The translations under genes were made by a program, and so were the position numbers. The notes under the pieces were generated by a model. It saw only the letters and a program-made list of their open reading frames with translations, was not told the DNA's origin and ran no database searches. A stretch of DNA of 60,560 nt, taken from the IMG/VR virus record IMGVR_UViG_3300005512_000032, positions 1-60,560 of that record; one strand, given 5' to 3'. This DNA is from a virus (Duplodnaviria; Caudoviricetes). Numbering within the stretch: the stretch's first letter is position 1; every line of letters begins with the position of its first letter. This document shows, piece by piece, positions 1 through 60,560 of the stretch.

Positions 1-92
1 AATATATCCAGATGTTTCATGAAGCCAATGGTGCTATTGGCATGCTGAATTATCTGCTTCAGGAAGCTGAAAAAAATGAGGAGGGGGACGAA
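1..92. repeat. Terminal direct repeat (identical to 60469-60560); circular assembly overlap
   Basis: The first 92 nt match the last 92 nt exactly, and an ORF reads through the junction. Confidence 0.95.
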
Positions 93-120
93 TAGTCCCC
101 CTTGTTAAAGGAGAAATTTT

Positions 121-657
121 GTGGGGAATTTATCTCAAGTCTTTCAGGTCAGTAAGCGTGAAAGCGGATTTGCAGTTCTTGGACCGCATCGACTGGAAGA
201 GTTTTCTATAGTAGGCACGGCCAGCGAAGGAAAGCTCACAGTTTACGATACGGACACAGCGCCTGTGGCTGGAACCTATGCCCAGTCTGGAACGACAGTA
301 ACCGTCACGGACGCTGACCACGGACTATCTACCGGTGACATTGTAGGCATTTGTTTTGCAGTAGGGACTGGCGGCACTGCAACATCAGGAAACTACCCTA
401 TCACAGTGACCGGCTCAGGCACGTTTACAGTTACAATGCTGAACTCTGACACGATCACGGGTACGCCCGCTTGCAACTATGTTGCTTACACGCCCGGCCC
501 AAATGTGACACCAAAGCGTTGGCTAATGTGTAAAGGTGTTGCGGCTGGAGACTCTTTTGCTAACGCTTTTTCCGTTCCAAGAGACGGGTTTATCGCGAAG
601 CGGGGCGTATACTTTTTGATGTCCAATCTTCTTGAAGCTGACATGTTTTACGAATAA
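121..657 (+). CDS. Putative virion structural protein
   Basis: GTG start after AAGGAG; Thr/Gly-rich beta-type sequence; lies downstream of the capsid genes on the circle. Confidence 0.55.
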   Translation: MGNLSQVFQVSKRESGFAVLGPHRLEEFSIVGTASEGKLTVYDTDTAPVAGTYAQSGTTVTVTDADHGLSTGDIVGICFAVGTGGTATSGNYPITVTGSGTFTVTMLNSDTITGTPACNYVAYTPGPNVTPKRWLMCKGVAAGDSFANAFSVPRDGFIAKRGVYFLMSNLLEADMFYE

Positions 658-941
658 TGGCTACTACAAAGAACGTAAAAAAAACACCATCAGGTCGCGT
701 GAGCTATCGCGGTGAAACGTTCTCGGGCTACAATAAGCCCAAGCGCACGCCCGGAAAAAACAAGAAGTTCGCAGTGCTTGCCAAGAAGGGCAGTGATGTG
801 AAGCTGGTTCGTTTCGGTGATCCCAACATGGAGATCAAGCGTGACGATCCGGGTCGCCGGAAAAACTTCCGCGCCCGACATAATTGCGACACGGCAAAAG
901 ACAAGTTCTCAGCACGGTATTGGAGCTGTAAGAAGTGGTGA
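657..941 (+). CDS. Small basic hypothetical phage protein
   Basis: Lys/Arg-rich 94 aa with an RKNFRARHNC...ARYWSCKKW motif; TAATG coupling to the previous gene. Confidence 0.65.
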   Translation: MATTKNVKKTPSGRVSYRGETFSGYNKPKRTPGKNKKFAVLAKKGSDVKLVRFGDPNMEIKRDDPGRRKNFRARHNCDTAKDKFSARYWSCKKW

Positions 942-1345
942 TGGAACGGTATTTCAGAGCACTCGATGATTACATGCAGGATGTTCGCCGCTTTCAAGAG
1001 GGCGGCCGAACCAATGGTGGAATCACTGACGAACAGATTAGACGCTTCGCCCGAGGTAAAACCGACAAGCAGATCGCCCGTGTTATGATGCGAGTTGGTG
1101 TTAGCGTTGAGCGCTTTGCTCGCGCAATGGACATGCCTGTTGAGAAAGTTAAGGAGCGTTTTAACAATGTTCTACCGCAAGCTCGTGCAGATAATGAAAG
1201 ACTCCGATTATCACCGAAACTACAGCCGGGAAGCGTTCCACAGGTTAATCAAGCCAGCCCGAGACAACAACAAGGCTCGAATATACGTCAAGGACGGAAA
1301 GCCGGTGGCATTCGCGACTTGGGCGTTTCTCAGCCCAGAGGCTGA
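941..1345 (+). CDS. Hypothetical protein with an FQEGG motif; 3' part overlaps the HlyC-like gene
   Basis: Coupled to the upstream stop; helical N-terminal half looks protein-like; carries the xxxGG motif shared by other late proteins. Confidence 0.5.
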   Translation: MERYFRALDDYMQDVRRFQEGGRTNGGITDEQIRRFARGKTDKQIARVMMRVGVSVERFARAMDMPVEKVKERFNNVLPQARADNERLRLSPKLQPGSVPQVNQASPRQQQGSNIRQGRKAGGIRDLGVSQPRG

Positions 1346-1568
1346 ACAGGGATATATTACAGGGACCCGTAAACTCCAACCAGAAGACTTTGAGGGAGAA
1401 GACGGGCAACTTTGGTTTATAGACTTCGCGGCGCCTTACGGGCACTGCCGTGAAGCGATTAAATGGTTTAGACGGTTCATTCACGACAAATATGGACCGA
1501 GGTATTCAGCAAAAATTCTTCGGCGAAGAAAACACGTTGGAAGACTGTATGCATATGGTGACTCATGA
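1167..1568 (+). CDS. RTX toxin-activating lysine acyltransferase-like protein (HlyC/CyaC family)
   Basis: Motifs SDYHR, GKPVAFATWAFLSPEAEQGY, L.PEDF.G and LWFIDFAAPYG resemble HlyC SPLHR, PVAYCSWA.LS and W.IDW.APFG; AAGGAG at 1151-1156 precedes the ATG at 1167. Confidence 0.8.
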   Translation: MFYRKLVQIMKDSDYHRNYSREAFHRLIKPARDNNKARIYVKDGKPVAFATWAFLSPEAEQGYITGTRKLQPEDFEGEDGQLWFIDFAAPYGHCREAIKWFRRFIHDKYGPRYSAKILRRRKHVGRLYAYGDS

Positions 1569-4315
1569 GACTTAATGCGCTACATCCTAAAGATGATCCA
1601 ATGGAGGACCTGTTGTTCTGCTTTGGCGGAGATGATGATGGCGGAGATAGCGGTGGCGACGATATGGACGCAGAACTTGACGCGATCTCAGAGCAGTTTG
1701 ACGCCATGGATGAGGCTTATGATCGTGGAGACAGTTTTCAGACTCATGGCCATTCTGGGTACACCTCTCGGGACGATGATGGCAATGTCACAGATCACAG
1801 TGGTGGCTTGGACTCATCACGGCAATTCGTCAGCAACGTGACGATCAGTGACGAAGAAATTCAGAATATATATATTGATGAACTTGGCAGACTGCCTGAT
1901 CCAGAAGGTGCAGACTACTGGAAAAACGACAGTGGCTTAACGGTCGATCAAATCAGGGAGGCTATTAACAACTCTCCAGAGGGAACAGAGTTTGATGCGA
2001 ACTCTAGTGATCCGGGAAACAGGGACACCATTGCAATAAACGCCGGAGTTTCCAGAGATACTATTGTTGGGTCTGGTCCGGGTGGCAATCGAGCGGTTTT
2101 GAGTTCGGATGGAACCCCTGTCACGTCCGAGAGGGCCATAGCGGAGGCCGCAAGGGAGGAGGGCGTTTCTGAGGCAGAGATACAAGATCGCATCAATAAA
2201 GTCACCATTGACCTTCAATCAGAGCGTTCATTCGAAGAAGATGAGGTATTTGATGACGCAGATGACCCAACTATTCCAATTGAATTCACTGATCAGGCAA
2301 TCATTGACGCAGATGACCCAACTATTTCAGTAACCACTCCAACAACGACTGGCACAACAGGTCGCACGACTTATGAGGTGGACCCAAGTATTAACGATTT
2401 GGTCCCCGAGGGTGTTGACCCTACTGTCATTGGACAAAGAGTTGACGATGGTGAGCTTGAGTATTTTGATGAAAATGTAAGAGACCCCGATAGAGTACCA
2501 ATCTCTGAACAGGACTATGCGAATTTACAGCGCGGCCGAGATATTATTGAAGGGGCAGAGATTGAAGATCTTGGCATGCCTCCTGAGACAATCGATGACC
2601 GTTCTTCGGAGTTTACATTTAGTCAAGCGCTTGATTATGCCTTAGACCAAGGTCTTGACTTAGACGATGCTCTTGATCGAGCAGAGGTAATGACAGGTGG
2701 TAGCCCTTATTCTTTTGATCGAGACTCTACTCCAGCTAAAGTGACAGATACGGTGGGGCTCGGAGTGGATGTTTCTTCACTTCCCGGAGCAGATCAAGTT
2801 CAATATAACGCTCAAGGCGAGATAGTTTCAGCTCCAGACGAGTTTCGTAGTGCGTTTGCAGAACTTACTCGGCGTGATCCAGTGACGGGAGAGACTGTCA
2901 TCACGATTGGCGGATCACTCCAGCGAGATGATGCGCTCTCTCAAGAGATCGAGTCTCTTCTTCAGGGAGGTTATACACTTGGATTTGAAGATGATGAGCT
3001 TGTATCACCGGAAGGTGTAACTGTTAATATTGCAGACCTTATGGGCGTCTCATTCACCTCAGAACGCTTCCTTGAATCTCTTGAAGGTGGATCTGAAGGC
3101 GGTGGTGGTCGCGAAGGTGAGGCCGGCGGTGGCGGAGCAAGAGGCGGCGCCAGCTTTGACCCCGGCGGCAAGGAAGGCACTGCCGCTACTGGCCAAGACC
3201 GGATTGACATAGATCTTCCTAAAGTGGAGGTGGATTTAGACCCAGCTCAAATTAATCCTGACACTGGTGCTGTGATTGATACAGATGCTGGTGATGTTGG
3301 TGAAGCCGAAACAGATGCGACCGGGGAAGGCCGCACAGAAGGCGAGTCGGAAGAGGATACGGGTGAAGACAGACCCGGCGGCGCAATTGGCGGTGACGAA
3401 ACTGGTGGTGTAAGTATTTTGCCCGGAGAGGAGGGACCAATCCTTCCCGGCGGCGAGGGGTCTGGCGTCCTTGGTGAGGGCGGTGACGACATTGTCGGAA
3501 TGGGCGATAAAGGCACTGGTGACGGAGTCGGTGGTGGTGATGGCACTGGAGAAGGTGCCGGCACAGGAACAGGCGCAGGTACGGGTACAGGAACTGGCAC
3601 AGGCACAGGTACTGGAGATGGAACCGGTACAGGTGGCGAAGGTGGCGGTACTGGTGACGGCACTGGTGACGGCACTGGTGATGATGATGATGATGATGAT
3701 GACTTCGAAGTTGACCCAATTGAAGAAATTGACGGGTATGATTTTGGCGACCCAATAACGGTTGACACAGACCTTGGTGACTTTGAATACAGACAGCCAC
3801 AGATAACCAGTCCATTTAATTTCGCTAGAGATTTCGGTTCCTACACGTTGTCGCCCGAAATAGAGCAATCATTTCAAGACCTTACAAAGGAGCGACAAGC
3901 GGCAGGGATGAGGACATCTCCTGTTGAGCTGTTTCCGGGGCAGGACATCAATCAAGAGATACTCAATCAAATATACATAGATGAGCTTGGTCGAGAGGTT
4001 GGCGATGTTGGTCTTGAGTATTGGCTACAAGAATCGGGGCTCACGGACCCTGAAGACATTCGGTCAGCGATTCGTTTGTCTGACGAGTTTGGTGAATACA
4101 CTGACCCGTTCGCATTATATGAGCCCGAATACCTCGAGCCAATTGGTACAATGTCAGAAGAGAGACAGGCCGAGCAAGGTATTGCTAATCTGATTGGCTC
4201 AAGGTTCCCGAGGTTCACTCCTGCCGGAGAGCGGTATCCATTTACTTCAACGCCTGAAGAGTCTGCACAGGCTCTTGTCAATGAGCTATTTGGTAGAAGT
4301 GATGGCAATCAGTAG
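1565..4315 (+). CDS. Large acidic Gly/Asp/Thr-rich protein with two DUF4214-like motifs and GTG repeats
   Basis: 916 aa; IYIDELGR.P/V...G..YW occurs twice; (GT)n and poly-Asp tracts; N-terminal LFCFGGDDDGG; ATGA-coupled to the HlyC-like gene. Confidence 0.75.
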   Translation: MRLNALHPKDDPMEDLLFCFGGDDDGGDSGGDDMDAELDAISEQFDAMDEAYDRGDSFQTHGHSGYTSRDDDGNVTDHSGGLDSSRQFVSNVTISDEEIQNIYIDELGRLPDPEGADYWKNDSGLTVDQIREAINNSPEGTEFDANSSDPGNRDTIAINAGVSRDTIVGSGPGGNRAVLSSDGTPVTSERAIAEAAREEGVSEAEIQDRINKVTIDLQSERSFEEDEVFDDADDPTIPIEFTDQAIIDADDPTISVTTPTTTGTTGRTTYEVDPSINDLVPEGVDPTVIGQRVDDGELEYFDENVRDPDRVPISEQDYANLQRGRDIIEGAEIEDLGMPPETIDDRSSEFTFSQALDYALDQGLDLDDALDRAEVMTGGSPYSFDRDSTPAKVTDTVGLGVDVSSLPGADQVQYNAQGEIVSAPDEFRSAFAELTRRDPVTGETVITIGGSLQRDDALSQEIESLLQGGYTLGFEDDELVSPEGVTVNIADLMGVSFTSERFLESLEGGSEGGGGREGEAGGGGARGGASFDPGGKEGTAATGQDRIDIDLPKVEVDLDPAQINPDTGAVIDTDAGDVGEAETDATGEGRTEGESEEDTGEDRPGGAIGGDETGGVSILPGEEGPILPGGEGSGVLGEGGDDIVGMGDKGTGDGVGGGDGTGEGAGTGTGAGTGTGTGTGTGTGDGTGTGGEGGGTGDGTGDGTGDDDDDDDDFEVDPIEEIDGYDFGDPITVDTDLGDFEYRQPQITSPFNFARDFGSYTLSPEIEQSFQDLTKERQAAGMRTSPVELFPGQDINQEILNQIYIDELGREVGDVGLEYWLQESGLTDPEDIRSAIRLSDEFGEYTDPFALYEPEYLEPIGTMSEERQAEQGIANLIGSRFPRFTPAGERYPFTSTPEESAQALVNELFGRSDGNQ

Positions 4316-4625
4316 AGCACAGATGGGCAAACAGTTAACGGGGAACCGTATGCGCTCCAAGGGTAGAACATGTGGCTTTATGTCAACCGGCACAGACGCT
4401 GGCGATCTGGACACTATCCGCGCCGCCCGAAATATTGATGACGGGACAGGCGGTCGAGTTACCAAAATGAAAAAGGGTGGTAAGATCTGCCCAGAAGGAA
4501 AGGCTTGGGCCAAGCGGACATTTGACAAGTATCCAAGTGCATACGCAAATCTTGCCGCTTCAAAGTATTGCAAAGACCCGAACTACGCCAAGAAGTCTAA
4601 AGGCGGAAAGCGGAAGGGCAAGTAA
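4302..4625 (+). CDS. Small basic hypothetical protein (MKKGG motif)
   Basis: Likely start MAISRAQM at 4302; Lys-rich, with a YPSAYAN motif. Confidence 0.55.
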   Translation: MAISRAQMGKQLTGNRMRSKGRTCGFMSTGTDAGDLDTIRAARNIDDGTGGRVTKMKKGGKICPEGKAWAKRTFDKYPSAYANLAASKYCKDPNYAKKSKGGKRKGK

Positions 4626-4924
4626 TGGGTGAGCTCAAGAAGTGGCTAGATGAAGACTGGGTACGGATTGATTCTGAGGGGAACATTGCCGGTGAGTGCG
4701 GCACCTCGAAGAACAAGAAGAATCCAGACCGTTGTTTGCCAAGAAAGAAAGCACAGAGCTTATCCAAGTCTGAGCGTAAGGCCACCGCCCGAAAGAAAAA
4801 ACAAGCAGGATCCAAGGGTAAGCAATTCGTTGCAAACACACCCAAGGCCAAGGTAAGTAGGGCTAAGTCCGGAGGACGCTGTATGCGTGACGGAGTGGCC
4901 ACGAGAGGAAGGACAAGGGCATAA
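4625..4924 (+). CDS. Small basic conserved phage protein (DUF5872-like)
   Basis: LKKW..EDW...CLP..KA..LS..ER..TAR.K pattern; TAATG coupling. Confidence 0.6.
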   Translation: MGELKKWLDEDWVRIDSEGNIAGECGTSKNKKNPDRCLPRKKAQSLSKSERKATARKKKQAGSKGKQFVANTPKAKVSRAKSGGRCMRDGVATRGRTRA

Positions 4925-5607
4925 TGGCTGTCGTAACACCAGACCTACCAGAGATCTTTGAGGAAGCCTTTGAGCGTGCAGGATTGGAGATGCGCTCTGG
5001 TTACGACTTGAAGACCGCCCGAAGAAGTCTGAACCTTCTCACACTGGAATGGCAAAACAGGGGACTCAACCTCTGGACTATTGAGCCCGGTACAATCGCG
5101 CTATCATCTGGCACGGAAACGTACACGTTACCCGCAGACACCATAGACTTGATTGAGATGTCTTTGCGGACTGGAACGGGTACTAACCAAACAGACACGA
5201 ACGTGGAGCGGATCAGTGTATCGACGTATTCTCAGCAGACTAACAAGAACACGACCGGTAGACCCGTACAAGCGTTCATTCGACGTTTGGCAACGGAAAC
5301 AACTGTTACGCTTTGGCCTGTGCCGGATGCACGTGACACTTATACTTTGGCGTATTACCGCCTGCGTGGCATTGAAAGCATTTCAACGGGAGTGTCAGGA
5401 ACGGCAGACGTTCCTCCTCGGTTTGTTCCTTGCCTTGTGGCTGGGCTTGCTTATTACATCGCCATGAAGCGTCCTGAGGTGAATGACAGGGTTGGTGCGT
5501 TGAAGCAGGAATACGAGTTCCAGTTTGAGTTGGCGGCAGGCGAAGACCGAGATACGTCATCCATTCGTTTCATCCCGTTCGACACATTCTACTTGGCGGG
5601 TCAGTGA
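4924..5607 (+). CDS. Head-tail adaptor/connector-like protein
   Basis: ARRSLNLL..EW.NRGLNLWT and LWPVPD motifs typical of podophage adaptor proteins; late-gene position. Confidence 0.6.
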   Translation: MAVVTPDLPEIFEEAFERAGLEMRSGYDLKTARRSLNLLTLEWQNRGLNLWTIEPGTIALSSGTETYTLPADTIDLIEMSLRTGTGTNQTDTNVERISVSTYSQQTNKNTTGRPVQAFIRRLATETTVTLWPVPDARDTYTLAYYRLRGIESISTGVSGTADVPPRFVPCLVAGLAYYIAMKRPEVNDRVGALKQEYEFQFELAAGEDRDTSSIRFIPFDTFYLAGQ

Positions 5608-5927
5608 TGCAAGACGCTATCTATAACCCGTTTTACTACAAGCCATTGCCAGATGAGATAACCATTGGTGGCAGTGAAATCGAGGGGCTTGGTATTTTTG
5701 CCACGACCGAAATAGATCCAGAGACTGACCTTGGCACAACACATATCAAGGTGCCTATGTTCCATGGGTACATACGCACACCAATCGGCGGGTTTCTAAA
5801 CCACGCCGAAGAAGCCAACTGTGAGCTTGTGTTAATCCATGACTGGGACGATTGTAAGGTTTACAATGTGTTCACCCTTCGTGCCATTGAACAGGGCGAA
5901 GAGTTGGTTCTGAACTACGAGGATTAA
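5604..5927 (+). CDS. SET-domain protein (lysine methyltransferase fold)
   Basis: GLGIFA, GFLNH...NC and I..GEELVLNY are the canonical SET motifs. Confidence 0.85.
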   Translation: MMQDAIYNPFYYKPLPDEITIGGSEIEGLGIFATTEIDPETDLGTTHIKVPMFHGYIRTPIGGFLNHAEEANCELVLIHDWDDCKVYNVFTLRAIEQGEELVLNYED

Positions 5928-5929
5928 CC

Positions 5930-6247
5930 ATGCCGGCTTACACCAAAGGAAGTCATGCGTTTGGTTTCTGCGACAAGACAGGGTTTCGCTACCCGCTTGA
6001 CGAGCTGGTGTACGAGTACAAAAACGGCGTAAGGACTGGGTTCCGTGTCGGCAAGGATGTTGCCGATCCAGACCAGCCACAGAATTACTTGGGTCGAGTG
6101 AAGATATTTGACCCGCAATCATTGTTCGACCCGCGCCCGGATAAAGCCGAGCAGGCGAGTCGCGCTCTTTTTGGTTGGAATCCTGTCGGGAATCCCATCC
6201 AGAAAATCGAAGGCTCCGTTGGGAGCGTAACTATCACGGTGACTTGA
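5930..6247 (+). CDS. Conserved hypothetical phage protein
   Basis: CDKTGFRY and DPRP motifs; in-line late gene. Confidence 0.55.
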   Translation: MPAYTKGSHAFGFCDKTGFRYPLDELVYEYKNGVRTGFRVGKDVADPDQPQNYLGRVKIFDPQSLFDPRPDKAEQASRALFGWNPVGNPIQKIEGSVGSVTITVT

Positions 6248-6255
6248 GGTGAGTG

Positions 6256-6615
6256 ATGAAGAAGACAAAGGGCTACGCCAAAGGCGGAGCGATGAAGGGC
6301 ACCAAGGCGATGGCCGCAGGCGGCAAGATGCCAATGGTGAAGGATCCGAAAACAGGCAAGATGGTTCCCAGCTTTGCGGCGGACGGCAAGGGCAAGATGG
6401 CCAAGGGCGGAATGACCAAATCTTCTACTATGAAGAAGAAAGCCGGTGGCGCGATGAAGGGTACTAAAGCCATGGCAAAAGGTGGTGCAACCAAGAAGAC
6501 CAAGGCCATGGCGAAAGGTGGTGCAATGAAAAAGACGAAGGGTTATGCTAAAGGCGGCGTAGCTCGTGGTACAGGCGCGGCTACAAGAGGAAAGAATTTT
6601 AGCCGGAGCATGTAA
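6256..6615 (+). CDS. Lys/Ala/Gly/Met-rich repetitive basic protein, possibly DNA-condensing or internal head protein
   Basis: Repeated K.TK(G/A)(Y/M)AKGG units; GAGG RBS upstream. Confidence 0.65.
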   Translation: MKKTKGYAKGGAMKGTKAMAAGGKMPMVKDPKTGKMVPSFAADGKGKMAKGGMTKSSTMKKKAGGAMKGTKAMAKGGATKKTKAMAKGGAMKKTKGYAKGGVARGTGAATRGKNFSRSM

Positions 6616-7280
6616 TGTCTTATCTCATCTCAAACGTACCCAGCTTCAAATGCTGGGTGCGTAAAGAGTTTACTGCAAACCATCAGGACTATCATGGAGA
6701 ATTTATTCACGCGCTTGCGTTCGCTGTTAACACGATCCCAGACAGATCACTCAGCTTCCAAGTTGTCTTCACAGGATGTGAAATTGACCACACCGGAGAG
6801 GACAATGTCCACGGAGGAGCCATGTGGGCAAGAATGCCCATCCAAGCCCTCGTTGCAGACATCCCCTTGGATGAATGGCCAGACCGAATGGAAGACCATT
6901 TGGCGCAACCTTGGGACTGTGAGTCTCGTCACCACTCGGTGGTGGTTATGGACCGCGTTAGTTCAAGCCCGTGGATTGCAAAGATTGACGGAGAGTTTTA
7001 CGAAGGCCGGTATATGTTCACTGTGGACTACACCGAGCACGAAATCGCAGACTCCCCAGACCAACACAAACAGTCCCACGTCATGTACCTCACTGAGGGA
7101 CCGTGGGCAGGAAACATCGTTGCACTCCCGAACAACAGAGTGAGGGCAACAAGCCCAGCTCTCTGGAGAACTGGAGAGGGGGCACCAGACTTCGCGCCGA
7201 GCCAATACTTACACTCGGCCGAAGGACACTCAAGTTACACAGACCCATCGGTCACCTTTGATAACTTATATCAGGATTGA
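6615..7280 (+). CDS. Conserved hypothetical phage protein
   Basis: 221-aa ORF coupled by TAATG. Confidence 0.6.
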   Translation: MSYLISNVPSFKCWVRKEFTANHQDYHGEFIHALAFAVNTIPDRSLSFQVVFTGCEIDHTGEDNVHGGAMWARMPIQALVADIPLDEWPDRMEDHLAQPWDCESRHHSVVVMDRVSSSPWIAKIDGEFYEGRYMFTVDYTEHEIADSPDQHKQSHVMYLTEGPWAGNIVALPNNRVRATSPALWRTGEGAPDFAPSQYLHSAEGHSSYTDPSVTFDNLYQD

Positions 7281-7281
7281 T

Positions 7282-7917
7282 ATGACTTACGCAGAACTCG
7301 TACAGGCCATCAAGGACTACACAGAGAACGAAGAGACTACCTTCGTGAACCAGATCCCGACATTTGTGCGTCAGGCCGAAGAACGGATCAATCGCTCTGT
7401 GATGCTCCCTGACTTGAGAAAGAATGTCACAGGGACAGTGACATCCTCGTTTCGATTCCTGACTGTGCCAGATGATTATCTGGCGGTGTTCTCGATGGCT
7501 GTCATTGACGGCGATGGGAACTACGAGTTCTTGCTCCACAAGGATGTGAATTTTATTCGAGAGGCCTATCCGGATAATACAACATCAGGCAAGCCTGAGT
7601 ATTACGGATTGTTCGATGAGACCTCTTTCATTCTGGCGCCGACACCAGACGCAGATTACACGATCCAGCTCCACTACTACTACGACCCGCAGTCCATTGT
7701 GGACGCAGGCACGAGCTGGTACGGGGACAACGCAGAGACTGCTTTGTTGTACGGGTCATTGATCGAGGCGTACACCTTCATGAAAGGTGAGCAAGATCTG
7801 ATCGCCTTGTACGGCTCACGGTACGAGGAAGCGATGATCCAACTCAAAGAATTAGGTGACGGCCGAAACAAACGCGATAGTTACAGAAACGGCGAGCCGA
7901 GGGTAAGCGTACAATGA
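7282..7917 (+). CDS. Head-closure/tail adaptor-like structural protein
   Basis: MTYAEL..AI.DY, P.PD..Y...L.YY and LLYGSL.EA..FMK motifs typical of podophage adaptors. Confidence 0.6.
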   Translation: MTYAELVQAIKDYTENEETTFVNQIPTFVRQAEERINRSVMLPDLRKNVTGTVTSSFRFLTVPDDYLAVFSMAVIDGDGNYEFLLHKDVNFIREAYPDNTTSGKPEYYGLFDETSFILAPTPDADYTIQLHYYYDPQSIVDAGTSWYGDNAETALLYGSLIEAYTFMKGEQDLIALYGSRYEEAMIQLKELGDGRNKRDSYRNGEPRVSVQ

Positions 7918-8204
7918 TGTCACAATCTTCAACACCCATGGTCGGTCAGGTAGAGGTTTTTGCCACACAGAATCGTGGTTACTCGCCCGAAGAAATCACC
8001 GACATGACACTCAACAAAATACTGTATATCGGGAAAAATCTTGACCCGGTCATACAGCAACAAGCGGTCGAATACAGAGACCAAATACGATCTGTTTTGA
8101 TCAACGCAATTAAAACGGCGCAACGGTCCGAGAGGACAACCCTGTATAATTTATGTAAGCAACAGGGCCATGAGGATATGGCCGAGGTGATAAGGAAACT
8201 GTAA
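7914..8204 (+). CDS. Hypothetical protein
   Basis: Coupled ORF in the structural operon. Confidence 0.55.
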   Translation: MMSQSSTPMVGQVEVFATQNRGYSPEEITDMTLNKILYIGKNLDPVIQQQAVEYRDQIRSVLINAIKTAQRSERTTLYNLCKQQGHEDMAEVIRKL

Positions 8205-8665
8205 TGGCAATTACCCAAGCGATGACCACCTCGTTCAAGGTTGACCTCTTGAACGGTGTGCATGATTTTTCAACAGACACATTTAAACTGGCTTTGTTCA
8301 CAAGCTCTGCCACACTCGGCGCGGCCACGACAGCGTACACTGCGCCATCGAACCCAGCGGCGGATCCGACTGACACGAACGAAGTGACAACAACAGGCAC
8401 GAACTACTCAGCAGGTGGTCAAGCTCTGACAGCGGTTGCGCCGACTTCGTCTGGCACAACAGCGTTTGTTGACTTCAACGATGAAGAATTCACGAGCGTG
8501 ACACTGACTGCTCGCGGTGCTTTGATTTACAACGATGATAAGTCTGACAAGTCTGTGGTTGTGTTGGACTTCGGTTCTGACAAGACTGCAACCTCTGGAA
8601 ACTTTACAATCGTTTTCCCTGCGGCTGACGCCTCGAACGCCATTATCCGTCTTGCTACTCCATAA
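8204..8665 (+). CDS. Putative tail structural protein
   Basis: MAITQAM.TSFK..LL.G.HDF..D.FK.AL and LDFG.DKT motifs common in phage structural genes. Confidence 0.6.
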   Translation: MAITQAMTTSFKVDLLNGVHDFSTDTFKLALFTSSATLGAATTAYTAPSNPAADPTDTNEVTTTGTNYSAGGQALTAVAPTSSGTTAFVDFNDEEFTSVTLTARGALIYNDDKSDKSVVVLDFGSDKTATSGNFTIVFPAADASNAIIRLATP

Positions 8666-8675
8666 GGAGTGACCC

Positions 8676-9425
8676 ATGGCTTCTCTCACCGGATGGGGTA
8701 GACAGACGTGGGGATCCGGTGCGTGGGGCGAAGAGGCACCCGTTGAGTTAACGGGGCTCATTGCCTCCACTCTTGTTGGTGATGTGACGGTCGAAGCGAT
8801 TGGAAACATCACACAGAATGTGACGGGTCTGGCGGCAGAGGGCGTGGTCGGTACACCGACAGTGGACGCTCGAACCAATGTGCTTGTCACTGGACTCGCG
8901 GCCGAAGTAGACACGGACGGTGTCGCCAAGAATGTCACAGTGGCACTTGGTGGATGGGGCCGTGGCGCGTGGGGTGACGGACCGTTTGGTGAAGCCTTAC
9001 AGGACGACATCATTACCACGGAAGTGGGCACGGTTCGGATTCTTGAAGAATACATTCAGGTGACAGGTGTTGCCTCGGATGGCGTTGTGGGTTCTGTGAC
9101 AGCCACAGGAACTGCGGTCATTGTCGAGGAAGGCCTTGCCGCAAGCACACAGATCTCTGGTGTGACGGTGCAGGCAAACGCAGATGTCACCCTGACAGGT
9201 GTCAGTGCAGAGGGCGAGGTTGGTACAACCACGCAAAGCTTTGGTGTGACGGTGCTCCCGACAGGGGTCAGCGCCGAAGTACAAAGCGGTACCGAATCAA
9301 TTACAGCGGACGCCAACGTGTCTGTCACCGGAACGGAGGCCTCTGTGGCCACCGCAAGACCACTTGTTTGGGGTAAAATAGTAACAGTACAGAACCCCAA
9401 TTGGACCGAAATAAACGCGGCGTAG
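8676..9425 (+). CDS. Putative tail/collar fibre protein
   Basis: GWG...WG.G.WG motifs and Val/Thr/Gly beta repeats; AAGGAG RBS. Confidence 0.55.
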   Translation: MASLTGWGRQTWGSGAWGEEAPVELTGLIASTLVGDVTVEAIGNITQNVTGLAAEGVVGTPTVDARTNVLVTGLAAEVDTDGVAKNVTVALGGWGRGAWGDGPFGEALQDDIITTEVGTVRILEEYIQVTGVASDGVVGSVTATGTAVIVEEGLAASTQISGVTVQANADVTLTGVSAEGEVGTTTQSFGVTVLPTGVSAEVQSGTESITADANVSVTGTEASVATARPLVWGKIVTVQNPNWTEINAA

Positions 9426-9434
9426 AGGAATATT

Positions 9435-10346
9435 ATGGCCAGCACATATACCACAAACCTCGGTATCGAAAAGATCACCACGGGTGAACAATCGGGAACT
9501 TGGGGCGGTACAACCAACACAAACTTTGACATTATTGATCAGGCGATCAACGGCATCGAGACAGTGACACTGCCTGCGGCTGGGAGCTCTGGATCACCAA
9601 ACTCACTCGCGATTACAGACGGCGCTGTATCCAGCGGCCGAAATAAATTTATTGAGTTCGATGACGGCGGAGACCTCGGTGCAACAGCCTACGTGCAGTT
9701 AACACCGAATGACGCAGAAAAGATTGTCATCATCCGAAACAGCTTGTCAGCAAGCCGTGCACTGATTGTATTCCAAGGGACGTACAACGCATCGAATGAC
9801 TTCGAGATTGCCAACGGCAAAGACGTTGTTCTGAAGTTTGACGGAGCCGGTGCAGGCGCGACAGTGACACAGGTCTTCGAAGATCTGAACGTGACAGCGT
9901 TAGACGCAACCACAGTGGCGGCAACAACAGTTGATACCACCAACGTGGAAGTGACCAACATCAAGGCGAAGGACGGCACCAGTGCGGGTAGCATTGCCGA
10001 CTCAACCGGTGTTGTGACACTTGCGAGCTCAGTCCTGACCACCACAGACATCAACGGCGGAACCATTGACGGTGCCACCATTGGTGCAAGCAGTGCAACC
10101 ACAGGTGTGTTCACACAGTTGAACGTGGAGGCACAGGGCGAGATTCGACTGGAAGACTCGGCCGGTGGTGAGTATGTCGCGCTTCGCGCTCCAACGACTG
10201 TCAGCAGTAACCTGACACTGACCCTGCCTGCGGCAGACGGATCCAGTGGACAGGCGCTTGTGACGGACGCATCTGGAAATCTGTCGTTTTCGGACGCAGG
10301 TATTTCGACTGGCAAAGCCATCGCAATGGCAATCGTGTTCGGATAA
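9435..10346 (+). CDS. Tail fibre protein
   Basis: TGEQSGTWG..TN N-terminus, TLTLP.ADG..GQ.L.TD.SG.LSF repeat, C-terminal GKAIAMAIVFG. Confidence 0.7.
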   Translation: MASTYTTNLGIEKITTGEQSGTWGGTTNTNFDIIDQAINGIETVTLPAAGSSGSPNSLAITDGAVSSGRNKFIEFDDGGDLGATAYVQLTPNDAEKIVIIRNSLSASRALIVFQGTYNASNDFEIANGKDVVLKFDGAGAGATVTQVFEDLNVTALDATTVAATTVDTTNVEVTNIKAKDGTSAGSIADSTGVVTLASSVLTTTDINGGTIDGATIGASSATTGVFTQLNVEAQGEIRLEDSAGGEYVALRAPTTVSSNLTLTLPAADGSSGQALVTDASGNLSFSDAGISTGKAIAMAIVFG

Positions 10347-10374
10347 ACAATTGATTTTAAAGAGGATTTATTAA

Positions 10375-10749
10375 ATGGCCGCTCCGAATATTGTAAACGT
10401 CACCACGATCACAGGCAAAACTGCCGTGGTGAGTCTCTCAACAACAAGCGCAACAGAGATCGTGAGCAACGCCGCCGCTTCTGGCAAGGTGTTCAAGATC
10501 AATTCATTGGTGGTATCGAATGTGGACGGCACGTCCGCCGCAGACATCACTGTCAGCTACTACAGCGAGGATAACATTGGCGGTACCGCGACCGAAATAG
10601 TTTCAACGGTTTCTGTCCCTGCTGACGCATCCCTTGTAGTGATCGACAAGAACTCTTCATTGTATCTTGAGGAAGACCGTTCTATTGGAGCGACCGCAGG
10701 TACAGCCAGCGATCTGAAGGTTATCGCGAGCTACGAAGAGATCTCATAA
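10375..10749 (+). CDS. Tail-fibre-associated structural protein
   Basis: MAAPNIVNV...SYEEIS pattern that commonly follows AIAMAIVFG-type fibres. Confidence 0.6.
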   Translation: MAAPNIVNVTTITGKTAVVSLSTTSATEIVSNAAASGKVFKINSLVVSNVDGTSAADITVSYYSEDNIGGTATEIVSTVSVPADASLVVIDKNSSLYLEEDRSIGATAGTASDLKVIASYEEIS

Positions 10750-12156
10750 ATGGCTAAAGGTCCCGGTGGAATTATTTCTGGTGGATTTGATCCGCTCAAC
10801 GCCCCAGATGCGCCAACCATTGATTCTGTCAGCGCAGGTGTATTAACTGCTGATGTCACGTTCTCTGCTCCAGCCGACACGGGCGCAGGCACGGTAGACT
10901 CGTATGTAATCACTGCCAAGCAGAGCGATGGCACAGGTGTGTCTGCCACAGCCTCTGCCGCTGGTACAACCACTGTTACCCTCACCGCAGGCGGTACAAC
11001 GACATTCGCCGCTCAAGCAATCAGCAATGCCTTCGGACCCGGTGCTTTTAGTGGGTTTGGTAACTCGACTTCAGTGTTTAGTGGTCAGGAGTTGTATGCT
11101 TGGGGTTTTAATACTAATGGTAATCTAGGCGTAAATGACAGAACTTCAAGAAGCTCTCCAACTCAAGTGGGTTCTTTGACAACATGGTCTCAGGTTTCAA
11201 CTGACAGTGGAGGGACGCTGGCAATTAAAACAGATGGAACTCTTTGGTCTTGGTCAAATAACAATGTAGGGCAAGCTGGGGACGGGACCACCATAAGCAG
11301 ATCTTCCCCGGTTCAAATTGGATCTGAAACTAATTGGGCAAAAGTCGTCGGATCTCGTGGTGATTGCTCTTTGGCGATTGATACCGATGGAAAACTCTAC
11401 GCATGGGGCGCTGGTCCTAATGGTGAGTTAGGGACCAATGACACAATAGCAAAATCCTCCCCAGTACAAGTCGGTGCTTTGACTAACTGGTCAGATATAT
11501 CAATCGGAAACGATCACTGCCTTGCAATTAAAACTGACGGTACGTTATGGGCGTGGGGAGGAGATACCAATGGAGCGGTTGGGGACGGTACCGCAACTAA
11601 AAGATCATCTCCGGTACAAATCGGTTCTGATACGGATTGGCTTCAGGCTTCTGCGGGAAATGATTTTAGCATCGGCATAAAAACAGACGGCACATTATAT
11701 GGTTGGGGAAGAAATGATGACGGGCAACACGGAGACGGAACCAAAACAGACAGCTTTACTCCGGGAGCGTCTGCTATAGCTCCAGCGTTTGCTCAAATTT
11801 CTGCCGGCACGGAATGGGCTTTAGGAATCACCGCTGATGGTGAAATGTGGTCATGGGGCAATAATTCTAGCGGAAGGCTTGGGTTAAACATTGATCAAAC
11901 CATAGATAGATCATCTCCTGTACAAATTGGGGCACTAACAAGCTGGTCACAGGCTGATGCAGGCTCTTCTCACGGTGCCGCAATAAAGACTGACGGAACA
12001 GCGTGGTCATGGGGAAGCAACAACACTGGACAGCTTGGAAATAACTCTCCTTTCAGTGTAAATAGATCCTCGCCCGTACAAATTGGTTCAGAGACAAGTT
12101 GGACAAGTATTTCGGCGGGGACCGTTACGATGGGCACATTCGGAACAACCTCATAG
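10750..12156 (+). CDS. RCC1/BLIP-II repeat beta-propeller with an N-terminal FN3-like domain (copy 1)
   Basis: About seven ~50-aa repeats of AIKTDGTLW.WG.N..GQLG....RSSPVQIG. Confidence 0.9.
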   Translation: MAKGPGGIISGGFDPLNAPDAPTIDSVSAGVLTADVTFSAPADTGAGTVDSYVITAKQSDGTGVSATASAAGTTTVTLTAGGTTTFAAQAISNAFGPGAFSGFGNSTSVFSGQELYAWGFNTNGNLGVNDRTSRSSPTQVGSLTTWSQVSTDSGGTLAIKTDGTLWSWSNNNVGQAGDGTTISRSSPVQIGSETNWAKVVGSRGDCSLAIDTDGKLYAWGAGPNGELGTNDTIAKSSPVQVGALTNWSDISIGNDHCLAIKTDGTLWAWGGDTNGAVGDGTATKRSSPVQIGSDTDWLQASAGNDFSIGIKTDGTLYGWGRNDDGQHGDGTKTDSFTPGASAIAPAFAQISAGTEWALGITADGEMWSWGNNSSGRLGLNIDQTIDRSSPVQIGALTSWSQADAGSSHGAAIKTDGTAWSWGSNNTGQLGNNSPFSVNRSSPVQIGSETSWTSISAGTVTMGTFGTTS

Positions 12157-12168
12157 GAACATGAAGGA

Positions 12169-13578
12169 ATGACAGGAACATCAGGATTCAAAGGCTCGGG
12201 GATCACGGACCCATTCCAGACACCCGATGCACCCACGGTTGATAGTGTATCTGCCGGTGTTCTGTCTGCTTCTGTTTCTTTTACTGCCCCGGCTGACACG
12301 GGCGGGGGTGCGATTACCTCCTATGTTGCTTCTGCAAAACAATCAGACGGTACTTCTGTATCTGGTACTGGTACCTCATCCCCAATTAATATTACCTTGA
12401 CTGCGGGCGGTACAACTAATTTCGCTGTACAGGCGTTTAATACCTACGGTGCAGGACAGTTCAGTGGGTATGGGAACGCTACATCTGTGTTGAGTGGCCA
12501 GCAGTTGTATTCTTGGGGTATAGACAGCAACGGGCAACTTGGTCAGACCACACAAGCCTCATTATCTTCTCCAGTGCAAATAGGCTCAGATACGGACTGG
12601 AGTTCAATAGGCCATGATATGCAGGGAGCGGAGTATGTCACCGCTATCAAAACAGATGGAACATTGTATTCTTGGGGCGGAAACAATGCCAACGGTGAGC
12701 TTGGCCACAACGATGTCGTAGCCAAGTCTTCTCCAACTCAAGTCGGAGCATTGACTACTTGGAGCGATAGCTCTACCGGGAGAAAAAATCTTTTATTGGC
12801 AAAAACTGACGGTACATTGTGGTCAATAGGCGACAACTTATTTGGCCAGCTTGGGATCAATACAGGCAATACAGACGATAGATCTTCTCCGGTACAAGTT
12901 GGATCTGATACGAATTGGTCTAGGGTTGCTTGCGGAGGGGAGTATTTCTCTATCGCACTGACCACAACTGGAGAGTTATACGGATTTGGATATAACATCT
13001 ACGGTCAACTAGGAGACAACACGAACGTAAGGAGATCGTCTCCTGTGCAAGTCGGGGCGGAGTCTGATTGGGCAACCATGGGCACATTACAGTATTCATG
13101 TTCCGCCATTAAAACCGATGGTACCTTTTGGTCTTGGGGGTACAACAACAACGGCATGATTGGAGACAATACAACAATAAGAAGATCCTCTCCTGTACAA
13201 GTTGGAGCTTTAACCAATTGGAGCAAGGTTTCAGGTTCAGAGGAAGCGTGGTGCGCCATCAAGACAGACGGGACTTTGTGGAGTTGCGGTCGAGGGACTG
13301 ATGGGCAACTTGGAACCAACTCTGTAGTGGACCGTTCGTCTCCTGTACAAATTGGCTCAAACACTAATTGGTCAAAAGTTTCTGCTGGTAAAACCCATTT
13401 TGTAGCTTTGACAACTACTGGAGAGATTTACGCATGGGGCAACCTAGATAGTGGCCAAGGAAACAATGATCTTGGAGGAACTGTTCGTCGATCCTCCCCG
13501 GTTCAAATCGGAGCGTTGACTAGCTGGACTGATATTGAAGCATCTAAATTTTCAGTTTACGGTGCAATAGGGGTTTAG
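12169..13578 (+). CDS. RCC1/BLIP-II repeat protein with an N-terminal FN3-like domain (copy 2)
   Basis: Same repeats; N-terminus paralogous to copy 1 (PDAPT.DSVSAGVL.A.V.F.APADTG). Confidence 0.9.
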   Translation: MTGTSGFKGSGITDPFQTPDAPTVDSVSAGVLSASVSFTAPADTGGGAITSYVASAKQSDGTSVSGTGTSSPINITLTAGGTTNFAVQAFNTYGAGQFSGYGNATSVLSGQQLYSWGIDSNGQLGQTTQASLSSPVQIGSDTDWSSIGHDMQGAEYVTAIKTDGTLYSWGGNNANGELGHNDVVAKSSPTQVGALTTWSDSSTGRKNLLLAKTDGTLWSIGDNLFGQLGINTGNTDDRSSPVQVGSDTNWSRVACGGEYFSIALTTTGELYGFGYNIYGQLGDNTNVRRSSPVQVGAESDWATMGTLQYSCSAIKTDGTFWSWGYNNNGMIGDNTTIRRSSPVQVGALTNWSKVSGSEEAWCAIKTDGTLWSCGRGTDGQLGTNSVVDRSSPVQIGSNTNWSKVSAGKTHFVALTTTGEIYAWGNLDSGQGNNDLGGTVRRSSPVQIGALTSWTDIEASKFSVYGAIGV

Positions 13579-13580
13579 TA

Positions 13581-14753
13581 ATGCCAAATTATAGTGGAAA
13601 GTGGAACTTAGACGGACAACTGCGGGGCATCAAGCAGGGCACTTGGACCGGTATTGGTGGGTTAGAACTATATATCTGGGGTGACGGTGCAAATGGTCGC
13701 TTGGGCGATGGCACAGTTGTTTTTTATTCTTCCCCGATTCAAATAAGCTCAACAGGTGGAACTACTTTTTCTACAGTAGAACTAGGTGGTGCAAGTACAA
13801 AAGCACTTAAATCTGATGGTACGTTATGGGCTTGGGGAAACAATGACGAGGGTGCTTTAGGAGACGGTACAGTTATCCATAGGTCATCTCCGGTGCAAAT
13901 TAGCTCAGACACTGACTGGCAATATCTCGGTATTGGTGGTGGTCACAACTTAGTGATTAAAACTGATGGAAGTCTGTGGTCTTTTGGTGCGGCATATTTT
14001 GGCGGTCTTGGGAATAGAGGCCACTCAGAACACAATTCTTCTCCAACACAAGTTGGCGCATTGACCGATTGGGCTTATGTTTCTGCAGGCGCATCATATT
14101 CTCTTGCTGTTAAAACAGATGGGACTTTATGGTCATGGGGGTTGAACAACTACGGGCAACTTGGTCAAAACTTATTTACAGGAACAAACCGTTCTTCGCC
14201 GGTTCAAGTCGGTGCCTTGACTAATTGGGCTGTTGTTGCCGGAGGATATGAGAGCGGGTACGCAATAAAAACAGATGGGACTTTATGGGCTTGGGGAAGA
14301 GAGCTTTATGGAGGACTGGGGAATAATATTGGTACATCTACAGCCAAATCTTCGCCGATACAAGTTGGTGCTTTGACGGACTGGTCCGCTATTGAAGGCA
14401 GTAATAATAGGGCAATTGCTCTCAAAACCGACGGAACAATATGGGCTTGGGGACGAAACAACCTCGGCCAGCTTGGTCAAAATAATACAATTGATAAATC
14501 CTCTCCTGTTCAAATTGGTGCGTTAACTTCTTGGACAGCAGTTGGTTGCGGTCAAAACTCTCTGTATGCCCTGAAGTCTGATGGCACATTATGGGTATGG
14601 GGATATAATCTTGATGGACAACTAGGGTTGGGCGATACAATCACTTACTCGTCACCAGTACAGTTGGGTACATCCACAGGCTGGACCTCCATAGCCAGCG
14701 GCAATAACTCAACACATGCGGCTGGGATTTTGCTTGAGCGGACAGGAATGTAA
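13581..14753 (+). CDS. RCC1/BLIP-II repeat protein (copy 3)
   Basis: SSPVQIG repeats; N-terminal MPNYSGKW peptide. Confidence 0.9.
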   Translation: MPNYSGKWNLDGQLRGIKQGTWTGIGGLELYIWGDGANGRLGDGTVVFYSSPIQISSTGGTTFSTVELGGASTKALKSDGTLWAWGNNDEGALGDGTVIHRSSPVQISSDTDWQYLGIGGGHNLVIKTDGSLWSFGAAYFGGLGNRGHSEHNSSPTQVGALTDWAYVSAGASYSLAVKTDGTLWSWGLNNYGQLGQNLFTGTNRSSPVQVGALTNWAVVAGGYESGYAIKTDGTLWAWGRELYGGLGNNIGTSTAKSSPIQVGALTDWSAIEGSNNRAIALKTDGTIWAWGRNNLGQLGQNNTIDKSSPVQIGALTSWTAVGCGQNSLYALKSDGTLWVWGYNLDGQLGLGDTITYSSPVQLGTSTGWTSIASGNNSTHAAGILLERTGM

Positions 14754-14946
14754 CCATGCCAAATTATTCAGGAGTCTGGACACTACAAGAGCAGTACGAG
14801 GCCGTCCTTGAAGGGAATTGGCCGCAATAACTCAACACATGCGGCTGGGATTTTGCTTGAGCGGACAGGAATGTAACCATGCCAAATTATTCAGGAGTCT
14901 GGACACTACAAGAGCAGTACGAGGCCGTCCTTGAAGGGAATTGGCC
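14701..14946 (+). repeat. Exact 123-bp tandem duplication (14701-14823 and 14824-14946)
   Basis: GCAATAACTCAACACATG...GAAGGGAATTGGCC is present twice back to back. Confidence 0.95.
14756..14830 (+). CDS. 24-aa mini-ORF MPNYSGVWTLQEQYEAVLEGNWPQ created by the duplication
   Basis: Has the same RBS and ATG context as the gene at 14879 and stops at TAA just past the duplication junction. Confidence 0.35.
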   Translation: MPNYSGVWTLQEQYEAVLEGNWPQ

Positions 14947-16036
14947 TGAGATTTTTCGTGCTGAGCTATATATCTGGGGAGACAACGGTGACGGAGAACT
15001 TGGTTTGGGGGATGTTAATGATACATCGTCCCCTGTACAGGTTGGTTCTGAGTCGGACTGGTCTGTTGTTAGTTCAGGCCAATCAGTAACTTCTGGAGTA
15101 AAAACTAATAATACACTGTGGTCATGGGGTTCTAGCAGTGTTGGAAGACACGGCCTTAATGACTCCATAAGCCGATCTTCTCCTGTTCAGATTGGCGCAT
15201 TAACAGTATGGGCTGACGTTTCTTTAGGGGGGGCTTTTGGTGTAGCTCGCACCACAAGTGGAGAGCTTTATTCTTGGGGCCAAGATGCTAACGGAAGATT
15301 GGGTCTTAATGCGGTTAGCGGAGCTGTATCCTCCCCAACACAAATCGGTTCTTTAACCGACTGGTCCAAAATTAGTGCAGGCGGGTCGTTTGTTCTTGCT
15401 ACAAAAACAGACAACACACTATGGGCTTGGGGATATAACGGACGGGGAAATCTTGGGGATGGAACGACTGTAGACAAATCTTCTCCAGTGCAAATTGGCG
15501 CATTAACTGACTGGGATGAGATTTCCGCTGGTTATGAAACTGCAACCGGTGCATTTTGCATGGCAATCAATTCTTCAGGTGAGTTATACGCTTGGGGGGA
15601 TCCGGTTTATGGTTCGTTGGGGTTAAATATCAATACCCCAGAATTAAAATCTTCCCCTGTTCAAGTGGGCGCATTGACAAACTGGTCAAAGGTAGCCGCA
15701 GGAGCCGCACATACACTTGCTGTTAAATCCGATGGAACGCTTTGGTCTTGGGGTAGAGGAGCATTTGGTAGAACTGGGCACAACGATGAAGTTGACAGGT
15801 CCTCTCCAGTACAAATAGGTTCAGATACAGACTGGGCAGATGTATCTGCTTCTTATCATAGCCTTGCCCTAAAAACAGACGGTACACTATGGGCGTGGGG
15901 TATTGGCGCAACCGGTAGAATGGGGTTGGGCGATATAATTAACCGGTCTTCTCCGGTGCAGATTGGATCTCTTGTTAAATGGTCGTCTGTATCCGCAGGA
16001 TTAGATCATTCTAGCGGTCTGTTTAGAATCACATAA
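14879..16036 (+). CDS. RCC1/BLIP-II repeat protein (copy 4)
   Basis: SSPVQIG repeats; N-terminal MPNYSGVW peptide. Confidence 0.9.
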   Translation: MPNYSGVWTLQEQYEAVLEGNWPEIFRAELYIWGDNGDGELGLGDVNDTSSPVQVGSESDWSVVSSGQSVTSGVKTNNTLWSWGSSSVGRHGLNDSISRSSPVQIGALTVWADVSLGGAFGVARTTSGELYSWGQDANGRLGLNAVSGAVSSPTQIGSLTDWSKISAGGSFVLATKTDNTLWAWGYNGRGNLGDGTTVDKSSPVQIGALTDWDEISAGYETATGAFCMAINSSGELYAWGDPVYGSLGLNINTPELKSSPVQVGALTNWSKVAAGAAHTLAVKSDGTLWSWGRGAFGRTGHNDEVDRSSPVQIGSDTDWADVSASYHSLALKTDGTLWAWGIGATGRMGLGDIINRSSPVQIGSLVKWSSVSAGLDHSSGLFRIT

Positions 16037-16039
16037 CCT

Positions 16040-17047
16040 ATGAGCGCATTAGAAAAAGACATTCACCCACTCGACATTGCCCTAAGCTGTGCTATTAACG
16101 GCCAGCCGGACTTGTCTGAAGACATCCTACGGGCACAGGACCAAGAAGACCCTCGTGTACTATTCAACCTCGGTTGGCACGACATGCGCCACGGGCAGTT
16201 GAAGAAAGGCTTTGAGGGCATGAACGTGGGCCGTTACATCAAGGTCTTTGGTTCTGATCCCATTGGTGGGCCAATCCCACGCCCTGAAGATGACTTAAAC
16301 GGCAAGCATGTATTATTGCGTTGTGAGGGTGGATTCGGTGATGAGATCATCAACTTCCGCTTCGCAAAGAATTTTAAAGACAAAGGTGCGATTGTCACCA
16401 TTGCCTGTCATCCACGCCTCGCCAAGTTGTTTGCTCGTGAGGGCTACTCTGTTGTTACAAACAAGACAGCAGAAGCACAGGGCGTGTACTTTGATTACTG
16501 GGTGCCCGCCATGTCAGCGGCATTTTGCTTGGGCTTGGAGATGGACGACTTAGATGGGTCACCGTATTTGACCAAGCCCGAATTACAGAAAGGTGAGAAG
16601 TTCCGTGTCGGCCTCAAGTGGTCCGGTAACCCAGAGTTTGAACACGAGCAACACCGCACCTTCCCGACACAACAAATGTTTGATGCAATCGGTGGGCATG
16701 ACATTGAGTATGTCAGCTTGCAACGTGATGAAGGCAAAGAAGAGCGTCCAGAGTGGGCACAAGAAGTGTGCTTAGATGACTGGACTGACACTGCCGCTGA
16801 GATTGCCAAGTGTGACCTCGTGATTAGTTCGTGTACGTCCATCGCACATTGCAGTGCGGCCATGGGAATACCGACTTGGGTTATCACACCTGTGATGCCA
16901 TATTATCTGTGGGCACTGCCCGGAGACACTTCTCCGTGGTATGATTCCGTGAAATTATTCCGTCAGGAAAAGTACGGCGAATGGGATGCTCCGTTCGCAA
17001 AACTAAAAGTTGAACTAGCAAAGGAAGTTGAACATGCCAACAACTAA
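16040..17047 (+). CDS. GT-B glycosyltransferase (GT9/heptosyltransferase-like) with TPR-like N-terminus
   Basis: EGGFGDEI...RF, VGLKWSGNP, SLQ, DLVISSCTSIAH..AAMG.PTW, SPWY..V.LFRQ motifs. Confidence 0.75.
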   Translation: MSALEKDIHPLDIALSCAINGQPDLSEDILRAQDQEDPRVLFNLGWHDMRHGQLKKGFEGMNVGRYIKVFGSDPIGGPIPRPEDDLNGKHVLLRCEGGFGDEIINFRFAKNFKDKGAIVTIACHPRLAKLFAREGYSVVTNKTAEAQGVYFDYWVPAMSAAFCLGLEMDDLDGSPYLTKPELQKGEKFRVGLKWSGNPEFEHEQHRTFPTQQMFDAIGGHDIEYVSLQRDEGKEERPEWAQEVCLDDWTDTAAEIAKCDLVISSCTSIAHCSAAMGIPTWVITPVMPYYLWALPGDTSPWYDSVKLFRQEKYGEWDAPFAKLKVELAKEVEHANN

Positions 17048-17468
17048 AACTGGATACTGGATTCGTGTAGAAAACGATCAGGTTAAAGACGTATGGGACT
17101 ACAAGCCAACAACAGGACCGAAGGCCGACCTTCCGGGCTGGCGTGAGGCTGTAGAGATCTTCCCTGACCTCACAGAAAACCGTGAAATTATCACAACACA
17201 TTCTTTCGACCTCACTGTAACGCCTGCACAAATCAACTGGGCAAAGCGTGACTTGACTGTAGATGAGCGCAAGGATGGCCTGAAGGGTCAAGCCAAGGCG
17301 ACGTATCAAGCGGTTGTCGAAGAAGAATTGCGTAAGGAACTGGATGAGTTCCCTGAAACACAGTACAACGCTGAAACTGTAGCGGCGGCACAAACTGTGT
17401 ACGAAAACGCAATGACAGCGATTGATGCGCTGACTACGCATGAAGAAGTGGACAGCTACGGCTCTTAA
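17034..17468 (+). CDS. Hypothetical protein, possibly a fibre assembly chaperone
   Basis: AAGGA RBS; helical C-terminus; located in the fibre module. Confidence 0.5.
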   Translation: MPTTKTGYWIRVENDQVKDVWDYKPTTGPKADLPGWREAVEIFPDLTENREIITTHSFDLTVTPAQINWAKRDLTVDERKDGLKGQAKATYQAVVEEELRKELDEFPETQYNAETVAAAQTVYENAMTAIDALTTHEEVDSYGS

Positions 17469-18169
17469 TGGAGTCCCTGTTTTACTCGTATAACACCGCT
17501 GTCTCAAAAGCGTACATTATTCGTGTCAATGGGCACGAAGACGGTGAGCAAAAGGCAAAGCGTTGCGCGGATTCTTGCGACAAGGTTGGCATGCCGTGGG
17601 AATACTGGGATGCGTACAACGGCTTAGAGGGGACAATTGTTCCCCCTGAGCATCACAGTGGCATCATGGAGATGGTTAAGATTACAGACCACTACATGAC
17701 CCGTGGTGAAGTTGCTTGTGCGCTATCTCACATCTCTCTCTGGCAGAAGTGTGTGATTGATGATCAGCCGCTTGTAGTCTTAGAGCATGACAGCATCATG
17801 GTTCAGCCTTACATGAGCCACAGTGTCTACAACTCAATTTGTTACTTGGGTGGACACGAACAAGCCAAGCAGGGATGGCAGGTATTACCAACGCCGCCAC
17901 ACGCAAGTGAAGGCCCGAACTACCACTTCATCTGTAGGGCACATGCATACGCAATAGATCCTGCTGTGGCAAAGAACTTGTTGGCGCATGTCCTGAAGAT
18001 GGGCATTTGTGCGCCACTCGACATCCTTGTGCGGGCGGATGTGTTCCCGATTCACCAGATGGGTTTATATGCTTACAACGAGTGGGACGGAGACAAGACA
18101 AATACAACAATACTTGGCAGGCCGCTAGAAGGCAGGTCAACCTTACGGAATGACGATCTGTCCGTATGA
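17468..18169 (+). CDS. Glycosyltransferase family 25-like
   Basis: AYII, GEVACALSH..LW, VVLEHD and AHAYAI.P..A..L motifs. Confidence 0.8.
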   Translation: MESLFYSYNTAVSKAYIIRVNGHEDGEQKAKRCADSCDKVGMPWEYWDAYNGLEGTIVPPEHHSGIMEMVKITDHYMTRGEVACALSHISLWQKCVIDDQPLVVLEHDSIMVQPYMSHSVYNSICYLGGHEQAKQGWQVLPTPPHASEGPNYHFICRAHAYAIDPAVAKNLLAHVLKMGICAPLDILVRADVFPIHQMGLYAYNEWDGDKTNTTILGRPLEGRSTLRNDDLSV

Positions 18170-18867
18170 TCCCCAAGAAAGTCCACCTGACGTGGGCCGA
18201 CAAAAACATCTTTGACAACCAGTCACCGTTGATTCAGCAAGGCATTGTGAAGATGCGTGAGCTGAATCCAGACTGGCAATTTACTGTGTACACGGACGAA
18301 GAGATTGAGAGTTATCTCAAGGACAAGCTCCCGCCCGAAGTATACACAGCGATTCAACCCAAACACGTGGTCCAGAAGTCAGACCTGTGGAGACTGATCA
18401 AGCTCTACGAGGAAGGCGGAGTGTACACAGACATTGATCGGTTCTGTGACACGCCCTTTCCGGACGAGCCCGAAATAAGATGGTTTCTGCCAACCTGTCG
18501 GGAATACGACTTCTCTCATGACTTCATGATGACTGCACCCGGCAACCCGGCGTTTGATGTTGCCATCAAGTTGTATATGCAACGTCTGATGGAAGGACAC
18601 ACCAGTGTGTATTTATTGGGACCCCAGACCTACATGCACGCGGTGACAGTGGCCATCACAGGCCACATGATTAACACCAACCCAGAGCCCGAAGCATTTG
18701 ACAGAGTCAGAGCAGAGGCTGACAAGATTGGTGGCATCAAGATTATACGAGAAGACCCGCCCTACAAGACAATCATCTTTAAGGGTGACAATGGGTTGGA
18801 CTGGGAGCAAGAAAAACGAGCCTTGTACAAGTCCTGTGGAATGAAACACTGGACGGGTGAGTGGTAA
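18166..18867 (+). CDS. DXD glycosyltransferase (GT32/OCH1-like)
   Basis: MIPKKVH.TW, NPDW, SDLWRL..LYEEGGVYTDID and GP motifs. Confidence 0.85.
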   Translation: MIPKKVHLTWADKNIFDNQSPLIQQGIVKMRELNPDWQFTVYTDEEIESYLKDKLPPEVYTAIQPKHVVQKSDLWRLIKLYEEGGVYTDIDRFCDTPFPDEPEIRWFLPTCREYDFSHDFMMTAPGNPAFDVAIKLYMQRLMEGHTSVYLLGPQTYMHAVTVAITGHMINTNPEPEAFDRVRAEADKIGGIKIIREDPPYKTIIFKGDNGLDWEQEKRALYKSCGMKHWTGEW

Positions 18868-18917
18868 GGCTTGGTGTATCATATACCTAGAAATTATCAT
18901 GCTTTCAGAGACCTTAT

Positions 18918-20777
18918 ATGGCGCTATCCAAAGTCAGTTTGCGTCCCGGCATCAACCGGGAGACAACCTCCTACACCAATGAGGGGGGCTGGTTCGACTG
19001 CGACAAGATTCGCTTTCGTTCGGGCTATCCAGAAAAAATTGGCGGGTGGGTCAAACTCAGTGAAGACCAGTTCCTCGGGAGCGCTCGTGCACTGCATCCC
19101 TTCGTTGCTCTGGACGGCACACAGTACATCGGTGTTGGCACCAACTTAAAGTATTACATTGAGCAGGGCGGTGGGTATAACGACATCACCCCTCTGAGAG
19201 CCACCACAGCGGCCGGAGACGTGACTTTCTCGGCAACCAATGGGTCAGCCACCCTGACCGTCTCAGACACCTCTCACGGGGCCATAGAGAACGATTTCGT
19301 GACATTCTCTGGGGCAGTGTCCTTGGGCGGCAATGTCACGGCCGACATACTCAACCAAAATCACCAGATCACAAACGTGATTGACGCCGACAGTTACGAG
19401 ATCGTGGTCAGTGTCACAGCGAACGCATCTGACTCAGGCAACGGCGGGGCCAGTGTGGTGGGCGCGTACGAAATCAATACAGGTCTTGACACCTCTGTTG
19501 TCTTGAACGGCTGGGGCACAGGTGCTTGGAGTCGTGGGACGTGGGGCTCTGGCTCTAACCTGAACACAGTGACAGACATTCTGCGTTTGTGGAGCCATGA
19601 CAACTTCGGTGAAGACCTGATCATCAATGTCAGAAACGGTGGCATTTATTACTGGGATGAGTCGGACAGCAGTCCGGGCAACTTCCAACGGGCCGTTGAA
19701 TTACAAAGCTTGACAGGCGCGGACGCAACCACTCCCACAGTGGCCAAGCAAGTCATTGTGTCAGACCAAGACCGTCACGTCATTTTATTTGGTTGTGATC
19801 CACGAGACAACATTGGCACTGAAGACCCGCTACTCATTCGGTTCTCGGATCAAGAAGACCCGACCACGTGGGATCCAAGTGCGACCAACACCGCAGGCGA
19901 TCTGAGAATCAGTAACGGCTCAGAGATTGTCGCGGCGGTTGAAACGCGCCAACAGATTCTGGTGTGGACCGATGTGTCGTTGCACGCCATGCAGTTCTTG
20001 GGGCCTCCGTTCACTTTTGGTATTGACCAGATCTCGGAGAACACCACGATCATGAGCCCGAAATCAGTAGTGGCAATCGATGACTTGGTCTTTTGGATGG
20101 GCGCGAACCAATTCTATGTGTACAACGGTCGTGTTCAGCCATTGCCATGTAACGTGAAACAATTCGTATTCAATGATTTCAACCTCGGGCAAAAAGAAAA
20201 AGTGTTCGGTGGTCTGAACTCAGCGTTTAACGAGGTGTGGTGGTTCTATCCCTCTTCGGGGTCGGATGATATTGACCGGTACGTGGTGTTCAATTACCAA
20301 GAAGATGTGTGGTACTACGGCTCACTGGCACGGACGGCATGGATCGACCGAGGTATTTCGGACTTCCCAGTCGCGGCCAGTGGTGGATACCTGTACGAGC
20401 ACGAGAACGGATTGAATGATGATGGGTCTGCAATGACCGCGTACATCGAGTCCAGTCAGTTCGACATCGAAGACGGTGAGCACTTCACATTCGTTCGCAG
20501 GGTCTTGCCTGACTTCACATTTGAGGGCTCAACGGCCACATCGCCTGTTGTAGACTTAACACTAAAAGTACGGAACTTTCCGGGCGGTAATTACCTAAAC
20601 AGTGATGAGAACTCGGTCACAAGATCTTCGACTACGCCCGTAGAACAGTTTACAAATCAAGTATTTACAAGACTCAGAGGTCGCTCCATGGCGATCAGAG
20701 CGGAGTCTGACACTGAGGATGTGGCGTGGCGCTTTGGCACGCCGAGGATTGATATACGGCGTGACGGGAGAAGGTAG
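18918..20777 (+). CDS. Tail nozzle / packaged-DNA stabilisation protein (P22 gp10-like role)
   Basis: 619-aa beta-rich protein; PGINRE.T.Y..EGGWFDCDK.RFR N-terminus; C-terminal DGRR. Confidence 0.6.
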   Translation: MALSKVSLRPGINRETTSYTNEGGWFDCDKIRFRSGYPEKIGGWVKLSEDQFLGSARALHPFVALDGTQYIGVGTNLKYYIEQGGGYNDITPLRATTAAGDVTFSATNGSATLTVSDTSHGAIENDFVTFSGAVSLGGNVTADILNQNHQITNVIDADSYEIVVSVTANASDSGNGGASVVGAYEINTGLDTSVVLNGWGTGAWSRGTWGSGSNLNTVTDILRLWSHDNFGEDLIINVRNGGIYYWDESDSSPGNFQRAVELQSLTGADATTPTVAKQVIVSDQDRHVILFGCDPRDNIGTEDPLLIRFSDQEDPTTWDPSATNTAGDLRISNGSEIVAAVETRQQILVWTDVSLHAMQFLGPPFTFGIDQISENTTIMSPKSVVAIDDLVFWMGANQFYVYNGRVQPLPCNVKQFVFNDFNLGQKEKVFGGLNSAFNEVWWFYPSSGSDDIDRYVVFNYQEDVWYYGSLARTAWIDRGISDFPVAASGGYLYEHENGLNDDGSAMTAYIESSQFDIEDGEHFTFVRRVLPDFTFEGSTATSPVVDLTLKVRNFPGGNYLNSDENSVTRSSTTPVEQFTNQVFTRLRGRSMAIRAESDTEDVAWRFGTPRIDIRRDGRR

Positions 20778-21076
20778 TGGCATCCCGTCGATTAGTCCGT
20801 CCGTTATTTCCTGTACCGCCGGGCGAATACAGCCCGCAGTACATGGCGGAGATTGTCCGTCAATTTTCTGTATTTATACAGCAGTTTAATAATCCGGGAG
20901 ACGCACGGTTCACTGAGCTGACACTGACAGCATTACAAGAAAACGATGTCGGACTGCCAGAAGGCGGGGTGTATAAGCAGGGTGGATTTTTGAAGATTGC
21001 AGAGTTGCACACATCGGCCCCGGCCGGTTTGTCTTCGTCTGCTTCCGTTGGATCAGTAACCGTGAGCATTTCATAA
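20777..21076 (+). CDS. Hypothetical structural protein
   Basis: Coupled ORF following the nozzle gene. Confidence 0.55.
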   Translation: MASRRLVRPLFPVPPGEYSPQYMAEIVRQFSVFIQQFNNPGDARFTELTLTALQENDVGLPEGGVYKQGGFLKIAELHTSAPAGLSSSASVGSVTVSIS

Positions 21077-21288
21077 TGGCTGAAATAGATAGAGAACTTG
21101 GTGAGCTTTCGGCACGAATGACCGTGCTGGAGCGAGAGATGAAAGAACTGCGTGCAGACATCAAGTGGATGCGTGACACAGTTCAACAGACAAAAGGTGG
21201 GTGGAGAACGATTGCGTTCTTGATTTCCGCAGGCGGAGTGACAGGGGCCTTCCTGACGTGGTTTGCCCATAACGCTTTAGGCAAATAG
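21076..21288 (+). CDS. Coiled-coil plus C-terminal TM protein (lysis-associated, XhlA-like)
   Basis: Heptad N-terminus and hydrophobic C-terminus. Confidence 0.5.
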   Translation: MAEIDRELGELSARMTVLEREMKELRADIKWMRDTVQQTKGGWRTIAFLISAGGVTGAFLTWFAHNALGK

Positions 21289-21304
21289 CCTTGAGGAGCG
21301 TGTC

Positions 21305-21754
21305 ATGATTTTCGAAGCAATTGCGGCCGTCAAGATTGCCAATGAGGCAATCGGTGCAATCAAAGAGTTTGCAGGTCACATCCAGTCTGTAGGCGAGATG
21401 GGGCCACAGCTTACTAAGCTAGCCGATGCCAAGGAAGTCATGGAGCAGAAAGCCAAGGAAGGTTCAATGGAACACTTCTTTGAGCTTGAGAAGATTAAGC
21501 AGAGAGAAGCCGAAATCAAGCAACTATTTATCTACAGTGGTCGTCCGGGACTGTGGGAGGACTATCAAAAATTTATCGCTAACAGGAAGCAACTAAAAGA
21601 GAATGAACGCAAACGTATCGCACAAGCCAAGGCTCGTAAGAAAAGACTCATTAAGGAATGGACTCTTGGCATTGTTATTACCCTTGCCACCCTTTCTGCT
21701 GTTGGGATATGCGCTTACTTCCTATATTGGCTCATAGCAACGAAAGGAGGTTGA
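21305..21754 (+). CDS. Hypothetical membrane-anchored protein
   Basis: GAGGAG RBS; C-terminal TM segment. Confidence 0.55.
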   Translation: MIFEAIAAVKIANEAIGAIKEFAGHIQSVGEMGPQLTKLADAKEVMEQKAKEGSMEHFFELEKIKQREAEIKQLFIYSGRPGLWEDYQKFIANRKQLKENERKRIAQAKARKKRLIKEWTLGIVITLATLSAVGICAYFLYWLIATKGG

Positions 21755-21755
21755 C

Positions 21756-21938
21756 GTGTGGATGTTATTCGCAATCATCATTACGGTTAATGGGTACGGC
21801 GTAATGCCTCAAGGCCCATTCGCAACAATGGATGAGTGCTTTGAAGCTCGTCAGTATTTTATAGATACAGCACCACAGCCCAAGATTAATTACGAAGCTG
21901 TGTGCATACAGACAGATCAAGTGAGAAGCGGAGCATGA
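21756..21938 (+). CDS. Small hypothetical protein
   Basis: AGGAGG RBS, GTG start, hydrophobic N-terminus, two Cys. Confidence 0.5.
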   Translation: MWMLFAIIITVNGYGVMPQGPFATMDECFEARQYFIDTAPQPKINYEAVCIQTDQVRSGA

Positions 21939-22303
21939 TTGGCATATTAGGTAAAATACTTGGCTCGGGCGATGTCATCAAGAAAGGCATGGAGCTGATT
22001 GATGATATGCATACAAGCACTGAAGAAGAGATTGCTCAAAAGTCAAAAGCGAAAATTGACTTAATGAATGCGTATGCTCCCTTCAAGCTAGCCCAGCGTT
22101 ACATCGCTCTCATGTTCACAGCAGTGTTCCTCAGCATGTTTGTCCTCGTGCTTGCGATGACCCTTGCCGGTGAAGGCGACATTGACGCAGTCAAACAGAT
22201 CATCGGTGATTTCTGGATAGGTGAGATCATGCTGATGATCGTGGGATTTTATTTCGGCGGAGGCTTGGTCGATTCAGTCGGTTCTGCGAAAAACAAAAAG
22301 TAA
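21935..22303 (+). CDS. Holin (3TM/GTA-holin-like)
   Basis: Amphipathic N-terminus, two TM segments, GFYFGG motif; close to the endolysin. Confidence 0.65.
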   Translation: MIGILGKILGSGDVIKKGMELIDDMHTSTEEEIAQKSKAKIDLMNAYAPFKLAQRYIALMFTAVFLSMFVLVLAMTLAGEGDIDAVKQIIGDFWIGEIMLMIVGFYFGGGLVDSVGSAKNKK

Positions 22304-22358
22304 CACTGTAACAAAAACCGTGGTATCGTTGGTAAACCCCTGAAAATAGGAGGCATCT

Positions 22359-23363
22359 GTGTCGGGGAATGACGAGCTATTACTTCAGACTGCACGACTC
22401 TACAAGAAGCACAACGGAAGTATCATAGCCTGCGCCAGAGAGCTCGAAGTTGCAAGGACTACAATGCAGAGTCGAGTCGAAACAGCCAAGACCAAGGGCT
22501 ACATCCGAGAAGAAATTTGCGTTGCCAAGGATGAAGAAGACCTCAAGAAGGTTTACCTGAAGCCTCACTACAAGATTTATCAACGCCCGAAGTCGCACGA
22601 TGTCAGTGCCCGCGTGCTTGCCATTGGTGACAGCCATGATGGCCCTGACATACCAGACAAGTCTCGTTTCTTTGCCATGGGTGAATACTGCGCTCAGAAC
22701 GAGATTGATCAAGTAGTTCAGATTGGAGACTTCGCGTCACTGGACAGCATGTCCTCACATGACCAAAACTGGACGCTGAAGGGACAACAGAAGCCCAGCT
22801 TCAAACAAGACATTGAAAGCCTTGAGCAGGCGCTCATTGCGTTTGACAACGGCCTGAGCGGTTACGAGTGTCAGAAGCACATCACTCTAGGCAATCACGA
22901 AGACCGCATCAGTCGGTTCGTGAACAACAATCCAGAGATGTCAGAGTTATTGTTCGAGCGGTTGTACGAGCTGTTAGAGTTTTACGAGTGGTCTTACTCG
23001 CCCTTTGGCGAGTTTCACTTTATTGGGGATGTGGGGTTCACACACGTTCCATTGAATGCCATGGGCAAGCCGTACGGCGGTATCAATTCTGAAAGTCAGA
23101 TCGCCCGAGATAGTTTGCATGATGTTGTGTACGGACACACTCACAAGCGGGTAGACAAAACCTTCCCAAAGATCGGTCATGAGTTTATCACTATCGTGAA
23201 TCTGGGGTGCTCTTTACCGAGCGGCCATGTTGAGGATTATGCTCGACATTCTGTGACCGGCTGGAGCTACGGTGTATACGACATGACCATTAGAAATGGT
23301 AGAATACAAGAGTCCACATGGATCACGATGGACCGATTAATGAGAGAATATTCAAATGCGTGA
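22359..23363 (+). CDS. Calcineurin-like metallophosphoesterase with N-terminal HTH
   Basis: GDSH, GDFASLD, GNHE and GHTH motifs. Confidence 0.85.
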   Translation: MSGNDELLLQTARLYKKHNGSIIACARELEVARTTMQSRVETAKTKGYIREEICVAKDEEDLKKVYLKPHYKIYQRPKSHDVSARVLAIGDSHDGPDIPDKSRFFAMGEYCAQNEIDQVVQIGDFASLDSMSSHDQNWTLKGQQKPSFKQDIESLEQALIAFDNGLSGYECQKHITLGNHEDRISRFVNNNPEMSELLFERLYELLEFYEWSYSPFGEFHFIGDVGFTHVPLNAMGKPYGGINSESQIARDSLHDVVYGHTHKRVDKTFPKIGHEFITIVNLGCSLPSGHVEDYARHSVTGWSYGVYDMTIRNGRIQESTWITMDRLMREYSNA

Positions 23364-23763
23364 GATTGATAAAATCATTGTTCATTGTTCTGCCACCCCG
23401 GAGGGGCGCGATGTCTCCACAGATGAAATTAGACAATGGCACCTCGACAGGGGTTGGTCTGACATTGGCTACCATTTTGTTGTCGAACTCGATGGGACCG
23501 TTTGTGACGGACGCCCCATTGAAGTCGCTGGTGCACACGCTAAAGGCCAGAACGCAGACTCAATCGGAGTTTGCTACGTGGGAGGCGTTGACGAAGACGG
23601 CGAACCGAAAGACACGCGGACCGAGGAACAAAAAGAAGCACTGGTTGAGCTACTTACAGACCTGAAAGAAAACCATGGCAATCCAGACATTTTTGGGCAC
23701 CGTGACTTCTCGAGCAAGGCCTGCCCATCTTTTGATGCAATGAAAGAATACGAGGACCTGTAA
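23356..23763 (+). CDS. Endolysin, N-acetylmuramoyl-L-alanine amidase (T7 lysozyme-like)
   Basis: IIVHCSAT, IGYHF, GAHAKG.N..SIGVC.VGG and GHRD...KACPSFD motifs. Confidence 0.93.
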   Translation: MREIDKIIVHCSATPEGRDVSTDEIRQWHLDRGWSDIGYHFVVELDGTVCDGRPIEVAGAHAKGQNADSIGVCYVGGVDEDGEPKDTRTEEQKEALVELLTDLKENHGNPDIFGHRDFSSKACPSFDAMKEYEDL

Positions 23764-24620
23764 TGCTTCCACTCATCGGATCTGCACTTGGATCATACTT
23801 AGCGCCACAGCTTGGCATCTCGGCGCTCACAGCAAGCGCTGTCGGCTCTGGATTGGGTGGTTTATTGCAGACCGGTAATTTGGGCCAAGGGATTAGCGCA
23901 GGACTTGGTGCATACGCCACAGGGGGTATGTACGGCAACATGGCTCAGAAGGCTTTGCCTGAAGACTTCTCAATGTTGGGTCTTGGCGCAGAGCAGTTGG
24001 GTCAGATTATCGGTGCAGGTGCGGCCGGACAAGCCATGGCACCGAAGCCTTACAAGCGTCCCACACTGGAAGGTGTCGAGGGGTACGGATCACGACTCAC
24101 TACACCACTGACACAGCGCCGTAGACGCCGTTCTGAGACAGGTTCAGTAAAGGGTTTCCAAGAGGGCGGCATCATGTCGATGGCCGGGCCCGCAATGAAC
24201 GACAAAGAAGTGGTGTCCATGGCAATCAAAGCCTTGAAAGGACAGTTAGACCAAGAGACAGCGGTTCGCATTCTTTCAGATTTTGCGGCTAAGTTCGGGC
24301 GTGACGCCCTGATTGACTTGGCAACCCGAGTACAGAGTGGTGCAGTGGATGACACAGCGGCTCGCTCTGAGGGAATGATCCGTGGTGGCGGTGACGGCAT
24401 GGATGACTTAGTCCCAGCCACTCTCGAGGGAGAGGAGGACGTGCTCCTTTCTGACAACGAATACATTGTGCCTGCGGATGTGGTGAGCGGTTTAGGCAAC
24501 GGATCCTCGGACGCGGGCGCTAGAGAACTTGACCGAATGATGGATCGTGTACGGACATCTCGGACCGGAACCACTAAACAACCGGAGCAAGTTCCTGCAC
24601 AGCAAATGCTCCCTGTATGA
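23763..24620 (+). CDS. Putative internal virion/ejection protein
   Basis: Gly/Ala-rich hydrophobic N-terminus; FQEGG; G.GDG.DD.VPA..LSD.EY..PADVV domain. Confidence 0.6.
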   Translation: MLPLIGSALGSYLAPQLGISALTASAVGSGLGGLLQTGNLGQGISAGLGAYATGGMYGNMAQKALPEDFSMLGLGAEQLGQIIGAGAAGQAMAPKPYKRPTLEGVEGYGSRLTTPLTQRRRRRSETGSVKGFQEGGIMSMAGPAMNDKEVVSMAIKALKGQLDQETAVRILSDFAAKFGRDALIDLATRVQSGAVDDTAARSEGMIRGGGDGMDDLVPATLEGEEDVLLSDNEYIVPADVVSGLGNGSSDAGARELDRMMDRVRTSRTGTTKQPEQVPAQQMLPV

Positions 24621-25036
24621 TCTTTACGCTGATCCCGCACGAGCATGTGCTGAATGTCTGGCCCGAAGTGGCTGACATGTTTGATCGAGCGACCCGAACC
24701 ACCAATGGCCGGTTTGATAAACTGAGTGTATTGGATGAGCTGTTAGACAATCACATTAGTTTATGGGTGATCTACGAGGACAATCAACCGGTTGCCAGTT
24801 TGACAACTCGAGTGATTCCTTACAAACAATACAGTTCACTGTCGATTGATTGGGTCGGCGGGAACAAGATGAAGCACTGGCTCGATGATGCCATGCAGAC
24901 GTTAAAGAATTATGCCAAGGACCAAGGTTGTAGTCGCTTGGAGGGCAGGGGCCGATCCGGATGGACTCGGGCTTTGAAAAAATACGGCTGGAAGCCGGAC
25001 TATATTGCTGTTGAATTGGAGCTAAACGATGAGTAA
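24617..25036 (+). CDS. GNAT-like acyltransferase adjacent to ejection proteins
   Basis: L.I..VGG..M..W and AK..GC..LEG.GR.GW.R.L pattern. Confidence 0.6.
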   Translation: MIFTLIPHEHVLNVWPEVADMFDRATRTTNGRFDKLSVLDELLDNHISLWVIYEDNQPVASLTTRVIPYKQYSSLSIDWVGGNKMKHWLDDAMQTLKNYAKDQGCSRLEGRGRSGWTRALKKYGWKPDYIAVELELNDE

Positions 25037-25901
25037 GGGCGGCGGCGGAACCCAGACAGTCATTCAGGGCGAAGTACCAGAGTACGCAGAACCGTACCTC
25101 AAGAACATTCTTGCCACGGCCGAAGAAACATATATTCGTCCGTACGAAGAATACACCGGACCACGTATTGCGGAGGAAGCTCCACAGCGCACACTGGCCA
25201 GTGAAGGTATTGAACAGTTAGTTGAGGTCGGCGCTCCGTATTACGGTGAGGCAATGGACTTAACGCGTGGTCTGATTCGTCAGTACCAAGAGCCACAACA
25301 GTTCACCACAGAGATTGCCCAAGAATACATGACGCCTTTCTTAGAAGAGAATCTTCGCAGACAGAAAGAGGCGGCGCTCACAGATTATCAAACACAAGCG
25401 GCACGTCGATCAGCGGACGCCATCAAGGCGGGCGCTTTTGGTGGTGGTCGTGAAGGTGTTGTTGAAGCGCAGGCCGAGTCGGGATTACTCAAGCGATTAG
25501 CAGACATTGAGGCCACGGGTCGTCAATCGGCGTTTGAGCAAGCACAAAGGCAATTTGAGCGAGATCGTATGTTCCGCTCAGGGCAGTTGGGGTCACAGGC
25601 CGAACTAGCGGGTGGTCTTGCGGGACTGGGCGAGTCATCGACACAGGCGTATTTACAGCGCTTACAACAGCTTGAAGGTGTTGGTAAGGCCGAAGAAGCC
25701 CGCAGACAGCTCCAGTTGGATCAGGCGTACCAAGAGTTCTTGGCACAGCAGGCATTCCCAGAAGAGCAGTTGGAGCGTTTTGGTGCACTGGTACGCGGCA
25801 CACCACAGGCAACCCGTACAGCGCCTGTGAATGTAGGACAGCAGTTACTTGGGTTGGGCTTAACAGGATTACAGCTCGCTGATTTGGGGGCATTCGGATA
25901 A
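25029..25901 (+). CDS. Putative ejection (DNA pilot) protein
   Basis: N-terminal MSKGGGG; GAFGG.R motif; Gln/Ala-rich helices. Confidence 0.6.
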   Translation: MSKGGGGTQTVIQGEVPEYAEPYLKNILATAEETYIRPYEEYTGPRIAEEAPQRTLASEGIEQLVEVGAPYYGEAMDLTRGLIRQYQEPQQFTTEIAQEYMTPFLEENLRRQKEAALTDYQTQAARRSADAIKAGAFGGGREGVVEAQAESGLLKRLADIEATGRQSAFEQAQRQFERDRMFRSGQLGSQAELAGGLAGLGESSTQAYLQRLQQLEGVGKAEEARRQLQLDQAYQEFLAQQAFPEEQLERFGALVRGTPQATRTAPVNVGQQLLGLGLTGLQLADLGAFG

Positions 25902-27223
25902 TGAACATTTTAGAGTTACAAGAAGCACTCAAGGACATGAGCCAGAACCAGTTGCTTCGTGAGGCAACACAGCCCTCTGGTGTGGCACCTTCGTTCATGG
26001 TGGTCAGTGAGCTCAAGCGCCGTCAGGACATGCGTCAGCGCTATCAGAATCAGGCTCCGAAGATGACAGTGGCTGAAGAGGTTGTGGGCCGTAGCCTGCA
26101 ACCCATGATGCCACAACAAATGCCACAGCCTATGCAACAGCCTATGCCAATGCAACAGCCCATGATGCAACCACAAATGCAACAGCCCATGATGCAACAG
26201 CCAATGATGCAAGAAGAGCCACGCCGCATGTTCATGGGAGGTGTTGTACGTGGACTTGGTAGTCTTTTTAGACGCCAGACGCCCGTGTCTCCATCCGTGG
26301 GCAGACAACAGGTAATGGGTCCGGGAGCAACCGTTGGTCGAACAGGAGTCGCTCCTCAGAGCGGTGGCACAAATATGCCAATGACTCCGATTAACCCGGC
26401 TCAATTACCTGTTCCTTATGTGCCTCCAACAACAATGCAGAAAGGCTTGCGGGCACTAAAAGGTGCTGGAAAGTTTGCTTTAGGTATGACACCACTCGGC
26501 GCGGCGGCAATTGCCGCAGGTCCATCAACAATGGGTGACGGCACCATGGCAGGACGGTTTGGTCTGAGTGAAGAAGACTTCGGGTTACTTGTGCAGGAAG
26601 CCGAGAAGCGGGGGGTCACACCGTACGATGATCGCTTTGCGGATTTTGTGGCGTCATTCAAGCAGTCACAACAGCCCATGTCTCGTGAAGAGATGCTTGA
26701 ACAGATGCAGAAGCAAGGGCAGGAAGGGCAGGCCGAAGGCGCGGAGCGTCCTAAGACTTACCTCGAGCAGTTGATGGAAAACATCGAAGAGCGCGAGAAG
26801 CGTGGTCAAAAGTTAGGTCTGGCTCAACTTGGTCTTGAGATCGCATCCCGTGCGGGCGAAGGCAAGCCATTCTTAACCAGTGTCTCTGAAGCAGGGCTGG
26901 CCGCATTGCCACAGTTCCAGAGGGCAGGTGACGCACGTACCAAGATGTTGGGCGCGTTGGCCGAAGCTGAGATGAAAGCAAAGTCAGGCGGAGCGGATCT
27001 TGGAGATCTCATCAAGTATCGTGAAGACATTGCCAAAACATTGAACGATCCGATTGCGTCCGCTCAATTGAGCGAGCCCGAAAAGCAACAACTCAGAGCT
27101 CGGCTGTCAGAGATTGATGCACGAATTCAGATGTCGTTCGGTATCAGTGGCACAACAGGCGGTGGACAACAAGATCTTGGAGCATTGATTCAGCAGGCGT
27201 TACAAGCTAGACAACAGTCATAG
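25901..27223 (+). CDS. Putative ejection protein with QQPM repeats
   Basis: Low-complexity (M)QQPM tract at about 26100-26215; lies just upstream of the giant gene. Confidence 0.6.
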   Translation: MNILELQEALKDMSQNQLLREATQPSGVAPSFMVVSELKRRQDMRQRYQNQAPKMTVAEEVVGRSLQPMMPQQMPQPMQQPMPMQQPMMQPQMQQPMMQQPMMQEEPRRMFMGGVVRGLGSLFRRQTPVSPSVGRQQVMGPGATVGRTGVAPQSGGTNMPMTPINPAQLPVPYVPPTTMQKGLRALKGAGKFALGMTPLGAAAIAAGPSTMGDGTMAGRFGLSEEDFGLLVQEAEKRGVTPYDDRFADFVASFKQSQQPMSREEMLEQMQKQGQEGQAEGAERPKTYLEQLMENIEEREKRGQKLGLAQLGLEIASRAGEGKPFLTSVSEAGLAALPQFQRAGDARTKMLGALAEAEMKAKSGGADLGDLIKYREDIAKTLNDPIASAQLSEPEKQQLRARLSEIDARIQMSFGISGTTGGGQQDLGALIQQALQARQQS

Positions 27224-27231
27224 GTGTCCGA

Positions 27232-30200
27232 ATGGCGTTTGATATTAACAGACTACGCACGGACCAGCTCCAGCGTCTCATCGAAGTTGACCTCGATGTA
27301 AACCAACTCGAAACCTCTGAGTTGGAAGATCTTCTTGCCAGTCAAGAGGAATACTCTGATCTTGGTGCAGGCTTCGCAAGTCTTGGCTCTGCATTACAAA
27401 CCGGTCTGGCCGGTATTCTTGGTAGTGAAGATCTGGCAGAACAAGCCCGAAGAACTCAAGAAGAGATCGCTCTCCGTAGAACTCCAGACGTGCCATCCAT
27501 CATCGAGTCTTTCGAAGAAGAAGGAATACTCGGTGGTCTGGCAGATGTACCAGAGTACATTCAAGAACAACTCTTTTTCTCTCTCCCTCAACTTGCAGGA
27601 CAACTCGGTGCCGGTGTCATCGGTACCCGATTGGGCGGTCCTCGTGTAGGTGCGGCGGCCGCTGTAGCCGCAGGCACTCCTGCGTTTGCCGGTTACAACA
27701 TCCAACGGCAAATGGAAGAGCAAGGCATTGGCATCGAAGACGCACAGGTCGCCAAAGCATTTGCAGTGGGCACAGGTCAGGCCGCTCTTGATGCAGTCAT
27801 TGGTCGGACATTGGGTGTATTCGGGCGCACTAAAGGCGCCGAAGAAATTGCAAAGGCGGCCGAGCGCGGTATTACGTCACGTATTGCCAGAAAAGGATTG
27901 GAAGGCGCAGGCGTTGAAGCGGCGACAGAGTTCGGGCAACAGACGCTGGAAATATTACAGGCAAACCCAGAGAAGTTTTTTGAGTTCGGGCCTGAAGTGC
28001 AACGTGAGTTGGCAGAATCTGCCATTGCCGGTGGTCTAATCGGTGGAACTATCTCTGCGCCCGCAGGGATCATGAAGCCACGAGACCAAGCGGTTGAGAA
28101 ACAAACAGACCTTGAGCGTCATCTCCAAGAAGAGGCAGAGGAAACTCGCCGCATGGAGGAAGAGGCCGCTCGGTTTGAGGGCGAAACACTTCGTCTTGAA
28201 CAACTTCCTCCAGAGCTCCCTGCTCCAGAGACTGCCCCAGCTCTACCTTCCCCTGATCAGCCATCGATACAAGTACCCCCGACAGCCAGACAGCGTGGAA
28301 CGGTAGAAGGCCGCCTTGCCGGCATGCAAGAGACAGTCCGTGAGGAAGGTGTTGGCCGTGCGCCTATCTTTGAAGAGCCACAGACTCCAGAGGTATTAGA
28401 GGGTGAGGTTGTCGGTGGACTACCCGCTGTCCGAGAGCCGGAGCCTGCGCCCGAATTAGACATCCCAGTATCCACTGTTCGTAGACCTGCCTTACCAAGA
28501 GGCACAGGTGCCATTCAAGTCCCGCCCACTGCAAGACAGCGCGGAGCGAGAGAAGATCAACTGGCTGGCATGGAAGAGGTTGTGTCAGGTGTCACACAGC
28601 CGACAACAACAGGCCGTGAAGAGCAAATCATCAGAGACCGCAAAAATGAGGCGGTGGATCCATTCAATGATGATAGGGCTCGGCAACTCTTCAACAAGGT
28701 CAATCGTGAAGAAGAGGCGGGCAATACAGTCAAGGCTAAGAACGCACGTCAAAAGCTCCAAGAGAGATTGCGTGAGATCGGATATAGCGCTGAAGAAGTG
28801 TCGAGACTTCTTTCTGGCACACCGGCACAGCGAGAACAGCGCCGCTTGTTCTCACAGAAGGTAGCGCGTCAAGAGGCCGAGCAAGTTCGTGAGACCGCCA
28901 AACAGGCGTATGACTCAAGCACAATCAGTAACTTTAATCAGCGTGCAGAGCGGATCCGTAAAGACTTGGGCTCAGAGCTCCGTAAGCTCGGCCTGTCGGA
29001 CGTTGCGCTTCGGATGGACAAGGTCATTAGACCTGAGCCCGAAACACTGGCAGAGGGTGTTACAGAGCAGGACAAGTTCGGAAACATTCTGATTGCCCTG
29101 TCATCCCAGATCTATTCACCCGGCATGTCAGATGCCGAGCTCAAAGCCAAGCTCCGTGAGGTGATGAATCACGAGATGATTCACGCCATGAAGATGCTCG
29201 GTCTATTCACTGACGCCGAGTACCAGTCTTTGGTTAAGGCGGCAACGAACCAGAAGTTTGTGGATAAGCAGGGTAACCAGCGCATGTTCTCGTACCTTGA
29301 TCGAGCACAGCGTTTGTACGCCAACGACACCCCAGAGATTCAACAGGAAGAGGCGATTGCCGAACTGTTCCGTGACTGGGCGGCAGGACGTAAAGCTATT
29401 GGTGGTAAGCCACAGACTCTGTTCCAGAAAATTATCAAGTTTATCAAAAGCTTGGGCGGAGTCCTCAACAAGGAAGGCTTTGACGATCCGTCGAAGATCT
29501 TCGAGGCAATCCAGTCTGGTGAGATTGGACGCCGTGAGCGCAACACAGCCAAGGCTGTTGGTATTGATGATACGCAAGGGACACAGCGTTTCTCACGTCA
29601 GGCAAACGTAGATCAGTGGCTTGCCAATTCAGTCGTAAAGAATGATGTGTATCACGCCACACTGAATACATTCCCTGCATTCAGAACTGACCGGACTGAT
29701 GACGGCGCGATTCATTTTGGGCCAGAGCCCGAAACAGGTATCGAGCGGTTAGGTGAAATCGCACGCTTCCAGATTCAGCAAGAGCTCGAAGACGGCGAGG
29801 TATTTTTCCCTCGAATGATCACAGCAAAGATCAAAATGGAAAATCCTCTCCGCGTCCCGTTTGACATGGGGAACTGGGGTGACTGGGCTCTGTGGCGAAG
29901 CGCCTTGTCCAGAGGTAGTTTCCAATTCACGCAGGGAATGCCTCAAGCACGACTGCGTAACTACGTTCTGAATGACCCCACGTTACAAGAGTTGTACCGC
30001 AGACTGTCAGCAATTGAAGAGAGTCAGCGTGAGTATTATCGCAAAAACCCAGACAGCCCAGACCTGATTGAGACTGACGATTTTACGGGAGAGGAGTATC
30101 GCCTTAGTCCAGACCGTTTATCTCCAAGTGATGTTGTCAAACCGGATACCATTTGGCTTGAGCTCGAAGACATGGGATTCGACGGTGTCATCTACCAGAA

Positions 30201-33200
30201 CTTCGGAGAGTCTGATTTTGGCGAGGAGTCATTCCTTGTATGGGACGCTGACCAAATCTACGTGGAAGCCATAGAAGATATTCAATACGGCGATGTACCG
30301 TACATGGCGGAGTTTAAAGACCCTAGAGAGTCCATGTCTATTGAGAACTTGGCTCGGGAAGCAAAGCGGCCAATTCTTGGAAGGCAAACACAGATTGCTG
30401 ATCTGGATGCGTTCGAAGCAGGAGACTCCCAGACGCGAATTTCTATGCTGTCAGAGACTTTGGTTGGTGAGCGTGGCCTTGAACCAATCCGCCAACCAGC
30501 TCGCATGATGTACTCCCGCCGCGCCATGGCCAACCCATACAACGTGAACATGCAGGACACTATTGTTCCGATCTATCCGGGCACAGAGAACGCACTGAAC
30601 CGTAAGCAAGGCTCCGTTAAGAAAGAAGTGTTTGCCCGTGAGATGTTCGAGCGGACAGGTCTTGATGGTCTGATTGAATACAACGAAGACACCATGGAGC
30701 AGGCGGCCCGCAAGATGGCGACCGAAGCACTCATGGCGCTTCAGTTCGACAACAATGCAATCGGGTGGTATGACGAGAAACTCCGTCAAGCCAAGAACGT
30801 GGTGGAGCTCGTTGAGCCCTCTATCTTTGCAAGCCCAGAGAATGAGTTAGCGTTTGACTACGCACTCGCTGTCACGTCCAACGGTACAGCAGTCATTGAT
30901 AACTTCCCGTACGCTTTATCTGCGTACCGGTACTGGATGAAGAACAACCGCTTCCCGGTTGAAGACTTCACCGTAGGCGGTGAGCGGATCAACGACATGA
31001 AGAAGTCGTTCAGGTTCTACAATGAGTACCAGAACTTGTACAACTCAGGACAGATTGATACCCCATTGGGTGAGTTCTTGGACAACCAGTACCAAGTCCG
31101 TGATCTCAAAAAGGTTCTTCGTGGACTACGCGACAAGTACGACATCAAGATCAGCATCCCAACAGGCGAAGGTGCAAACGCTGTTGTCCGTGGTAGTTTG
31201 ATTCTCGGACCAAAGATTGGCCAAGGTTTCTATCAAAACCTCCGTGGAAACTACAACGAATTGACCGCTGATATGTGGTGGATGCGGATGTGGAACCGGA
31301 TGGTTGGTAATCCGTTCAAGCCACGCCCAACAGCCGAGGTGATCAAAGAACGTAGACAGAAGATGCGTGACCAGATCCGCAATCCTGTCGGTAGCTTAGA
31401 AGCTACAATTATCGAGGACGCTATTCAGCGCTCTGGTTTAAATCGTTCTGACATGAAGTCCAACAGAAACTTAGATGAGTTGGCGGTTGCCATTCGTTCA
31501 CGTTGGAACTCGTACTTCCGTAAGTTCAAGGAAGAGCAGGGTGTTAATCCGGAGAAGCCAAACTTCTTCCGGTTCGTTGACACCTATGTAGGCGGTCTAA
31601 ACGATCAGCTTGAAGACGCACCACGCGGACCAGCAGAACGTCAGTTCATGCGTGACACCACTGCACGAGCACGTGAGTTGCTCCAGCAAGAAGGTGTAAA
31701 TATTAACACTGCTGACTTCCAAGCGCTTCTTTGGTATCCTGAGAAACGCCTGTGGTTATCAGGCGGTGTGGCTCCGGGCCGTGGTTCGGATAACGATTAC
31801 GCAGATGCCGCAATTGAAGCGGCAAGACAAGAGGGGATTTCGGATGAACGAATCCAAGAAGCACTCGCCGATACAAGACCAAAAGGTGTCGCCGCTGACA
31901 GACGTGCCGGATCACCTGATGCCGGAGTTGATCAAGGAGCTGGCCGCACTGACACCAGTGCAGAAAGGTTCTCGCGGCGCCCAGACAGCACAACAGCAGG
32001 CAATGCCGCAAGACGTGTCGCCAACCGTGCAGGGACTAATGGACAAGTATGGAATGTCACTCGAAGAGGCGGAAGCGTACGACAGGCTAACGTAGTTGCC
32101 TCGTACCGTGTCGATCCAGATTTTGCACAAGAGTATTCCACGGGCGGAATATCCACGCCCGAAGTAGTTGAGCTCGAGCAGTCGCCCGAATCAGCGGCTG
32201 TCTTTGCTCAGGCAATTGCCAGCGCATCAACCAAGTCTCCATACGCACCTGCCGTCTACATCTATCCAGAGGCAGATTATACAGGCATGCGTCTGTTTAT
32301 GAATCCAGAAGGCAATGCAGGGTTTGCCCTGAAAGGGAATGACATTGTCAGCGTCTTCAATGATCCAGACAATGGCCTGTCCCGTGTTTCGTATCCAATG
32401 ATCCGCCTTGCGTTCGAGTTAGGCGGCCGTAAGTTGGATGCGTTTGACACAGTCCTTCCAGAGATCTACAGCCAGAATAGCTTCCGCGCTATCAGTCGCA
32501 CACCTTGGAACGATGAGTTCGCTCCAGAGGGCTGGGACAAGCAAGTGTTCCAGACATGGAACAACGGTGAGCCTGATGTTGTGTTCATGGCTTACGATCC
32601 CAAGGCAAAAGAATATCAGGAAGGTGATGGTGAGCTGTTCCAAGACTACGATGAGGCAGTGGCCGCACAGGATGAACAGGCACAACGTTACTCACGTCGA
32701 TTCTCAAGACCGTCTGAATCAGATTTCAGTCTTGAGGAGATCACCAACCGGCTAGTCCAGCAGGCGCCCGAAAAAAATCCAATCATGAAAGTCTTCGACA
32801 AGTTCTTCTTGGGACGGCTCGAAGGCGAAACACGTTGGCAAGCATTCACACGTAACGCAGTGAACAAGTTTTTGCCGGGTTACCTGTTAGACAACTACGT
32901 CAACGGTGAGATCACAGATCCCGCAAACAGTGTCGGGCGTGCCATGGAGCTGTCACAGAACATGAGTGGCCGTCTCTGGGCGCTGTCTGAACTGGGTGCC
33001 ATGCGTTTCAATCCAGACTCCGGAACGGTTGAAGTGATCGACGCACCTGACAACATGGGTCTTCGTGAAATCTTCGAGCCAATCGGTACACAGTACCAAC
33101 AAGAATACTACGCGTATGCGATTGCCAGACGTGAGCTGAAGCTCCGTGAGCAAGGCCGCCAAGGATTCAAGAACCTGAGCAAGGATGACGCACAGCGGAC

Positions 33201-35343
33201 CGTGTCTCAGTTCGAGCAGAAGTATCCGTTCTTCCGTGATGTACACAACAACTACACACGGTTCAACCAGCGCATGATTAAGTTAGGTATTGACGCAGGA
33301 CTCATCACACAGGAGCAGGGTGACAACTTCATGGATATGGACTACGTACCATTTTATCGGTACGCAGAGTCTGCCATGGATCAGGCCGAGCTCTCCAAAG
33401 CGATGGCCGCTCGTGCTCACCAGTCGCTGAAAGATCCAAACGTGTTTGAGAAAGAGTTGGAAGGTGGCACGCTCAAGTTGGGCGACATGTACGAGAACAT
33501 CTCAATGAACTCTGGCTTGATTCTTTCGGCCGCGTTGAAAAACTACGCCATGCAAAAGACTGCTGATGCACTGGATCAAGCGACCGCCATGGGTGGACCG
33601 AAGTCGTGGGGACGTAAAGCAAAAGAGGGTGACGCTGGCGAAAAGATCACGTTCTACAGAGACGGTGAGAAAGTTCAGTACATCATCTCGGATCCTGCAC
33701 TGTGGTCTGCTGTGTCTGGATTAAACGCCAAGCAGAAAGAGTCTTGGGTCAAGGGTCTTGAGATGATAGGGGGCATTCTTCGTTCTGGTGTCACACTGAC
33801 TCCGGGCTTCCAGTTAGCCAACCTATGGCGAGGCAAGATCGATGCGTACGTGAAAACGGGTATCGAGCCGTATCGCTTTGATGAAACAGTCAAGGCCATG
33901 CGTGATGTCTACAAAAACAACAAGGACGTAGAGCAGTTCAAGGTGCTTTCTGGAATGGGTGGCTACCTGTACGGCGCTGACGCTGAGTCGCTGGCCGAAA
34001 CAATGAAGCGCTCATACCGGCTCAAAGAACCCGGCGGCCCAGCCATGCAACAGATTGGCGACCGGTTCAAAATGGTTGTTGCAGAGCTCGAGAAGACCGG
34101 TGAGGCATCTGAATTGGCGGAGCGTATTGTGATCATGCGTAAGCTGATGTCTGAAGGCATGAGCGAGCGTGAGGCGGCGTTCCAAGGATTGAACCTGATC
34201 AACTACGGGCGCCGTGGTGCAGGTGGATCACCTGTCATGAGCGGTATCGTGAACTTCTTGGTTCCGACTGTTCCGTTCTTGAATGCGCGGATCCAAGGCT
34301 TGGCTCGATTGATCGAAGATCCAAATACTCCCGGTGAGTTAAAAGCAACAGCGTTCCGTGAGATCGCAGGACGAGGCATGTTGATTACTGCCGCCTCTGT
34401 TGGTCTTGGTCTTCTGGCAATGCAGGACGAAGAGCGGTGGGACAACGAGACCATCACTGAAAAGGTTGCCAACGATATTATCTATATCGGTGACACCAAG
34501 ATCCGTATCCCGAAAGCGTTCGAGGTTGGCGCAATCTTTGGCACAATTCCTGTCATGACACTGGATGCAATCCGTCAACGAGATGGATCGGATCTGGCAA
34601 ACGCAACGGGGCACATTCTCTTGAGCACGTTCGCGTTCAACCCAGTTCCACAGGGATTATTGCCTGTGCTTGAGGTCACGGCAAACTATGATTCGTTCCG
34701 TGGTGCCCCGATTGAAAGCATTGCGCTTCAGAGGTTCCCGACAGAGCTCCGTGCGTACGAGACCACGCCCGAAATATACAAGTTCCTGTCACGCAACGGC
34801 GGGTCATTAGTGGGACTATCCCCGCTCGAAATCCAACAACTTGTCGAAGGGTATTTAGGAACCATGGCGACCAACTTCGTTGCATCAACAGATACATTGA
34901 TGTCGGCAACAGGTGCCATTCCAGAGAAGCCAGCGGGTACATTCGGCAATCCGTTTGTGACATCGACCGCACAGATCTTGGGACTGAATCGATTCGTTCG
35001 TGAGGACGGGGAAGGTGCGTCTCGGTTTGTATCAGACTTCTACGAGATGAAGCGCGACATAGACCAGACATATGCCGCTATCAAAGAGGCATCAATTGCT
35101 GGTCAGACAGATTACGTGAATGATCTTCTCGAAGAGAAGGGTGCGGCGATTGGGTTCAGAACATACTTTAATCGAGTTGCCAAGCAGATGTCTGAGATCA
35201 ACAAGGCGATTGACTCTGTAAGAAGAGACCCGAACCTTGATTCAGTGACCAAGCAAGAGCGTCTCAAAGAGCTCAGGCAAACCAAGACAAGGTTGGCGGG
35301 CCAGATGGTTACAGCGGCTAAGTCCTCAGGCTATTTTGATTAG
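27232..35343 (+). CDS. Large polyvalent virion-injected protein (zincin MPTase, ART-like, GNAT-like and LPD38-like domains)
   Basis: 2703 aa; HEMIH..EEAIAE metallopeptidase; VYHAT..F..F, IHFG, FDGVIYQN..E..SFLVWDADQI ART-like; LDAFDTVLPEIY GNAT-like; C-terminal PFLNA.IQG, RIPKAFEVG and NYD.FRG.PI. Confidence 0.75.
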   Translation: MAFDINRLRTDQLQRLIEVDLDVNQLETSELEDLLASQEEYSDLGAGFASLGSALQTGLAGILGSEDLAEQARRTQEEIALRRTPDVPSIIESFEEEGILGGLADVPEYIQEQLFFSLPQLAGQLGAGVIGTRLGGPRVGAAAAVAAGTPAFAGYNIQRQMEEQGIGIEDAQVAKAFAVGTGQAALDAVIGRTLGVFGRTKGAEEIAKAAERGITSRIARKGLEGAGVEAATEFGQQTLEILQANPEKFFEFGPEVQRELAESAIAGGLIGGTISAPAGIMKPRDQAVEKQTDLERHLQEEAEETRRMEEEAARFEGETLRLEQLPPELPAPETAPALPSPDQPSIQVPPTARQRGTVEGRLAGMQETVREEGVGRAPIFEEPQTPEVLEGEVVGGLPAVREPEPAPELDIPVSTVRRPALPRGTGAIQVPPTARQRGAREDQLAGMEEVVSGVTQPTTTGREEQIIRDRKNEAVDPFNDDRARQLFNKVNREEEAGNTVKAKNARQKLQERLREIGYSAEEVSRLLSGTPAQREQRRLFSQKVARQEAEQVRETAKQAYDSSTISNFNQRAERIRKDLGSELRKLGLSDVALRMDKVIRPEPETLAEGVTEQDKFGNILIALSSQIYSPGMSDAELKAKLREVMNHEMIHAMKMLGLFTDAEYQSLVKAATNQKFVDKQGNQRMFSYLDRAQRLYANDTPEIQQEEAIAELFRDWAAGRKAIGGKPQTLFQKIIKFIKSLGGVLNKEGFDDPSKIFEAIQSGEIGRRERNTAKAVGIDDTQGTQRFSRQANVDQWLANSVVKNDVYHATLNTFPAFRTDRTDDGAIHFGPEPETGIERLGEIARFQIQQELEDGEVFFPRMITAKIKMENPLRVPFDMGNWGDWALWRSALSRGSFQFTQGMPQARLRNYVLNDPTLQELYRRLSAIEESQREYYRKNPDSPDLIETDDFTGEEYRLSPDRLSPSDVVKPDTIWLELEDMGFDGVIYQNFGESDFGEESFLVWDADQIYVEAIEDIQYGDVPYMAEFKDPRESMSIENLAREAKRPILGRQTQIADLDAFEAGDSQTRISMLSETLVGERGLEPIRQPARMMYSRRAMANPYNVNMQDTIVPIYPGTENALNRKQGSVKKEVFAREMFERTGLDGLIEYNEDTMEQAARKMATEALMALQFDNNAIGWYDEKLRQAKNVVELVEPSIFASPENELAFDYALAVTSNGTAVIDNFPYALSAYRYWMKNNRFPVEDFTVGGERINDMKKSFRFYNEYQNLYNSGQIDTPLGEFLDNQYQVRDLKKVLRGLRDKYDIKISIPTGEGANAVVRGSLILGPKIGQGFYQNLRGNYNELTADMWWMRMWNRMVGNPFKPRPTAEVIKERRQKMRDQIRNPVGSLEATIIEDAIQRSGLNRSDMKSNRNLDELAVAIRSRWNSYFRKFKEEQGVNPEKPNFFRFVDTYVGGLNDQLEDAPRGPAERQFMRDTTARARELLQQEGVNINTADFQALLWYPEKRLWLSGGVAPGRGSDNDYADAAIEAARQEGISDERIQEALADTRPKGVAADRRAGSPDAGVDQGAGRTDTSAERFSRRPDSTTAGNAARRVANRAGTNGQVWNVTRRGGSVRQANVVASYRVDPDFAQEYSTGGISTPEVVELEQSPESAAVFAQAIASASTKSPYAPAVYIYPEADYTGMRLFMNPEGNAGFALKGNDIVSVFNDPDNGLSRVSYPMIRLAFELGGRKLDAFDTVLPEIYSQNSFRAISRTPWNDEFAPEGWDKQVFQTWNNGEPDVVFMAYDPKAKEYQEGDGELFQDYDEAVAAQDEQAQRYSRRFSRPSESDFSLEEITNRLVQQAPEKNPIMKVFDKFFLGRLEGETRWQAFTRNAVNKFLPGYLLDNYVNGEITDPANSVGRAMELSQNMSGRLWALSELGAMRFNPDSGTVEVIDAPDNMGLREIFEPIGTQYQQEYYAYAIARRELKLREQGRQGFKNLSKDDAQRTVSQFEQKYPFFRDVHNNYTRFNQRMIKLGIDAGLITQEQGDNFMDMDYVPFYRYAESAMDQAELSKAMAARAHQSLKDPNVFEKELEGGTLKLGDMYENISMNSGLILSAALKNYAMQKTADALDQATAMGGPKSWGRKAKEGDAGEKITFYRDGEKVQYIISDPALWSAVSGLNAKQKESWVKGLEMIGGILRSGVTLTPGFQLANLWRGKIDAYVKTGIEPYRFDETVKAMRDVYKNNKDVEQFKVLSGMGGYLYGADAESLAETMKRSYRLKEPGGPAMQQIGDRFKMVVAELEKTGEASELAERIVIMRKLMSEGMSEREAAFQGLNLINYGRRGAGGSPVMSGIVNFLVPTVPFLNARIQGLARLIEDPNTPGELKATAFREIAGRGMLITAASVGLGLLAMQDEERWDNETITEKVANDIIYIGDTKIRIPKAFEVGAIFGTIPVMTLDAIRQRDGSDLANATGHILLSTFAFNPVPQGLLPVLEVTANYDSFRGAPIESIALQRFPTELRAYETTPEIYKFLSRNGGSLVGLSPLEIQQLVEGYLGTMATNFVASTDTLMSATGAIPEKPAGTFGNPFVTSTAQILGLNRFVREDGEGASRFVSDFYEMKRDIDQTYAAIKEASIAGQTDYVNDLLEEKGAAIGFRTYFNRVAKQMSEINKAIDSVRRDPNLDSVTKQERLKELRQTKTRLAGQMVTAAKSSGYFD

Positions 35344-35773
35344 GCGTGTGTAGCCGATTACTTTTGTAATGACAAACAATCTCTGTGTCTGCGGGGTCGT
35401 TTCTGTCCACTCTCCCGCCCATGGCGTGGAAGTCAGGCTCTTCATCGAAGTCGATAAAACAAACTGCATCGTCATATTCGATTACAAAGAACGCAGGAAC
35501 TCCAAGTAGATCGGAGTACTGGTGGGCGGCAAGTCTTTTGGATGCAGAGACCATGATTGTGGGATACTTATACCTAACCACTTGCCTCCGCTTTGTTTCA
35601 ACCAACGCAACCAGCTTGTTTTTTTTGAATAACGCAAAATCCAAGTGGTACGACCTTGGTAGTTTATGCGCCTTGCACTCCCATAATTCTTCCAAAGAAT
35701 TAACCAACACATTTTCATTATCAATGTCGTGTTTGGTTTCATAAATCGGTCTTGGCGGTTCAATATACGTCAC
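35318..35773 (-). CDS. Putative PD-(D/E)XK nuclease-fold protein
   Basis: LDFAL...VETKRR motif. Confidence 0.5.
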   Translation of the reverse strand: MTYIEPPRPIYETKHDIDNENVLVNSLEELWECKAHKLPRSYHLDFALFKKNKLVALVETKRRQVVRYKYPTIMVSASKRLAAHQYSDLLGVPAFFVIEYDDAVCFIDFDEEPDFHAMGGRVDRNDPADTEIVCHYKSNRLHTPNQNSLRT

Positions 35774-35923
35774 TCTATCTCGCTCCTCTCGGCTTCACTT
35801 TCGGTGTCATCTCGTCTTACTCCGGTTTAATTTTTTTTGAGTTTGCGTACTTTGACTACGCAAATCGCCAACTTTTTAAACTAACTGTAGTGCAAAATGC
35901 ACTACATGGATAATGCATTTGCA

Positions 35924-36097
35924 TTACGTGTTCTTCTCTTTCAGCTTCTCCAACGCAGTCACAACCCGATACACGCCTGCTTTCTTCTGCATATCTTCAT
36001 CCGTTGGGCTCAGCAGATACACTGCCTCTTCAAGTGCTTTTGTCAGTTCTTCAATGCGGTTTTCGAGTTCATGGATGCGTTTGCTGTCAAAGCTCAT
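35924..36097 (-). CDS. Small coiled-coil hypothetical protein (57 aa)
   Basis: MSFDSKRIHELENRIEEL...; GGAGG RBS; coupled to the upstream gene. Confidence 0.5.
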   Translation of the reverse strand: MSFDSKRIHELENRIEELTKALEEAVYLLSPTDEDMQKKAGVYRVVTALEKLKEKNT

Positions 36098-36789
36098 GTG
36101 TCCTCCCTTAACAACTCTAATTGATCTTCGGACCTAAGATCCCAGTGCAATGGCGTTTGAATTGAATCGATCTCTCTAGCCATCCGCTCAGGACACCGAC
36201 CATTGCCATTCTTAAAATTCCGAGCTACGTTTACGCTATCTGCTGAAGCAAAAGGCCATCTCTTGCCTGCCTGCGCCAACCCCCTGAGCATGTGAATCCA
36301 AGGTAAATGCGCCCGATGTGTCGCTAAAGCGTCAAATGCTTCATCGCATCTTTTTTCCCACGCAGGCGACCCGACTTGCCAATACTGTCCAGACGATCCG
36401 AAACAAATTTTCGGATAACTGTCCGCTAGTTCAAGCAAGTAATCAGTCGGCAACCCCAAATGCCAAACAGGCGCGGCAAAATCAACCGCAAAAGGCCAGT
36501 CCTGTAATCGCTCTTTTTGTTGCTCTAACGTGCCATCAATGACATCTGGAATGACTGCCCAATGTGGATGCCCTAATCGCGGCTCAACCCACTCATAGAA
36601 TTTATCTAGGTTGAACTCTTTGCCCTGAGTGAATGTCGTAAACGCACCATTGTCCCACATTATGCTTTGACCAATCTGCATACACACTTCCGAGTCATGC
36701 GGATGAGCGAAAGACACGCAAAAATGCTTCCCTGCCATCTTGTACAACTCTGCTCTGGGTGTCAGAGGCGTGCCGTGATAGTGGATCAC
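36094..36789 (-). CDS. Putative TGT/DpdA-like base-exchange-fold protein
   Basis: HYHGTP, DNGAF, IPDVI, PVWH, HMLRG and SADS motifs; coupled to a VUT-family gene. Fold assignment is inferred. Confidence 0.5.
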   Translation of the reverse strand: MIHYHGTPLTPRAELYKMAGKHFCVSFAHPHDSEVCMQIGQSIMWDNGAFTTFTQGKEFNLDKFYEWVEPRLGHPHWAVIPDVIDGTLEQQKERLQDWPFAVDFAAPVWHLGLPTDYLLELADSYPKICFGSSGQYWQVGSPAWEKRCDEAFDALATHRAHLPWIHMLRGLAQAGKRWPFASADSVNVARNFKNGNGRCPERMAREIDSIQTPLHWDLRSEDQLELLREDT

Positions 36790-37244
36790 TTTACAAACTT
36801 CCAAACAATAACTGCACCTATCATCTTGACGCAAATCATGATGACAAGACCAAACCAGTTAAAGAATCCAAGCATGAGCAAAAATACAGCAGAATCTACT
36901 GGAGTCGACACAGCAGACGACAGCAATACGCGGTCTCGCATTGGTTTCTTGGTGTAGGTAAACACTAGCGCGTCAATTATTTCAGAAAGCGCAAACGCGA
37001 CTGCACTTGCGACAGCTACAAATGGATCAGCCATCACATACGACAATAAAACGCCTGCAAGCATCGCTAAATATACCCAAACTCCAATCTCCCTCTGTGC
37101 GTAATCACGCAGTACAAAAATAAATCCGACCAAAAATGTTCCGATTGGAATACTTTGATCAAATGGCAACTCAATCATTGGAAGCATTGAGAACGCAAAA
37201 TTAACAACGACAATGCTCGCCAAGTATGCTGATGTGAATATCAT
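36786..37244 (-). CDS. VUT-family (YhhQ-like, queuosine-precursor) transporter
   Basis: Multi-TM; G..FVLRD..Q, AS..AF..SE..D..VF and R...S...S.PVDS.VF motifs. Confidence 0.75.
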   Translation of the reverse strand: MIFTSAYLASIVVVNFAFSMLPMIELPFDQSIPIGTFLVGFIFVLRDYAQREIGVWVYLAMLAGVLLSYVMADPFVAVASAVAFALSEIIDALVFTYTKKPMRDRVLLSSAVSTPVDSAVFLLMLGFFNWFGLVIMICVKMIGAVIVWKFVK

Positions 37245-37606
37245 GCGTCATCCTCCGGCTCCCAAGACTCACACTCACAGACGTAGCGATTTAAGTTGAG
37301 GCTTGCGCTCCGATCCATGCCGTGTGGTGCATCAGGATGTTGGTTGCATTTATTGCGTTCGTTGCGTTCGTTGCGTTCAGTCTTGAGGTGATCAAAGCCC
37401 TCGACAAGCTCGTGCAATAAATCACGTATATGTTCTAATTCAAAGTCGAATCGTGCATCAATTTCCAACCAGATTGCATTCTCAATCTCTTCAAAAATTT
37501 GTTGAGGCTTTGGTGTGTCTCCGTACTTGTGCGCTCGGTTATATCCGAACTCAACCCCGGTCTCAATACACTCCTCAAGAATCTGCCGTGTTTTTGCCTT
37601 CACCAT
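37241..37606 (-). CDS. Hypothetical protein
   Basis: Coupled ORF; C-terminal HPDAPHG..R..S....RYVCEC. Confidence 0.5.
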   Translation of the reverse strand: MVKAKTRQILEECIETGVEFGYNRAHKYGDTPKPQQIFEEIENAIWLEIDARFDFELEHIRDLLHELVEGFDHLKTERNERNERNKCNQHPDAPHGMDRSASLNLNRYVCECESWEPEDDA

Positions 37607-37976
37607 CCTCATCCTCGCCCGAAACAACCTCCCAACCTATAGCGGCATACCCTGCAATGTCAGTCCATGTATCAAACTGAACCATGTCATTACTCAAACG
37701 GGCCAACTTCAATCCCACCATCATGGCAATCACCATTTCAGGAGAGTAGTCGTGGCCAGTCATGGCAGACCAGATCTTGGCAATCCGTTCGTGGTTTTCA
37801 CGTGGCGTTCCGTACTGATCTTCACGCATACCATTGACCAACTCCTTGGCTGTTTCCAACAAGGAGTCTCGGTTGCATATATCAATCTTCAGATCGATTG
37901 TGTCGCCGAAATACAACTCACTGTCTGCATCGTAATCCATCAATGTGATGTACCGTTCATTTTTTGTCTGATCCAT
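37575..37976 (-). CDS. DUF6378-like phage protein
   Basis: L..A..LVNG.R..QYG.P..N..RIA..WS, LKLAR and D.W.DIAGYA motifs. Confidence 0.7.
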   Translation of the reverse strand: MDQTKNERYITLMDYDADSELYFGDTIDLKIDICNRDSLLETAKELVNGMREDQYGTPRENHERIAKIWSAMTGHDYSPEMVIAMMVGLKLARLSNDMVQFDTWTDIAGYAAIGWEVVSGEDEDGEGKNTADS

Positions 37977-38161
37977 GTCTCCACTTCCTTCTTCTTCCAA
38001 AAACGTTTGCCAGTGGGCGTCAAAGAAAACCCGTCAGGAAATGACTGGTCCTGCTTGAGTATCTTGTAGATGTACGCCCTGCTCTTGTTCAGGTAGTCGG
38101 CGATCTGTCGCGCAGACATCACCTCCTCACCCGCTATTTGTTCGAATTGACCTTCAGCCAC
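37940..38161 (-). CDS. AlpA/excisionase-like HTH DNA-binding protein
   Basis: MSARQIADYL..SRAYIY...FP......W.K.EVE.W. Confidence 0.7.
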   Translation of the reverse strand: MAEGQFEQIAGEEVMSARQIADYLNKSRAYIYKILKQDQSFPDGFSLTPTGKRFWKKKEVETWIRQKMNGTSH

Positions 38162-38568
38162 TCTGTAAACTCCTCTCTCATGTCGATAAAAGCCATGCGT
38201 GCGTGCACGTTGTTGTCAAACTCAGACCTTGATTCGATTCCAAGGCGCCCCTTCAACACATGTACCGTATTGGACTCATTAACGTCCATTAAGGTGTCCA
38301 AAAGAACCCATTTCTGGAACTTCGGATTACGACACAGCGCACCGCACGATGACTTGAGCTTTTCAATCTCAGACTTGTTGTTCATTTCAACCGGTTGTTC
38401 GTTCTCATCGAGGCGAACCATGGCCACCATGTAACGAGAGCCGACCCAGTCTGAATACAGACTGTCCGGCACATCGTCAGGGTGAATTCCAAGGCGTAGA
38501 ACAGTTCCGTCCTTGCTCTGGCTCATAGAAATCTTGACCGCCTCAAAGTGGGCGGCATCTATTACCAT
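38134..38568 (-). CDS. Hypothetical protein
   Basis: In-line ORF; GI.SR.E motif. Confidence 0.55.
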   Translation of the reverse strand: MVIDAAHFEAVKISMSQSKDGTVLRLGIHPDDVPDSLYSDWVGSRYMVAMVRLDENEQPVEMNNKSEIEKLKSSCGALCRNPKFQKWVLLDTLMDVNESNTVHVLKGRLGIESRSEFDNNVHARMAFIDMREEFTEWLKVNSNK

Positions 38569-38774
38569 CGTGAAGAAACCTCTGCATCAACGCTCGAGTC
38601 TATAAGATCTATATCTCCAAGACTGTAGCCTGATCTGCTCAGTGTTTCCTGACGGGTGCGCTCTTGTTTCTCAGCCTTGATCCACGCCTCTTCAGCGTTG
38701 CGTGCAGACACGGCGCGAGACCGAATAAACTCAGCAGAGTACGTCACAATAAACTTTTTATTTTTTTTCGACAT
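38562..38774 (-). CDS. Hypothetical protein
   Basis: Coupled ORF with GGAG RBS. Confidence 0.5.
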   Translation of the reverse strand: MSKKNKKFIVTYSAEFIRSRAVSARNAEEAWIKAEKQERTRQETLSRSGYSLGDIDLIDSSVDAEVSSRW

Positions 38775-39082
38775 TACAATCTCCCCAAAATTGGAGCACT
38801 GATGTTGCGAAGATACTGCACCGAGTTCTTCATGAAGCTCTCAGCATCAGGTGAGTCCGCAGTGGACTGCATGACTGCTGAAGTGCTTGCCCGAGACATC
38901 ACAGCTATCTGAGCCTTGTAAAGAGCGTGTGTTAGCTCGGCCGCAGTGGTGAAGTTCAAACCATCAATGACAACCTCGTCATCAATCTGAACGCTGATTG
39001 CACCTGAATGCGTTCCGTTCTTGGCAACAAGATATGTGATTGTCTTGTCACCAAACTTTTCTTCCATCTTAAATCCACTCAT
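38774..39082 (-). CDS. Hypothetical protein
   Basis: Coupled ORF with GAGGAG RBS. Confidence 0.5.
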   Translation of the reverse strand: MSGFKMEEKFGDKTITYLVAKNGTHSGAISVQIDDEVVIDGLNFTTAAELTHALYKAQIAVMSRASTSAVMQSTADSPDAESFMKNSVQYLRNISAPILGRL

Positions 39083-39345
39083 TGTTCGTACTCCTCGTAC
39101 AATTGTTGGGCGATCTCCAGAGGGTCAATCCCCTGAAGATCCCACCAAGTTCGTTCGTCTCCGAAAGCGTGCAATTCCATGTGATGTGCGTGGCACAAAG
39201 GGACGCACCAGTTGTCGCCAACCTTCAGGCTTAAACCATTCGGCTGGGCGTAGGTGACGTGGTGCGCCTCCCCTTCGTGCTTGCAAACCAGACATGGCCT
39301 TCCACGTATAGTCCACAGATACTTCTCAGAACGGTATCTTGTCAT
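39079..39345 (-). CDS. DUF968/HNH-like zinc-binding protein
   Basis: PCLVC...AHH and D.WCVPLC..HH.ELH..G motifs. Confidence 0.7.
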   Translation of the reverse strand: MTRYRSEKYLWTIRGRPCLVCKHEGEAHHVTYAQPNGLSLKVGDNWCVPLCHAHHMELHAFGDERTWWDLQGIDPLEIAQQLYEEYEQ

Positions 39346-39628
39346 CGGAAGTATGTGGTGCAGACTGTGGTGCAGACTGTGGTTGGTCTTCAGGCTTCAC
39401 ATACGGCTTGCTCGCACTCAATGAAATGTAATTGCCTGCACGGTCCGAGGACTTGTTCCAGCCAACCACTTCCATCTTGCCAAACTGCTCACCGTTGTTG
39501 ACCTGATTGACCAACTCCTTGATCAAGTCGCGGTCAATCTCAAGATTGCCACGGTGATCAGGGTGAGTGTCTTTTTCTTTGCGTTGATTTACAAACAACG
39601 CGCCACGGGGTTTATCATACTGAGCCAT
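39326..39628 (-). CDS. Putative ssDNA-binding protein
   Basis: GALF.N..K....HPD.RG motif; acidic DDKIPF tail; adjacent to the SSAP. Confidence 0.65.
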   Translation of the reverse strand: MAQYDKPRGALFVNQRKEKDTHPDHRGNLEIDRDLIKELVNQVNNGEQFGKMEVVGWNKSSDRAGNYISLSASKPYVKPEDQPQSAPQSAPHTSDDKIPF

Positions 39629-40274
39629 TCTCTGTCTCCTTCAGTTTTCCAGCTACTTTCATGAATGCGTCATAGACCACCTTGTAATCCTCGGGCCGGT
39701 GTTTCTCCAGATCCGACAGTGGTTTTTTGTTCATCGCCCAGAACTGACGCAGTTCCTGAAGCGATGTCTTGCCATTGATGTCTGTCATGAAGGTCAAAAA
39801 AATGTCCTTCAGGGCCGACAGATCATCGACAATTTGGGTTTCGCCTTCCAAGTCTTTGACCTCGTAAGTTTTCTTAGTGTCAGGGTTCTCTGTTTCCCCC
39901 TGATAAATGTACATGCCAAGGCCCATGTACGCCAAGCATTTCACAAGGCAACGTTGGTAGGCTGAGTTAATATCGAACGCGTTCGGGCTCGCCACCGGCT
40001 TGTTCTTGTAATCCAGAACAGGCAATATCTCCTCCACCATTTCGATGTAGCCTGCCGGATCTCCTTCAGGCGGGATCCAGACCCGGACGCAAACCATGCA
40101 CGTGCCATCATCAAACTTGACCAGATCTAGTTTGTCGAACCGAGCTGTGGGGTAGTGCTTCTTCAGCGTGCCCCAAGCCCAAGCCCAAGAGAGATAAGTC
40201 AACCCGTTCTTAGTCTCGGTGTGATCGTTACAATCAATCACCGAAAGGGTGTCCCACACAGATTTATTTTGCAT
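39615..40274 (-). CDS. Sak/Rad52-like single-strand annealing protein (DUF1071)
   Basis: LTYLSWAWAW, LPVLDYKNK and INSA.QRCLVK...GLG.YIY.GE motifs. Confidence 0.8.
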   Translation of the reverse strand: MQNKSVWDTLSVIDCNDHTETKNGLTYLSWAWAWGTLKKHYPTARFDKLDLVKFDDGTCMVCVRVWIPPEGDPAGYIEMVEEILPVLDYKNKPVASPNAFDINSAYQRCLVKCLAYMGLGMYIYQGETENPDTKKTYEVKDLEGETQIVDDLSALKDIFLTFMTDINGKTSLQELRQFWAMNKKPLSDLEKHRPEDYKVVYDAFMKVAGKLKETENGSV

Positions 40275-40650
40275 ACTTAGTGCCCTTGAAAATTTTGTCG
40301 TGCAACTCACGACCCATCTGGCTTGGGTACATTTTGGTGAGCAATGCGCGCTTTTTTGAGTACGTCAGTTTACCGTCTCGCCACATAGCTCTCAGATGAC
40401 CTTCCTTAGTCCCGCCTTCTTTGCGAATCAATCGAGCGATTCTCTTGGCCATTTTCAGCGTTTCATCATTGGTAGTTTTTTCGTACGACCGTTTCTCTTC
40501 CGGGCTGGACTCTTCCATGATAAGTTGCCCCGAAACAGAGCTCATCTTTTCTCGCAGGTTTTTCAAAACCTGTAGTTGATAGGCGTGATGCTTCAGCATC
40601 TGTGACACTTGATCAATTTCTTGATCGATAATTTTCACTGCGTCAGACAT
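40264..40650 (-). CDS. Hypothetical protein
   Basis: AAGGAG RBS before MSDAVK. Confidence 0.5.
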   Translation of the reverse strand: MSDAVKIIDQEIDQVSQMLKHHAYQLQVLKNLREKMSSVSGQLIMEESSPEEKRSYEKTTNDETLKMAKRIARLIRKEGGTKEGHLRAMWRDGKLTYSKKRALLTKMYPSQMGRELHDKIFKGTKYAK

Positions 40651-41539
40651 TTTCGTCTCCTTTGTATTGCTCACAAAACTCTGCGACCCCGCAGAAATTA
40701 CCTGCACACCGGATGAATTCACCTTTTCTGTGGTCCACATATAGGCCATCTGGCTTGTCCGCGACTTTTATATGAAGCATTGCTTCTTCTTCTGTGTCGT
40801 AGACCTTGATTGCAGTCTTTCGGCCGTCTCTCATCACGGCCCACTTGCTTGGCTTCGCCCATCGCTCCTCATCTGTACACAGCGGAAGAGGATCCGCGAA
40901 ATCAAACGTGGTTTGAGCGGACTGATGCTTGATCACCCGCTCCAAAACGTATTCCTCTTGCTTCTCGTAGTCCCAAACCGGGACATCGATCACAGCAATA
41001 GGAGAATCAGGATAATTATCGTCATAGCTTGCTTTTCTCCGACTCCAGTCACGCACGAACGCACAGATCTGTAGGTCCGTGACCTCGATCTGCTTCTCAC
41101 GGCGGATCAGCCATGCGTAACAGTTCAATTGACGCTCCCAGTCTGGTTTATTAGAAAGCACAGACCACACAGAGCACACCTTGTAATCCATCAGCGCCAA
41201 GGTGCCATCAGACTTCGTTCTCTGTACATCGATGGCGCCCGAAAGAGTCCAGTTGTTGAACTTGGTAAAGATACGCTCCTCATGCACCGTGTCAGGCGTC
41301 TCACCCGCCTCTTCCAGTATGTGATGGACCGCAGTACCAAACAAAGACCACACCCTTTCAGAGAGGTCCACAGATAACTCTTTGGCGTGCAGTTCTCTCA
41401 GCTTGTTAATACGAGGGGCATCAATTAGAGTTGTGACGCTGATGTCCGCATCACCTCTGGAGTATTTATCCGAACGGGCAAACCGCTCGATCTGCTCAGG
41501 CAAGTTGTAGAGATTGGTTATAATCACAGGGCCTCCCAT
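40643..41539 (-). CDS. PD-(D/E)XK (Cas4/RecB-like) exonuclease
   Basis: GTAVH, E.R, LSGAID, DYK and QLN.Y motifs; C-terminal Cys cluster. Confidence 0.8.
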   Translation of the reverse strand: MGGPVIITNLYNLPEQIERFARSDKYSRGDADISVTTLIDAPRINKLRELHAKELSVDLSERVWSLFGTAVHHILEEAGETPDTVHEERIFTKFNNWTLSGAIDVQRTKSDGTLALMDYKVCSVWSVLSNKPDWERQLNCYAWLIRREKQIEVTDLQICAFVRDWSRRKASYDDNYPDSPIAVIDVPVWDYEKQEEYVLERVIKHQSAQTTFDFADPLPLCTDEERWAKPSKWAVMRDGRKTAIKVYDTEEEAMLHIKVADKPDGLYVDHRKGEFIRCAGNFCGVAEFCEQYKGDENV

Positions 41540-41545
41540 TCATCA

Positions 41546-41983
41546 GTGGGCAAAGGTTACTACCGTCAACAAAGGAGCACAAGAGTGTCTGAAAAAAAAA
41601 GTGAAAGACACATTGCCACATTCATGATAGAAGGTGAACCGGCGTCTAAAGCAAACTCGCGTAGAATGGTAGTCATTAAGGGAAAGCCTCGCTTTATAAA
41701 ATCTCAAAAGGCGTTAGACTACTGCAAGAGTTTCAAGGCGCAGTGTCCAAGACTAGATGAGCCTGTTGAGTGCGATGTTTCCGTGACAATACATGTGTAC
41801 TACGCATCGCGCAGACCTGATCTAGACGAGTCAGTGATACTGGATGAGATGCAGGAGTGCATATACAAAAATGACAGACAGGTAAAGGAAAAGCATGTCT
41901 ACTGGCATCTCGACCGAGACAATCCAAGATCACTCATCCTCGTTGAAACTTTGGAGAGCGGTCCTGACCCAAGCGGTCATTGA
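41546..41983 (+). CDS. rusA: RusA-like Holliday junction resolvase
   Basis: GEPASKAN, RRPDLD, ILD and NDRQV motifs. Confidence 0.75.
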   Translation: MGKGYYRQQRSTRVSEKKSERHIATFMIEGEPASKANSRRMVVIKGKPRFIKSQKALDYCKSFKAQCPRLDEPVECDVSVTIHVYYASRRPDLDESVILDEMQECIYKNDRQVKEKHVYWHLDRDNPRSLILVETLESGPDPSGH

Positions 41984-42182
41984 CTCTTATAGCGCAAAGA
42001 GACACTATCGCCTGCCTGTCGCACGATGGGCGGTCAGTGATGACTTTGAAATCGTGTGCGGTATGGCCAACATGAGTCACCACACCATTAGAAAATGTTT
42101 GGCCGAAGTGTTAGGTGAGCAAGGCTCTATTCGAGCAGAAGTGATCGGCAAGAAAATCATTGCCGAACTCGAAGAGATATAA
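41895..42182 (+). CDS. Hypothetical protein
   Basis: LWRAVL.QA..D and DF..VC..A motifs. Confidence 0.5.
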   Translation: MSTGISTETIQDHSSSLKLWRAVLTQAVIDSYSAKRHYRLPVARWAVSDDFEIVCGMANMSHHTIRKCLAEVLGEQGSIRAEVIGKKIIAELEEI

Positions 42183-42193
42183 CGGGAGACAGC

Positions 42194-43936
42194 ATGAATA
42201 TCGATGGCACTATTGCGTCTTACGCAAGGTCTTTAAGCCTCGGTCAGTATAAAAAACCGTGCCCTCGGTGCGGTCAACATCGCAAAAAAAAGAGTGATCC
42301 ATCTCTATCAATCAACGTTCAGCCGGACTGCATGGTGTACAAGTGTCACCACTGTGGACTGACTGGCCGCCACAATTTTGAGGAACGTACAGTGCAAGCA
42401 GTGAAGCCCAGAACCGTAAATAAAGAAGACTTAACCAAACAATCTCTCGAGTGGCTACAGAAACGCGGCCTGTCGAAAGAAACTGCTGAGTCGCTGGGTC
42501 TGTATTCCTGTTCGTATTGGATCAATTCTGAGGGCGCTCATGTGCCCTGTGTTGCATTCCCGTACACCATTGACGGTCAAGAGGCCGGCGCCAAGATCAG
42601 ATCGGTGAACGGTAAGGGTTTCTCTTGCACCGCTCCACTGCGAAGTTTCTACAACATCGACTCCATCAAAGAGGGTGACACGGTCTACATCGTGGAAGGT
42701 GAGATGGATGCGTTAAGCCTCAAAGAGATCGGGATTGACACAGCTCTGAGTGTGCCCAACGGTGCGGTTGCCAAGGTCAAAGACCACACGCCAGACCCGG
42801 ACGAGGACGTGACCTTCTCGTTTCTGTGGGAAGCCCGAGATAAAATCCTGAAAGCAGACAAGATTGTCATCGCCACAGACAACGACAAGAACGGCAAAGC
42901 CATGGCCGAAGAACTGGCTCGCCGGATTGGTAAGGACCGTTGCTGGCGAATCGATTACCCGGATGGGTACAAAGACTGCAATGAAATTCTGATTGGGGAG
43001 GGGCCCGAAGTATTACTGGAGTTGGTCACCAACCCATCACCATGGCCTGTCTCTGGGATCTATGACGCCAAACACTTCACCGAACAGGTGATGGACATCT
43101 ATCAGCACGGCTTTGGTAAGGGTTATTCCACTGGATACGAAGAGGTTGATGACATCTACACCGTGGTTGGCGGACAGCTCACAGTGGTCACCGGCATGCC
43201 AAGCTCAGGCAAATCAGAGTTCATCGATCAGGTCATGATGAATCTCGCGGACAAGGAGGACTTAAAGTTTGCCATCTGTTCGTTCGAGAACGAGCCCAGA
43301 CTGCATATCGCAAAGTTGATTTCGAAGTATATCGGCAAGCCATTCTTTGACGGGCAAAACGAGCGCGTGTCCCCAGACGAGCGCGACTCCGCACTGTCGT
43401 TCATCAATGACCACTTTACGTTCCTGTATCAGGCGGACGGGTCCATGACATCCTTGGATGACATCATCACACGGCTTAAGGTAGCGGTCATGCGACATGG
43501 TATTTCGGGCGCGGTCATTGACCCTTACAACTACATTGCCCGCCCGAAAGATACCAGTGAGACTGACTGGATCAGTGAGATGCTGACCCGACTGCGTGTG
43601 TTCGCACAAGCCCACGACATTCACATCTGGTTTGTGGCACACCCAACCAAGATGCCTCGTGGAGAGAACGGCCGGTTGCCAATACCAAAAGGTAACGACA
43701 TCTCGGGATCTGCGGCGTGGTTTGCGAAAACAGACTGCGGAATTACCATTCATCGGACTGACTCTATGTCCGACAGAACACAGGTGCACGTGTGGAAGTG
43801 TCGGTTCTCTTGGATCGGTCAGATTGGCGAAGCCGAACTAATGTTTGATCGAATATCTTCACAGTACCGGCCTGTGCCTTTGTACCACTACATCGAACCA
43901 CCGAAAGACTTCGAGCCAATCAGTGCCGACTTCTGA
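42194..43936 (+). CDS. Bifunctional primase-helicase (T7 gp4/Twinkle-like)
   Basis: Zn finger CPRC..CHHC; TOPRIM EGEMD, SVPNGA, DND and KD.NE; Walker A GMPSSGKS; IDPYN; VAHP; ISGS. Confidence 0.92.
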   Translation: MNIDGTIASYARSLSLGQYKKPCPRCGQHRKKKSDPSLSINVQPDCMVYKCHHCGLTGRHNFEERTVQAVKPRTVNKEDLTKQSLEWLQKRGLSKETAESLGLYSCSYWINSEGAHVPCVAFPYTIDGQEAGAKIRSVNGKGFSCTAPLRSFYNIDSIKEGDTVYIVEGEMDALSLKEIGIDTALSVPNGAVAKVKDHTPDPDEDVTFSFLWEARDKILKADKIVIATDNDKNGKAMAEELARRIGKDRCWRIDYPDGYKDCNEILIGEGPEVLLELVTNPSPWPVSGIYDAKHFTEQVMDIYQHGFGKGYSTGYEEVDDIYTVVGGQLTVVTGMPSSGKSEFIDQVMMNLADKEDLKFAICSFENEPRLHIAKLISKYIGKPFFDGQNERVSPDERDSALSFINDHFTFLYQADGSMTSLDDIITRLKVAVMRHGISGAVIDPYNYIARPKDTSETDWISEMLTRLRVFAQAHDIHIWFVAHPTKMPRGENGRLPIPKGNDISGSAAWFAKTDCGITIHRTDSMSDRTQVHVWKCRFSWIGQIGEAELMFDRISSQYRPVPLYHYIEPPKDFEPISADF

Positions 43937-43955
43937 GCCTAGACGCCGTGACGAC

Positions 43956-44297
43956 ATGTGGGAAATTGACCGCATGTTGTTGCGGGGAGTCATTGATTTG
44001 AATGAACACTCCACACTGGAGCAGTTCTGTCATGATCTGCACATGACTCACGCGTTTGGCATTCCTCCTCAGACCATGGAGGTTAAGTCGCACTCATCCA
44101 TCCCCTCATCAGGGACACAGCGCGAAGCGTTTGCCATCAAGAAATTATCAAGAGCCCGAAAGAAATTAAAAGCATGTTCGATTGAAGTGGATCGAGAGAT
44201 GATGGATTTAGGGCTCGACGTGGCCCGAAGATATGACCCTTGGTTGGTCAAGATTGGAGTGGAATGTTTACACGATTTTTATGCGGAGTGGGGTTAG
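43956..44297 (+). CDS. Hypothetical protein
   Basis: ORF following the helicase; start position uncertain. Confidence 0.4.
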   Translation: MWEIDRMLLRGVIDLNEHSTLEQFCHDLHMTHAFGIPPQTMEVKSHSSIPSSGTQREAFAIKKLSRARKKLKACSIEVDREMMDLGLDVARRYDPWLVKIGVECLHDFYAEWG

Positions 44298-44563
44298 GCG
44301 CCAATCACCCAGTCACCATCACGATCCAGTGACAGGTTCACCTCACCGTTCTTAATGATCTGATTGAGCTCGAGCTCGTTCTTCAGATGGATCAGCCACG
44401 TATGACTGGGCATCCGATACAACACGCCCGAATCAGCAAGACGCTTGATCTCAGTCGCAGTCTCCATCATGTCCGCCATCCCTGTTTGGATCTTAATCAG
44501 CGAGACAAGGTCAGGATAACCATCGACAGGATCGGTTGCGTACAACTGGCCGTCACCTTTCAT
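44294..44563 (-). CDS. Hypothetical protein
   Basis: GGGGG RBS; convergent with the replication genes. Confidence 0.5.
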   Translation of the reverse strand: MKGDGQLYATDPVDGYPDLVSLIKIQTGMADMMETATEIKRLADSGVLYRMPSHTWLIHLKNELELNQIIKNGEVNLSLDRDGDWVIGA

Positions 44564-44603
44564 AAAAATACCCCCAACTGCATTATATCATCGTGTGATA
44601 GGC

Positions 44604-44632
44604 AAAAAAAAAGCCCCGCCCGAAGGCGAGGC
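44604..44632 (-). terminator. Rho-independent terminator ending the putative early operon
   Basis: - strand GCCTCGCC-TTCG-GGCGGGGC followed by T9. Confidence 0.85.
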
Positions 44633-44794
44633 AGTCGTTCGAGTAATTCATTGGCCTATGACTGGCGCCCTATAAAGCCAGCAGGCGGCCCAACTTACCC
44701 TCACTTGTTCAGGATCTATTCTAAGGGGCCCAAGCAGTGAGACATCACTCGCGGTTAGACCGTGACCAGCGGCCTTGGGATTTTGCCGCCTCCC

Positions 44795-44902
44795 CTAAAA
44801 TTTCCACTTGTCTTCATCGTCCGCAAACAGGACGTAAAGCGCGAATCCTACCAGTAAGATGGTGCCCATCAGGACAGCCGATGCCATCGTTGTGTATTCC
44901 AT
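44795..44902 (-). CDS. 35-aa single-TM peptide
   Basis: MEYTTMASAVLMGTILLVGFALYVLFADDEDKWKF; GGAG RBS; TAATG coupling. Confidence 0.55.
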   Translation of the reverse strand: MEYTTMASAVLMGTILLVGFALYVLFADDEDKWKF

Positions 44903-45075
44903 TAGTCTTTATCTCCCCAGACCGAGTGGGCCTGTCTCGTTGAGTAACTCTTGTCGATCTCATCCCCTGACCAAGGGCGCAAACCCTCAGACAGCAGGAC
45001 GCCCACAAGAAGAACTAAAATGAATCCAACCATGAAAAGAATAAACATGAACCCTGCAACCATTGGATCTGTCAT
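44902..45075 (-). CDS. 57-aa single-TM protein
   Basis: MTDPMVAGFMFILFMVGFILVLLVGVLLSEG...; coupled to the upstream stop. Confidence 0.55.
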   Translation of the reverse strand: MTDPMVAGFMFILFMVGFILVLLVGVLLSEGLRPWSGDEIDKSYSTRQAHSVWGDKD

Positions 45076-45305
45076 CACAATCTCTCCCGGACGTGCTCGA
45101 GGAATGACGCGGCGGCGGATGATTGTTGAACCTTATTCAGTCCTGCCGTCTCGACAACCTCGATGGCCTCCCGAAGGCGGCCGATGTCTTCTGCAAGCGC
45201 CTCCACGGTTTGCGGATTGCTTGTCGCTTTTGCCTGAAACTCCATGTACTCCATGTCGGTCAGTGCGTTCTGCACCAACCGATGAACTGCTTCGTTAACC
45301 GTCAT
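45075..45305 (-). CDS. Hypothetical early protein
   Basis: GGGGAG RBS before MTVNEAV. Confidence 0.5.
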   Translation of the reverse strand: MTVNEAVHRLVQNALTDMEYMEFQAKATSNPQTVEALAEDIGRLREAIEVVETAGLNKVQQSSAAASFLEHVRERL

Positions 45306-45495
45306 TTGGTTTCTCCCCTGATTGAATGAGTGCCTCGCAAATTTTCTTTGCGTGCTCTCTGTCACATGCCTCACACCACAACTCTTTGCTTTCGCAAAAG
45401 GTGATGGTGATCCCGTTCTCTGTGCGGTCATACTGCCGCACGAAATATACCTTGTTGTCCTCAACCTGAAAACATGAAACGTCTTTGATCTTCAT
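45295..45495 (-). CDS. Hypothetical early protein
   Basis: Coupled ORF. Confidence 0.5.
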   Translation of the reverse strand: MKIKDVSCFQVEDNKVYFVRQYDRTENGITITFCESKELWCEACDREHAKKICEALIQSGEKPNDG

Positions 45496-45803
45496 TTTAC
45501 CGTCCCCCTTCTGCCAGCGCGAAGCGCGGCGTCCAGCCTTAATTGCCTGACGAGGTATCTCGCCTGATGCCGTGCGGTTTTCTTGGTTGGTGTGTGAAAC
45601 GCTGAAAAGAAACCAGAGGAGTAAACCAAACCGCCTCGTGGACCAAACGTCATGAACGCCTGATCGATCTCCCCTATAAGTTTGATCCGCAACCAGACCG
45701 CGCCAATGGCGGTCTCGTACGGCTCTGCTTCCAACGTGTACCCAGCTTCGGGCGCGAGATTTTCAACCGCCCGAAGTAATCTGTCTTGGAACTTGGTATA
45801 CAT
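45492..45803 (-). CDS. Hypothetical early protein
   Basis: AAGGAG RBS; GPRGG motif. Confidence 0.55.
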   Translation of the reverse strand: MYTKFQDRLLRAVENLAPEAGYTLEAEPYETAIGAVWLRIKLIGEIDQAFMTFGPRGGLVYSSGFFSAFHTPTKKTARHQARYLVRQLRLDAALRAGRRGTVK

Positions 45804-45814
45804 AACTAGCTCCT

Positions 45815-46030
45815 TTATCTAACCGTGAAATCACTGATGACTGAGTCGAAAGCGTCGATCTTTCTTTGAATTGCGCGCTTGTCTTCTTCCGAAAGCATGT
45901 CCATGTCCATGAGCTCCACATTACAAGACCTGCTGTCATGGAGTTTGCCCAGAAGAAGTTGATCCACAAGCGTCTCACCATCTTCGATGTATAATTCAGC
46001 CTTCACTGTGATTTGAATTTTGTCACTCAT
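45815..46030 (-). CDS. Hypothetical early protein
   Basis: GGGAG RBS. Confidence 0.5.
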   Translation of the reverse strand: MSDKIQITVKAELYIEDGETLVDQLLLGKLHDSRSCNVELMDMDMLSEEDKRAIQRKIDAFDSVISDFTVR

Positions 46031-46041
46031 TTCATTTCTCC

Positions 46042-46632
46042 CTAGTAGTTGTACTGCTCTGCACGGCGATCACGCACTTCTCGCTCGAACGCGATGTAGT
46101 GCTTGAACGTTGTTGGCTGAACATAACCCGGACCCTCGAGCCCATCGTAGAATGATTGAATCCATTCGGCCGCCTGAACCCAGTGGGTAAAGCGGTGAAT
46201 GTCATCACTCTCGCACTGGTCACAGTCACGTGACCATGAGTAGAAATAGATGCCGTCCTTAAACTCTTGATCAAGGCGCTGGAACATCCAGTCGAAAAGC
46301 TCGGTCAGTGACTGACGCTTTAAAGGCTTGATGTCATAGTACGAATACTTTGGAGCGCCGACATCAGTGCTGTCATCGATCTCATGCATCCACTTGTGAG
46401 ACGCCAGTGCGCGTGGGTAAAACCAACCCCTGCGAACTCGCCCGCGAACCAGACGCATGGTCTCTTCAGTCTCCTCTTTTGAATCAGCGTGAACAGTGCG
46501 GTAAGTTCTTAGATACTCCCGCGTGAAATCATTCCACAGATCGTCATAGGCGGTATGCATTTCAGCGAATGACTTGTCTTCGTTTGCCTCGTTCGAAAGA
46601 AGCGCGAAACAGATTTGATTGTAAAAGTTCAT
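46042..46632 (-). CDS. Hypothetical early protein
   Basis: GGGAGA RBS directly downstream of a hammerhead. Confidence 0.6.
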   Translation of the reverse strand: MNFYNQICFALLSNEANEDKSFAEMHTAYDDLWNDFTREYLRTYRTVHADSKEETEETMRLVRGRVRRGWFYPRALASHKWMHEIDDSTDVGAPKYSYYDIKPLKRQSLTELFDWMFQRLDQEFKDGIYFYSWSRDCDQCESDDIHRFTHWVQAAEWIQSFYDGLEGPGYVQPTTFKHYIAFEREVRDRRAEQYNY

Positions 46633-46654
46633 AGGTATTCTCCCAATTGATTGA

Positions 46655-46715
46655 GGCCTGTCTCATCAGATCGTGGGCGGCCATCCCACAATGACCCGCC
46701 GGAGCGGGTTTCGAC
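46655..46715 (-). ncRNA. Hammerhead ribozyme, type II (HH-E)
   Basis: - strand GUC GAAA CCCGC-UCCG-GCGGG UC^ AUUGUGGG-AUGGCCG-CCCACGAU CUGAUGA GAC AGGCC; predicted cut between 46693 and 46692. Confidence 0.93.
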
Positions 46716-47039
46716 TTACGCCATGACAACGTCATTGAACCAGTCTTCGATCCACTTGTCGCTGTTCGCTGGGTTCGCGTCAGGACGGGTGTAGTTCATC
46801 GAGTGATCCATGACTGTCTCGTCATCATTGACGAACAGATTGATGTGCGCCGAACCACGGTACACTCTGTCGTCCCCGTAGAATCTCAGCACAGGCAAAT
46901 CATCCAGTGCTTCGATCATGTCCTTGACTTCCTTGTAGCTCGAAGAGTTCTCAACCTCGAGCCCCTCCATGGAGACCACGTCAATCGTGAAACCGTGATC
47001 GTTCAGTGCGTGCTTGATCAGTGATAGATATGCTTTCAT
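46716..47039 (-). CDS. Hypothetical early protein
   Basis: Its stop codon abuts HH-E. Confidence 0.6.
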   Translation of the reverse strand: MKAYLSLIKHALNDHGFTIDVVSMEGLEVENSSSYKEVKDMIEALDDLPVLRFYGDDRVYRGSAHINLFVNDDETVMDHSMNYTRPDANPANSDKWIEDWFNDVVMA

Positions 47040-47275
47040 GACTTCCCCCGAATCAGGTGTGGTTCAACCAGAAACAAATTCTCTGGCGTGCAAGTTGATA
47101 CTGCGTAGTTGGCGCCATGGAACCGTACGCCTGACTCTCCGATCCAGCCCACGTCCTTGCACACGATGCGCTTGGGCGTGACTTTGGAGATCTCGTAGAC
47201 GCGGTCCTCGAGGCCGTTGATGTTCCAGACCAGTTGGCCTGCGCGTAGATTGTGCTGAATGTTGTTTGTGTTCAT
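47036..47275 (-). CDS. Hypothetical early protein
   Basis: RBS present; coupled to the next gene. Confidence 0.55.
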   Translation of the reverse strand: MNTNNIQHNLRAGQLVWNINGLEDRVYEISKVTPKRIVCKDVGWIGESGVRFHGANYAVSTCTPENLFLVEPHLIRGKS

Positions 47276-47305
47276 AGTGTTTCCCTGTTGCTTACTGAGT
47301 AAACG

Positions 47306-47345
47306 AATGAGGCGCCCGAAATATTTCAGACGCCTTCATTTTTTT
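47306..47345. terminator. Intergenic hairpin (terminator-like on +, or a processing stem)
   Basis: AATGAGGCGCCCGAA-ATAT-TTCAGACGCCTTCATT followed by a T run on the + strand. Confidence 0.45.
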
Positions 47346-47754
47346 AAGATCCCATGTGGACCAGTAAGAATTGAGTCTTGCCCATAGACACCGGCTCAAT
47401 CTGTTCAATGAACCGTCCCCAGTAACCACACTTGTCCATCAGGTCTGCCACACAATAGGCCATCTCCAATGGATCCATGTACTTGCCGTAGACGCCCGCC
47501 AAATGCTCTGAGAACCAGAGCGGCGAGTCATCACGCATAACAGCGTGCTCTACACCTTGACTCAGGTCAGGCGACTTGAAAGCGACAGCGTATTGACCAT
47601 CAGGCAAATCAATCTGAGGACATTCATCGTCCAGTGAAAACATGATTCGCAGTGGCTGTTGGCAGTCGTTCTGTGTGCTCGACTTGAACTCATAGACGGT
47701 GCTCAGGTTATAGCCGTTCCGGAGGTCCATCGCGGCTTCATGTAAATCAACCAT
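47344..47754 (-). CDS. Hypothetical early protein
   Basis: True start is probably the ATG at 47754 after GGGAGA; the longer call runs into the ribozyme. Confidence 0.55.
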   Translation of the reverse strand: MVDLHEAAMDLRNGYNLSTVYEFKSSTQNDCQQPLRIMFSLDDECPQIDLPDGQYAVAFKSPDLSQGVEHAVMRDDSPLWFSEHLAGVYGKYMDPLEMAYCVADLMDKCGYWGRFIEQIEPVSMGKTQFLLVHMGS

Positions 47755-47772
47755 AGTTATTCTCCCGTGTTT

Positions 47773-47836
47773 TGACATGGCTCTTCAGGCCGTGGTCTGT
47801 CACACCACAACGACAGGGCCGGAGCCCTGTTTCGCC
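47773..47836 (-). ncRNA. Hammerhead ribozyme, type II (HH-D)
   Basis: - strand GGC GAAA CAGGGC-UCCG-GCCCUG UC^ GUUGUGGU-GUGACAG-ACCACGGC CUGAAGA GCC AUGUCA; loop UGACA pairs with tail UGUCA; cut between 47812 and 47811. Confidence 0.92.
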
Positions 47837-48034
47837 TCACGAACAATGACGCAGTTCGATTGCGTCCTCCGGCAGGTATACAGAATAAAAATCCTGCACG
47901 TTTTCAACCAGCTCGTCATGGAGCAGGCAGAAACTAAATGGCTTGAAATACATGATCTCGCCATCGTCAAACTTGCAGTACATGACGCGAGTGTAATTGT
48001 CGGGCATCGAGCCCATCGTGACTTTAGGTATCAT
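47837..48034 (-). CDS. Hypothetical early protein
   Basis: RBS present; stop codon abuts HH-D. Confidence 0.55.
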   Translation of the reverse strand: MIPKVTMGSMPDNYTRVMYCKFDDGEIMYFKPFSFCLLHDELVENVQDFYSVYLPEDAIELRHCS

Positions 48035-48052
48035 GGTTCCCCCTTGGGCCGC

Positions 48053-48934
48053 TTACGCGGCCTCCACTAGTGATGACATGTCGGCGGTGTCCAGAGCGAA
48101 CCGCGCCGCCTTCTCTGCGTGCGAGCATGCTGTGATCAATGCCCGCTTGTCTTTCTTCAATACGTTCAGCCAGTTGTTCAGGTATTTGGCGTGATCGTCC
48201 CGTGGCTCATTGGTGACACCAGTCACACCACAGAGAATCGCCGCACCCATCTCAGCAACCAGCTCCTCGAAGGCATACGCCTCATCGCCGAAGCGCTTGC
48301 CAAACTCACGATTGAGTCGTGACTCGTGACCGGTCCAGTGGACCAGCTCGTGGAGTGCGGTGCCGTAGTAGCCGGCAGGATCCGCGAACTGTTCAGGCTT
48401 GGGCAGGGTGATGGCGTCCACACTTGGAGCGTAGAATGCACGATCGCTGGCCACGTTGCGGATGACCGCGCCCGAACCAGATAAAACGGCTTCAGCGGTC
48501 ACGTGCTCCTCCCAGTCATTGTCATCCGGGATAGTGTCCGGCTCAATACGTAAACCATCAGCTCCCTGCACTTGGTCAATGTTGAAGACCACGAACGACT
48601 TCAGGATAGGGAACGAAACAGTCTCACCTGTCTCGTCTTCTTTGGTCACCTTAGAGAACCAGACCACGTGTGTGCCCTTGGATCCCTTGGTCACTTGAGC
48701 GCCCATCGACTTCCACTGCTTGAACGTGGCGAAGACTGGTTGGCCCCAGCCGTTGTCCATCATGGCAAGCTGAAGCATCCAGCGATTGACTCCAGAGTAT
48801 GGACGCCCAACCGCAGAGCGAGGAGCGCCGTGCTCCACTGTCGCCGCAACCCATGGCTGGGTCCAGTTGGCGCCGTGTGTCTCCATCATTTCGATCACGC
48901 GATCTGTGATCTGCTCAATAACATTTGATTTCAT
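48053..48934 (-). CDS. ardC: ArdC-like antirestriction protein (ssDNA-binding domain plus zincin)
   Basis: W..PW, YSG.N...L, TFKQW...G.QV.KG.KG, VFN.DQ, HELVHWTGH..RL.R and YA.EELVAE motifs. Confidence 0.9.
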   Translation of the reverse strand: MKSNVIEQITDRVIEMMETHGANWTQPWVAATVEHGAPRSAVGRPYSGVNRWMLQLAMMDNGWGQPVFATFKQWKSMGAQVTKGSKGTHVVWFSKVTKEDETGETVSFPILKSFVVFNIDQVQGADGLRIEPDTIPDDNDWEEHVTAEAVLSGSGAVIRNVASDRAFYAPSVDAITLPKPEQFADPAGYYGTALHELVHWTGHESRLNREFGKRFGDEAYAFEELVAEMGAAILCGVTGVTNEPRDDHAKYLNNWLNVLKKDKRALITACSHAEKAARFALDTADMSSLVEAA

Positions 48935-48953
48935 GGTGTTCTCCCAGTTGTTT

Positions 48954-49013
48954 GCCCTGTCTCATCAGTGTGGGTAGGGCTCATCCCACAGACCGGCCGG
49001 AGCCGGTTTCGAC
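48954..49013 (-). ncRNA. Hammerhead ribozyme, type II (HH-C)
   Basis: - strand GUC GAAA CCGGC-UCCG-GCCGG UC^ UGUGGG-AUGAGCCCUA-CCCACA CUGAUGA GAC AGGGC; loop GCCCU pairs with tail AGGGC; cut between 48991 and 48990. Confidence 0.95.
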
Positions 49014-49216
49014 TATGCTGGATACAACTCCTGCTTTGGCATTTCGATCTCTTCGATAACGAACTCGCAAAGTAAATTGTGAGCGGTCATCGAACCCTGC
49101 CAATTCATCGCGCATTGTTTGTTGTACGTGGACACCATCAGCACCTTTGGTGCTTGGTTCCACTTAGTGCTTCCGCGCTCTTGAGCATAGACGTTGTATA
49201 GCTTTGAAGTATCCAT
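49013..49216 (-). CDS. Hypothetical early protein (67 aa) flanked by two ribozymes
   Basis: Start MDTSKLYNV after GGGGA RBS. Confidence 0.55.
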   Translation of the reverse strand: MDTSKLYNVYAQERGSTKWNQAPKVLMVSTYNKQCAMNWQGSMTAHNLLCEFVIEEIEMPKQELYPA

Positions 49217-49237
49217 GTGTATTCCCCTTATGTGTTT

Positions 49238-49297
49238 GGCCTGTCTCATCAGTGGCAGGAGGCCGGATCTGCCAGACGCCCCGTAGGGCGTTTCGAC
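49238..49297 (-). ncRNA. Hammerhead ribozyme, type II (HH-B)
   Basis: - strand GUC GAAA CGCCC-UACG-GGGCG UC^ UGGCAG-AUCCGGCCUC-CUGCCA CUGAUGA GAC AGGCC; loop GGCCU pairs with tail AGGCC; cut between 49275 and 49274. Confidence 0.95.
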
Positions 49298-49740
49298 TAT
49301 GCCTTGGTCCAGTACGAATTGACTGGGCGGTATGTGCAGTCCCAGAGGTCTCGACACTCGCCATTCACAATCGCGGTGAGGTGACCTGAGTTGGTGACCA
49401 CAGCGCGGCTGGGTGCAGTGTGCCAGTCGCGCAACTTAATCAGTTTGCCAAGACCATCACGTGGACACTTGTTTTTGATCCAGCCCTGATCCTTCAGGTA
49501 CCGCTCAAAAACGCATGGCCAATTGGGATAGGCGCCGTATTCCATGCCCAAGTACATCAGCTCGCGGAAGACCTGTTCGTATGGCAGGTCCAGCGCGATC
49601 ACGATGGAGCGAACCACACAGTCCTCTGTGCGCTTGCCCCGAAATTTGTACCCAACCTTGGATCGTCCGCCATCGTCCCAAACCCAATTGATCTCAGATT
49701 GAAGACCAAGGTCTTTGCAAACGTCTTTGTATAAGTTCAT
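49297..49740 (-). CDS. First early gene; hypothetical, possibly a papain/C39-like fold
   Basis: DCVVRSI...GHLTAI.NG...D.WD gives a candidate Cys/His/Asp triad; GAGGA RBS. Confidence 0.55.
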   Translation of the reverse strand: MNLYKDVCKDLGLQSEINWVWDDGGRSKVGYKFRGKRTEDCVVRSIVIALDLPYEQVFRELMYLGMEYGAYPNWPCVFERYLKDQGWIKNKCPRDGLGKLIKLRDWHTAPSRAVVTNSGHLTAIVNGECRDLWDCTYRPVNSYWTKA

Positions 49741-49748
49741 AGGTAGTT

Positions 49749-49808
49749 CCTCGTGTTTCGTTGGCGTTCTCATCAGAGCAGGCTCGCCACTGCCTGCTAA
49801 CACGAAGG
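49749..49808 (-). ncRNA. Hammerhead ribozyme, type III with minimal stem II (HH-A)
   Basis: - strand CCUUCGUG UU^ AGCAGGC-AGUGGCGA-GCCUGCU CUGAUGA G-AACGCCAA-C GAAA CACGAGG; loops UGGCG and CGCCA are complementary; cut between 49799 and 49798. Confidence 0.85.
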
Positions 49809-50041
49809 AGGGTTATCCGGCTGGTGCACGGTGCGAATGTTTGAGGGAGACCTTACTGTGACAGCGGAACCCCGAAGGCGCTGAAACCATCCAGAATCCA
49901 GAAACACCGTCAGCGTGCAGACCAGATAACCTGAGAAGCAAATTGTTAAAAACCACTCCGCCGATGCGGGGCTCAGGGGCCGCCTGAGCGAGGGCTGGTT
50001 GTTGAAACATCGCCAAAGACAACACCCAACCCACATCTAGG

Positions 50042-50070
50042 ATTCTGAGACTTGCGGAGACACCTGTCAA
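50042..50070 (-). promoter_or_regulatory. Sigma70-type promoter for the early operon
   Basis: TTGACA-17 nt-CAGAAT on the - strand with an A-rich upstream tract. Confidence 0.7.
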
Positions 50071-50173
50071 CAGTTGGAGACAAAATAATTCAACTTTTTT
50101 TCGGTAAAATGGTAAGTGACTGGAGCGCAAGGGATTTTCTGGCGCCCGAAATAGATCAGACGAGGATCTCCAA

Positions 50174-50632
50174 ATGACAGAGACACGATTACAGGTAGTG
50201 GCAGGACAATCAATCAAGGGAGGACTGACCGCTAAACAAGAGGCTTTCGCTCAGGGAGTGGCATCAGGCAAGACACTCAGTGAGGCGTACAGGAATGCGT
50301 ACGATGCTGAGAACATGAAAGACGCCAGCATATGGAACGAGGCAAGCAGACTCATGGATCACCCACAGGTCACAGCGAGGGTCAGTGCGATACAGAAGGC
50401 CACAGAAGAGAAAACACTGCATGATCAGGCTCGCTTGAGGAGGCTGGTTCTTGAGCGGCTGTACGAAGAGAGCGCCAACGCAGAGAGTGACAGCGCCCGG
50501 ATCAGAGCTCTCGAACTCCTAGGCAAATCCATTGCCATGTTCACCGATAAGCTGGAACAGGAGACCAAGGAGAGGAGTGCGGCCGAGATAGAACAGGAGC
50601 TCATCGCCCGTCTTCAAAGGCTTTCGGGCTGA
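50174..50632 (+). CDS. terS: Terminase small subunit
   Basis: LTAKQEAFA......SEAYR.AY...ASRL...P.V and ALELLGK...MF motifs. Confidence 0.8.
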   Translation: MTETRLQVVAGQSIKGGLTAKQEAFAQGVASGKTLSEAYRNAYDAENMKDASIWNEASRLMDHPQVTARVSAIQKATEEKTLHDQARLRRLVLERLYEESANAESDSARIRALELLGKSIAMFTDKLEQETKERSAAEIEQELIARLQRLSG

Positions 50633-51093
50633 CGCATAATCATGATTATGTTAAATCGGTTGGAAAGGTCAGGTCATTTGCCATAGTGATCTGGCCTTTA
50701 TCTTCAGGCAAAACAGACCCACCGCCTTTTGATCTGGCCGTCATCCAGACCCCACCCCACCCGGACCCCCGGCACACACAAACACGCGGACATACATACA
50801 TACATATTGTTCTGCACAAACATTCACAGCTAAATGACAGCCCTCCCTCCCCTTGTTTGCCTGTGGTGGTAGTAAGGGGTACCCCCTTTCGTTTTCGTGG
50901 CACAGAGAGCTCGTGTGTGGCTCTGAGAGGCCCCCTCCCCTCCCCTTCTGGGTCCCATACGCCCCCGTGGGATATATTTCGTTACGATTAGTAACACCCT
51001 CGCCCGAAATTTGTTTGCCTGAGTGAAGTGTCGATTTGTCACAAGTTGTATTGCACAGGCAAGAAAAAAATGATATTTTCTCTAAAAAAAACG

Positions 51094-51181
51094 GAGTCTA
51101 GACTACTAAAGAGTCTAGACTACTGTGCACTAGACTACTTTTTTATTATTTAAGTTTAGACTACAAGGAGTCTAGACTACT
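51094..51181. repeat. Five iterated (GAGTC)TAGACTAC repeats in AT-rich non-coding DNA
   Basis: Copies at 51094, 51111, 51130, 51153 and 51168; palindromic core AGTCTAGACT. Confidence 0.85.
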
Positions 51182-51196
51182 GTCGGGAGAGCAAAA

Positions 51197-51331
51197 ATGA
51201 TTTTTATTGTCGCGTTGTTTGCCTTCTTTTTGATCACAAGTGTGCCCGAACAAGAAGAGCTGAGTGATGAGTTGTTCCATGAGGTTTTGATTGAAGTGGA
51301 ACGGCAAAATAACTGGGAGCCAGAGCAATGA
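51197..51331 (+). CDS. 44-aa peptide with hydrophobic N-terminus
   Basis: GGGAG RBS; ATGA coupling to the next ORF. Confidence 0.45.
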   Translation: MIFIVALFAFFLITSVPEQEELSDELFHEVLIEVERQNNWEPEQ

Positions 51332-51522
51332 AGTTATCGACCTTTGAAGAACTGGAAGACGGATCTGCGAACGTTGAGCTCGATCTCGATCCCGAAGAGA
51401 AGGAGATGATCATGGAAATAGGCATCAATGTGGTCATTGCCTGCGGGATCTCAAACATGAAACTGCATGACGCATACAAGATGATTATTGACCACGGCAA
51501 AGAAAACGAAGTGGTAGAATAA
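51328..51522 (+). CDS. Hypothetical protein
   Basis: E.EDGSA...D motif. Confidence 0.55.
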   Translation: MKLSTFEELEDGSANVELDLDPEEKEMIMEIGINVVIACGISNMKLHDAYKMIIDHGKENEVVE

Positions 51523-51556
51523 ACACAAGCAACAATCTCGTCTCCCAGTTGCTCTT

Positions 51557-51583
51557 AGGGGTCCGATTGGACCCCCTTCTTTT
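51557..51583 (+). terminator. Rho-independent terminator
   Basis: GGGGTCC-GATT-GGACCCC followed by CTTCTTTT. Confidence 0.65.
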
Positions 51584-51606
51584 ACCGGAGACGCCAAGGA
51601 GACAAC

Positions 51607-51834
51607 ATGTATTTCAGCATTCATTACGAAAACGGAACCTGTTCGTTCGAGCAGACCATCAATCTCCCTGTTTCAGATCCCGATGCGGTCGTTGAGTCAA
51701 TGACTAACTTCATCAAGACTGTGTTTGAAGTGCCCAAGGTCGATAAGACCAAGGACCGCGAAGAGGCTCGTTCTGAGCTGTACAGCGCGGCGGATGAAAT
51801 CATCCAAGACATGTACGGGTACTACGATGAGTAA
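51607..51834 (+). CDS. Hypothetical protein
   Basis: AAGGAG RBS. Confidence 0.5.
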   Translation: MYFSIHYENGTCSFEQTINLPVSDPDAVVESMTNFIKTVFEVPKVDKTKDREEARSELYSAADEIIQDMYGYYDE

Positions 51835-52048
51835 CATCATCAACTTCCCCGGTGACACATCGCTTGATCTTGACGCGAACGAAATGATCAGAAGTGTCGC
51901 TGACGAGTTCAACTTCGAAAGCATTGTGATCGTTGGATTCACAGGCAATGATGAATTTACATTGTGTTCATCTGTAGGCAAATCATCTGACATGGTGTTT
52001 ATGTTGGAGATGGGCAAGCATGCGGTTATTCAATCGTCTCAGTGTTAA
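51827..52048 (+). CDS. Hypothetical protein
   Basis: Likely start MSNIINFPG, overlapping the previous stop. Confidence 0.5.
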   Translation: MSNIINFPGDTSLDLDANEMIRSVADEFNFESIVIVGFTGNDEFTLCSSVGKSSDMVFMLEMGKHAVIQSSQC

Positions 52049-52119
52049 TCCAGTTGCCAAAACTGCATGGATTTTCAATAAGTCCAAGCAGTTCAAGGAC
52101 CGAAAAAGGGCTTTGAAGC

Positions 52120-53640
52120 GTGGAGAAAGCAAGCATCGACCTGTCGAGTTACGCGAACCAGATTAAGAGCATGTCGCCCGATGAACAGCGTGAGCTTCTC
52201 AAGCTGTTCGATGAACTCCAGACAGTCAAAAACAAAGAATTAGCCCAGACGGACTTCATTGAGTTTGTCAAACAGGTCTGGCCTGCGTTTATTGCGGGCC
52301 GGCACCACCAAATCATGGCCGATGCGTTCGAACGTGTGGCAAAAGGTGAGCTCAAGCGCCTGATTATCAATATGCCACCCCGACACACCAAGTCAGAATT
52401 CGCTTCATACTTGTTCCCCGCTTGGTTTCTTGGGCAATATCCCGAAAAAAAGGTGATTCAGACCGCACACACCGCAGAATTGGCGGTAAATTTCGGTCGT
52501 AAAGTCCGCAACTTGGTCGATAACCCCGATTACAAGAACGTGTTCAGCGATTTATCCCTGTCAGCAGACTCAAAGGCCGCCGGTCGGTGGGCAACCTCCG
52601 CAGGCGGAGACTATTTTGCGATTGGTGTGGGCGGTGCAGTGACCGGTAAGGGAGCTGATGTGTTAATTATCGATGACCCCCACTCCGAACAAGACGCCGC
52701 CATGGGCGCGTACAACCCTGAAGTGTATGACAAGGTCTACGAGTGGTACACATCTGGACCACGACAGCGTTTACAGCCCGGTGGGTCAATTATTATCGTG
52801 ATGACACGCTGGTCCGTTCGAGATCTCACTGGGCAAATCATCAAGAAATCCGCCGAGCGCGAAGGTTCCGACGAATGGGAAGTCATTGAATTCCCGGCAA
52901 TCATGCCATCCGGTGAGCCGCTGTGGCCTGAGTTCTGGCCGCTCCCCCAACTCGAAGCACTGAAGGCTGAATTGCCTGTTTCGAAGTGGCAAGCCCAGTA
53001 CCAGCAAGATCCAACGTCCGAAGAAGGCGCACTGATTAAGCGTGAGTGGTGGCGCACGTGGGACAGCCTAGATCCACCGCCCTGCGAGGCAATCATTCAG
53101 TCTTGGGACACCGCGTTCTTAAAAACACAGCGCTCGGACTACTCAGCTTGCACCACGTGGGGTGTCTTTTATCATCCCAATGATGACGGTAAGGATGTTC
53201 CAAATCTGATATTATTGGATTCATTCAAGGGCAAATACGAATTCCCTGAGCTGAAGAAAATTGCACATCAGCATTATTGGGAGTGGGAGCCTGACCAAAT
53301 GATCGTGGAAGCCAAGGCATCTGGTGCGCCACTGGTTTTTGAGTTAAGGTCGATGGGGATTCCGGTCACGGAGTTTACGCCATCCCGAGGTCAGGATAAA
53401 ATTGCCCGAGTGAATGCGATTACAGATTTGTTTGCGTCCGGTGTGGTATGGGCACCACCCACCCGCTGGTCAGATGAATTGATTGAAGAGTGTGCCGCGT
53501 TCCCAAGTGGGGACCATGATGACTTAGTGGACTCAATGTCTCAGGCCCTGCTTCGATTCCGTCAAGGTGGATGGATCCGAAGCAGTATGGATGACTGGGA
53601 TGATGAGCCAACTCACAAGCAAAAGGTTGAATATTACTGA
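52120..53640 (+). CDS. terL: Terminase large subunit
   Basis: INMPPRHTKSE Walker A, LIIDDP Walker B, SWDTA and HDDLVDS nuclease motifs. Confidence 0.95.
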   Translation: MEKASIDLSSYANQIKSMSPDEQRELLKLFDELQTVKNKELAQTDFIEFVKQVWPAFIAGRHHQIMADAFERVAKGELKRLIINMPPRHTKSEFASYLFPAWFLGQYPEKKVIQTAHTAELAVNFGRKVRNLVDNPDYKNVFSDLSLSADSKAAGRWATSAGGDYFAIGVGGAVTGKGADVLIIDDPHSEQDAAMGAYNPEVYDKVYEWYTSGPRQRLQPGGSIIIVMTRWSVRDLTGQIIKKSAEREGSDEWEVIEFPAIMPSGEPLWPEFWPLPQLEALKAELPVSKWQAQYQQDPTSEEGALIKREWWRTWDSLDPPPCEAIIQSWDTAFLKTQRSDYSACTTWGVFYHPNDDGKDVPNLILLDSFKGKYEFPELKKIAHQHYWEWEPDQMIVEAKASGAPLVFELRSMGIPVTEFTPSRGQDKIARVNAITDLFASGVVWAPPTRWSDELIEECAAFPSGDHDDLVDSMSQALLRFRQGGWIRSSMDDWDDEPTHKQKVEYY

Positions 53641-56099
53641 TGGCAATTGAAAAGCCCATGGAAGCCACGGATATTGTTGAGATTGAAACGCTCACGGATC
53701 CCGAAATTGAACTTGAGGTGATTAACCCAGACGCGGTCACCGTTGAGGAAGAAGACGGATCGATGACTATCGTGCTCGATCCCGAGATGCAAGAAGACAT
53801 GATGGGCCCGAACCATGATGCGAACTTCGCAGAATTCCTCGAAGAAGGCGAACTCCAAGAGATTGGATCAGAGCTGGTTGAGCAGTTCTATGGTGACAAA
53901 GAGTCACGCAAAGATTGGTCTCGTGCGTATATCAAGGGCCTTGATCTTCTTGGGTTAAAGGTTGAAGACAGAAACCAACCATGGCCCGGCGCCTGTGGCG
54001 TGTTTCACCCCGTCCTGACTGAAGCTGTTGTGCGTTTCCAAGCACAGGCAATCACAGAATTATTTCCTGCCGGCGGACCCGTTCGTACCAAAGTTGTTGG
54101 TAACGTGGACGAAATGAAGGTCAAGCAGGCGTCTCGCGTTGAGCACGAGATGAATTACCAGCTCACCGAGAAGATGACCGAGTACCGAGACGAGTTCGAG
54201 CAGATGCTGTTCAAACTTCCTTTGGCCGGATCTGCGTTCAAGAAGGTGTATTATGATCCCATACTGGAGCGGGCGGTTGCCATGTTCGTTCCAGCAGAAG
54301 ATTTTGTCGTTTCATATGGTGCGGCGGACTTGGTCACGGCCGAGCGCTACACCCATGTGATGAAGAAGAGCCCGAACGAAATCCATAAGATGATGGTCAA
54401 CGGGTTCTACAGTGACGTAGATCTCCCAGATCCTGCGCCAGAATACTCCGACATTGAGGAGAAGTATGATGAGCTTGAAGGTGAAACTCCTTATGGAGTT
54501 GAGGACGATGATCGACACACCATTCTCGAGATGCATGTTGATTACGATCTTCCAGAACCGTTTGGAGATGCTGATGGGATTGCCCGTCCTTATGTTATTA
54601 CGATAGACAAGTCATCCCGAACTGTTCTTTCAATCCGCCGGAATTGGTATGAAGATGATCCCAAGAAACAGAAGCGACAGCATTTTGTACATTATCGTTA
54701 TCTACCCGGCCTTGGTTTCTACGGCACTGGCCTTATCCATCTTATTGGTGGTTTGGCTAAATCTGCGACCTCTATCTTGCGCCAGCTTGTGGATGCAGGC
54801 ACACTATCCAACTTGCCAGCAGGCCTCAAGGCCCGTGGGCTCCGAATCAAAGGAGACGATTCGCCACTGATGCCGGGCGAGTTCCGGGATGTAGACATTC
54901 CCGGAGGCGCGATCAAGGACAACATTTTCCCGCTTCCTTACAAGGAGCCGTCCGGTGTTCTTTATCAGTTGCTTGGAAATATGGTTGAAGAGGGTCGCCG
55001 CATTGGTTCGGTGGCGGATGTCGATATTTCTTCGGCCAATCAAAACGCACCAGTCGGGACAACACTTGCGCTGTTAGAGCGCTCACTAAAGGTGATGTCT
55101 GGGGTCCAAGCCCGAATTCATAATTCGTTTAAGAAAGAACTTCGTATCCTGTCTGAGATCATCCATGATCACATGTCAGCGCAATACGAGTACGACCTCG
55201 AAGGTGAGTTCTCACGGGTTGATGATTTCGACAAGCGCGTGGATGTTATTCCCGTTTCTGATCCGAATGCGGCAACAACGTCCCAGCGGATCATTGCGTA
55301 TCAGGCCGCATTGCAATTGGCACAGCAGGCACCGCAGTTGTACAACTTAGGCATGCTTCACAGGCAAATGCTTGAAACGCTGTCGATTCCAAACGCAGAA
55401 GAGATCGTCAAGTTGCCTGAAGACATTCAGCCACATGACCCTGTGACTGAGAATATGATGATGCTGAAGCAAGAACCAGTCAAAGCATTTGCATATCAAG
55501 ACCATGAGGCGCACATTGCCACGCACATGGCCATGATGAAGGATCCAAAGGTTCGTGAGCTGGTTGGCCAGTCACCGTTTGCCAAGGCAATCGAGGGGGC
55601 AATGATCGAGCATGTCACAGAGCACGTTGCGTTCCAGTACAGAAAAGAGGTTGAGAAGCAATTGGGTGTTCCTCTTCCCGCAGAGGAAGCTCTTCTCCCT
55701 GAAGATGTGGAGCGTGAGCTTGCTCCACTTATCTCTGAAGCCACTCAAAAAGTGCTACAGGCGAATCAAGCGGAGATGGCTCAGAAGAAAGCACAGCAAC
55801 AACAACAAGATCCACTCACTCAGATTCAGCAACGAGAGCTGGCTCTCAAAGAGGCGGAGTTCAAGCACAAGCGAGATATGGATGTGGCCAAGCTACAGAC
55901 AGACCTCATCAACAAAGAAGAGACCCGAGGTCTCGAGCGTGACCGTTTGGCCTCACAAGAGCGTCAAGAAGGTGCCCGGTTGGGTGTCAAGATTGCGACC
56001 GAAAAAGACAAACTCGACAGAGAAGAACAGATCGAAGGCGTCAAGCTAGGCGTCCAGATCGCAGAGTCTATTGCAGACAAAGGAGACGTAAATGAATGA
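53640..56099 (+). CDS. Portal protein
   Basis: 819 aa directly after terL; GSAFKKVYYD and PG.GFYG.GL motifs; coiled-coil Gln-rich tail. Confidence 0.85.
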   Translation: MAIEKPMEATDIVEIETLTDPEIELEVINPDAVTVEEEDGSMTIVLDPEMQEDMMGPNHDANFAEFLEEGELQEIGSELVEQFYGDKESRKDWSRAYIKGLDLLGLKVEDRNQPWPGACGVFHPVLTEAVVRFQAQAITELFPAGGPVRTKVVGNVDEMKVKQASRVEHEMNYQLTEKMTEYRDEFEQMLFKLPLAGSAFKKVYYDPILERAVAMFVPAEDFVVSYGAADLVTAERYTHVMKKSPNEIHKMMVNGFYSDVDLPDPAPEYSDIEEKYDELEGETPYGVEDDDRHTILEMHVDYDLPEPFGDADGIARPYVITIDKSSRTVLSIRRNWYEDDPKKQKRQHFVHYRYLPGLGFYGTGLIHLIGGLAKSATSILRQLVDAGTLSNLPAGLKARGLRIKGDDSPLMPGEFRDVDIPGGAIKDNIFPLPYKEPSGVLYQLLGNMVEEGRRIGSVADVDISSANQNAPVGTTLALLERSLKVMSGVQARIHNSFKKELRILSEIIHDHMSAQYEYDLEGEFSRVDDFDKRVDVIPVSDPNAATTSQRIIAYQAALQLAQQAPQLYNLGMLHRQMLETLSIPNAEEIVKLPEDIQPHDPVTENMMMLKQEPVKAFAYQDHEAHIATHMAMMKDPKVRELVGQSPFAKAIEGAMIEHVTEHVAFQYRKEVEKQLGVPLPAEEALLPEDVERELAPLISEATQKVLQANQAEMAQKKAQQQQQDPLTQIQQRELALKEAEFKHKRDMDVAKLQTDLINKEETRGLERDRLASQERQEGARLGVKIATEKDKLDREEQIEGVKLGVQIAESIADKGDVNE

Positions 56100-56277
56100 G
56101 TTAGATTACCTTACATCAAAAGTTCGTGATCACATGAATGCCGTGGCTGACCATATGGCCGGCGGTGGATGTCAGTCATTTGAACAGTACCAGAAGTTGT
56201 GCGGACAGATTGAAGCGCTTGCTGTAGTCGAGCGTGAAATTCTTGATCTAAAAGAAAAGGTTGAAGGCGCCGAATAG
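56092..56277 (+). CDS. Small conserved protein between portal and groES
   Basis: AAGGAG RBS; Y...CG.I..L motif. Confidence 0.6.
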   Translation: MNELDYLTSKVRDHMNAVADHMAGGGCQSFEQYQKLCGQIEALAVVEREILDLKEKVEGAE

Positions 56278-56365
56278 GCTGTCAACCCATGGTATACTGT
56301 AAGCAGTAAAAGATTCGTCTTTGAGACGCAAGGTACTGCGGACCTGAACCGTAAGCGAGGAAATA

Positions 56366-56734
56366 ATGCAAGTTAAGCAGTTTGAAATGACTGAAGAACT
56401 GGAGCAAACCCTTCCAGTCCCGCAAGGATATAAGATCCTTGTCGCATGCCCAGAGATTGAAGAAACCACTGAAGGTGGCATTATCATCGCGAATGATTAT
56501 CGCGCCAAAGAATCAACGGCTTCTATTTTCGGTTACGTGATCGAAATGGGTGAAGACGCGTACTACGATACCGACAAGTTCCCGACTGGTCCCTACTGCA
56601 AAGAAGGTGACTGGGTCATTTTCCGGTCCTATACAGGAACCCGGTTTAAAGTCCAAGGCCAAGAGTTCCGGCTCATCAATGATGATTCGGTCGAGGCTGT
56701 TGTTGAGGATCCAAGAGGTATCGAGAGAGCATGA
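56366..56734 (+). CDS. groES: GroES-like co-chaperonin
   Basis: P.GYKILV, E.T.GGII, GDWVIF..Y.GT and R.INDD.V.AVV motifs. Confidence 0.9.
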   Translation: MQVKQFEMTEELEQTLPVPQGYKILVACPEIEETTEGGIIIANDYRAKESTASIFGYVIEMGEDAYYDTDKFPTGPYCKEGDWVIFRSYTGTRFKVQGQEFRLINDDSVEAVVEDPRGIERA

Positions 56735-57627
56735 GCGAAGAAAACACACAAGAAGTAGAAGTTCAAACTGACGATCAGTTTGAGGTTGAAATTGTAGACG
56801 ACACTCCTGAAGGGGATCGTGGTCGTCCACGCCGTCCAGAGGGCCATGAACCACAGGTCCCAGATGACGAAGAACTGGCTGATTACTCAGGCAAAGTTCA
56901 AGACCGAATTAAAAAGTTACGGTTTGAGTACCACGAAGAACGCCGAGCGAAAGAAGAAGCCGAGCGGATTCGTGAAGAAGCAATTCAGGCGGCAAAGAAA
57001 CTCTATCAAGAGAATGAAGCACTTAAAAATAAGCTGTCAAAAGGTGAGGAGGCACTCGTTGGTCAGGCGAAGACCCGCGTACAGGCCGAACTGGACAGAG
57101 CAAAAGCCGCCTACAAGCAGGCCTACGAAACCGGAGATTCCGACGCCATCGTAGAAGCGCAGTCCAAGATTTCCGAGCTGTCTGCACAGAAACTTCAGTA
57201 CGACCGTTACAGACCAAAGCCAGCCAAGCCAGCGCAACCTGCGCCGGACTTCCAGCCACAGCCACAACAGCAGTCATTCAAGCCGGATGATGAAGCGGTT
57301 GAATGGGCACAGCGGAATCCATGGTTTGGCAAGAACAAGAAGATGACAAGCTTTGCCATGGGAGTCCATGACGAGCTTGTGTCTGACGGCATTGACCCAC
57401 GTTCATCAGAATATTACGAGCGCATTGATCAAGAGATTCGGGGCACATTCCCGAATGAGTTTGATGAGCCGAAACAGAATCGGGGAACCGTGGTGGCCCC
57501 CGCAAGTAGATCATCCAAGTCACCGCGCAAAATAACCTTGACACAAACACAGGTCGCACTCGCCAAGCGACTCGGGTTATCTCCCGAACAATATGCGGCG
57601 CAATTACTCAAGGAGAAGGCAGTATGA
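56731..57627 (+). CDS. Capsid scaffolding-like protein
   Basis: Acidic N-terminus and long coiled coil; W...NPWFG; C-terminal A.RLG....YA. Confidence 0.65.
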   Translation: MSEENTQEVEVQTDDQFEVEIVDDTPEGDRGRPRRPEGHEPQVPDDEELADYSGKVQDRIKKLRFEYHEERRAKEEAERIREEAIQAAKKLYQENEALKNKLSKGEEALVGQAKTRVQAELDRAKAAYKQAYETGDSDAIVEAQSKISELSAQKLQYDRYRPKPAKPAQPAPDFQPQPQQQSFKPDDEAVEWAQRNPWFGKNKKMTSFAMGVHDELVSDGIDPRSSEYYERIDQEIRGTFPNEFDEPKQNRGTVVAPASRSSKSPRKITLTQTQVALAKRLGLSPEQYAAQLLKEKAV

Positions 57628-58076
57628 GCGATCGTACACCGAGGGAAACTCAGACCCGCGAAAAAACTGAGCGCAAAAAACCATGGGCTCCCGCATCACG
57701 GATACCGACTCCAGAAAGTCAGGATGATTATTCATTCCGCTGGATTCGCACATCGATGTTGGGGCAAGCAGACAACACAAACGTCTCTGCAAAGTTTAGA
57801 GAAGGTTGGGAGCCTGTAAAGGCCGAAGATCATCCAGAGCTACAAGTGATGTCTGACATTGATTCTCGCTTCGAGGGCAATGTAGAAGTTGGAGGACTCC
57901 TGCTGTGCAAAAACAGCAAAGAGAACATCGAAGCTCGCAAAGAGTACCTCCAAGAAATCAACGAACGTCAGATGGAATCAGTGGACAATAACTATTTGCG
58001 TGAGAATGACCCACGCATGCCCATGTTGAGACCAGAGCGTTCTACAAAGGTATCTTTTGGTGGCGGCAACTCCTGA
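57624..58076 (+). CDS. Conserved head-region protein
   Basis: RWIR, REGWEPV and VGGLLLC motifs. Confidence 0.6.
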   Translation: MSDRTPRETQTREKTERKKPWAPASRIPTPESQDDYSFRWIRTSMLGQADNTNVSAKFREGWEPVKAEDHPELQVMSDIDSRFEGNVEVGGLLLCKNSKENIEARKEYLQEINERQMESVDNNYLRENDPRMPMLRPERSTKVSFGGGNS

Positions 58077-58115
58077 TTATTCGGGGTGCCGCATAGACAT
58101 ATTTAGGAGAATGAA

Positions 58116-58775
58116 ATGTCTTCAGTAAGCACCCCTTATGGCCTTGTAGCCAAGCAAAAGCTTGGTTTCGGCTATTACAATGGTGCGTTTCGTGAGTACC
58201 CTGTCAAGGCGAACAACTCTGCCGCTATTTTTAATGGCGATTTGGTTGTTCTTTCAACAGCAGGACTCCCGAGCGCAGTAGGCTCATCACCTGTCGCATT
58301 CGACGTAAGTGGAGCATCAGACGCAACTGCCGGAATTATGGGCGTATGCGTTGGCGCACGTTACATCGATGCAAATGGTGTTACACAATTCAGCAACTTC
58401 TTGCCAGCAGGTTTGGTTACAGGTGGCGCGACCGAAGTATTCGTTCGTGTAGCTGACGATCCAGACTTGATCTTCCAAGTAAAAGGCACGGCGGCCCTCG
58501 GTACATTCAACAGCGGAACAGATGGTTCTGGTTTTGCTGGTGCAGTTGGCATGAACGCGGCCCTCGACTTCAACACATCTGGTTCAACATCGACTAATAA
58601 GTCTGGTGTTGCATTGGCGGTTGGAGCCAACGGCGGAAGCTTGGCGGCTACTTCAACTCTTGCAGTACGCATCGTTGAAGTTGTTCCCGGCACAGAAGCG
58701 GATGACTACCCAGAGTTTCTTGTGAAGCTCAACGTGGGCGTTCATTCATACCATAACCCACTTGGCTTAGCGTAA
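58116..58775 (+). CDS. Capsid decoration/stabilising protein
   Basis: PYGL, IF.GD.V and DDPD..F motifs; directly upstream of the major capsid gene. Confidence 0.6.
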   Translation: MSSVSTPYGLVAKQKLGFGYYNGAFREYPVKANNSAAIFNGDLVVLSTAGLPSAVGSSPVAFDVSGASDATAGIMGVCVGARYIDANGVTQFSNFLPAGLVTGGATEVFVRVADDPDLIFQVKGTAALGTFNSGTDGSGFAGAVGMNAALDFNTSGSTSTNKSGVALAVGANGGSLAATSTLAVRIVEVVPGTEADDYPEFLVKLNVGVHSYHNPLGLA

Positions 58776-58786
58776 GGAGCTAGATC

Positions 58787-59695
58787 ATGGCGATTTCACG
58801 TTCCCAGCTCCTTAAAGAGCTGTTACCGGGTCTCAATGCATTGTTCGGTTTGGAGTACGACAAGTACGAAAACGAGCATGCAGAGATTTACGAAACTGAA
58901 AACTCAGAGCGTTCATTCGAGGAAGAGGTCAAGCTGTCAGGCTTTGGCGCGGCTCCTGTGAAGAACGAAGGCGCGGCTATCCAGTACGATACTGCACAAG
59001 AAGCCTTCACTGCTCGCTACAACCACGAAACGGTAGCAATGGGTTTCTCTGTCACTGAAGAAGCGATGGAAGATAACCTGTATGACGCATTGTCTGCTCG
59101 TTACACCAAGGCACTTGCACGTGCAATGGCGTACACCAAGCAAACAAAAGCGGCGGCATTGCTGAACAACGGTTTCACAACATTCAACTCTGGCGATGGT
59201 ACGACTCTGTTCAGCACCACACACGCCACTGTTGGTGGAACGAACAACCGTAACCGTTTGGCCACAGATGCGGATCTCAACGAGACATCTCTTGAGCAAG
59301 CAGTCATTGATATCGCGGCTTTTACAGACGAGCGTGGTCTTTTGATCGCGGCACGTCCACGTAAGCTGATTGTTCCACCTGCATTGATGTTCGTTGCAAC
59401 TCGTTTGCTCGAGACAGATCTGCGTGTTGGTACAGCGGACAACGATATCAACGCGATCCGCTCAAACGGCTCTATCCCAGAGGGATATCGTGTCAACCAT
59501 TACTTGACAGACAGTGATGCATTCTTCATCACAACAGATGTACCAAATGGAATGAAGCACTTCGTGCGGACTCCAATGCAGACATCTATGGACGGTGACT
59601 TCGACACAGGTAACGTGCGCTACAAGGCGCGTGAGCGTTACTCATTCGGTGTTTCTGACCCACTTGGAATCTTCGGTTCACCCGGAGCATCCTAA
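58787..59695 (+). CDS. Major capsid protein
   Basis: MAISR.QLLKELLPGLNALFG.EY and DFDTGN.RYKARERYSFG..D motifs; strong RBS; terminator follows. Confidence 0.88.
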   Translation: MAISRSQLLKELLPGLNALFGLEYDKYENEHAEIYETENSERSFEEEVKLSGFGAAPVKNEGAAIQYDTAQEAFTARYNHETVAMGFSVTEEAMEDNLYDALSARYTKALARAMAYTKQTKAAALLNNGFTTFNSGDGTTLFSTTHATVGGTNNRNRLATDADLNETSLEQAVIDIAAFTDERGLLIAARPRKLIVPPALMFVATRLLETDLRVGTADNDINAIRSNGSIPEGYRVNHYLTDSDAFFITTDVPNGMKHFVRTPMQTSMDGDFDTGNVRYKARERYSFGVSDPLGIFGSPGAS

Positions 59696-59700
59696 GAATA

Positions 59701-59725
59701 GAGGGGCCTTCGGGCCCCTTTTTTA
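59701..59725 (+). terminator. Rho-independent terminator after the major capsid gene
   Basis: AGGGGCC-TTCG-GGCCCCT followed by a T run. Confidence 0.85.
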
Positions 59726-59769
59726 TCCTGACAGCATTATGCTGACACTTGCCACGACAGGAGATTGAC

Positions 59770-60411
59770 ATGGCTAACACAACTTTCACAGGACCAGTTC
59801 GGTCCGAAGGCGGATTCGAGGTTGTTGACAAAAATGCGGCAACCGGAACTTTCACCACTTCCCTAGATATTGCATCTGATGGTGCGATTGATTTAACTTA
59901 TTCAAGCTCCGACACAGGTACTGGGAACGTCGAACCGATTGTCATGGAAAACACCATGACAGGCGCTGGCGGATTGGCAGGTCGTGCTCGCTTTCAATTG
60001 AATGCTGATGCCGCTTTGGGTTCTTACTCAAACGCAATGAAAGCAATCACTGTATATGGAGCCTCAGGCAAGACAACCGGCTTGGGCTCAGCTTTTGTTG
60101 CAGAGATGACCTTATCTGCTGGCACTGATGCAGGCACTTATGCCCCACTTGAGATTGAACTGAATGCTCCAACAGGTGCCGACACAGGTACGTTGACATC
60201 ATTCATCCACATTTCAACACAGGGTGATGATGTCGCAACAATTGATGACAACGTGCGTTTGTTCAACCTTGCGGGTGTAACTGCGGGTACAGGGCATGTG
60301 TTCCAAACAGGTAACACCGCCCCAGCAACAGTTGGTGGCACATTGAAGTGCCGTGTTGCAGGAACAGACTACTACGTTATCCTGTATACAAGCGAAGCGA
60401 CCACCACCTAA
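59770..60411 (+). CDS. Putative head fibre/structural protein
   Basis: MANTTFTGPVRSE.GF N-terminus; AGGAG RBS. Confidence 0.6.
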   Translation: MANTTFTGPVRSEGGFEVVDKNAATGTFTTSLDIASDGAIDLTYSSSDTGTGNVEPIVMENTMTGAGGLAGRARFQLNADAALGSYSNAMKAITVYGASGKTTGLGSAFVAEMTLSAGTDAGTYAPLEIELNAPTGADTGTLTSFIHISTQGDDVATIDDNVRLFNLAGVTAGTGHVFQTGNTAPATVGGTLKCRVAGTDYYVILYTSEATTT

Positions 60412-60560
60412 TGTTGGATAAGCAGAGCTTAGAGCGGCTTAAAGCTCAGGCAGAAGAGCAGAGGGATAAATATATCCAGATGTTTCATGAAGCCAATGGT
60501 GCTATTGGCATGCTGAATTATCTGCTTCAGGAAGCTGAAAAAAATGAGGAGGGGGACGAA
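60411..60560 (+). CDS. 50-aa ORF crossing the circular junction (stop TAG at 93-95)
   Basis: MLDKQSLERLKAQAEEQRDKY...EEGDE; TAATG coupling. Confidence 0.55.
   Translation, partial: MLDKQSLERLKAQAEEQRDKYIQMFHEANGAIGMLNYLLQEAEKNEEGDE

What the first reader, a model, noticed from the sequence alone, without database searches (positions are those of the whole stretch)
46655..49808. Array of five hammerhead ribozymes punctuating the putative early operon
Seen: five - strand elements (46655-46715, 47773-47836, 48954-49013, 49238-49297, 49749-49808) have the full core CUGA(U/A)GA, GAAA and a GUC/GUU cleavage triplet. Their stems differ in sequence but keep pairing. The four type II copies start exactly at the upstream gene's stop codon and end just before the next RBS. 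Established: hammerheads self-cleave to 2',3'-cyclic phosphate and 5'-OH ends, and some are known from phage and metagenomic DNA. Inference: this is a protein-independent mRNA-processing system that cuts one transcript into units of about 524, 284, 1179, 1119 and 2090 nt, functionally analogous to RNase III processing of T7 early mRNA. The 5'-OH ends could alter stability, including that of the ardC mRNA.
Basis: partly seen in the sequence, partly recalled or inferred. Interest (0 to 1): 0.95.

Follow-up and report, generated by a model that had tools for sequence, protein, structure and literature searches.

The report
Five hammerhead ribozymes between phage genes
Five self-cutting hammerhead RNA motifs sit between the genes of one operon of a marine phage, a real but already described arrangement thought to chop a long phage message into single-gene pieces.

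Summary
The fifth element (49807-49749) gets no usable Rfam hit. It still has a complete core, and compensatory changes in relatives support its stems I and III (12 of 21 pairs, 0 of 500 shuffles). It is a type III permutation with a one-pair stem II and a loop-loop pseudoknot. The predicted cleavage sites, the fragment sizes and the stop-ribozyme-RBS layout are all correct.

The arrangement is not new. Perreault et al. 2011 (PMC3088659, passages read) described clustered hammerheads flanking genes in prophages, including the anti-restriction gene ardA. They showed cleavage in vitro and in E. coli and proposed the same mRNA-processing role. The same layout is common in IMG/VR contigs. No RNA data exist for this phage, so cleavage here is inferred.

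In passing, the ribozyme halves look re-assorted between related phages, so they may mark gene-cassette borders.

Verdict: new member of a known kind, of modest interest.

The parts
50042..50070 (-). Promoter-like site (TTGACA, 17 nt spacer, CAGAAT), a candidate start of the operon transcript about 240 nt upstream of the first ribozyme
   Evidence: It matches 10 of 12 consensus positions, but promoter-like sites in this region are no more frequent than in shuffles (7 found against a mean of 6.8). This is only a candidate.
49749..49807 (-). HH1, a type III hammerhead variant in the 5' leader. It has a one-pair stem II closed by an 8-nt loop that is complementary over 5 nt to loop I. The cleavage triplet is GUU and the cut falls between 49799 and 49798.
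   Evidence: stem I 7 of 7 pairs and stem III 5 of 8 pairs with changes on both sides in relatives L327, L404 and L133. No Rfam hit; 18.8 bits.
49297..49740 (-). Gene A, 147 aa, function unknown (PHROG 3754)
49235..49298 (-). HH2, a type II hammerhead that overlaps the TAG stop of gene A. The cut falls between 49275 and 49274.
   Evidence: 40.4 bits, cut-off 37
49013..49216 (-). Gene B, 67 aa, no family match
48951..49014 (-). HH3, a type II hammerhead that overlaps the TAG stop of gene B. The cut falls between 48991 and 48990.
   Evidence: 35.2 bits, below the cut-off of 37
48053..48934 (-). ardC-like anti-restriction gene, 293 aa (ArdC N-terminal domain plus zincin-like metallopeptidase domain)
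   Evidence: PF08401 at 1.2e-29, PF18818 at 1.5e-47; PHROG 7245 at 1.4e-81
47837..48034 (-). ORF of 65 aa, no family match. No ribozyme lies between it and ardC.
47770..47837 (-). HH4, a type II hammerhead with core CUGAAGA, abutting the TGA stop. The cut falls between 47812 and 47811.
   Evidence: 37.2 bits, cut-off 37
47344..47754 (-). ORF of 136 aa, no family match
47310..47335 (-). Terminator-like hairpin inside the operon (11 pairs, weak T tail). It may be a partial terminator or a stabiliser.
   Evidence: Contigs of relatives diverge here (loose ends at 47335 and 47344).
46716..47275 (-). Two overlapping ORFs of 79 aa and 107 aa, no family match
46652..46716 (-). HH5, a type II hammerhead abutting the TAA stop. 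The cut falls between 46693 and 46692.
   Evidence: 43.9 bits, cut-off 37
46042..46632 (-). ORF of 196 aa, the first gene of the last predicted unit, no family match
44613..44632 (-). Terminator-like hairpin (8 pairs, 7 of them G-C) followed by a run of T, the likely end of the operon

Best explanation
The five elements are genuine hammerhead ribozymes, transcribed as part of one - strand message that runs from about 50.0 kb to 44.6 kb of a roughly 60.5 kb marine phage genome.

Proposed mechanism:
1. Each ribozyme folds as it is transcribed and cuts itself 3' of position 17.
2. The leader ribozyme HH1 removes the 5' leader.
3. The four type II copies cut between genes.
4. The predicted products are about 524 nt (gene A), 284 nt (gene B), 1179 nt (ardC plus a 65-aa ORF), 1119 nt (three ORFs) and about 2090 nt.

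What the type II layout gives each piece:
- The upstream fragment keeps its stop codon, so no non-stop mRNA is made. It ends in the stem III hairpin with a 2',3'-cyclic phosphate.
- The downstream fragment starts with a 5'-OH and the stem I hairpin, followed by a short fixed leader and its own ribosome-binding site.
- Each unit therefore has defined, structured ends and a translation start insulated from whatever lies upstream. This would allow unit-specific stability and expression without a host RNase.

Shown here: the motifs, their structure, covariation and position.
Shown by others on other arrays: cleavage.
Inferred for this phage: cleavage, transcription as a single message, and any effect on stability or translation.
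For: Family match. Four elements match Rfam Hammerhead_II at 35.2-43.9 bits.

Core and helices. All five have a complete core and the three helices.

Pseudoknot. Loop I is complementary to the tail in all four type II copies, with different sequences. In 186 similar viral elements, 168 show at least 4 nt of such complementarity. When tails were permuted among elements the mean was 45.2 and the maximum 62 (200 permutations).

HH1. Stems I and III covary across the window, L327, L404 and L133: 92.8% of cells are paired, 12 of 21 pairs change on both sides, and 0 of 500 shuffles reach this.

Position and strand. All five lie on the coding strand, in intergenic or leader positions. In 80 ArdC-encoding viral loci, all 26 hammerheads found lie on the ardC strand.

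Generality of the layout. 170 of 203 type II hits abut the stop of an ORF of at least 40 codons. 151 of 186 are followed by a Shine-Dalgarno-like motif and a start within 80 nt, most often at 22-25 nt.

Literature.
- Clustered prophage hammerheads flanking genes, including ardA, cleave in vitro at all sites and in E. coli, and mRNA processing was proposed for them (PMC3088659, passages).
- A natural one-pair stem II hammerhead with a pseudoknot cleaves at more than 1.2 per minute at 0.5 mM Mg (same paper).
- A hammerhead 13 nt upstream of the first early gene of haloviruses HF1 and HF2 coincides with a mapped 5' end (same paper).
Against: No RNA evidence. No listed run that holds this sequence is on record as RNA, so neither transcription nor ends were observed.

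Weak points in individual ribozymes.
- HH3 is below Rfam's cut-off.
- HH1 gets no usable Rfam match.
- HH1 carries U at position 17 (GUU), whereas its three relatives have GUC. It may therefore be slower.

Folding. Single-sequence folding is only weakly better than shuffles (z-scores -1.3 to -2.5). For HH2 the minimum-energy fold is not the hammerhead fold.

Transcript boundaries. The promoter and terminator are consensus matches that are no more frequent than in shuffles. An internal terminator-like hairpin at 47335-47310 may split the operon.

Competition with ribosomes. A ribosome terminating at the abutting stop codon would cover stem II and part of stem III, so cleavage may compete with translation.

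Function still open. Reviews still call the role of bacterial and phage hammerheads an open question (PMC6765202, PMC6155905, passages).
Confidence: 0.7

Rival explanations
1. The ribozymes are mainly portable intergenic linkers (stop codon, ribozyme, ribosome-binding site). Their conserved cores would serve as joints for recombination, so that gene cassettes are shuffled among related phages. Self-cleavage would then act as the insulator that makes any cassette order work. This adds to the processing role rather than excluding it.
For: Chimeric and displaced ribozymes in relative L325 (large terminase 85% identical).
- One type II ribozyme combines the stem III half of window HH2 (identity 1.0) with the stem I half of window HH3 (0.91).
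- Another is 95-100% identical to HH2 but sits between genes with no DNA similarity to HH2's neighbours.
- The genes the two phages do share are only 77-83% identical.
- The 79-aa gene lies between two ribozymes in L325 but not in the window.

Metagenome contigs. Contigs of two runs from two different studies (X1, X3) join 46693, the cleavage nucleotide of HH5, through 12 other letters to 48978 inside HH3. That places the 107-aa gene directly before ardC. Eight of the 24 listed loose ends of relatives' contigs lie at or inside hammerheads, which cover about 10% of the stretch.

Other viral loci. 11 pairs of near-identical type II ribozymes have both flanks dissimilar. 20 pairs have only one flank similar, and 19 have both similar.

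Recombination genes. The phage encodes an exonuclease and a Sak-like single-strand annealing protein.
Against: - The sample is small and partly redundant; L120 appears to be the same contig as L325.
- Flank similarity was judged at the DNA level only, so diverged homologues count as unrelated.
- There is no control showing that homology ends more often at ribozymes than at other intergenic spacers. Phage mosaic joints are commonly intergenic anyway.
- Contigs built from short words break or mis-join at repeats, which could produce the loose ends and joints.
- Short G+C-rich hairpins may be alike by convergence.
- Searches of the held library found no paper proposing this. That shows only that it was not found there.
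Confidence: 0.3
2. Cleavage is conditional rather than constitutive. Each ribozyme would act as a switch whose cutting depends on translation of the upstream gene or on ion conditions, setting the ratio of coupled to uncoupled expression. A terminating ribosome would cover stem II and stem III.
For: - The stop codon begins 2-3 nt before stem II in all four type II copies, so ribosome and ribozyme must compete for the same RNA.
- In HH1 the 3' strand of stem III overlaps the Shine-Dalgarno-like GAGG, so cutting could free it.
- Perreault et al. suggest that slower phage variants may be regulated (PMC3088659, discussion passage).
- HH1 has the less usual GUU triplet.
Against: Nothing here measures rates. 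In L327 the Shine-Dalgarno-like motif lies outside stem III, so the overlap is not conserved. The tested prophage arrays cut efficiently during transcription in vitro.
Confidence: 0.2
3. The motifs no longer cleave and serve only as structured spacers, for example hairpins that stop exonucleases or pause transcription.
For: One copy is below the Rfam cut-off and one is unrecognised by it. No cleavage data exist for this phage.
Against: Every invariant core nucleotide is intact in all five copies. The core is kept while the stems vary by compensatory change. The pseudoknot needed for fast cleavage is also kept. Plain hairpins would not need a conserved core.
Confidence: 0.05
4. Successive cleavage and ligation yield circular or spliced RNAs from the units between ribozymes.
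For: Hammerhead cleavage is chemically reversible. Each unit is bounded by a 5'-OH and a 2',3'-cyclic phosphate.
Against: Perreault et al. looked for such products from clustered prophage hammerheads and detected none (PMC3088659, passage). Nothing in the sequence calls for it.
Confidence: 0.03

Closest known systems
Clustered hammerhead ribozymes flanking genes in prophages (Agrobacterium tumefaciens triple array around ardA, Clostridium scindens, Azorhizobium caulinodans; Perreault et al. 2011, PMC3088659, passages read)
   Same: Several hammerheads of mixed type lie in the sense orientation between small phage genes, including an anti-restriction gene. The proposed role is the same: cutting long phage transcripts into single-gene or operon-length mRNAs.
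   Different: Here there are five copies in 3.2 kb of a free, complete marine phage genome, and the anti-restriction gene is ardC rather than ardA. Cleavage has not been tested.
Rfam RF02276, type II hammerhead with a loop I to 3'-tail pseudoknot
   Same: Four copies match the model over its full length and keep the pseudoknot.
   Different: One copy scores 1.8 bits below the curated cut-off.
[quoted passage not shown] 2011, Figure 4 legend and text)
   Same: HH1 has a single G-C pair as stem II and relies on a pseudoknot with loop I. The type II model aligns its stem I, core and tail.
   Different: HH1 is the type III permutation. The pseudoknot strand is closed into an 8-nt loop by C11.1 and GAAA, and stem III is the open helix. 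The published example is described as type II.
HHphage of haloviruses HF1 and HF2, 13 nt upstream of the first gene of an early polycistronic transcript (PMC3088659, discussion passage)
   Same: A leader hammerhead lies just before the first start codon of a phage operon, as HH1 does (stem III ends 9 nt before the ATG at 49740).
   Different: HHphage has a variant core that needs high salt. HH1 has a canonical core.
RNase III processing of T7 early mRNA (recalled, no call)
   Same: A polycistronic phage transcript is cut between genes into stable units that end in hairpins.
   Different: That system uses a host protein enzyme acting on double-stranded sites and leaves 5'-phosphate and 3'-OH ends. 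Here the RNA cuts itself, leaving 5'-OH and 2',3'-cyclic phosphate ends.
RiboJ-type synthetic ribozyme insulators (recalled, no call)
   Same: A self-cleaving hammerhead placed before a ribosome-binding site removes the upstream context.
   Different: Those are engineered parts derived from a satellite RNA ribozyme. Here the arrangement is natural and repeated.

Membership tests
Hammerhead ribozyme | Core C3 U4 G5 A6 N7 G8 A9 | tested here: met
   CUGAUGA in four copies and CUGAAGA in HH4 (position 7 is free)
Hammerhead ribozyme | G12 A13 A14 followed by the A15.1-U16.1 pair, and H (not G) at position 17 | tested here: met
   GAAA and a U-H step in all five. Position 17 is C in four copies and U in HH1
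Hammerhead ribozyme | Three helices around the core, with a G10.1-C11.1 pair | tested here: met
   Type II copies: stems I of 6-8 pairs and stems III of 5-6 pairs by the detector's count, which leaves out the A15.1-U16.1 pair; stem II of 3 pairs, read from the printed stem II strands GUC/GAC and GGC/GCC. HH1: stem I 7 pairs, stem III 7 pairs, stem II 1 pair. Covariation for HH1.
Hammerhead ribozyme | [quoted passage not shown] | tested here: met
   4-5 nt of Watson-Crick complementarity in all five. In the wider viral sample, 168 of 186 against a mean of 45.2 when tails are permuted. For HH1 the pseudoknot sequence is invariant in close relatives and differs, while staying complementary, in L133.
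Hammerhead ribozyme | Score at or above Rfam's curated cut-off | tested here: inconclusive
   Met by three copies (43.9, 40.4 and 37.2 bits against 37). HH3 scores 35.2. HH1 has no hit in 16 kb and 18.8 bits in 121 nt.
Hammerhead ribozyme | Site-specific self-cleavage giving 2',3'-cyclic phosphate and 5'-OH ends | not testable with these tools
   No listed run holding this sequence is on record as RNA. This needs in vitro transcription or end mapping.
Clustered phage hammerheads that process polycistronic mRNA (Perreault 2011) | Several hammerheads in the sense orientation, flanking genes of a phage or prophage | tested here: met
   Five on the coding strand within 3.2 kb of a complete phage record with terminal repeats
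Clustered phage hammerheads that process polycistronic mRNA (Perreault 2011) | Transcription of the flanked genes as one RNA that is then cut at every ribozyme | not testable with these tools
   Only consensus promoter and terminator matches are available. There are no RNA data.

The most novel reading that the evidence does not exclude
The unit bounded by two cleavage sites would be both the unit of expression and the unit of gene shuffling in phage accessory regions. That unit runs from the stem I half through the leader, ribosome-binding site, ORF and stop codon to the stem III half. Type II hammerheads would be portable, self-insulating linkers. Their conserved single-stranded core segments would be the only crossover points that keep the ribozyme working. 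The phage's own annealing recombinase could then re-assort cassettes in any order while each keeps a fixed 5' end and an intact stop.
Probability: 0.3. Interest if true: 0.6.

Novelty: new member of a known kind. Interest (0 to 1): 0.3.

Why it matters
This is a clean, complete example of a published but still unexplained arrangement. Five ribozymes of two topologies lie in one operon of a complete phage genome, with the anti-restriction gene ardC inside a flanked unit.

It could serve as a test case for what phage hammerheads do, which reviews still list as open. Three small generalisations came out of the survey:
- Type II copies almost always abut a stop codon (170 of 203). Type III copies almost never do (1 of 50, the single case being the window's own HH1, whose upstream frame is probably not a gene), and type I copies are intermediate (20 of 41).
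- Hammerheads are frequent next to ardC, occurring in 21 of 80 viral ardC loci and always on its strand.
- Ribozyme halves appear re-assorted between relatives.

None of this changes the classification, but each point is cheap to test on a larger scale.

Tried and rejected
Searches for close relatives.
- The search for related loci with gene A and with the 196-aa protein found none in IMG/VR.
- blastn of 46000-50200 against named phages matched only part of ardC, in Caulobacter and Brevundimonas phages.
- tblastn with gene A gave only distant hits of 30% identity or less.
- blastn of the 71-nt HH2 stretch against named phages gave only weak matches (best E 0.01) and was dropped.

Nearest named phages. 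By large terminase these are Pelagibacter phage HTVC027P (55.8%), phage 023Pt_psg01 and phage DSL-LC04. They have no RF02276 match at E<=0.01 (0 of 3), so no cultured relative with such an array was found.

Terminase relatives in IMG/VR. My detector found hammerheads in only 7 of 80 loci, and two of the ten hits look dubious. Many of these loci are short, so this is not a measure of absence.

RNA evidence. No RNA holder is listed for this sequence. The four DNA runs that were laid are contigs and say nothing about expression.

Other checks.
- A sixth-ribozyme check found no other Rfam ribozyme family in the window at gathering score. My pattern scan found no other convincing core with stems. 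Two + strand core-like strings, at 45834-45851 and 51900-51920, lack the helices.
- One of the 5 metagenome matches to the HH1 core string (L406) has no stems and was left out of the alignment. L405 is the same phage as the window (99.9% over 13.5 kb) and was also left out. L407 and L408 repeat L404.
- The MAFFT alignment of ten type II copies (A2) puts HH4's longer stem III out of register, so I made no column-based pair count on it.
- The ORF 49813-50217, which ends just before HH1, looks like a chance frame and overlaps the start of the small terminase gene on the other strand. I rejected it as a gene by eye only.
- Supplementary figures of PMC3088659 (S1-S6) could not be opened. They may show layouts closer to this one than the text tells.

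Full report
WHAT IS THERE

The window is a complete virus record of 60,560 bases with direct terminal repeats. Its large terminase is closest, among named phages, to Pelagibacter phage HTVC027P (55.8% identity). The DNA occurs in marine, saltern and sediment metagenomes, and the host is unknown.

Between about 50.0 and 44.6 kb a run of - strand genes lies divergent from the small terminase gene (50174-50632). A terminator-like hairpin followed by a run of T closes it at 44632-44613.

The order of features on the - strand is:
- leader;
- HH1;
- gene A (147 aa, PHROG 3754, function unknown);
- HH2;
- gene B (67 aa);
- HH3;
- ardC (293 aa: PF08401 at 1.2e-29, PF18818 at 1.5e-47, PHROG 7245 at 1.4e-81);
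- a 65-aa ORF;
- HH4;
- a 136-aa ORF;
- a terminator-like hairpin at 47335-47310;
- ORFs of 79 and 107 aa;
- HH5;
- a 196-aa ORF and further small ORFs.

Eight of the ten proteins scanned have no Pfam or PHROG family.

CHECK OF THE OBSERVATION

Rfam's type II hammerhead model (RF02276) hits four places on the - strand:
- 46716-46652, 43.9 bits;
- 49298-49235, 40.4 bits;
- 47837-47770, 37.2 bits;
- 49014-48951, 35.2 bits.

The first three reach the gathering score of 37. The fourth falls just below it, with E 5e-4 in 16 kb.

Each copy has the invariant core, GUC at the cleavage site, hairpin stems I and III of different sequence, and a three-pair stem II. Each also has 4-5 nt of complementarity between loop I and the tail behind stem II, and the sequence of that pairing differs between copies. 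This is the pseudoknot that defines most type II hammerheads (PMC3088659).

A pattern detector of my own found these four and nothing else of type II in the window. It found no hit in shuffled copies of about 1.2 Mb of phage DNA.

The stop codons TAG, TAG, TGA and TAA begin 2-3 nt before the stem II strand. A Shine-Dalgarno-like motif plus ATG follows 24-27 nt behind stem II.

THE FIFTH ELEMENT

HH1 (49807-49749) has CUGAUGA, GAAA, the A15.1-U16.1 pair, U at position 17, a stem I of 7 pairs and a stem III of 7 further pairs. Its stem II is a single G-C pair closed by an 8-nt loop, five bases of which are complementary to loop I.

Rfam does not find it at E<=10 in 16 kb. When only 121 nt are searched, the type II model aligns its stem I, core and pseudoknot strand at 18.8 bits. 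This suggests that HH1 is a type III permutation of the one-pair stem II, pseudoknotted hammerhead.

Relatives support this reading:
- A contig with an 81%-identical terminase (L327) carries the same element at the same place, with changed stems and GUC.
- Three metagenome contigs (L404, L407, L408; one version) have entirely different stems I and III around the same loops.
- L133 has the same architecture with a different, still complementary, loop pair.

On the four-sequence alignment A1, 92.8% of cells pair. Twelve of 21 pairs change on both sides (stem I 7 of 7, stem III 5 of 8), no shuffle of 500 reaches this, and slid registers give 34-46% pairing. With four sequences this is modest, but it is consistent.

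Rows left out of A1 were L405 (the same phage as the window, 99.9%), L407 and L408 (identical to L404), and L406 (core string without stems).

A natural hammerhead with a one-pair stem II and a pseudoknot has been shown to cleave fast at 0.5 mM Mg (PMC3088659). The architecture is therefore credible. The GUU triplet of the window copy may make it slower.

HOW COMMON IT IS

In those loci my detector found 186 type II elements in 114 of 120 loci, with arrays of up to 7 on one strand.

Of these 186 elements:
- 150 have the stop of an ORF of at least 40 codons starting 2-8 nt before stem II;
- 151 have a Shine-Dalgarno-like motif plus a start within 80 nt;
- 122 have both.

The search pattern began with AG, which favours TAG. 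The requirement for a long open frame ending there is not forced by the pattern.

Over all 404 sequences held, 170 of 203 type II hits abut such a stop, against 1 of 50 type III hits and 20 of 41 type I hits. The single type III case is the window's own HH1, whose upstream frame is probably not a gene.

In 80 viral loci chosen only for encoding ArdC, 21 carry hammerheads. All 26 hits lie on the ardC strand, against 2 hits in shuffles. Five end within 120 nt before ardC, and ten loci have one starting within about 80 nt after it.

The closest ArdC relative (L244, 59% identity) has a type III copy, three type II copies and a type I copy within 3.1 kb. The detector and Rfam each miss some copies that the other finds.

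WHAT IS KNOWN

Perreault et al. [quoted passage not shown] They also report that:
- three such arrays cleave at all sites during in vitro transcription;
- the Agrobacterium triple array flanking ardA cleaves in E. coli;
- ardA also lies just downstream of a hammerhead in three Legionella strains.

Two reviews repeat the processing idea and call the biological role open (PMC6765202; PMC6155905; passages). A 2026 paper sets DNA-phage ribozyme hits aside as already described (PMC13725137, passages).

My searches of the held library found no paper that links hammerheads with ArdC or with cassette recombination. That shows only that nothing was found there.

HOW IT MOST LIKELY WORKS

Shown here: the motifs, their structure, covariation, strand and position.
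Shown by others on other arrays: cleavage.
Inferred for this phage: one transcript from near 50.0 kb to 44.6 kb, cut at five sites into units of about 524, 284, 1179, 1119 and 2090 nt.

The type II topology fits an intergenic site:
- The open stem II lets the ribozyme start at the stop codon.
- The cut lies 23-25 nt behind the stop, so the upstream message keeps its stop and ends in the stem III hairpin.
- The downstream message begins with 5'-OH and the stem I hairpin, then a short fixed leader and its ribosome-binding site.

The type III topology fits a leader, because almost the whole ribozyme stays with the message and only a short 5' strand is discarded.

What the ends do to stability depends on the host's RNases and is not known. 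Because a terminating ribosome would cover stem II and part of stem III, cleavage may compete with translation of the upstream gene.

A LEAD OUTSIDE THE QUESTION

Relative L325 (terminase 85% identical) has a leader type III ribozyme of ordinary form, followed by three type II copies.
- The first type II copy joins the stem III half of window HH2 (identity 1.0) to the stem I half of window HH3 (0.91).
- The second is 95-100% identical to HH2, but its flanks have no DNA similarity to HH2's flanks.
- The third has HH5's stem III half joined to a new stem I half.

The genes the two phages share are only 77-83% identical. The 79-aa gene sits between two ribozymes in L325 but not in the window.

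In DNA contigs of other samples, two runs from two studies (X1, X3) join 46693, the cleavage nucleotide of HH5, through 12 other letters to 48978 inside HH3. Eight of the 24 listed loose ends lie at or inside hammerheads.

Across other loci, 11 pairs of near-identical ribozymes have both flanks dissimilar. Twenty pairs have one flank similar and 19 have both. These counts include at least one contig fetched twice.

The phage encodes an exonuclease and a Sak-like annealing protein. Together this suggests, but does not show, that ribozyme-bounded units are shuffled as cassettes.

The caveats are real:
- Contigs built from short words break at repeats.
- There is no control for ribozyme-free spacers.
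- Flank similarity was judged at the DNA level only.

VERDICT

The interpretation matches the published hypothesis and remains untested for this phage. This is a new member of a known kind, and its interest is modest.

Noticed in passing
window 59726-59772 (+): Rfam Mu-gpT-DE RNA (RF03012, 57.6 bits, cut-off 49) lies just behind the 302-aa ORF at 58787-59695. The same family is found in the terminase relatives L326, L327, L328, L359 and L365.
   Followed up: partly
window 46500-49900; runs X1-X4: Contigs of related phages from other samples often stop matching at or inside the hammerheads (8 of the 24 listed loose ends). Two runs carry a joint from 46693 to 48978 that puts the 107-aa gene directly before ardC. 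This could be cassette exchange, or assembly breaks at repeats.
   Followed up: partly
L325 1-1400 (-) against window 46650-49810: The ribozyme halves are re-assorted. One L325 copy combines HH2's stem III half with HH3's stem I half. Another is 95-100% identical to HH2 but sits between different genes. The leader ribozyme of L325 is an ordinary type III with a 4-pair stem II, not the one-pair form.
   Followed up: partly
window 49300-49305, 49016-49021; L325 three sites: The last sense codon before the TAG that overlaps the ribozyme is GCA at two window copies and at all three L325 type II copies. In one L325 case the gene's real stop lies 15 nt further upstream, as if GCA-TAG travels with the ribozyme.
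   Followed up: no
window 39615-41539 (-): The phage encodes an exonuclease (PHROG 2139, 7.5e-46) and a Sak-like single-strand annealing protein (PHROG 659, 3.7e-39). This is a recombination pair of a kind that I recall (no call) can act on short homologies.
   Followed up: no
window 36094-36834 (-): An ORF matches PHROG 887, annotated queuine tRNA-ribosyltransferase (4.3e-43). By recall (no call), this could point to a DNA-modification route against restriction, alongside ArdC.
   Followed up: no
window 27232-35343 (+): A single ORF of 2703 aa. It was not examined.
   Followed up: no
all held loci (404 sequences): Hammerhead topology tracks position. 170 of 203 type II hits abut the stop of a long ORF, against 1 of 50 type III hits and 20 of 41 type I hits. 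In arrays, type III is the first member in 12 of 50 arrays but makes up only 8 of 96 later members. The loci were picked by ribozyme patterns, so the sample is biased.
   Followed up: partly
L104 5529 and 6228; L017 2973 and 3651: Two near-identical pairs of type II ribozymes occur in opposite order in two contigs, with dissimilar flanks.
   Followed up: no
L406 6738-6759 (+): An exact 22-base match to the HH1 core with loop II occurs without stems I or III around it. It is unexplained.
   Followed up: no
window 47310-47335 (-): A terminator-like hairpin lies inside the operon, between the 136-aa and 79-aa ORFs. Contigs of all four laid runs diverge from the window at 47335 or 47344.
   Followed up: no

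Follow-up and report, generated by a model that had tools for sequence, protein, structure and literature searches.

The window, 60,560 nucleotides of viral DNA, is the complete 60.5-kb genome of a tailed phage with direct terminal repeats. It carries terminase (52120-53640), portal (53640-56099), and major head (58787-59695) genes, all on the plus strand. Between the plus-strand packaging and structural genes lies a minus-strand block that extends from approximately position 35.3 kb to 52 kb, in which the ORF list shows a leftward, early-type stretch (46042..49803, minus strand) that four predicted ribozymes, HH-B, HH-C, HH-D, and HH-E, would divide. The order along the minus strand is a 168-aa ORF, HH-B, a 67-aa ORF, HH-C, an ArdC-type anti-restriction gene with a 65-aa ORF, HH-D, the 139-, 79-, and 107-aa ORFs, HH-E, and a 196-aa ORF.

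The ArdC gene (48053..48934, minus strand; 293 aa) matches Pfam ArdcN (1.2e-29) and MPTase-PolyVal (1.5e-47) as well as PHROG 7245, anti-restriction protein (1.4e-81). It shares the segment bounded by HH-C and HH-D with the 65-aa ORF (47837-48034, minus strand). Among the 10 ORFs tested against Pfam and PHROG, we found no other family match except a PHROG without an assigned function for the 168-aa ORF. GenBank held no near-identical phage. Matches were limited to the ArdC gene, at 71-77% across stretches of 130-230 bases in 22 phage records (Caulobacter and Brevundimonas), and they do not allow the host to be named.

Four type II hammerheads occupy intergenic gaps

We scanned the window with Rfam covariance models, permissively across 40000-60560 and at gathering level over the remainder. 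We found four matches to RF02276 (Hammerhead_II), all on the minus strand within 2.65 kb, while none of 14 control genomes had a match. The original prediction had placed four type II ribozymes at 46655-49297, and all four lie there; this span opens exactly on the final pseudoknot base of HH-E and closes on the first base of HH-B stem II. Three copies reach the curated gathering score of 37 bits (HH-E, 43.9 bits, the best of the four; HH-B, 40.4 bits; and HH-D, 37.2 bits). HH-C scored 35.2 bits, just under this cutoff, with E values of 0.00068 in the 20-kb scan and 4.7e-7 per genome. Nothing is missing from its core, three stems, or pseudoknot.

In standard nomenclature numbering, the hammerhead consensus is C3-U4-G5-A6-N7-G8-A9, G12-A13-A14, A15.1-U16.1, and an NUH triplet. 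This catalytic core is intact in all four copies, as CUGA(U/A)GA, GAAA, A15.1-U16.1, and GUC before the cleavage site. The first element reads CUGAUGA in HH-B, HH-C, and HH-E and CUGAAGA in HH-D, position N7 being free. Each copy also has the type II topology, in which loops cap stems I and III and the 5' and 3' ends lie in stem II. Stem III is 6-7 bp with a tetraloop, stem I is 6 or 8 bp with a 10- or 7-nt loop, and stem II is a 3-bp open helix.

The four elements, all given on the minus strand, are as follows. HH-B (49235..49298) has stem II GUC 49297-49295/GAC 49245-49243, a stem III hairpin at 49291-49276 with a UACG loop, a stem I hairpin at 49274-49253 (6 bp, 10-nt loop), the core at 49252-49246, and predicted cleavage after C17 at 49275/49274. 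HH-C (48951..49014) has stem II GUC 49013-49011/GAC 48961-48959, stem III at 49007-48992 with a UCCG loop, stem I at 48990-48969 (6 bp, 10-nt loop), the core at 48968-48962, and predicted cleavage at 48991/48990. HH-D (47770..47837) has stem II GGC 47836-47834/GCC 47781-47779, stem III at 47830-47813 with a UCCG loop, stem I at 47811-47789 (8 bp, 7-nt loop), the core at 47788-47782, and predicted cleavage at 47812/47811. HH-E (46652..46716) has stem II GUC 46715-46713/GAC 46662-46660, stem III at 46709-46694 with a UCCG loop, stem I at 46692-46670 (8 bp, 7-nt loop), the core at 46669-46663, and predicted cleavage at 46693/46692. Stem II thus covaries as had been claimed, being GUC/GAC in HH-E, HH-C, and HH-B and GGC/GCC in HH-D.

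All four ribozymes are on the coding strand of the operon, and each fits into an intergenic gap, with a stop codon before it and the next ribosome-binding site after it. At HH-B, the upstream 168-aa ORF ends in a UAG (49299-49297) that shares the first G of stem II, and the next ATG is at 49216. At HH-C, the preceding small ORF likewise ends in a UAG overlapping stem II, and the ArdC ATG (48934) follows 24 nt past stem II. The UGA stop of the 65-aa ORF (47839-47837) abuts stem II of HH-D, where the likely next start is ATG 47763, behind GGGAGA. The UAA stop of the 107-aa ORF (46718-46716) abuts stem II of HH-E, and the next ATG is at 46632. Each copy therefore adjoins or overlaps the upstream stop, and 15-27 nt separate its end from the next start.

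A scan of the window for the core motif returned 11 matches, compared with 6.29 expected. Besides the four ribozymes, only one (58119-58169, minus strand) was hairpin-like. We rejected this candidate fifth hammerhead ("HH-A"), which lies antisense within the beginning of the plus-strand ORF at 58116-58775, has no closing A15.1-U16.1 pair, and had no Rfam match up to an E value of 1.

Loop I pairs with the 3' tail in every copy

The original prediction also held that loop I and the tail after stem II are complementary in each copy, with differing sequences. Reading the pairs from the sequence, we found Watson-Crick pseudoknots in 4 of 4 copies (all minus strand): GGCC 46682-46679 with GGCC 46658-46655 in HH-E (4 bp), UGACA 47802-47798 with UGUCA 47777-47773 in HH-D (5 bp), GCCCU 48980-48976 with AGGGC 48958-48954 in HH-C (5 bp), and GGCCU 49264-49260 with AGGCC 49242-49238 in HH-B (5 bp). 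Three different sequences are used, and the tail side begins 0-1 nt past stem II.

To put these helices in context, shuffled loops reached the observed length in 592 (HH-B), 271 (HH-C), 278 (HH-D), and 2,988 (HH-E) of 20,000 shuffles each. Because of these counts, the HH-E pseudoknot is weak taken alone (15% of shuffles, versus 1.4-3% for the other three). In a four-by-four matrix of loops against tails, the cognate combinations gave 5, 5, 5, and 4 bp, and the noncognate ones gave 2-4 bp except for HH-B with HH-E, which reached 5 bp because both use GGCC. We had considered that neighboring copies might differ so as to avoid cross-pairing. We rejected this idea because HH-B and HH-E are cross-compatible; further evidence against it is that neighbors at other loci, for example L097, L110, and L206, have identical loops and tails.

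Only for HH-D does the nested minimum-energy fold reproduce the complete three-stem hammerhead and give a clear z-score (-2.76, with 1 of 200 shuffles as good). The nested folds of the other three were not clearly better than shuffles (z-scores of -0.88, -1.12, and -1.18). That of HH-B favors the loop/tail pairing over stem I, and alternative folds therefore compete.

The pseudoknot is maintained by compensatory change across the family

We compared the four copies with 123 type II hammerheads from other phage contigs, giving a set of 127 unique elements that was selected for stem II GUC/GAC. A helix of at least 4 bp between cognate loop and tail was present in 106 of the 123 elements outside the window and in 110 of 127 overall, and the members with a pseudoknot have 62 distinct tail-side helix sequences. 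In contrast, noncognate loop/tail combinations reached 4 bp or more in 3,150 of 16,002 cases (19.7%), and shuffled loops did so in 19.6%. When tails were permuted, none of 2,000 permutations reached the observed mean of 4.63, the maximum being 3.11. The geometry is also consistent: in 83 of the 110 members, the distance from the cleavage site to the loop base that partners the stem II-proximal tail base is 14-15 nt, and in the window's four copies it is 14, 14, 15, and 15 nt.

Because a MAFFT alignment of the four full copies is not structure-aware, columns were counted on a gap-free subclass alignment of 35 members, with elements parsed by script. In this alignment, pseudoknot pairs 11-37 and 12-36 alternate among GC, CG, and AU, and 10 and 19 sequences carry changes in both partners. 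The whole structure is 91.7% paired, a level that none of 500 shuffles attained (64.8%), and pairing falls to 32-41% when the partners are slid.

As had been predicted, stem III is capped by a UNCG tetraloop in all four copies (UCCG in three, UACG in one). In the wider set, UNCG occurs in only 49 of 127 members and GNRA in 20 of 127. The UNCG cap is a common option and not a rule of the family.

The nearest relative carries a matched pseudoknot swap

The nearest relative in IMG/VR is a locus (L005) whose ArdC is 59% identical to that of the window. Like the window, it has a type II hammerhead directly upstream of ArdC (L005:3901-3962), as HH-C is, and another one small ORF downstream (L005:5103-5167), as HH-D is. 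The downstream copy has the loop and distal stem I of HH-D except for one compensated pseudoknot pair, in which a C-to-G change of one loop base is matched by a complementary G-to-C change in the tail. Its stems II and III are rewritten too, with pairing kept. L005 differs from the window in having an extra type II copy (5613-5676). It also differs in the slot upstream of the ORF that precedes the ArdC-proximal ribozyme, which holds a type III-like hammerhead (at 3626-3681; 39.9 bits, short of its 48.5-bit cutoff) in place of the window's type II HH-B.

We made four comparisons of flanking small ORFs from the window with those of L005, and none showed meaningful similarity (best E value, 0.021). 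These ORFs are therefore not homologous, a gene-specific role is unsupported, and we describe the ribozymes as positionally similar around ArdC rather than orthologous. Nor are the ribozymes tied to ArdC, as only 2 among the first 50 of 80 fetched ArdC-relative loci had a type II hammerhead.

The original prediction had attributed the loop/tail pairing to selection on RNA structure rather than to a decaying DNA repeat. The 106 of 123 cognate helices against about 20% for mismatched ones, the compensatory column changes, and the matched swap in the relative bear this out, and disruptive and compensatory mutants of other family members tie the pseudoknot to fast cleavage (PMC3088659). The conclusion is supported but not new, as it restates the published type II tertiary contact.

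Many phage type II hammerheads begin at a stop codon

Of the 127 members of the set, selected for GUC/GAC, 72 follow an upstream ORF of at least 40 codons whose stop codon begins 2 or 3 nt ahead of stem II, compared with 50 of 2,540 random positions in the same loci. For 51 of those 72, the first G of stem II belongs to a UAG stop. Stem II is directly preceded by an A in 109 of 127 members. All four copies in the window fit this register. The conserved A could also be structural, and genome compaction alone could suffice to produce such a register.

The term "stop codon" is absent from the main text of the 2011 report on type II hammerheads (Perreault et al., PLoS Comput Biol 7:e1002031, PMC3088659), whose supplements may bear on the point. 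A full-text literature search, covering articles without their supplements, returned no paper on stop-codon overlap of hammerheads.

Discussion

We conclude, with a probability of roughly 85%, that four functional type II hammerheads lie in intergenic gaps of a leftward, early-type operon in a complete 60.5-kb tailed phage genome. This builds on the motif identity, pairing, covariation, and placement that we observed directly. Others have reported on relatives that shortening or mutating the pseudoknot lowers the cleavage rate about 20- to >100-fold and that compensatory mutation restores it (PMC3088659). Triple hammerhead arrangements that flank genes, ardA included, were reported to cleave in vitro and in E. 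coli (PMC3088659), and three type II hammerheads of Desulfovibrio vulgaris were reported to cleave in vivo (PMC8782182). We infer that the four copies in the window cleave and thereby affect mRNA fate, and their most likely role is to cut an early polycistronic mRNA into gene-sized pieces.

According to this model, each copy would fold as a three-way junction with stem II open and stems I and III capped by loops, and the 4- to 5-bp pseudoknot would lock stems I and II side by side, providing the tertiary contact that the type II family needs for fast cleavage at physiological Mg2+. Cuts after C17 (49275/49274, 48991/48990, 47812/47811, and 46693/46692) would yield gene-sized mRNAs. The upstream product would keep its stop codon and carry a 2',3'-cyclic phosphate about 21-24 nt further on, at the end of the GC-rich stem III with its UNCG cap. 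The downstream product would begin with a 5'-OH on the stem I hairpin and retain the loop I/tail pseudoknot in full, with 15-27 nt between it and the next start codon. Such processing would probably uncouple the stability and translation of neighboring early genes, ArdC included.

The stop-codon register raises a more speculative proposal: that the 5' edge of the ribozyme is built by rule, rather than by accident, onto the upstream stop codon. A ribosome that terminates there would sit over stem II and the 5' half of stem III, so that folding and termination would be mutually exclusive. If this were true, the cut would be translation gated, and the loop I/tail pseudoknot would be a protective 5'-terminal cap that sets the half-life of the downstream mRNA. 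We regard the proposal as a whole as rather unlikely.

It is possible that the ribozymes are real and active but are selfish or neutral portable modules at gene-cassette boundaries, perhaps shared recombination sequences, that bring no benefit through mRNA cutting. Their similar placement around ArdC in the window and L005, next to small ORFs without detectable similarity, fits such modules, as do their presence in only 2 of 50 ArdC-relative records and the report that the genes flanked by clusters in phages and prophages are not constant in identity (PMC3088659). However, the copies share only core strings of about 8-10 nt, and their stems and pseudoknots are rewritten between copies, which makes them poor substrates for homologous recombination. 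The strong purifying selection on a fast-cleaving fold and the precise fit between stop codon and ribosome-binding site also argue that cleavage itself is selected, and we consider neutral modules improbable.

Hammerheads also catalyze the reverse ligation reaction, and pairs of ribozymes might excise and ligate the intervening segment into circular or spliced RNAs. This was raised for clustered phage ribozymes in the 2011 report, which describes such products as not detectable (PMC3088659). In the window, the segments are ordinary ORFs with their own ribosome-binding sites, and no sequence feature brings their ends together, so excision and ligation seem very improbable. That the complementarity reflects chance or composition in decaying copies of a GC-rich DNA repeat draws on the HH-E GGCC palindrome, matched by 15% of shuffled loops, and on its sharing with HH-B, which makes those two helices nonindependent, but it is already contradicted and scarcely credible given three different helices among four copies with intact cores, 110 of 127 cognate helices against 19.7% noncognate with compensatory changes, and sense-strand, intergenic placement in four of four.

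Cutting of the early mRNA remains our preferred role. A 2017 review described the biological role of prokaryotic and phage hammerheads as an open question and noted that no type II crystal model was available at the time (PMC6155905). Our copies are new examples of a published type and leave knowledge of the ribozyme itself unchanged. They add four clean, naturally covarying type II pseudoknots within one complete phage genome. The locus and the 127-member set would also make a convenient test bed, with a tight register of stop codon, ribozyme, and ribosome-binding site and a constant pseudoknot geometry.

The closest published system is the type II class of Perreault et al. (RF02276), reported to have the same permuted topology, conserved core, and, in the majority of members, the same pseudoknot, in which loop I forms at least 4 bp with the nucleotides just 3' of stem II (PMC3088659). 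In the architecture that this report describes, we found no difference from the window's copies. Its clusters likewise place several copies around single genes or short blocks of phage or prophage operons, including an anti-restriction gene. That gene is named there as ardA, whereas it is ArdC type here, which adds one more anti-restriction gene bracketed by hammerheads. The window also differs in that its four copies, within 2.65 kb, belong to the complete genome of a free phage, not a prophage, and in that this genome has direct terminal repeats. The pseudoknotted hammerhead of PDB 8YDC (Zhan et al., 2024, Nat Commun 15:6628, PMC11300833) likewise has a Watson-Crick pseudoknot helix, which is reported to take the place of the loop-loop tertiary contact and to give a compact, very fast hammerhead. 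In contrast to our copies, its pseudoknot substitutes for helix II and uses an extra stem-loop (helix IV) with pistol-like connectivity (PMC11300833), whereas the copies in the window keep a 3-bp stem II and form the pseudoknot from loop I and the 3' tail.

The four ribozymes are type II hammerheads in an early-type gene block

The Rfam type II hammerhead model RF02276 (gathering cut-off, 37 bits) matched four elements on the minus strand: HH-E at 46652-46716 (43.9 bits), HH-D at 47770-47837 (37.2 bits), HH-C at 48951-49014 (35.2 bits, just below the cut-off), and HH-B at 49235-49298 (40.4 bits). None of 14 control genomes gave a match in the same search. We found that the core was intact in all four copies, with CUGAUGA (CUGAAGA in HH-D), GAAA, an A-U-closed stem III, and a GUC cleavage triplet. 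Every testable feature of a type II hammerhead is present, except that HH-C scores 1.8 bits too low for the cut-off. Matches to other hammerhead families were absent at gathering level from the whole window and, at E values up to 1, from 40000-60560. A core-like string at 58119-58169 (minus strand) was rejected as a fifth hammerhead; it falls within a plus-strand gene, in antisense orientation, and has no closing pair on stem III.

The 60,560-base window is bounded by direct terminal repeats, and its IMG/VR record is that of a complete virus. The packaging and structural genes are on the plus strand (terminase, 52120-53640; portal, 53640-56099; major head, 58787-59695). All four RF02276 matches fall within a minus-strand block at about 35.3 to 52 kb that holds recombination genes, other early-type genes, and many small ORFs. 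The Mu-gpT-DE RNA motif, known from Mu-like head gene regions, was also found (RF03012, 57.6 bits; cut-off, 49) at 59726-59772 on the plus strand, where its 3' end extends to an ATG a short way past the major-head-like gene.

Loop I and the 3' tail covary in all four copies

The original prediction was that loop I pairs with the tail after stem II in each copy through different sequences, that stem II covaries, and that a UNCG loop always caps stem III. Reading the four RNAs confirmed every item. The tail bases right after stem II pair with loop I over 4 bp in HH-E (GGCC/GGCC) and 5 bp in HH-D (UGACA/UGUCA), HH-C (GCCCU/AGGGC), and HH-B (GGCCU/AGGCC). Both sides of the middle stem II pair are changed, from GUC/GAC in HH-E, HH-C, and HH-B to GGC/GCC in HH-D, and the stem III caps are UCCG, UCCG, UCCG, and UACG. 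The boundaries given, 46655 and 49297, coincide exactly with the final base of the HH-E pseudoknot and the opening stem II base of HH-B.

When each loop was shuffled 20,000 times, the observed helix length was reached by 592 shuffles for HH-B, 271 for HH-C, 278 for HH-D, and 2,988 for HH-E; the first three pairings are each unlikely by chance, and that of HH-E is not. In a four-by-four matrix of loops and tails, cognate helices were 5, 5, 5, and 4 bp and noncognate ones 2 to 4 bp, except that HH-B and HH-E are interchangeable at 5 bp because both use GGCC. Nested energy folding recovered stems I and III in HH-E, HH-D, and HH-C and favored the loop/tail helix over stem I in HH-B. Only HH-D had a clearly low folding z-score (-2.76).

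The pseudoknot covaries widely in phage type II hammerheads

ArdC, an anti-restriction gene at 48053-48934 (minus strand), lies between HH-C and HH-D. Only 2 of 50 records carrying ArdC relatives (the first 50 of 80 loci fetched) held a type II hammerhead. ArdC homology is a poor route to ribozyme relatives, and we therefore scanned IMG/VR with the shared stem II and core strings fixed and loop I and the tail unconstrained, obtaining at least 120 stretches. Among the matches listed, scripted parsing of all loci and the window yielded 159 candidates; a stem- and tail-length filter kept 149 and dropped 10, and removal of 22 duplicates left 127 unique hammerheads, including the window's four.

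Among these matches listed, loop I and the first eight tail bases could form a Watson-Crick helix of at least 4 bp in 110 of 127, compared with 3,150 of 16,002 noncognate pairs (19.7%) and 4,986 of 25,400 shuffled loops (19.6%), and the tail side of the helix took 62 distinct sequences. Without the window's copies, 106 of 123 of the listed hammerheads reached 4 bp, and their mean helix length was 4.63, against a maximum mean of 3.11 in 2,000 tail permutations.

Covariation was also seen by column count. In a gap-free alignment of the most frequent architecture (stem I of 6 bp, loop of 10 nt; 35 of the matches listed, HH-B and HH-C among them), 91.7% of cells over the whole structure were paired; shuffles gave 64.8% (0 of 500 as high), and sliding the partners gave 32 to 41%. 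Stem I is 100% paired by construction; the set was selected independently of the pseudoknot. In these 35 sequences, pair 11-37 was GC in 23, CG in 6, and AU in 4, and pair 12-36 was GC in 15, CG in 11, and AU in 8. Pseudoknot geometry is constant. The distance from the cleavage site to the loop base partnered with the tail's stem II-proximal base is 14 to 15 nt in 83 of the 110 listed hammerheads and 14, 14, 15, and 15 nt in the window's four. Taken together, these data support the inference of selection on RNA structure.

In one IMG/VR contig (L111, 8402-11317, plus strand), five type II hammerheads are packed into about 3 kb, and no two share a loop I/tail helix; thus, clusters bigger than the window's four exist.

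The nearest relative retains the pairing around ArdC

The nearest relative is contig L005, whose ArdC is 59% identical; one type II hammerhead (3901-3962) directly precedes ArdC there, another (5103-5167) follows it after a single small ORF, and a third (5613-5676) comes behind the next ORF. The copy at 5103 has its loop and distal stem I in common with HH-D, but its loop reads UGAGA rather than UGACA, matched by a tail of UCUCA rather than UGUCA, and stems II and III have new sequences that still pair. Comparison of the flanking small ORFs detected no relatedness between the window and L005; thus, the ribozyme positions around ArdC are alike and the cassettes are different.

L005 also has a type III-like hammerhead at 3626-3681 on the plus strand (RF00008, 39.9 bits, below the 48.5-bit cut-off), upstream of the small ORF preceding the ArdC-proximal type II ribozyme. 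In the window, the type II HH-B occupies roughly the corresponding place, and hammerhead topologies may therefore be interchangeable at such gene boundaries.

The ribozymes sit in a stop-codon register

Each ribozyme lies in an intergenic gap, on the coding strand. The upstream stop codon is a UAG that gives stem II its first G in HH-B (49297-49299) and HH-C (49013-49015), and a UGA (HH-D, 47837-47839) or UAA (HH-E, 46716-46718) ending one base before stem II, all on the minus strand. In the window, 15 to 27 nt separate stem II from the next start codon, which is preceded by a GGGAGA- or GGGGA-type ribosome-binding site. The HH-D tail, AUGUCA, holds an in-frame AUG (47778, minus strand) from which the next ORF would gain 5 codons; translation more likely starts at the 47763 AUG (minus strand), behind GGGAGA.

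Among the matches listed (loci L089 to L208), 72 of the 127 unique phage hammerheads have an upstream stop codon that touches or overlaps stem II on its 5' strand, compared with 50 of 2,540 random positions. A UAG shares its G with stem II in 51 of those 72, an A precedes stem II in 109 of the 127, and the downstream start codon is mostly 18 to 29 nt past stem II in this listed set. The odds are low that the register reflects a translation-gated mechanism rather than genome compaction.

Cleavage after C17 would split the transcript into pieces carrying a 168-aa ORF, a 67-aa ORF, ArdC with a 65-aa ORF, three ORFs, and a 196-aa ORF. Each upstream piece would finish with the stable stem III hairpin, bearing a cyclic phosphate, and each downstream piece would open with a 5'-OH on stem I and retain the whole pseudoknot. 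Plausibly, such cleavage would uncouple the stability and translation of neighboring early genes.

About 2 kb downstream of HH-E, a strong terminator-like hairpin (44613-44632, minus strand; 8 pairs, 7 of them G-C, a UUCG loop, then nine T's) is likely the end of the ribozyme-carrying transcription unit. An 11-bp hairpin at 47310-47335, in a ribozyme-free 68-nt gap between minus-strand ORFs of 139 and 79 aa, has a T run behind it on the plus strand and so resembles a plus-strand terminator; in the minus-strand direction there is no T tail.

Comparison with known hammerheads

Type II hammerheads were described by Perreault et al. in 2011 (PMC3088659). That paper reports that, in most members, loop I forms a pseudoknot of at least 4 pairs with the nucleotides directly 3' of stem II; shortening or mutating it lowered activity about 20- to >100-fold, and compensatory mutation rescued it. 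It also describes prophage genes, including ardA, flanked by multiple hammerheads active in vitro and in E. coli. The observation confirmed here and the inference it supports both restate the published defining tertiary contact of type II hammerheads; the stop-codon register is the one point that may extend past the main text of that paper. For Desulfovibrio vulgaris, a 2021 study reports that three type II hammerheads cleave in vivo (PMC8782182). A 2017 review (PMC6155905) calls the biological role an open question and notes the lack of a type II crystal structure at that time. The structure of a pseudoknotted hammerhead of a different form has been solved (PDB 8YDC; PMC11300833).

What the first reader, a model, noticed from the sequence alone, without database searches (positions are those of the whole stretch)
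49738..49808. Leader type III hammerhead sequesters the RBS of the first early gene
Seen: HH-A has a different topology, with an open stem III, a 1-bp stem II and complementary loops UGGCG/CGCCA. The 3' strand of stem III (CACGAGG) overlaps the GAGGA Shine-Dalgarno of the ATG at 49740. Inference: cleavage releases the 5' strand and exposes the RBS, making it a natural cleavage-activated translation switch or timer.
Basis: partly seen in the sequence, partly recalled or inferred. Interest (0 to 1): 0.72.

Follow-up and report, generated by a model that had tools for sequence, protein, structure and literature searches.

The report
Leader hammerhead masks first gene's RBS
A genuine self-cleaving hammerhead RNA ends the untranslated leader of a phage operon and, in this phage, base-pairs with the ribosome-binding site of the first gene, so cutting probably trims the leader and frees the site; relatives show the masking is a local extra, not the ribozyme's general job.

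Summary
On the minus strand, 49807-49749 has every hammerhead core residue, an open stem III of 8 bp, a 7-bp stem I, a 1-bp stem II and a 5-bp loop-loop pseudoknot. Cleavage is predicted between U49799 and A49798. Stem III covers 4 of the 5 Shine-Dalgarno bases, 8 nt before ATG 49740.

It is not chance. I collected 28 distinct sequences of this architecture from viral and metagenome contigs. They show covariation in stems I and III and in the pseudoknot. A model built without the window finds HH-A at 42.8 bits, against 22.0 or less for decoys.

In 15 of 27 relatives the ribozyme sits, as here, in the leader of the operon divergent from the small terminase gene. The first gene behind it varies (16 groups in 27 loci). 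Further ribozymes often follow.

Folding predicts the SD masked before cleavage (P unpaired 0.06) and partly freed afterwards (0.38). That holds in only 3 of 26 relatives, and there is no sensor domain.

I read it as a constitutive leader-removing, RiboJ-like 5'-end processing ribozyme, with cleavage-coupled RBS unmasking as a lineage-specific addition. It is not a switch or timer. No RNA data exist and activity is untested.

The parts
50042..50070 (-). Promoter-like site: TTGACA, 17 nt, CAGAAT. The inferred transcription start is near 50035.
   Evidence: 10 of 12 consensus matches; 1 site found against 0.4 expected in shuffles. The start site is inferred, not shown.
49799..50035 (-). Leader of about 237 nt, probably non-coding. 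It would be released as the 5' cleavage fragment ending in U49799.
   Evidence: The only long frame in it (ORF79, 50036-49797) has a codon score of -0.20, against +0.18 to +0.42 for the operon's genes, and has no homologue.
49943..49954 (-). boxA-like motif GGUUUUUAACAA, matching 10 of 12 bases of the rrnB boxA core. Hairpins at 49989-49971 and 49969-49958 precede it.
   Evidence: The boxA sequence was checked in PMC2176067 (passages). L006 has the exact 12-mer 36 nt upstream of its cleavage site. The window's match alone is within chance.
49805..49811 (-). CCUCCUU, an anti-SD-like stretch that overlaps and extends the 5' strand of stem III.
   Evidence: the minimum-free-energy fold pairs UCCU with AGGA of the SD.
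49800..49807 (-). Stem III 5' strand CUUCGUGU. U49800 is U16.1.
   Evidence: Covariation at the 4th and 5th pairs of the helix across the family.
49798..49799 (-). Predicted cleavage site, GUU|A, between U49799 (position 17) and A49798 (position 1.1).
   Evidence: Position follows from hammerhead numbering (established knowledge). 25 of 28 family members have GUC at the site and 3 have GUU. Cleavage itself is not shown.
49777..49798 (-). Stem I hairpin: AGCAGGC, loop AGUGGCGA, GCCUGCU. 7 bp.
   Evidence: 7 bp in 27 of 28 members; 6 of 7 pairs change on both sides; 94.9% of cells paired.
49785..49789 (-). Pseudoknot strand in loop I (UGGCG). It pairs with 49762-49766.
   Evidence: GGU in loop I goes with ACC in loop II in 21 of 21 members, and GGC with GCC in 7 of 7.
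49770..49776 (-). Catalytic core CUGAUGA (positions 3-9).
49760..49769 (-). Stem II, the single pair G49769-C49760, closing loop II AACGCCAA. CGCCA (49766-49762) is the second pseudoknot strand.
   Evidence: The G-C pair was fixed by my search pattern, so its invariance in the family carries no information.
49757..49759 (-). Core GAA (positions 12-14).
49749..49756 (-). Stem III 3' strand ACACGAGG. A49756 is A15.1.
49748..49752 (-). Shine-Dalgarno GAGGA. 4 of its 5 bases lie in stem III. A 7-nt spacer separates it from the ATG.
   Evidence: Unpaired probability 0.06 before cleavage and 0.37-0.38 after.
49297..49740 (-). First gene of the operon (P0001, 147 aa). It matches phage family phrog_3754, function unknown.
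   Evidence: E 6.2e-16. Codon score +0.22. No Pfam family.
49235..49298 (-). Type II hammerhead directly after gene 1. Its first bases overlap the stop codon.
   Evidence: RF02276, 40.4 bits.
48951..49014 (-). Type II hammerhead after gene 2 and before the ArdC-like gene (48934-48053).
   Evidence: RF02276, 35.2 bits, just under the gathering score of 37. for ArdC.
47770..47837 (-). Type II hammerhead (core CUGAAGA).
   Evidence: RF02276, 37.2 bits.
46652..46716 (-). Type II hammerhead.
   Evidence: RF02276, 43.9 bits.

Best explanation
HH-A is an active type III hammerhead of a pseudoknot-stabilised subclass with a 1-bp stem II. It forms the last 60 nt of the roughly 237-nt non-coding leader of the phage's non-structural (ArdC-containing) operon. 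This operon is transcribed divergently from the small terminase gene.

Once the 3' strand of stem III is transcribed, the ribozyme folds and cuts between U49799 and A49798. The leader is discarded. The mRNA keeps the whole ribozyme body as a compact 5' end: a 5'-OH, the stem I hairpin and the pseudoknot, directly in front of the SD and ATG. This resembles the engineered RiboJ insulator.

In this phage the 5' strand of stem III is extended by an anti-SD-like CCUCCUU. The uncleaved RNA therefore has its SD paired. Translation of gene 1 becomes possible only after cleavage and dissociation of the 8-10 bp helix. The step is constitutive, a maturation step that couples translation to leader removal. 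It is not a regulated switch or a timer.

Shown: the anatomy, family membership, covariation, synteny and predicted accessibilities. Inferred: the cleavage itself, the transcription start, the fate of the fragments and the effect on translation.
For: - Core and helices are complete.
- Chance controls: 6 of 300 shuffled windows give any hit, and 0 of 300 with stems of 6 bp or more.
- Family: 28 distinct sequences score 49.5-81.6 bits with model R1; every other pattern-positive sequence scores 34.4 or less.
- Covariation on A3: 84.2% of cells paired against 66.9 +/- 1.4 in shuffles; covariation score 0.428 against 0.119; 0 of 500 shuffles reach either value; slid controls give 32-40% paired.
- Pseudoknot covariation: 21 of 21 and 7 of 7.
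- Held-out model: 42.8 bits, against 22.0 or less for decoys.
- Leader position is conserved. A TerS homologue (41-80% identity) lies divergently upstream in 15 of 27 other loci.
- The first gene downstream falls into 16 BLASTP groups in 27 loci. The ribozyme belongs to the promoter-leader module, not to the gene.
- The ribozyme ends 6-16 nt before the start codon in 25 of 27 loci.
- Further ribozymes follow in the window (4 type II), L006 (3), L231 (2), L207 (3) and L161 (a twister).
- SD masking in the window: 0.06 before cleavage, 0.37-0.38 after.
- In contigs of close strains, none of the 12 variable places in 49650-50100 lies in 49748-49811.
- Engineered precedents exist for both halves of the mechanism: RiboJ (PMC6206723, passages) and ribozyme-controlled RBS access (PMC7445771, passages).
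Against: - No cleavage or expression data: no RNA run holds the stretch.
- Rfam's hammerhead models do not reach their thresholds on HH-A. None of the leader hammerheads in 14 relatives' loci reaches a threshold either.
- GUU is the rarer site triplet (3 of 28).
- SD masking is predicted in only 3 of 26 relatives and is absent in L011, the closest relative evaluated. It may therefore be incidental.
- In the 3' product the SD is only partly free (0.37), because AGG can pair with the CCU just before the ATG.
- The folding model ignores the pseudoknot and tertiary structure.
- The family was gathered with a pattern derived from the window and then chosen for its ability to fold, so invariant core columns are true by construction.
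- 6 of 9 leader SNPs are synonymous in ORF79. This weakly opposes a non-coding leader.
Confidence: 0.55

Rival explanations
1. Pure 5'-end processing or insulation. The ribozyme only removes the leader and gives the mRNA a defined, hairpin-capped 5'-OH end, which affects stability and frees the RBS from leader context. The overlap of stem III with the SD is a by-product of packing the ribozyme tightly against the start codon and has no measurable effect on translation.
For: - 23 of 26 relatives show no predicted change in SD accessibility on cleavage; the median is 0.47 before and 0.49 after.
- Tight spacing is the conserved feature: 6-16 nt in 25 of 27 loci.
- The first gene is variable: 16 groups in 27 loci.
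- The nearest relative evaluated, L011, lacks masking.
- RiboJ raises expression without any masking design (PMC6206723, passages).
Against: The window's 5' flank carries CCUCCUU, a seven-base stretch of the kind found at the 16S rRNA 3' end (recalled). It pairs with all five SD bases in the minimum-free-energy fold. The helix is 8-10 bp where most relatives have 5. L006 and L218 show the same masking with different sequences.
Confidence: 0.25
2. It is a cleavage-activated translation switch or timer whose cleavage rate or product release is tuned or regulated to delay or gate expression of the first gene.
For: The SD is paired before cleavage (0.06). The 8-10 bp product helix of -12.4 kcal/mol is longer than in most relatives. 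GUU is a site usually considered slower than GUC (recalled).
Against: There is no aptamer or other sensor: loops I and II are 8 nt each and are used by the pseudoknot. A pseudoknotted hammerhead with a 1-bp stem II was measured at more than 1.2 per min at 0.5 mM Mg2+ (PMC3088659, passages). My estimate of helix release is seconds to tens of seconds. Masking is not conserved (3 of 26).
Confidence: 0.1
3. The product that matters is the leader. The ribozyme defines the 3' end of a roughly 237-nt RNA carrying hairpins and a boxA-like element. It either releases that RNA, or leaves it attached to the elongating polymerase as an antitermination signal, while detaching the mRNA.
For: A boxA-like 12-mer lies in the window (10 of 12 bases), and the exact rrnB boxA core lies in L006 36 nt before the cleavage site. 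In both a hairpin comes just upstream (boxA sequence from PMC2176067).
Against: Only 2 of 28 loci have a match within 2 changes that looks like boxA. The window's match is within chance: I estimate about 0.4 such matches expected over the 28 upstream regions. The leader varies among strains, with 9 SNPs in 49842-50025. A type III cut leaves the leader's 3' end without a protecting hairpin.
Confidence: 0.07
4. It is not a working ribozyme: a chance match or a decayed copy.
For: No Rfam threshold hit. A single-pair stem II. No RNA evidence.
Against: as above. The element is invariant in four strains' contigs. A 1-bp stem II with a pseudoknot is known to be active (PMC3088659).
Confidence: 0.03

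Closest known systems
Pseudoknotted bacterial and phage hammerheads of Perreault et al. 2011 (PMC3088659; I read section 6 and passages). [quoted passage not shown]
   Same: Consensus core. A helix between loop I and the stem II side replaces the usual tertiary contact. Stem II is reduced to one pair. The setting is a phage operon with an anti-restriction gene and several ribozymes in a row.
   Different: Their one-pair example and the consensus they describe are type II, with the pseudoknot formed by a 3' tail. HH-A is type III, with the pseudoknot strand inside a closed loop II. The paper's text does not mention a ribosome-binding site or Shine-Dalgarno sequence (0 occurrences). Their alignments (Dataset S1) could already contain members of this subclass. 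Supplements were closed, so I could not check.
Rfam Hammerhead_3 (RF00008) and Hammerhead_II (RF02276).
   Same: Same ribozyme class. The four downstream ribozymes of the operon are RF02276 matches.
   Different: HH-A reaches no gathering score; its best is 18.8 bits, misaligned to RF02276. None of the leader hammerheads in 14 relatives' loci is reported at gathering thresholds. The classical phage type III hammerheads seen have a 3-5 bp stem II and no loop-loop helix, and by my reading's printed sequences (not counted) usually sit some 15-30 nt from the start codon.
RiboJ, the engineered ribozyme insulator: an sTRSV hammerhead plus a hairpin (PMC6206723, passages).
   Same: A type III hammerhead placed between promoter or leader and RBS. 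Self-cleavage removes the leader and leaves a structured 5' end in front of the RBS.
   Different: RiboJ is synthetic, uses a separate added hairpin to expose the RBS, and does not mask it before cleavage. HH-A is natural and, in this phage, pairs the SD within stem III.
Engineered ribozyme-controlled RBS access in bacteria, i.e. aptazymes (PMC7445771, passages).
   Same: The SD is paired within a ribozyme helix, and cleavage makes it accessible.
   Different: Those constructs carry an aptamer and respond to a ligand. HH-A has no such domain. Most of them use type I scaffolds with the SD in stem I (recalled).
Hammerheads in the 5' UTRs of fungal and plant RNA viruses, whose self-cleavage is required for translation initiation (PMC13725137; abstract and outline only).
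   Same: A natural 5'-UTR hammerhead whose cleavage licenses translation of the downstream ORF.
   Different: The setting is eukaryotic cap-independent initiation, the ribozymes are type I, and the mechanism is not SD unmasking.

Membership tests
Hammerhead ribozyme, type III topology | Conserved core: CUGANGA (positions 3-9), GAA (12-14), the pair A15.1-U16.1, and a non-G at position 17. | tested here: met
   CUGAUGA at 49776-49770, GAA at 49759-49757, A49756-U49800, U49799.
Hammerhead ribozyme, type III topology | Three helices around the core, with stems I and II closed by loops and stem III open. | tested here: met
   Stem I 7 bp, stem II 1 bp, stem III 8 bp. Family covariation score 0.428 against 0.119 in shuffles, 0 of 500 shuffles as high. 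The alignment was fitted to the model and the sequences were chosen for their ability to fold.
Hammerhead ribozyme, type III topology | A tertiary contact that holds stems I and II parallel. | tested here: met
   Loop-loop helix UGGCG/CGCCA. GGU goes with ACC in 21 of 21 members and GGC with GCC in 7 of 7. Mean helix length is 4.43 bp, against 3.38 with loop II shuffled.
Hammerhead ribozyme, type III topology | Site-specific self-cleavage giving 2',3'-cyclic phosphate and 5'-OH ends. | not testable with these tools
   No RNA run is listed. Only DNA contigs could be laid.
Rfam hammerhead families (clan CL00010) | Score at or above the family's gathering threshold. | tested here: not met
   The best match is 18.8 bits to RF02276, whose gathering score is 37.
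Cleavage-unmasked RBS (works like engineered RBS-masking ribozymes) | The SD is base-paired in the uncleaved ribozyme and accessible in the 3' product. | tested here: met
   In the window, unpaired probability is 0.06 before cleavage and 0.37-0.38 after. This is a thermodynamic prediction only. In the family it holds for 3 of 26 sequences.
Cleavage-unmasked RBS (works like engineered RBS-masking ribozymes) | Translation depends on cleavage. | not testable with these tools
   Needs a reporter assay with active and dead ribozyme.
Riboswitch or aptazyme (a ligand-gated switch) | A ligand- or factor-binding domain coupled to the ribozyme. | tested here: not met
   Loops I and II are 8 nt each and pair with each other. 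No riboswitch family is reported by Rfam in 45500-50500 at E up to 10.
RiboJ-like 5' insulator (works like) | A ribozyme between the leader and the RBS. The leader is removed and the module does not depend on which gene follows. | tested here: met
   Promoter-like site at 50070-50042. Divergent TerS synteny in 15 of 27 loci. First genes fall into 16 groups in 27 loci. Removal of the leader itself is inferred.

The most novel reading that the evidence does not exclude
A natural ribozyme-gated RBS. In this phage lineage, translation of the first gene of the host-takeover operon strictly requires self-cleavage. The same cut detaches a boxA-bearing antitermination leader from the mRNA. The conserved unit terS-divergent promoter / leader / type III pseudoknot hammerhead would then be a natural RiboJ-like expression cassette, which phages place in front of interchangeable early genes. 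That would give phage hammerheads a defined function for the first time.
Probability: 0.25. Interest if true: 0.75.

Novelty: new variant of a known kind. Interest (0 to 1): 0.55.

Why it matters
Why phages carry arrays of hammerheads has been an open question since 2011. A 2019 review says more work is needed to define their purpose (PMC6765202, passages). A 2023 paper calls the reason for the ribozyme-phage gene association 'still unknown' (PMC10085705, passages).

This locus gives a concrete, cheap test. It is a ribozyme whose own helix contains the SD of the next gene. It belongs to a conserved module at the head of the operon, with natural comparison points: the relative L011 (and, by its flanking sequence, L184, not folded) has the same ribozyme without SD masking. 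The type II ribozymes further down the same operon leave a hairpin on both cleavage products.

It would also be a natural counterpart of two widely used synthetic-biology parts, RiboJ and RBS-masking ribozymes. My literature searches found no description of a natural bacterial or phage hammerhead that masks a Shine-Dalgarno sequence. Subscription journals and supplementary files were not searched.

Tried and rejected
**Searches that found no relatives**
- BLASTN of 49200-50100 against 50,697 phage records gave no match.
- The search for related loci with gene 1 in viral contigs found no relative.
- The genome contigs pattern scan returned 18 loci. By eye none has the fold, and all score 22.0 bits or less with R2. 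I used them as decoys. No prophage or host was identified.

**RNA evidence**
- No RNA holder is listed for 49000-50200.
- The four runs laid are DNA contigs, so nothing can be said about cleavage or expression.

**ORF79 (50036-49797)**
Its UAG stop codon spans the cleavage site, so I considered it as a real first gene.
- For: 6 of 9 strain SNPs are synonymous in its frame, against 4 of 9 (5 amino-acid changes) and 1 of 9 (8 changes) in the other two frames. It also has a hydrophobic stretch.
- Against: codon score -0.20, versus +0.18 to +0.42 for six genes of the operon; no homologue and no called gene; no SD.
- Rejected as probably non-coding, with low certainty.

**boxA as a general feature of these leaders**
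Only L006 (exact) and the window (2 changes) have it. The four other matches, in L213 (2 changes) and L184, L050, L163 (3 changes each), do not look like boxA. Kept only as a side note.

**Timer**
Rejected on the estimated release time of the product helix and on published rates for a pseudoknotted 1-bp stem II hammerhead.

**Rows dropped before counts**
- From the 80 distinct pattern-positive segments I chose 28 as the family, by fold. Model R1 then separated the same 28.
- L199, L247, L223, L224, L237, L195/L233 and L249 were examined by eye. I set them aside as chance matches or as type II hammerheads followed by GAAACA.
- L184 has no usable start codon before its contig end, so it is absent.
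- L189 is too close to its contig end.
- L193 (same sequence as the window) and L212 (same as L006) were counted once.

**Not used**
- Structure prediction, fold search, complex prediction and the protein-atlas search were not used, because the question concerns RNA.
Full report
**What the window is**

The window is a complete 60,560-bp viral record with direct terminal repeats. A run of small minus-strand genes extends from about 50070 down to about 44300.
- It includes an ArdC-type anti-restriction gene at 48934-48053 (Pfam PF08401 and PF18818; phrog_7245).
- Rfam places four type II hammerheads (RF02276) in it, at 49298-49235, 49014-48951, 47837-47770 and 46716-46652. Three are above the gathering score and one is at 35.2 bits against 37.
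- The hammerhead at 49298-49235 starts on gene 1's stop codon; the other three lie in gaps between ORFs, and I did not check their stop codons.
- A small terminase subunit gene starts at 50174 on the other strand (PF03592).
- The only sigma-70-like promoter match in 49600-50400 lies at 50070-50042 on the minus strand.

**The observation**

On the minus strand the RNA reads: CUUCGUGU-U | AGCAGGC-AGUGGCGA-GCCUGCU-CUGAUGA-G-AACGCCAA-C-GAA-ACACGAGG-AACUACCU-AUG.

All hammerhead core positions are consensus. Stem III is open (type III) and 8 bp long. Stem I is 7 bp. Stem II is the single pair G49769-C49760. Loop I UGGCG is complementary to loop II CGCCA. The predicted cut is after GUU, between 49799 and 49798. 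GAGGA (49752-49748) lies 7 nt before ATG 49740, and four of its five bases are in stem III.

Just upstream, CCUCCUU (49811-49805) allows a shifted register in which all five SD bases pair. That register is the minimum-free-energy fold.

**Is it more than chance?**

The bare core pattern is not significant: 4 matches against 1.5 expected. The full type III descriptor is. It gives one hit in the window, hits in 6 of 300 shuffled windows, and none of 300 with both stems at 6 bp or more.

Rfam does not reach threshold here. The best match is 18.8 bits, misaligned to the type II model. I therefore looked for relatives.
- BLASTN against phage records found nothing, and a protein-anchored search found nothing.
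- Pattern scans written from the ribozyme's own core found relatives in viral contigs and in metagenome contigs.
- The same pattern in 185,579 prokaryote genomes gave 18 hits, none with the fold.

From 80 distinct pattern-positive segments I chose 28 that fold as type III hammerheads with a 1-2 bp stem II. A covariance model (R1) separated exactly these: 49.5-81.6 bits, against 34.4 or less for everything else.

Evidence on the model-fitted alignment A3:
- 84.2% of cells pair, against 66.9 +/- 1.4 in shuffles.
- The covariation score is 0.428 against 0.119, with 0 of 500 shuffles as high.
- Sliding the 3' partners gives 32-40% paired.
- Six of the seven stem I pairs, and the 4th and 5th stem III pairs, change on both sides.

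The pseudoknot covaries as well. GGU in loop I goes with ACC in loop II in 21 of 21 sequences, and GGC with GCC in 7 of 7. The next position often covaries too, as in GGUA/UACC, GGCG/CGCC, GGCA/UGCC and GGCU/AGCC.

A second model (R2) was built from 24 sequences, without the window, L006, L011 or L184. It finds HH-A at 42.8 bits. The next hit in the window scores 17.0, and the 18 decoys score 22.0 or less.

Caveats:
- The search pattern fixed about 20 positions, including G10.1, C11.1, the ACA of stem III and the UGG of loop I. Their invariance is by construction.
- The 28 sequences were chosen because they fold.
- The pseudoknot partner in loop II, the whole of stem I and the 5' strand of stem III were not fixed by the pattern.

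**Independent support from context**

In 15 of the 27 other loci, a homologue of the window's small terminase subunit (41-80% identity) lies divergently upstream of the ribozyme, as it does in the window. Several of the remaining loci are too short to tell.

The ribozyme is thus a conserved part of the leader of the operon that diverges from the terminase gene. The first gene behind it is not conserved: 27 products fall into 16 BLASTP groups.

Further ribozymes follow downstream:
- four type II hammerheads in the window;
- three type II in L006;
- two in L231, three in L207, and a Twister-P5 in L161;
- a second type III hammerhead with a long stem II in L089, L104 and L111.

In every case seen, the pseudoknotted type III form is the first of the series.

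In contigs of close strains from four runs of four studies, 12 places vary in 49650-50100. None of them lies in 49748-49811. At the leader's rate I would expect about 2 there, so this is only weak evidence of constraint.

**How it most likely works**

A type III cut leaves the upstream fragment without a protecting hairpin. It keeps the whole ribozyme body on the downstream RNA, which then begins with a 5'-OH, a 7-bp hairpin and the pseudoknot. The SD and start codon follow 6-16 nt after stem III in 25 of 27 loci.

The type II ribozymes further down the operon do the opposite. They leave a hairpin on both products, which suits cuts between two coding regions. This contrast follows from the topologies and is inference.

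The leader ribozyme therefore looks like a natural version of RiboJ. RiboJ is an sTRSV hammerhead placed between promoter and RBS. It removes the leader and raises transcript and protein levels (PMC6206723, passages). A conserved module in front of changing genes fits that reading.

**The SD-masking claim**

In the window the claim is structurally sound.
- The mean unpaired probability of the SD is 0.06 in the full-length leader RNA and 0.07 in a short precursor.
- It is 0.37-0.38 in the 3' product.
- The product helix is worth -12.4 kcal/mol as a duplex.

Across the family it is not general.
- The contiguous stem III contains 0 SD bases in 11 loci, 1 in 1 locus, 2 in 11, 3 in 2 and 4 in 2, out of 27.
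- Predicted masking that cleavage relieves is seen in 3 of 26: the window, L006 and L218. The medians are 0.47 before and 0.49 after. L089 changes in the opposite direction.
- L011, whose TerS is 70% identical to the window's, is not masked; L184 (80%) was not folded, though its stem III and SD flank read like L011's.

Masking therefore looks like a recent or labile addition in a few lineages. These predictions ignore tertiary structure and the pseudoknot.

**Why not a switch or timer**

Nothing in the element could sense a signal. A pseudoknotted hammerhead with a one-pair stem II was measured at more than 1.2 per min at 0.5 mM Mg2+ (PMC3088659, passages). From -12.4 kcal/mol I estimate that the helix is released within seconds to tens of seconds.

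I therefore prefer 'constitutive maturation that couples translation of gene 1 to removal of the leader' over 'switch or timer'.

**What is known**

Perreault et al. 2011 (section 6 and passages) already described:
- type II hammerheads;
- pseudoknots in all three topological types;
- an active one-pair stem II;
- clusters of hammerheads of types I-III flanking genes in prophages, one of them around ardA.

Their text says nothing about ribosome-binding sites. Later papers still call the function open (PMC6765202; PMC10085705).

Ribozyme-controlled RBS access is an engineered principle (PMC7445771). Cleavage-dependent translation has just been reported for type I hammerheads in 5' UTRs of fungal and plant RNA viruses (PMC13725137, abstract).

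My searches found no natural bacterial or phage case of SD masking by a hammerhead. Supplementary alignments of the 2011 paper could not be read and may already list this subclass.

**Verdict**

- The ribozyme is real (about 0.9) and belongs to a subclass that Rfam models miss.
- The SD overlap is real.
- That cleavage raises translation of gene 1 in this phage is plausible (about 0.5-0.6) but untested.
- That it acts as a regulated switch or timer is unlikely (about 0.1).

In novelty it is a new variant of a known kind. Interest is moderate, because it makes the old question of what phage hammerheads do directly testable with one reporter series.

Noticed in passing
window 49235-49298, 48951-49014, 47770-47837, 46652-46716 (minus strand): Four type II hammerheads punctuate the operon. 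The first (49235-49298) starts on the stop codon of gene 1; the others were not checked against stop codons. The one at 48951-49014 is just under Rfam's gathering score (35.2 against 37). The one at 47770-47837 has CUGAAGA in the core.
   Followed up: partly
window 49943-49954 (minus strand), with hairpins 49989-49971 and 49969-49958; L006 about 11245-11256: A boxA-like element lies in the leader. L006 carries the exact 12-base rrnB boxA core 36 nt before its cleavage site, and the window has 10 of 12 bases. In both a GC-rich hairpin comes just upstream, the order seen in rrn antiterminators (recalled). The window's match alone is within chance.
   Followed up: partly
window 49797-50036 (minus strand): A 79-codon frame starts at the predicted transcription start, and its UAG stop spans the cleavage site. 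6 of 9 strain SNPs are synonymous in it, but its codon score is -0.20 and it has no homologue.
   Followed up: yes
loci L184, L011, L213, L160, L104, L232, L155, L197, L158, L226, L089, L111, L245, L162, L190: A small terminase subunit homologue (41-80% identity) lies divergently upstream of the leader hammerhead. This conserved genome module spans quite distant phages.
   Followed up: yes
L161 12149-12219 (minus strand): A Twister-P5 ribozyme (37.7 bits; gathering score 37.6) lies about 220 nt downstream of the leader hammerhead. Two ribozyme classes therefore occur in series in one operon.
   Followed up: no
L089 1431-1503; L104 3377-3449; L111 about 10721-10812: A second type III hammerhead lies 550-1000 nt downstream. 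It has a conserved insertion of about 33 nt in stem II that could fold into two hairpins. The function of the insert is unknown.
   Followed up: no
window 59726-59772 (plus strand); L011 2170-2227: A Mu-gpT-DE RNA (RF03012; 57.6 and 51.7 bits) occurs in both phages.
   Followed up: no
window 49763-49797, contigs of runs X3 and X5: Other contigs in the same samples match only the ribozyme body and continue into L011-like flanks. One has a longer loop II. Several related phages carrying this leader ribozyme coexist in marine and saltern samples.
   Followed up: partly
window 47754-47778 (minus strand): The ATG listed for the 144-aa ORF lies inside the 3' tail of a type II hammerhead. A second ATG, 8 codons downstream and preceded by GGGAG, is the likelier start.
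   Followed up: no
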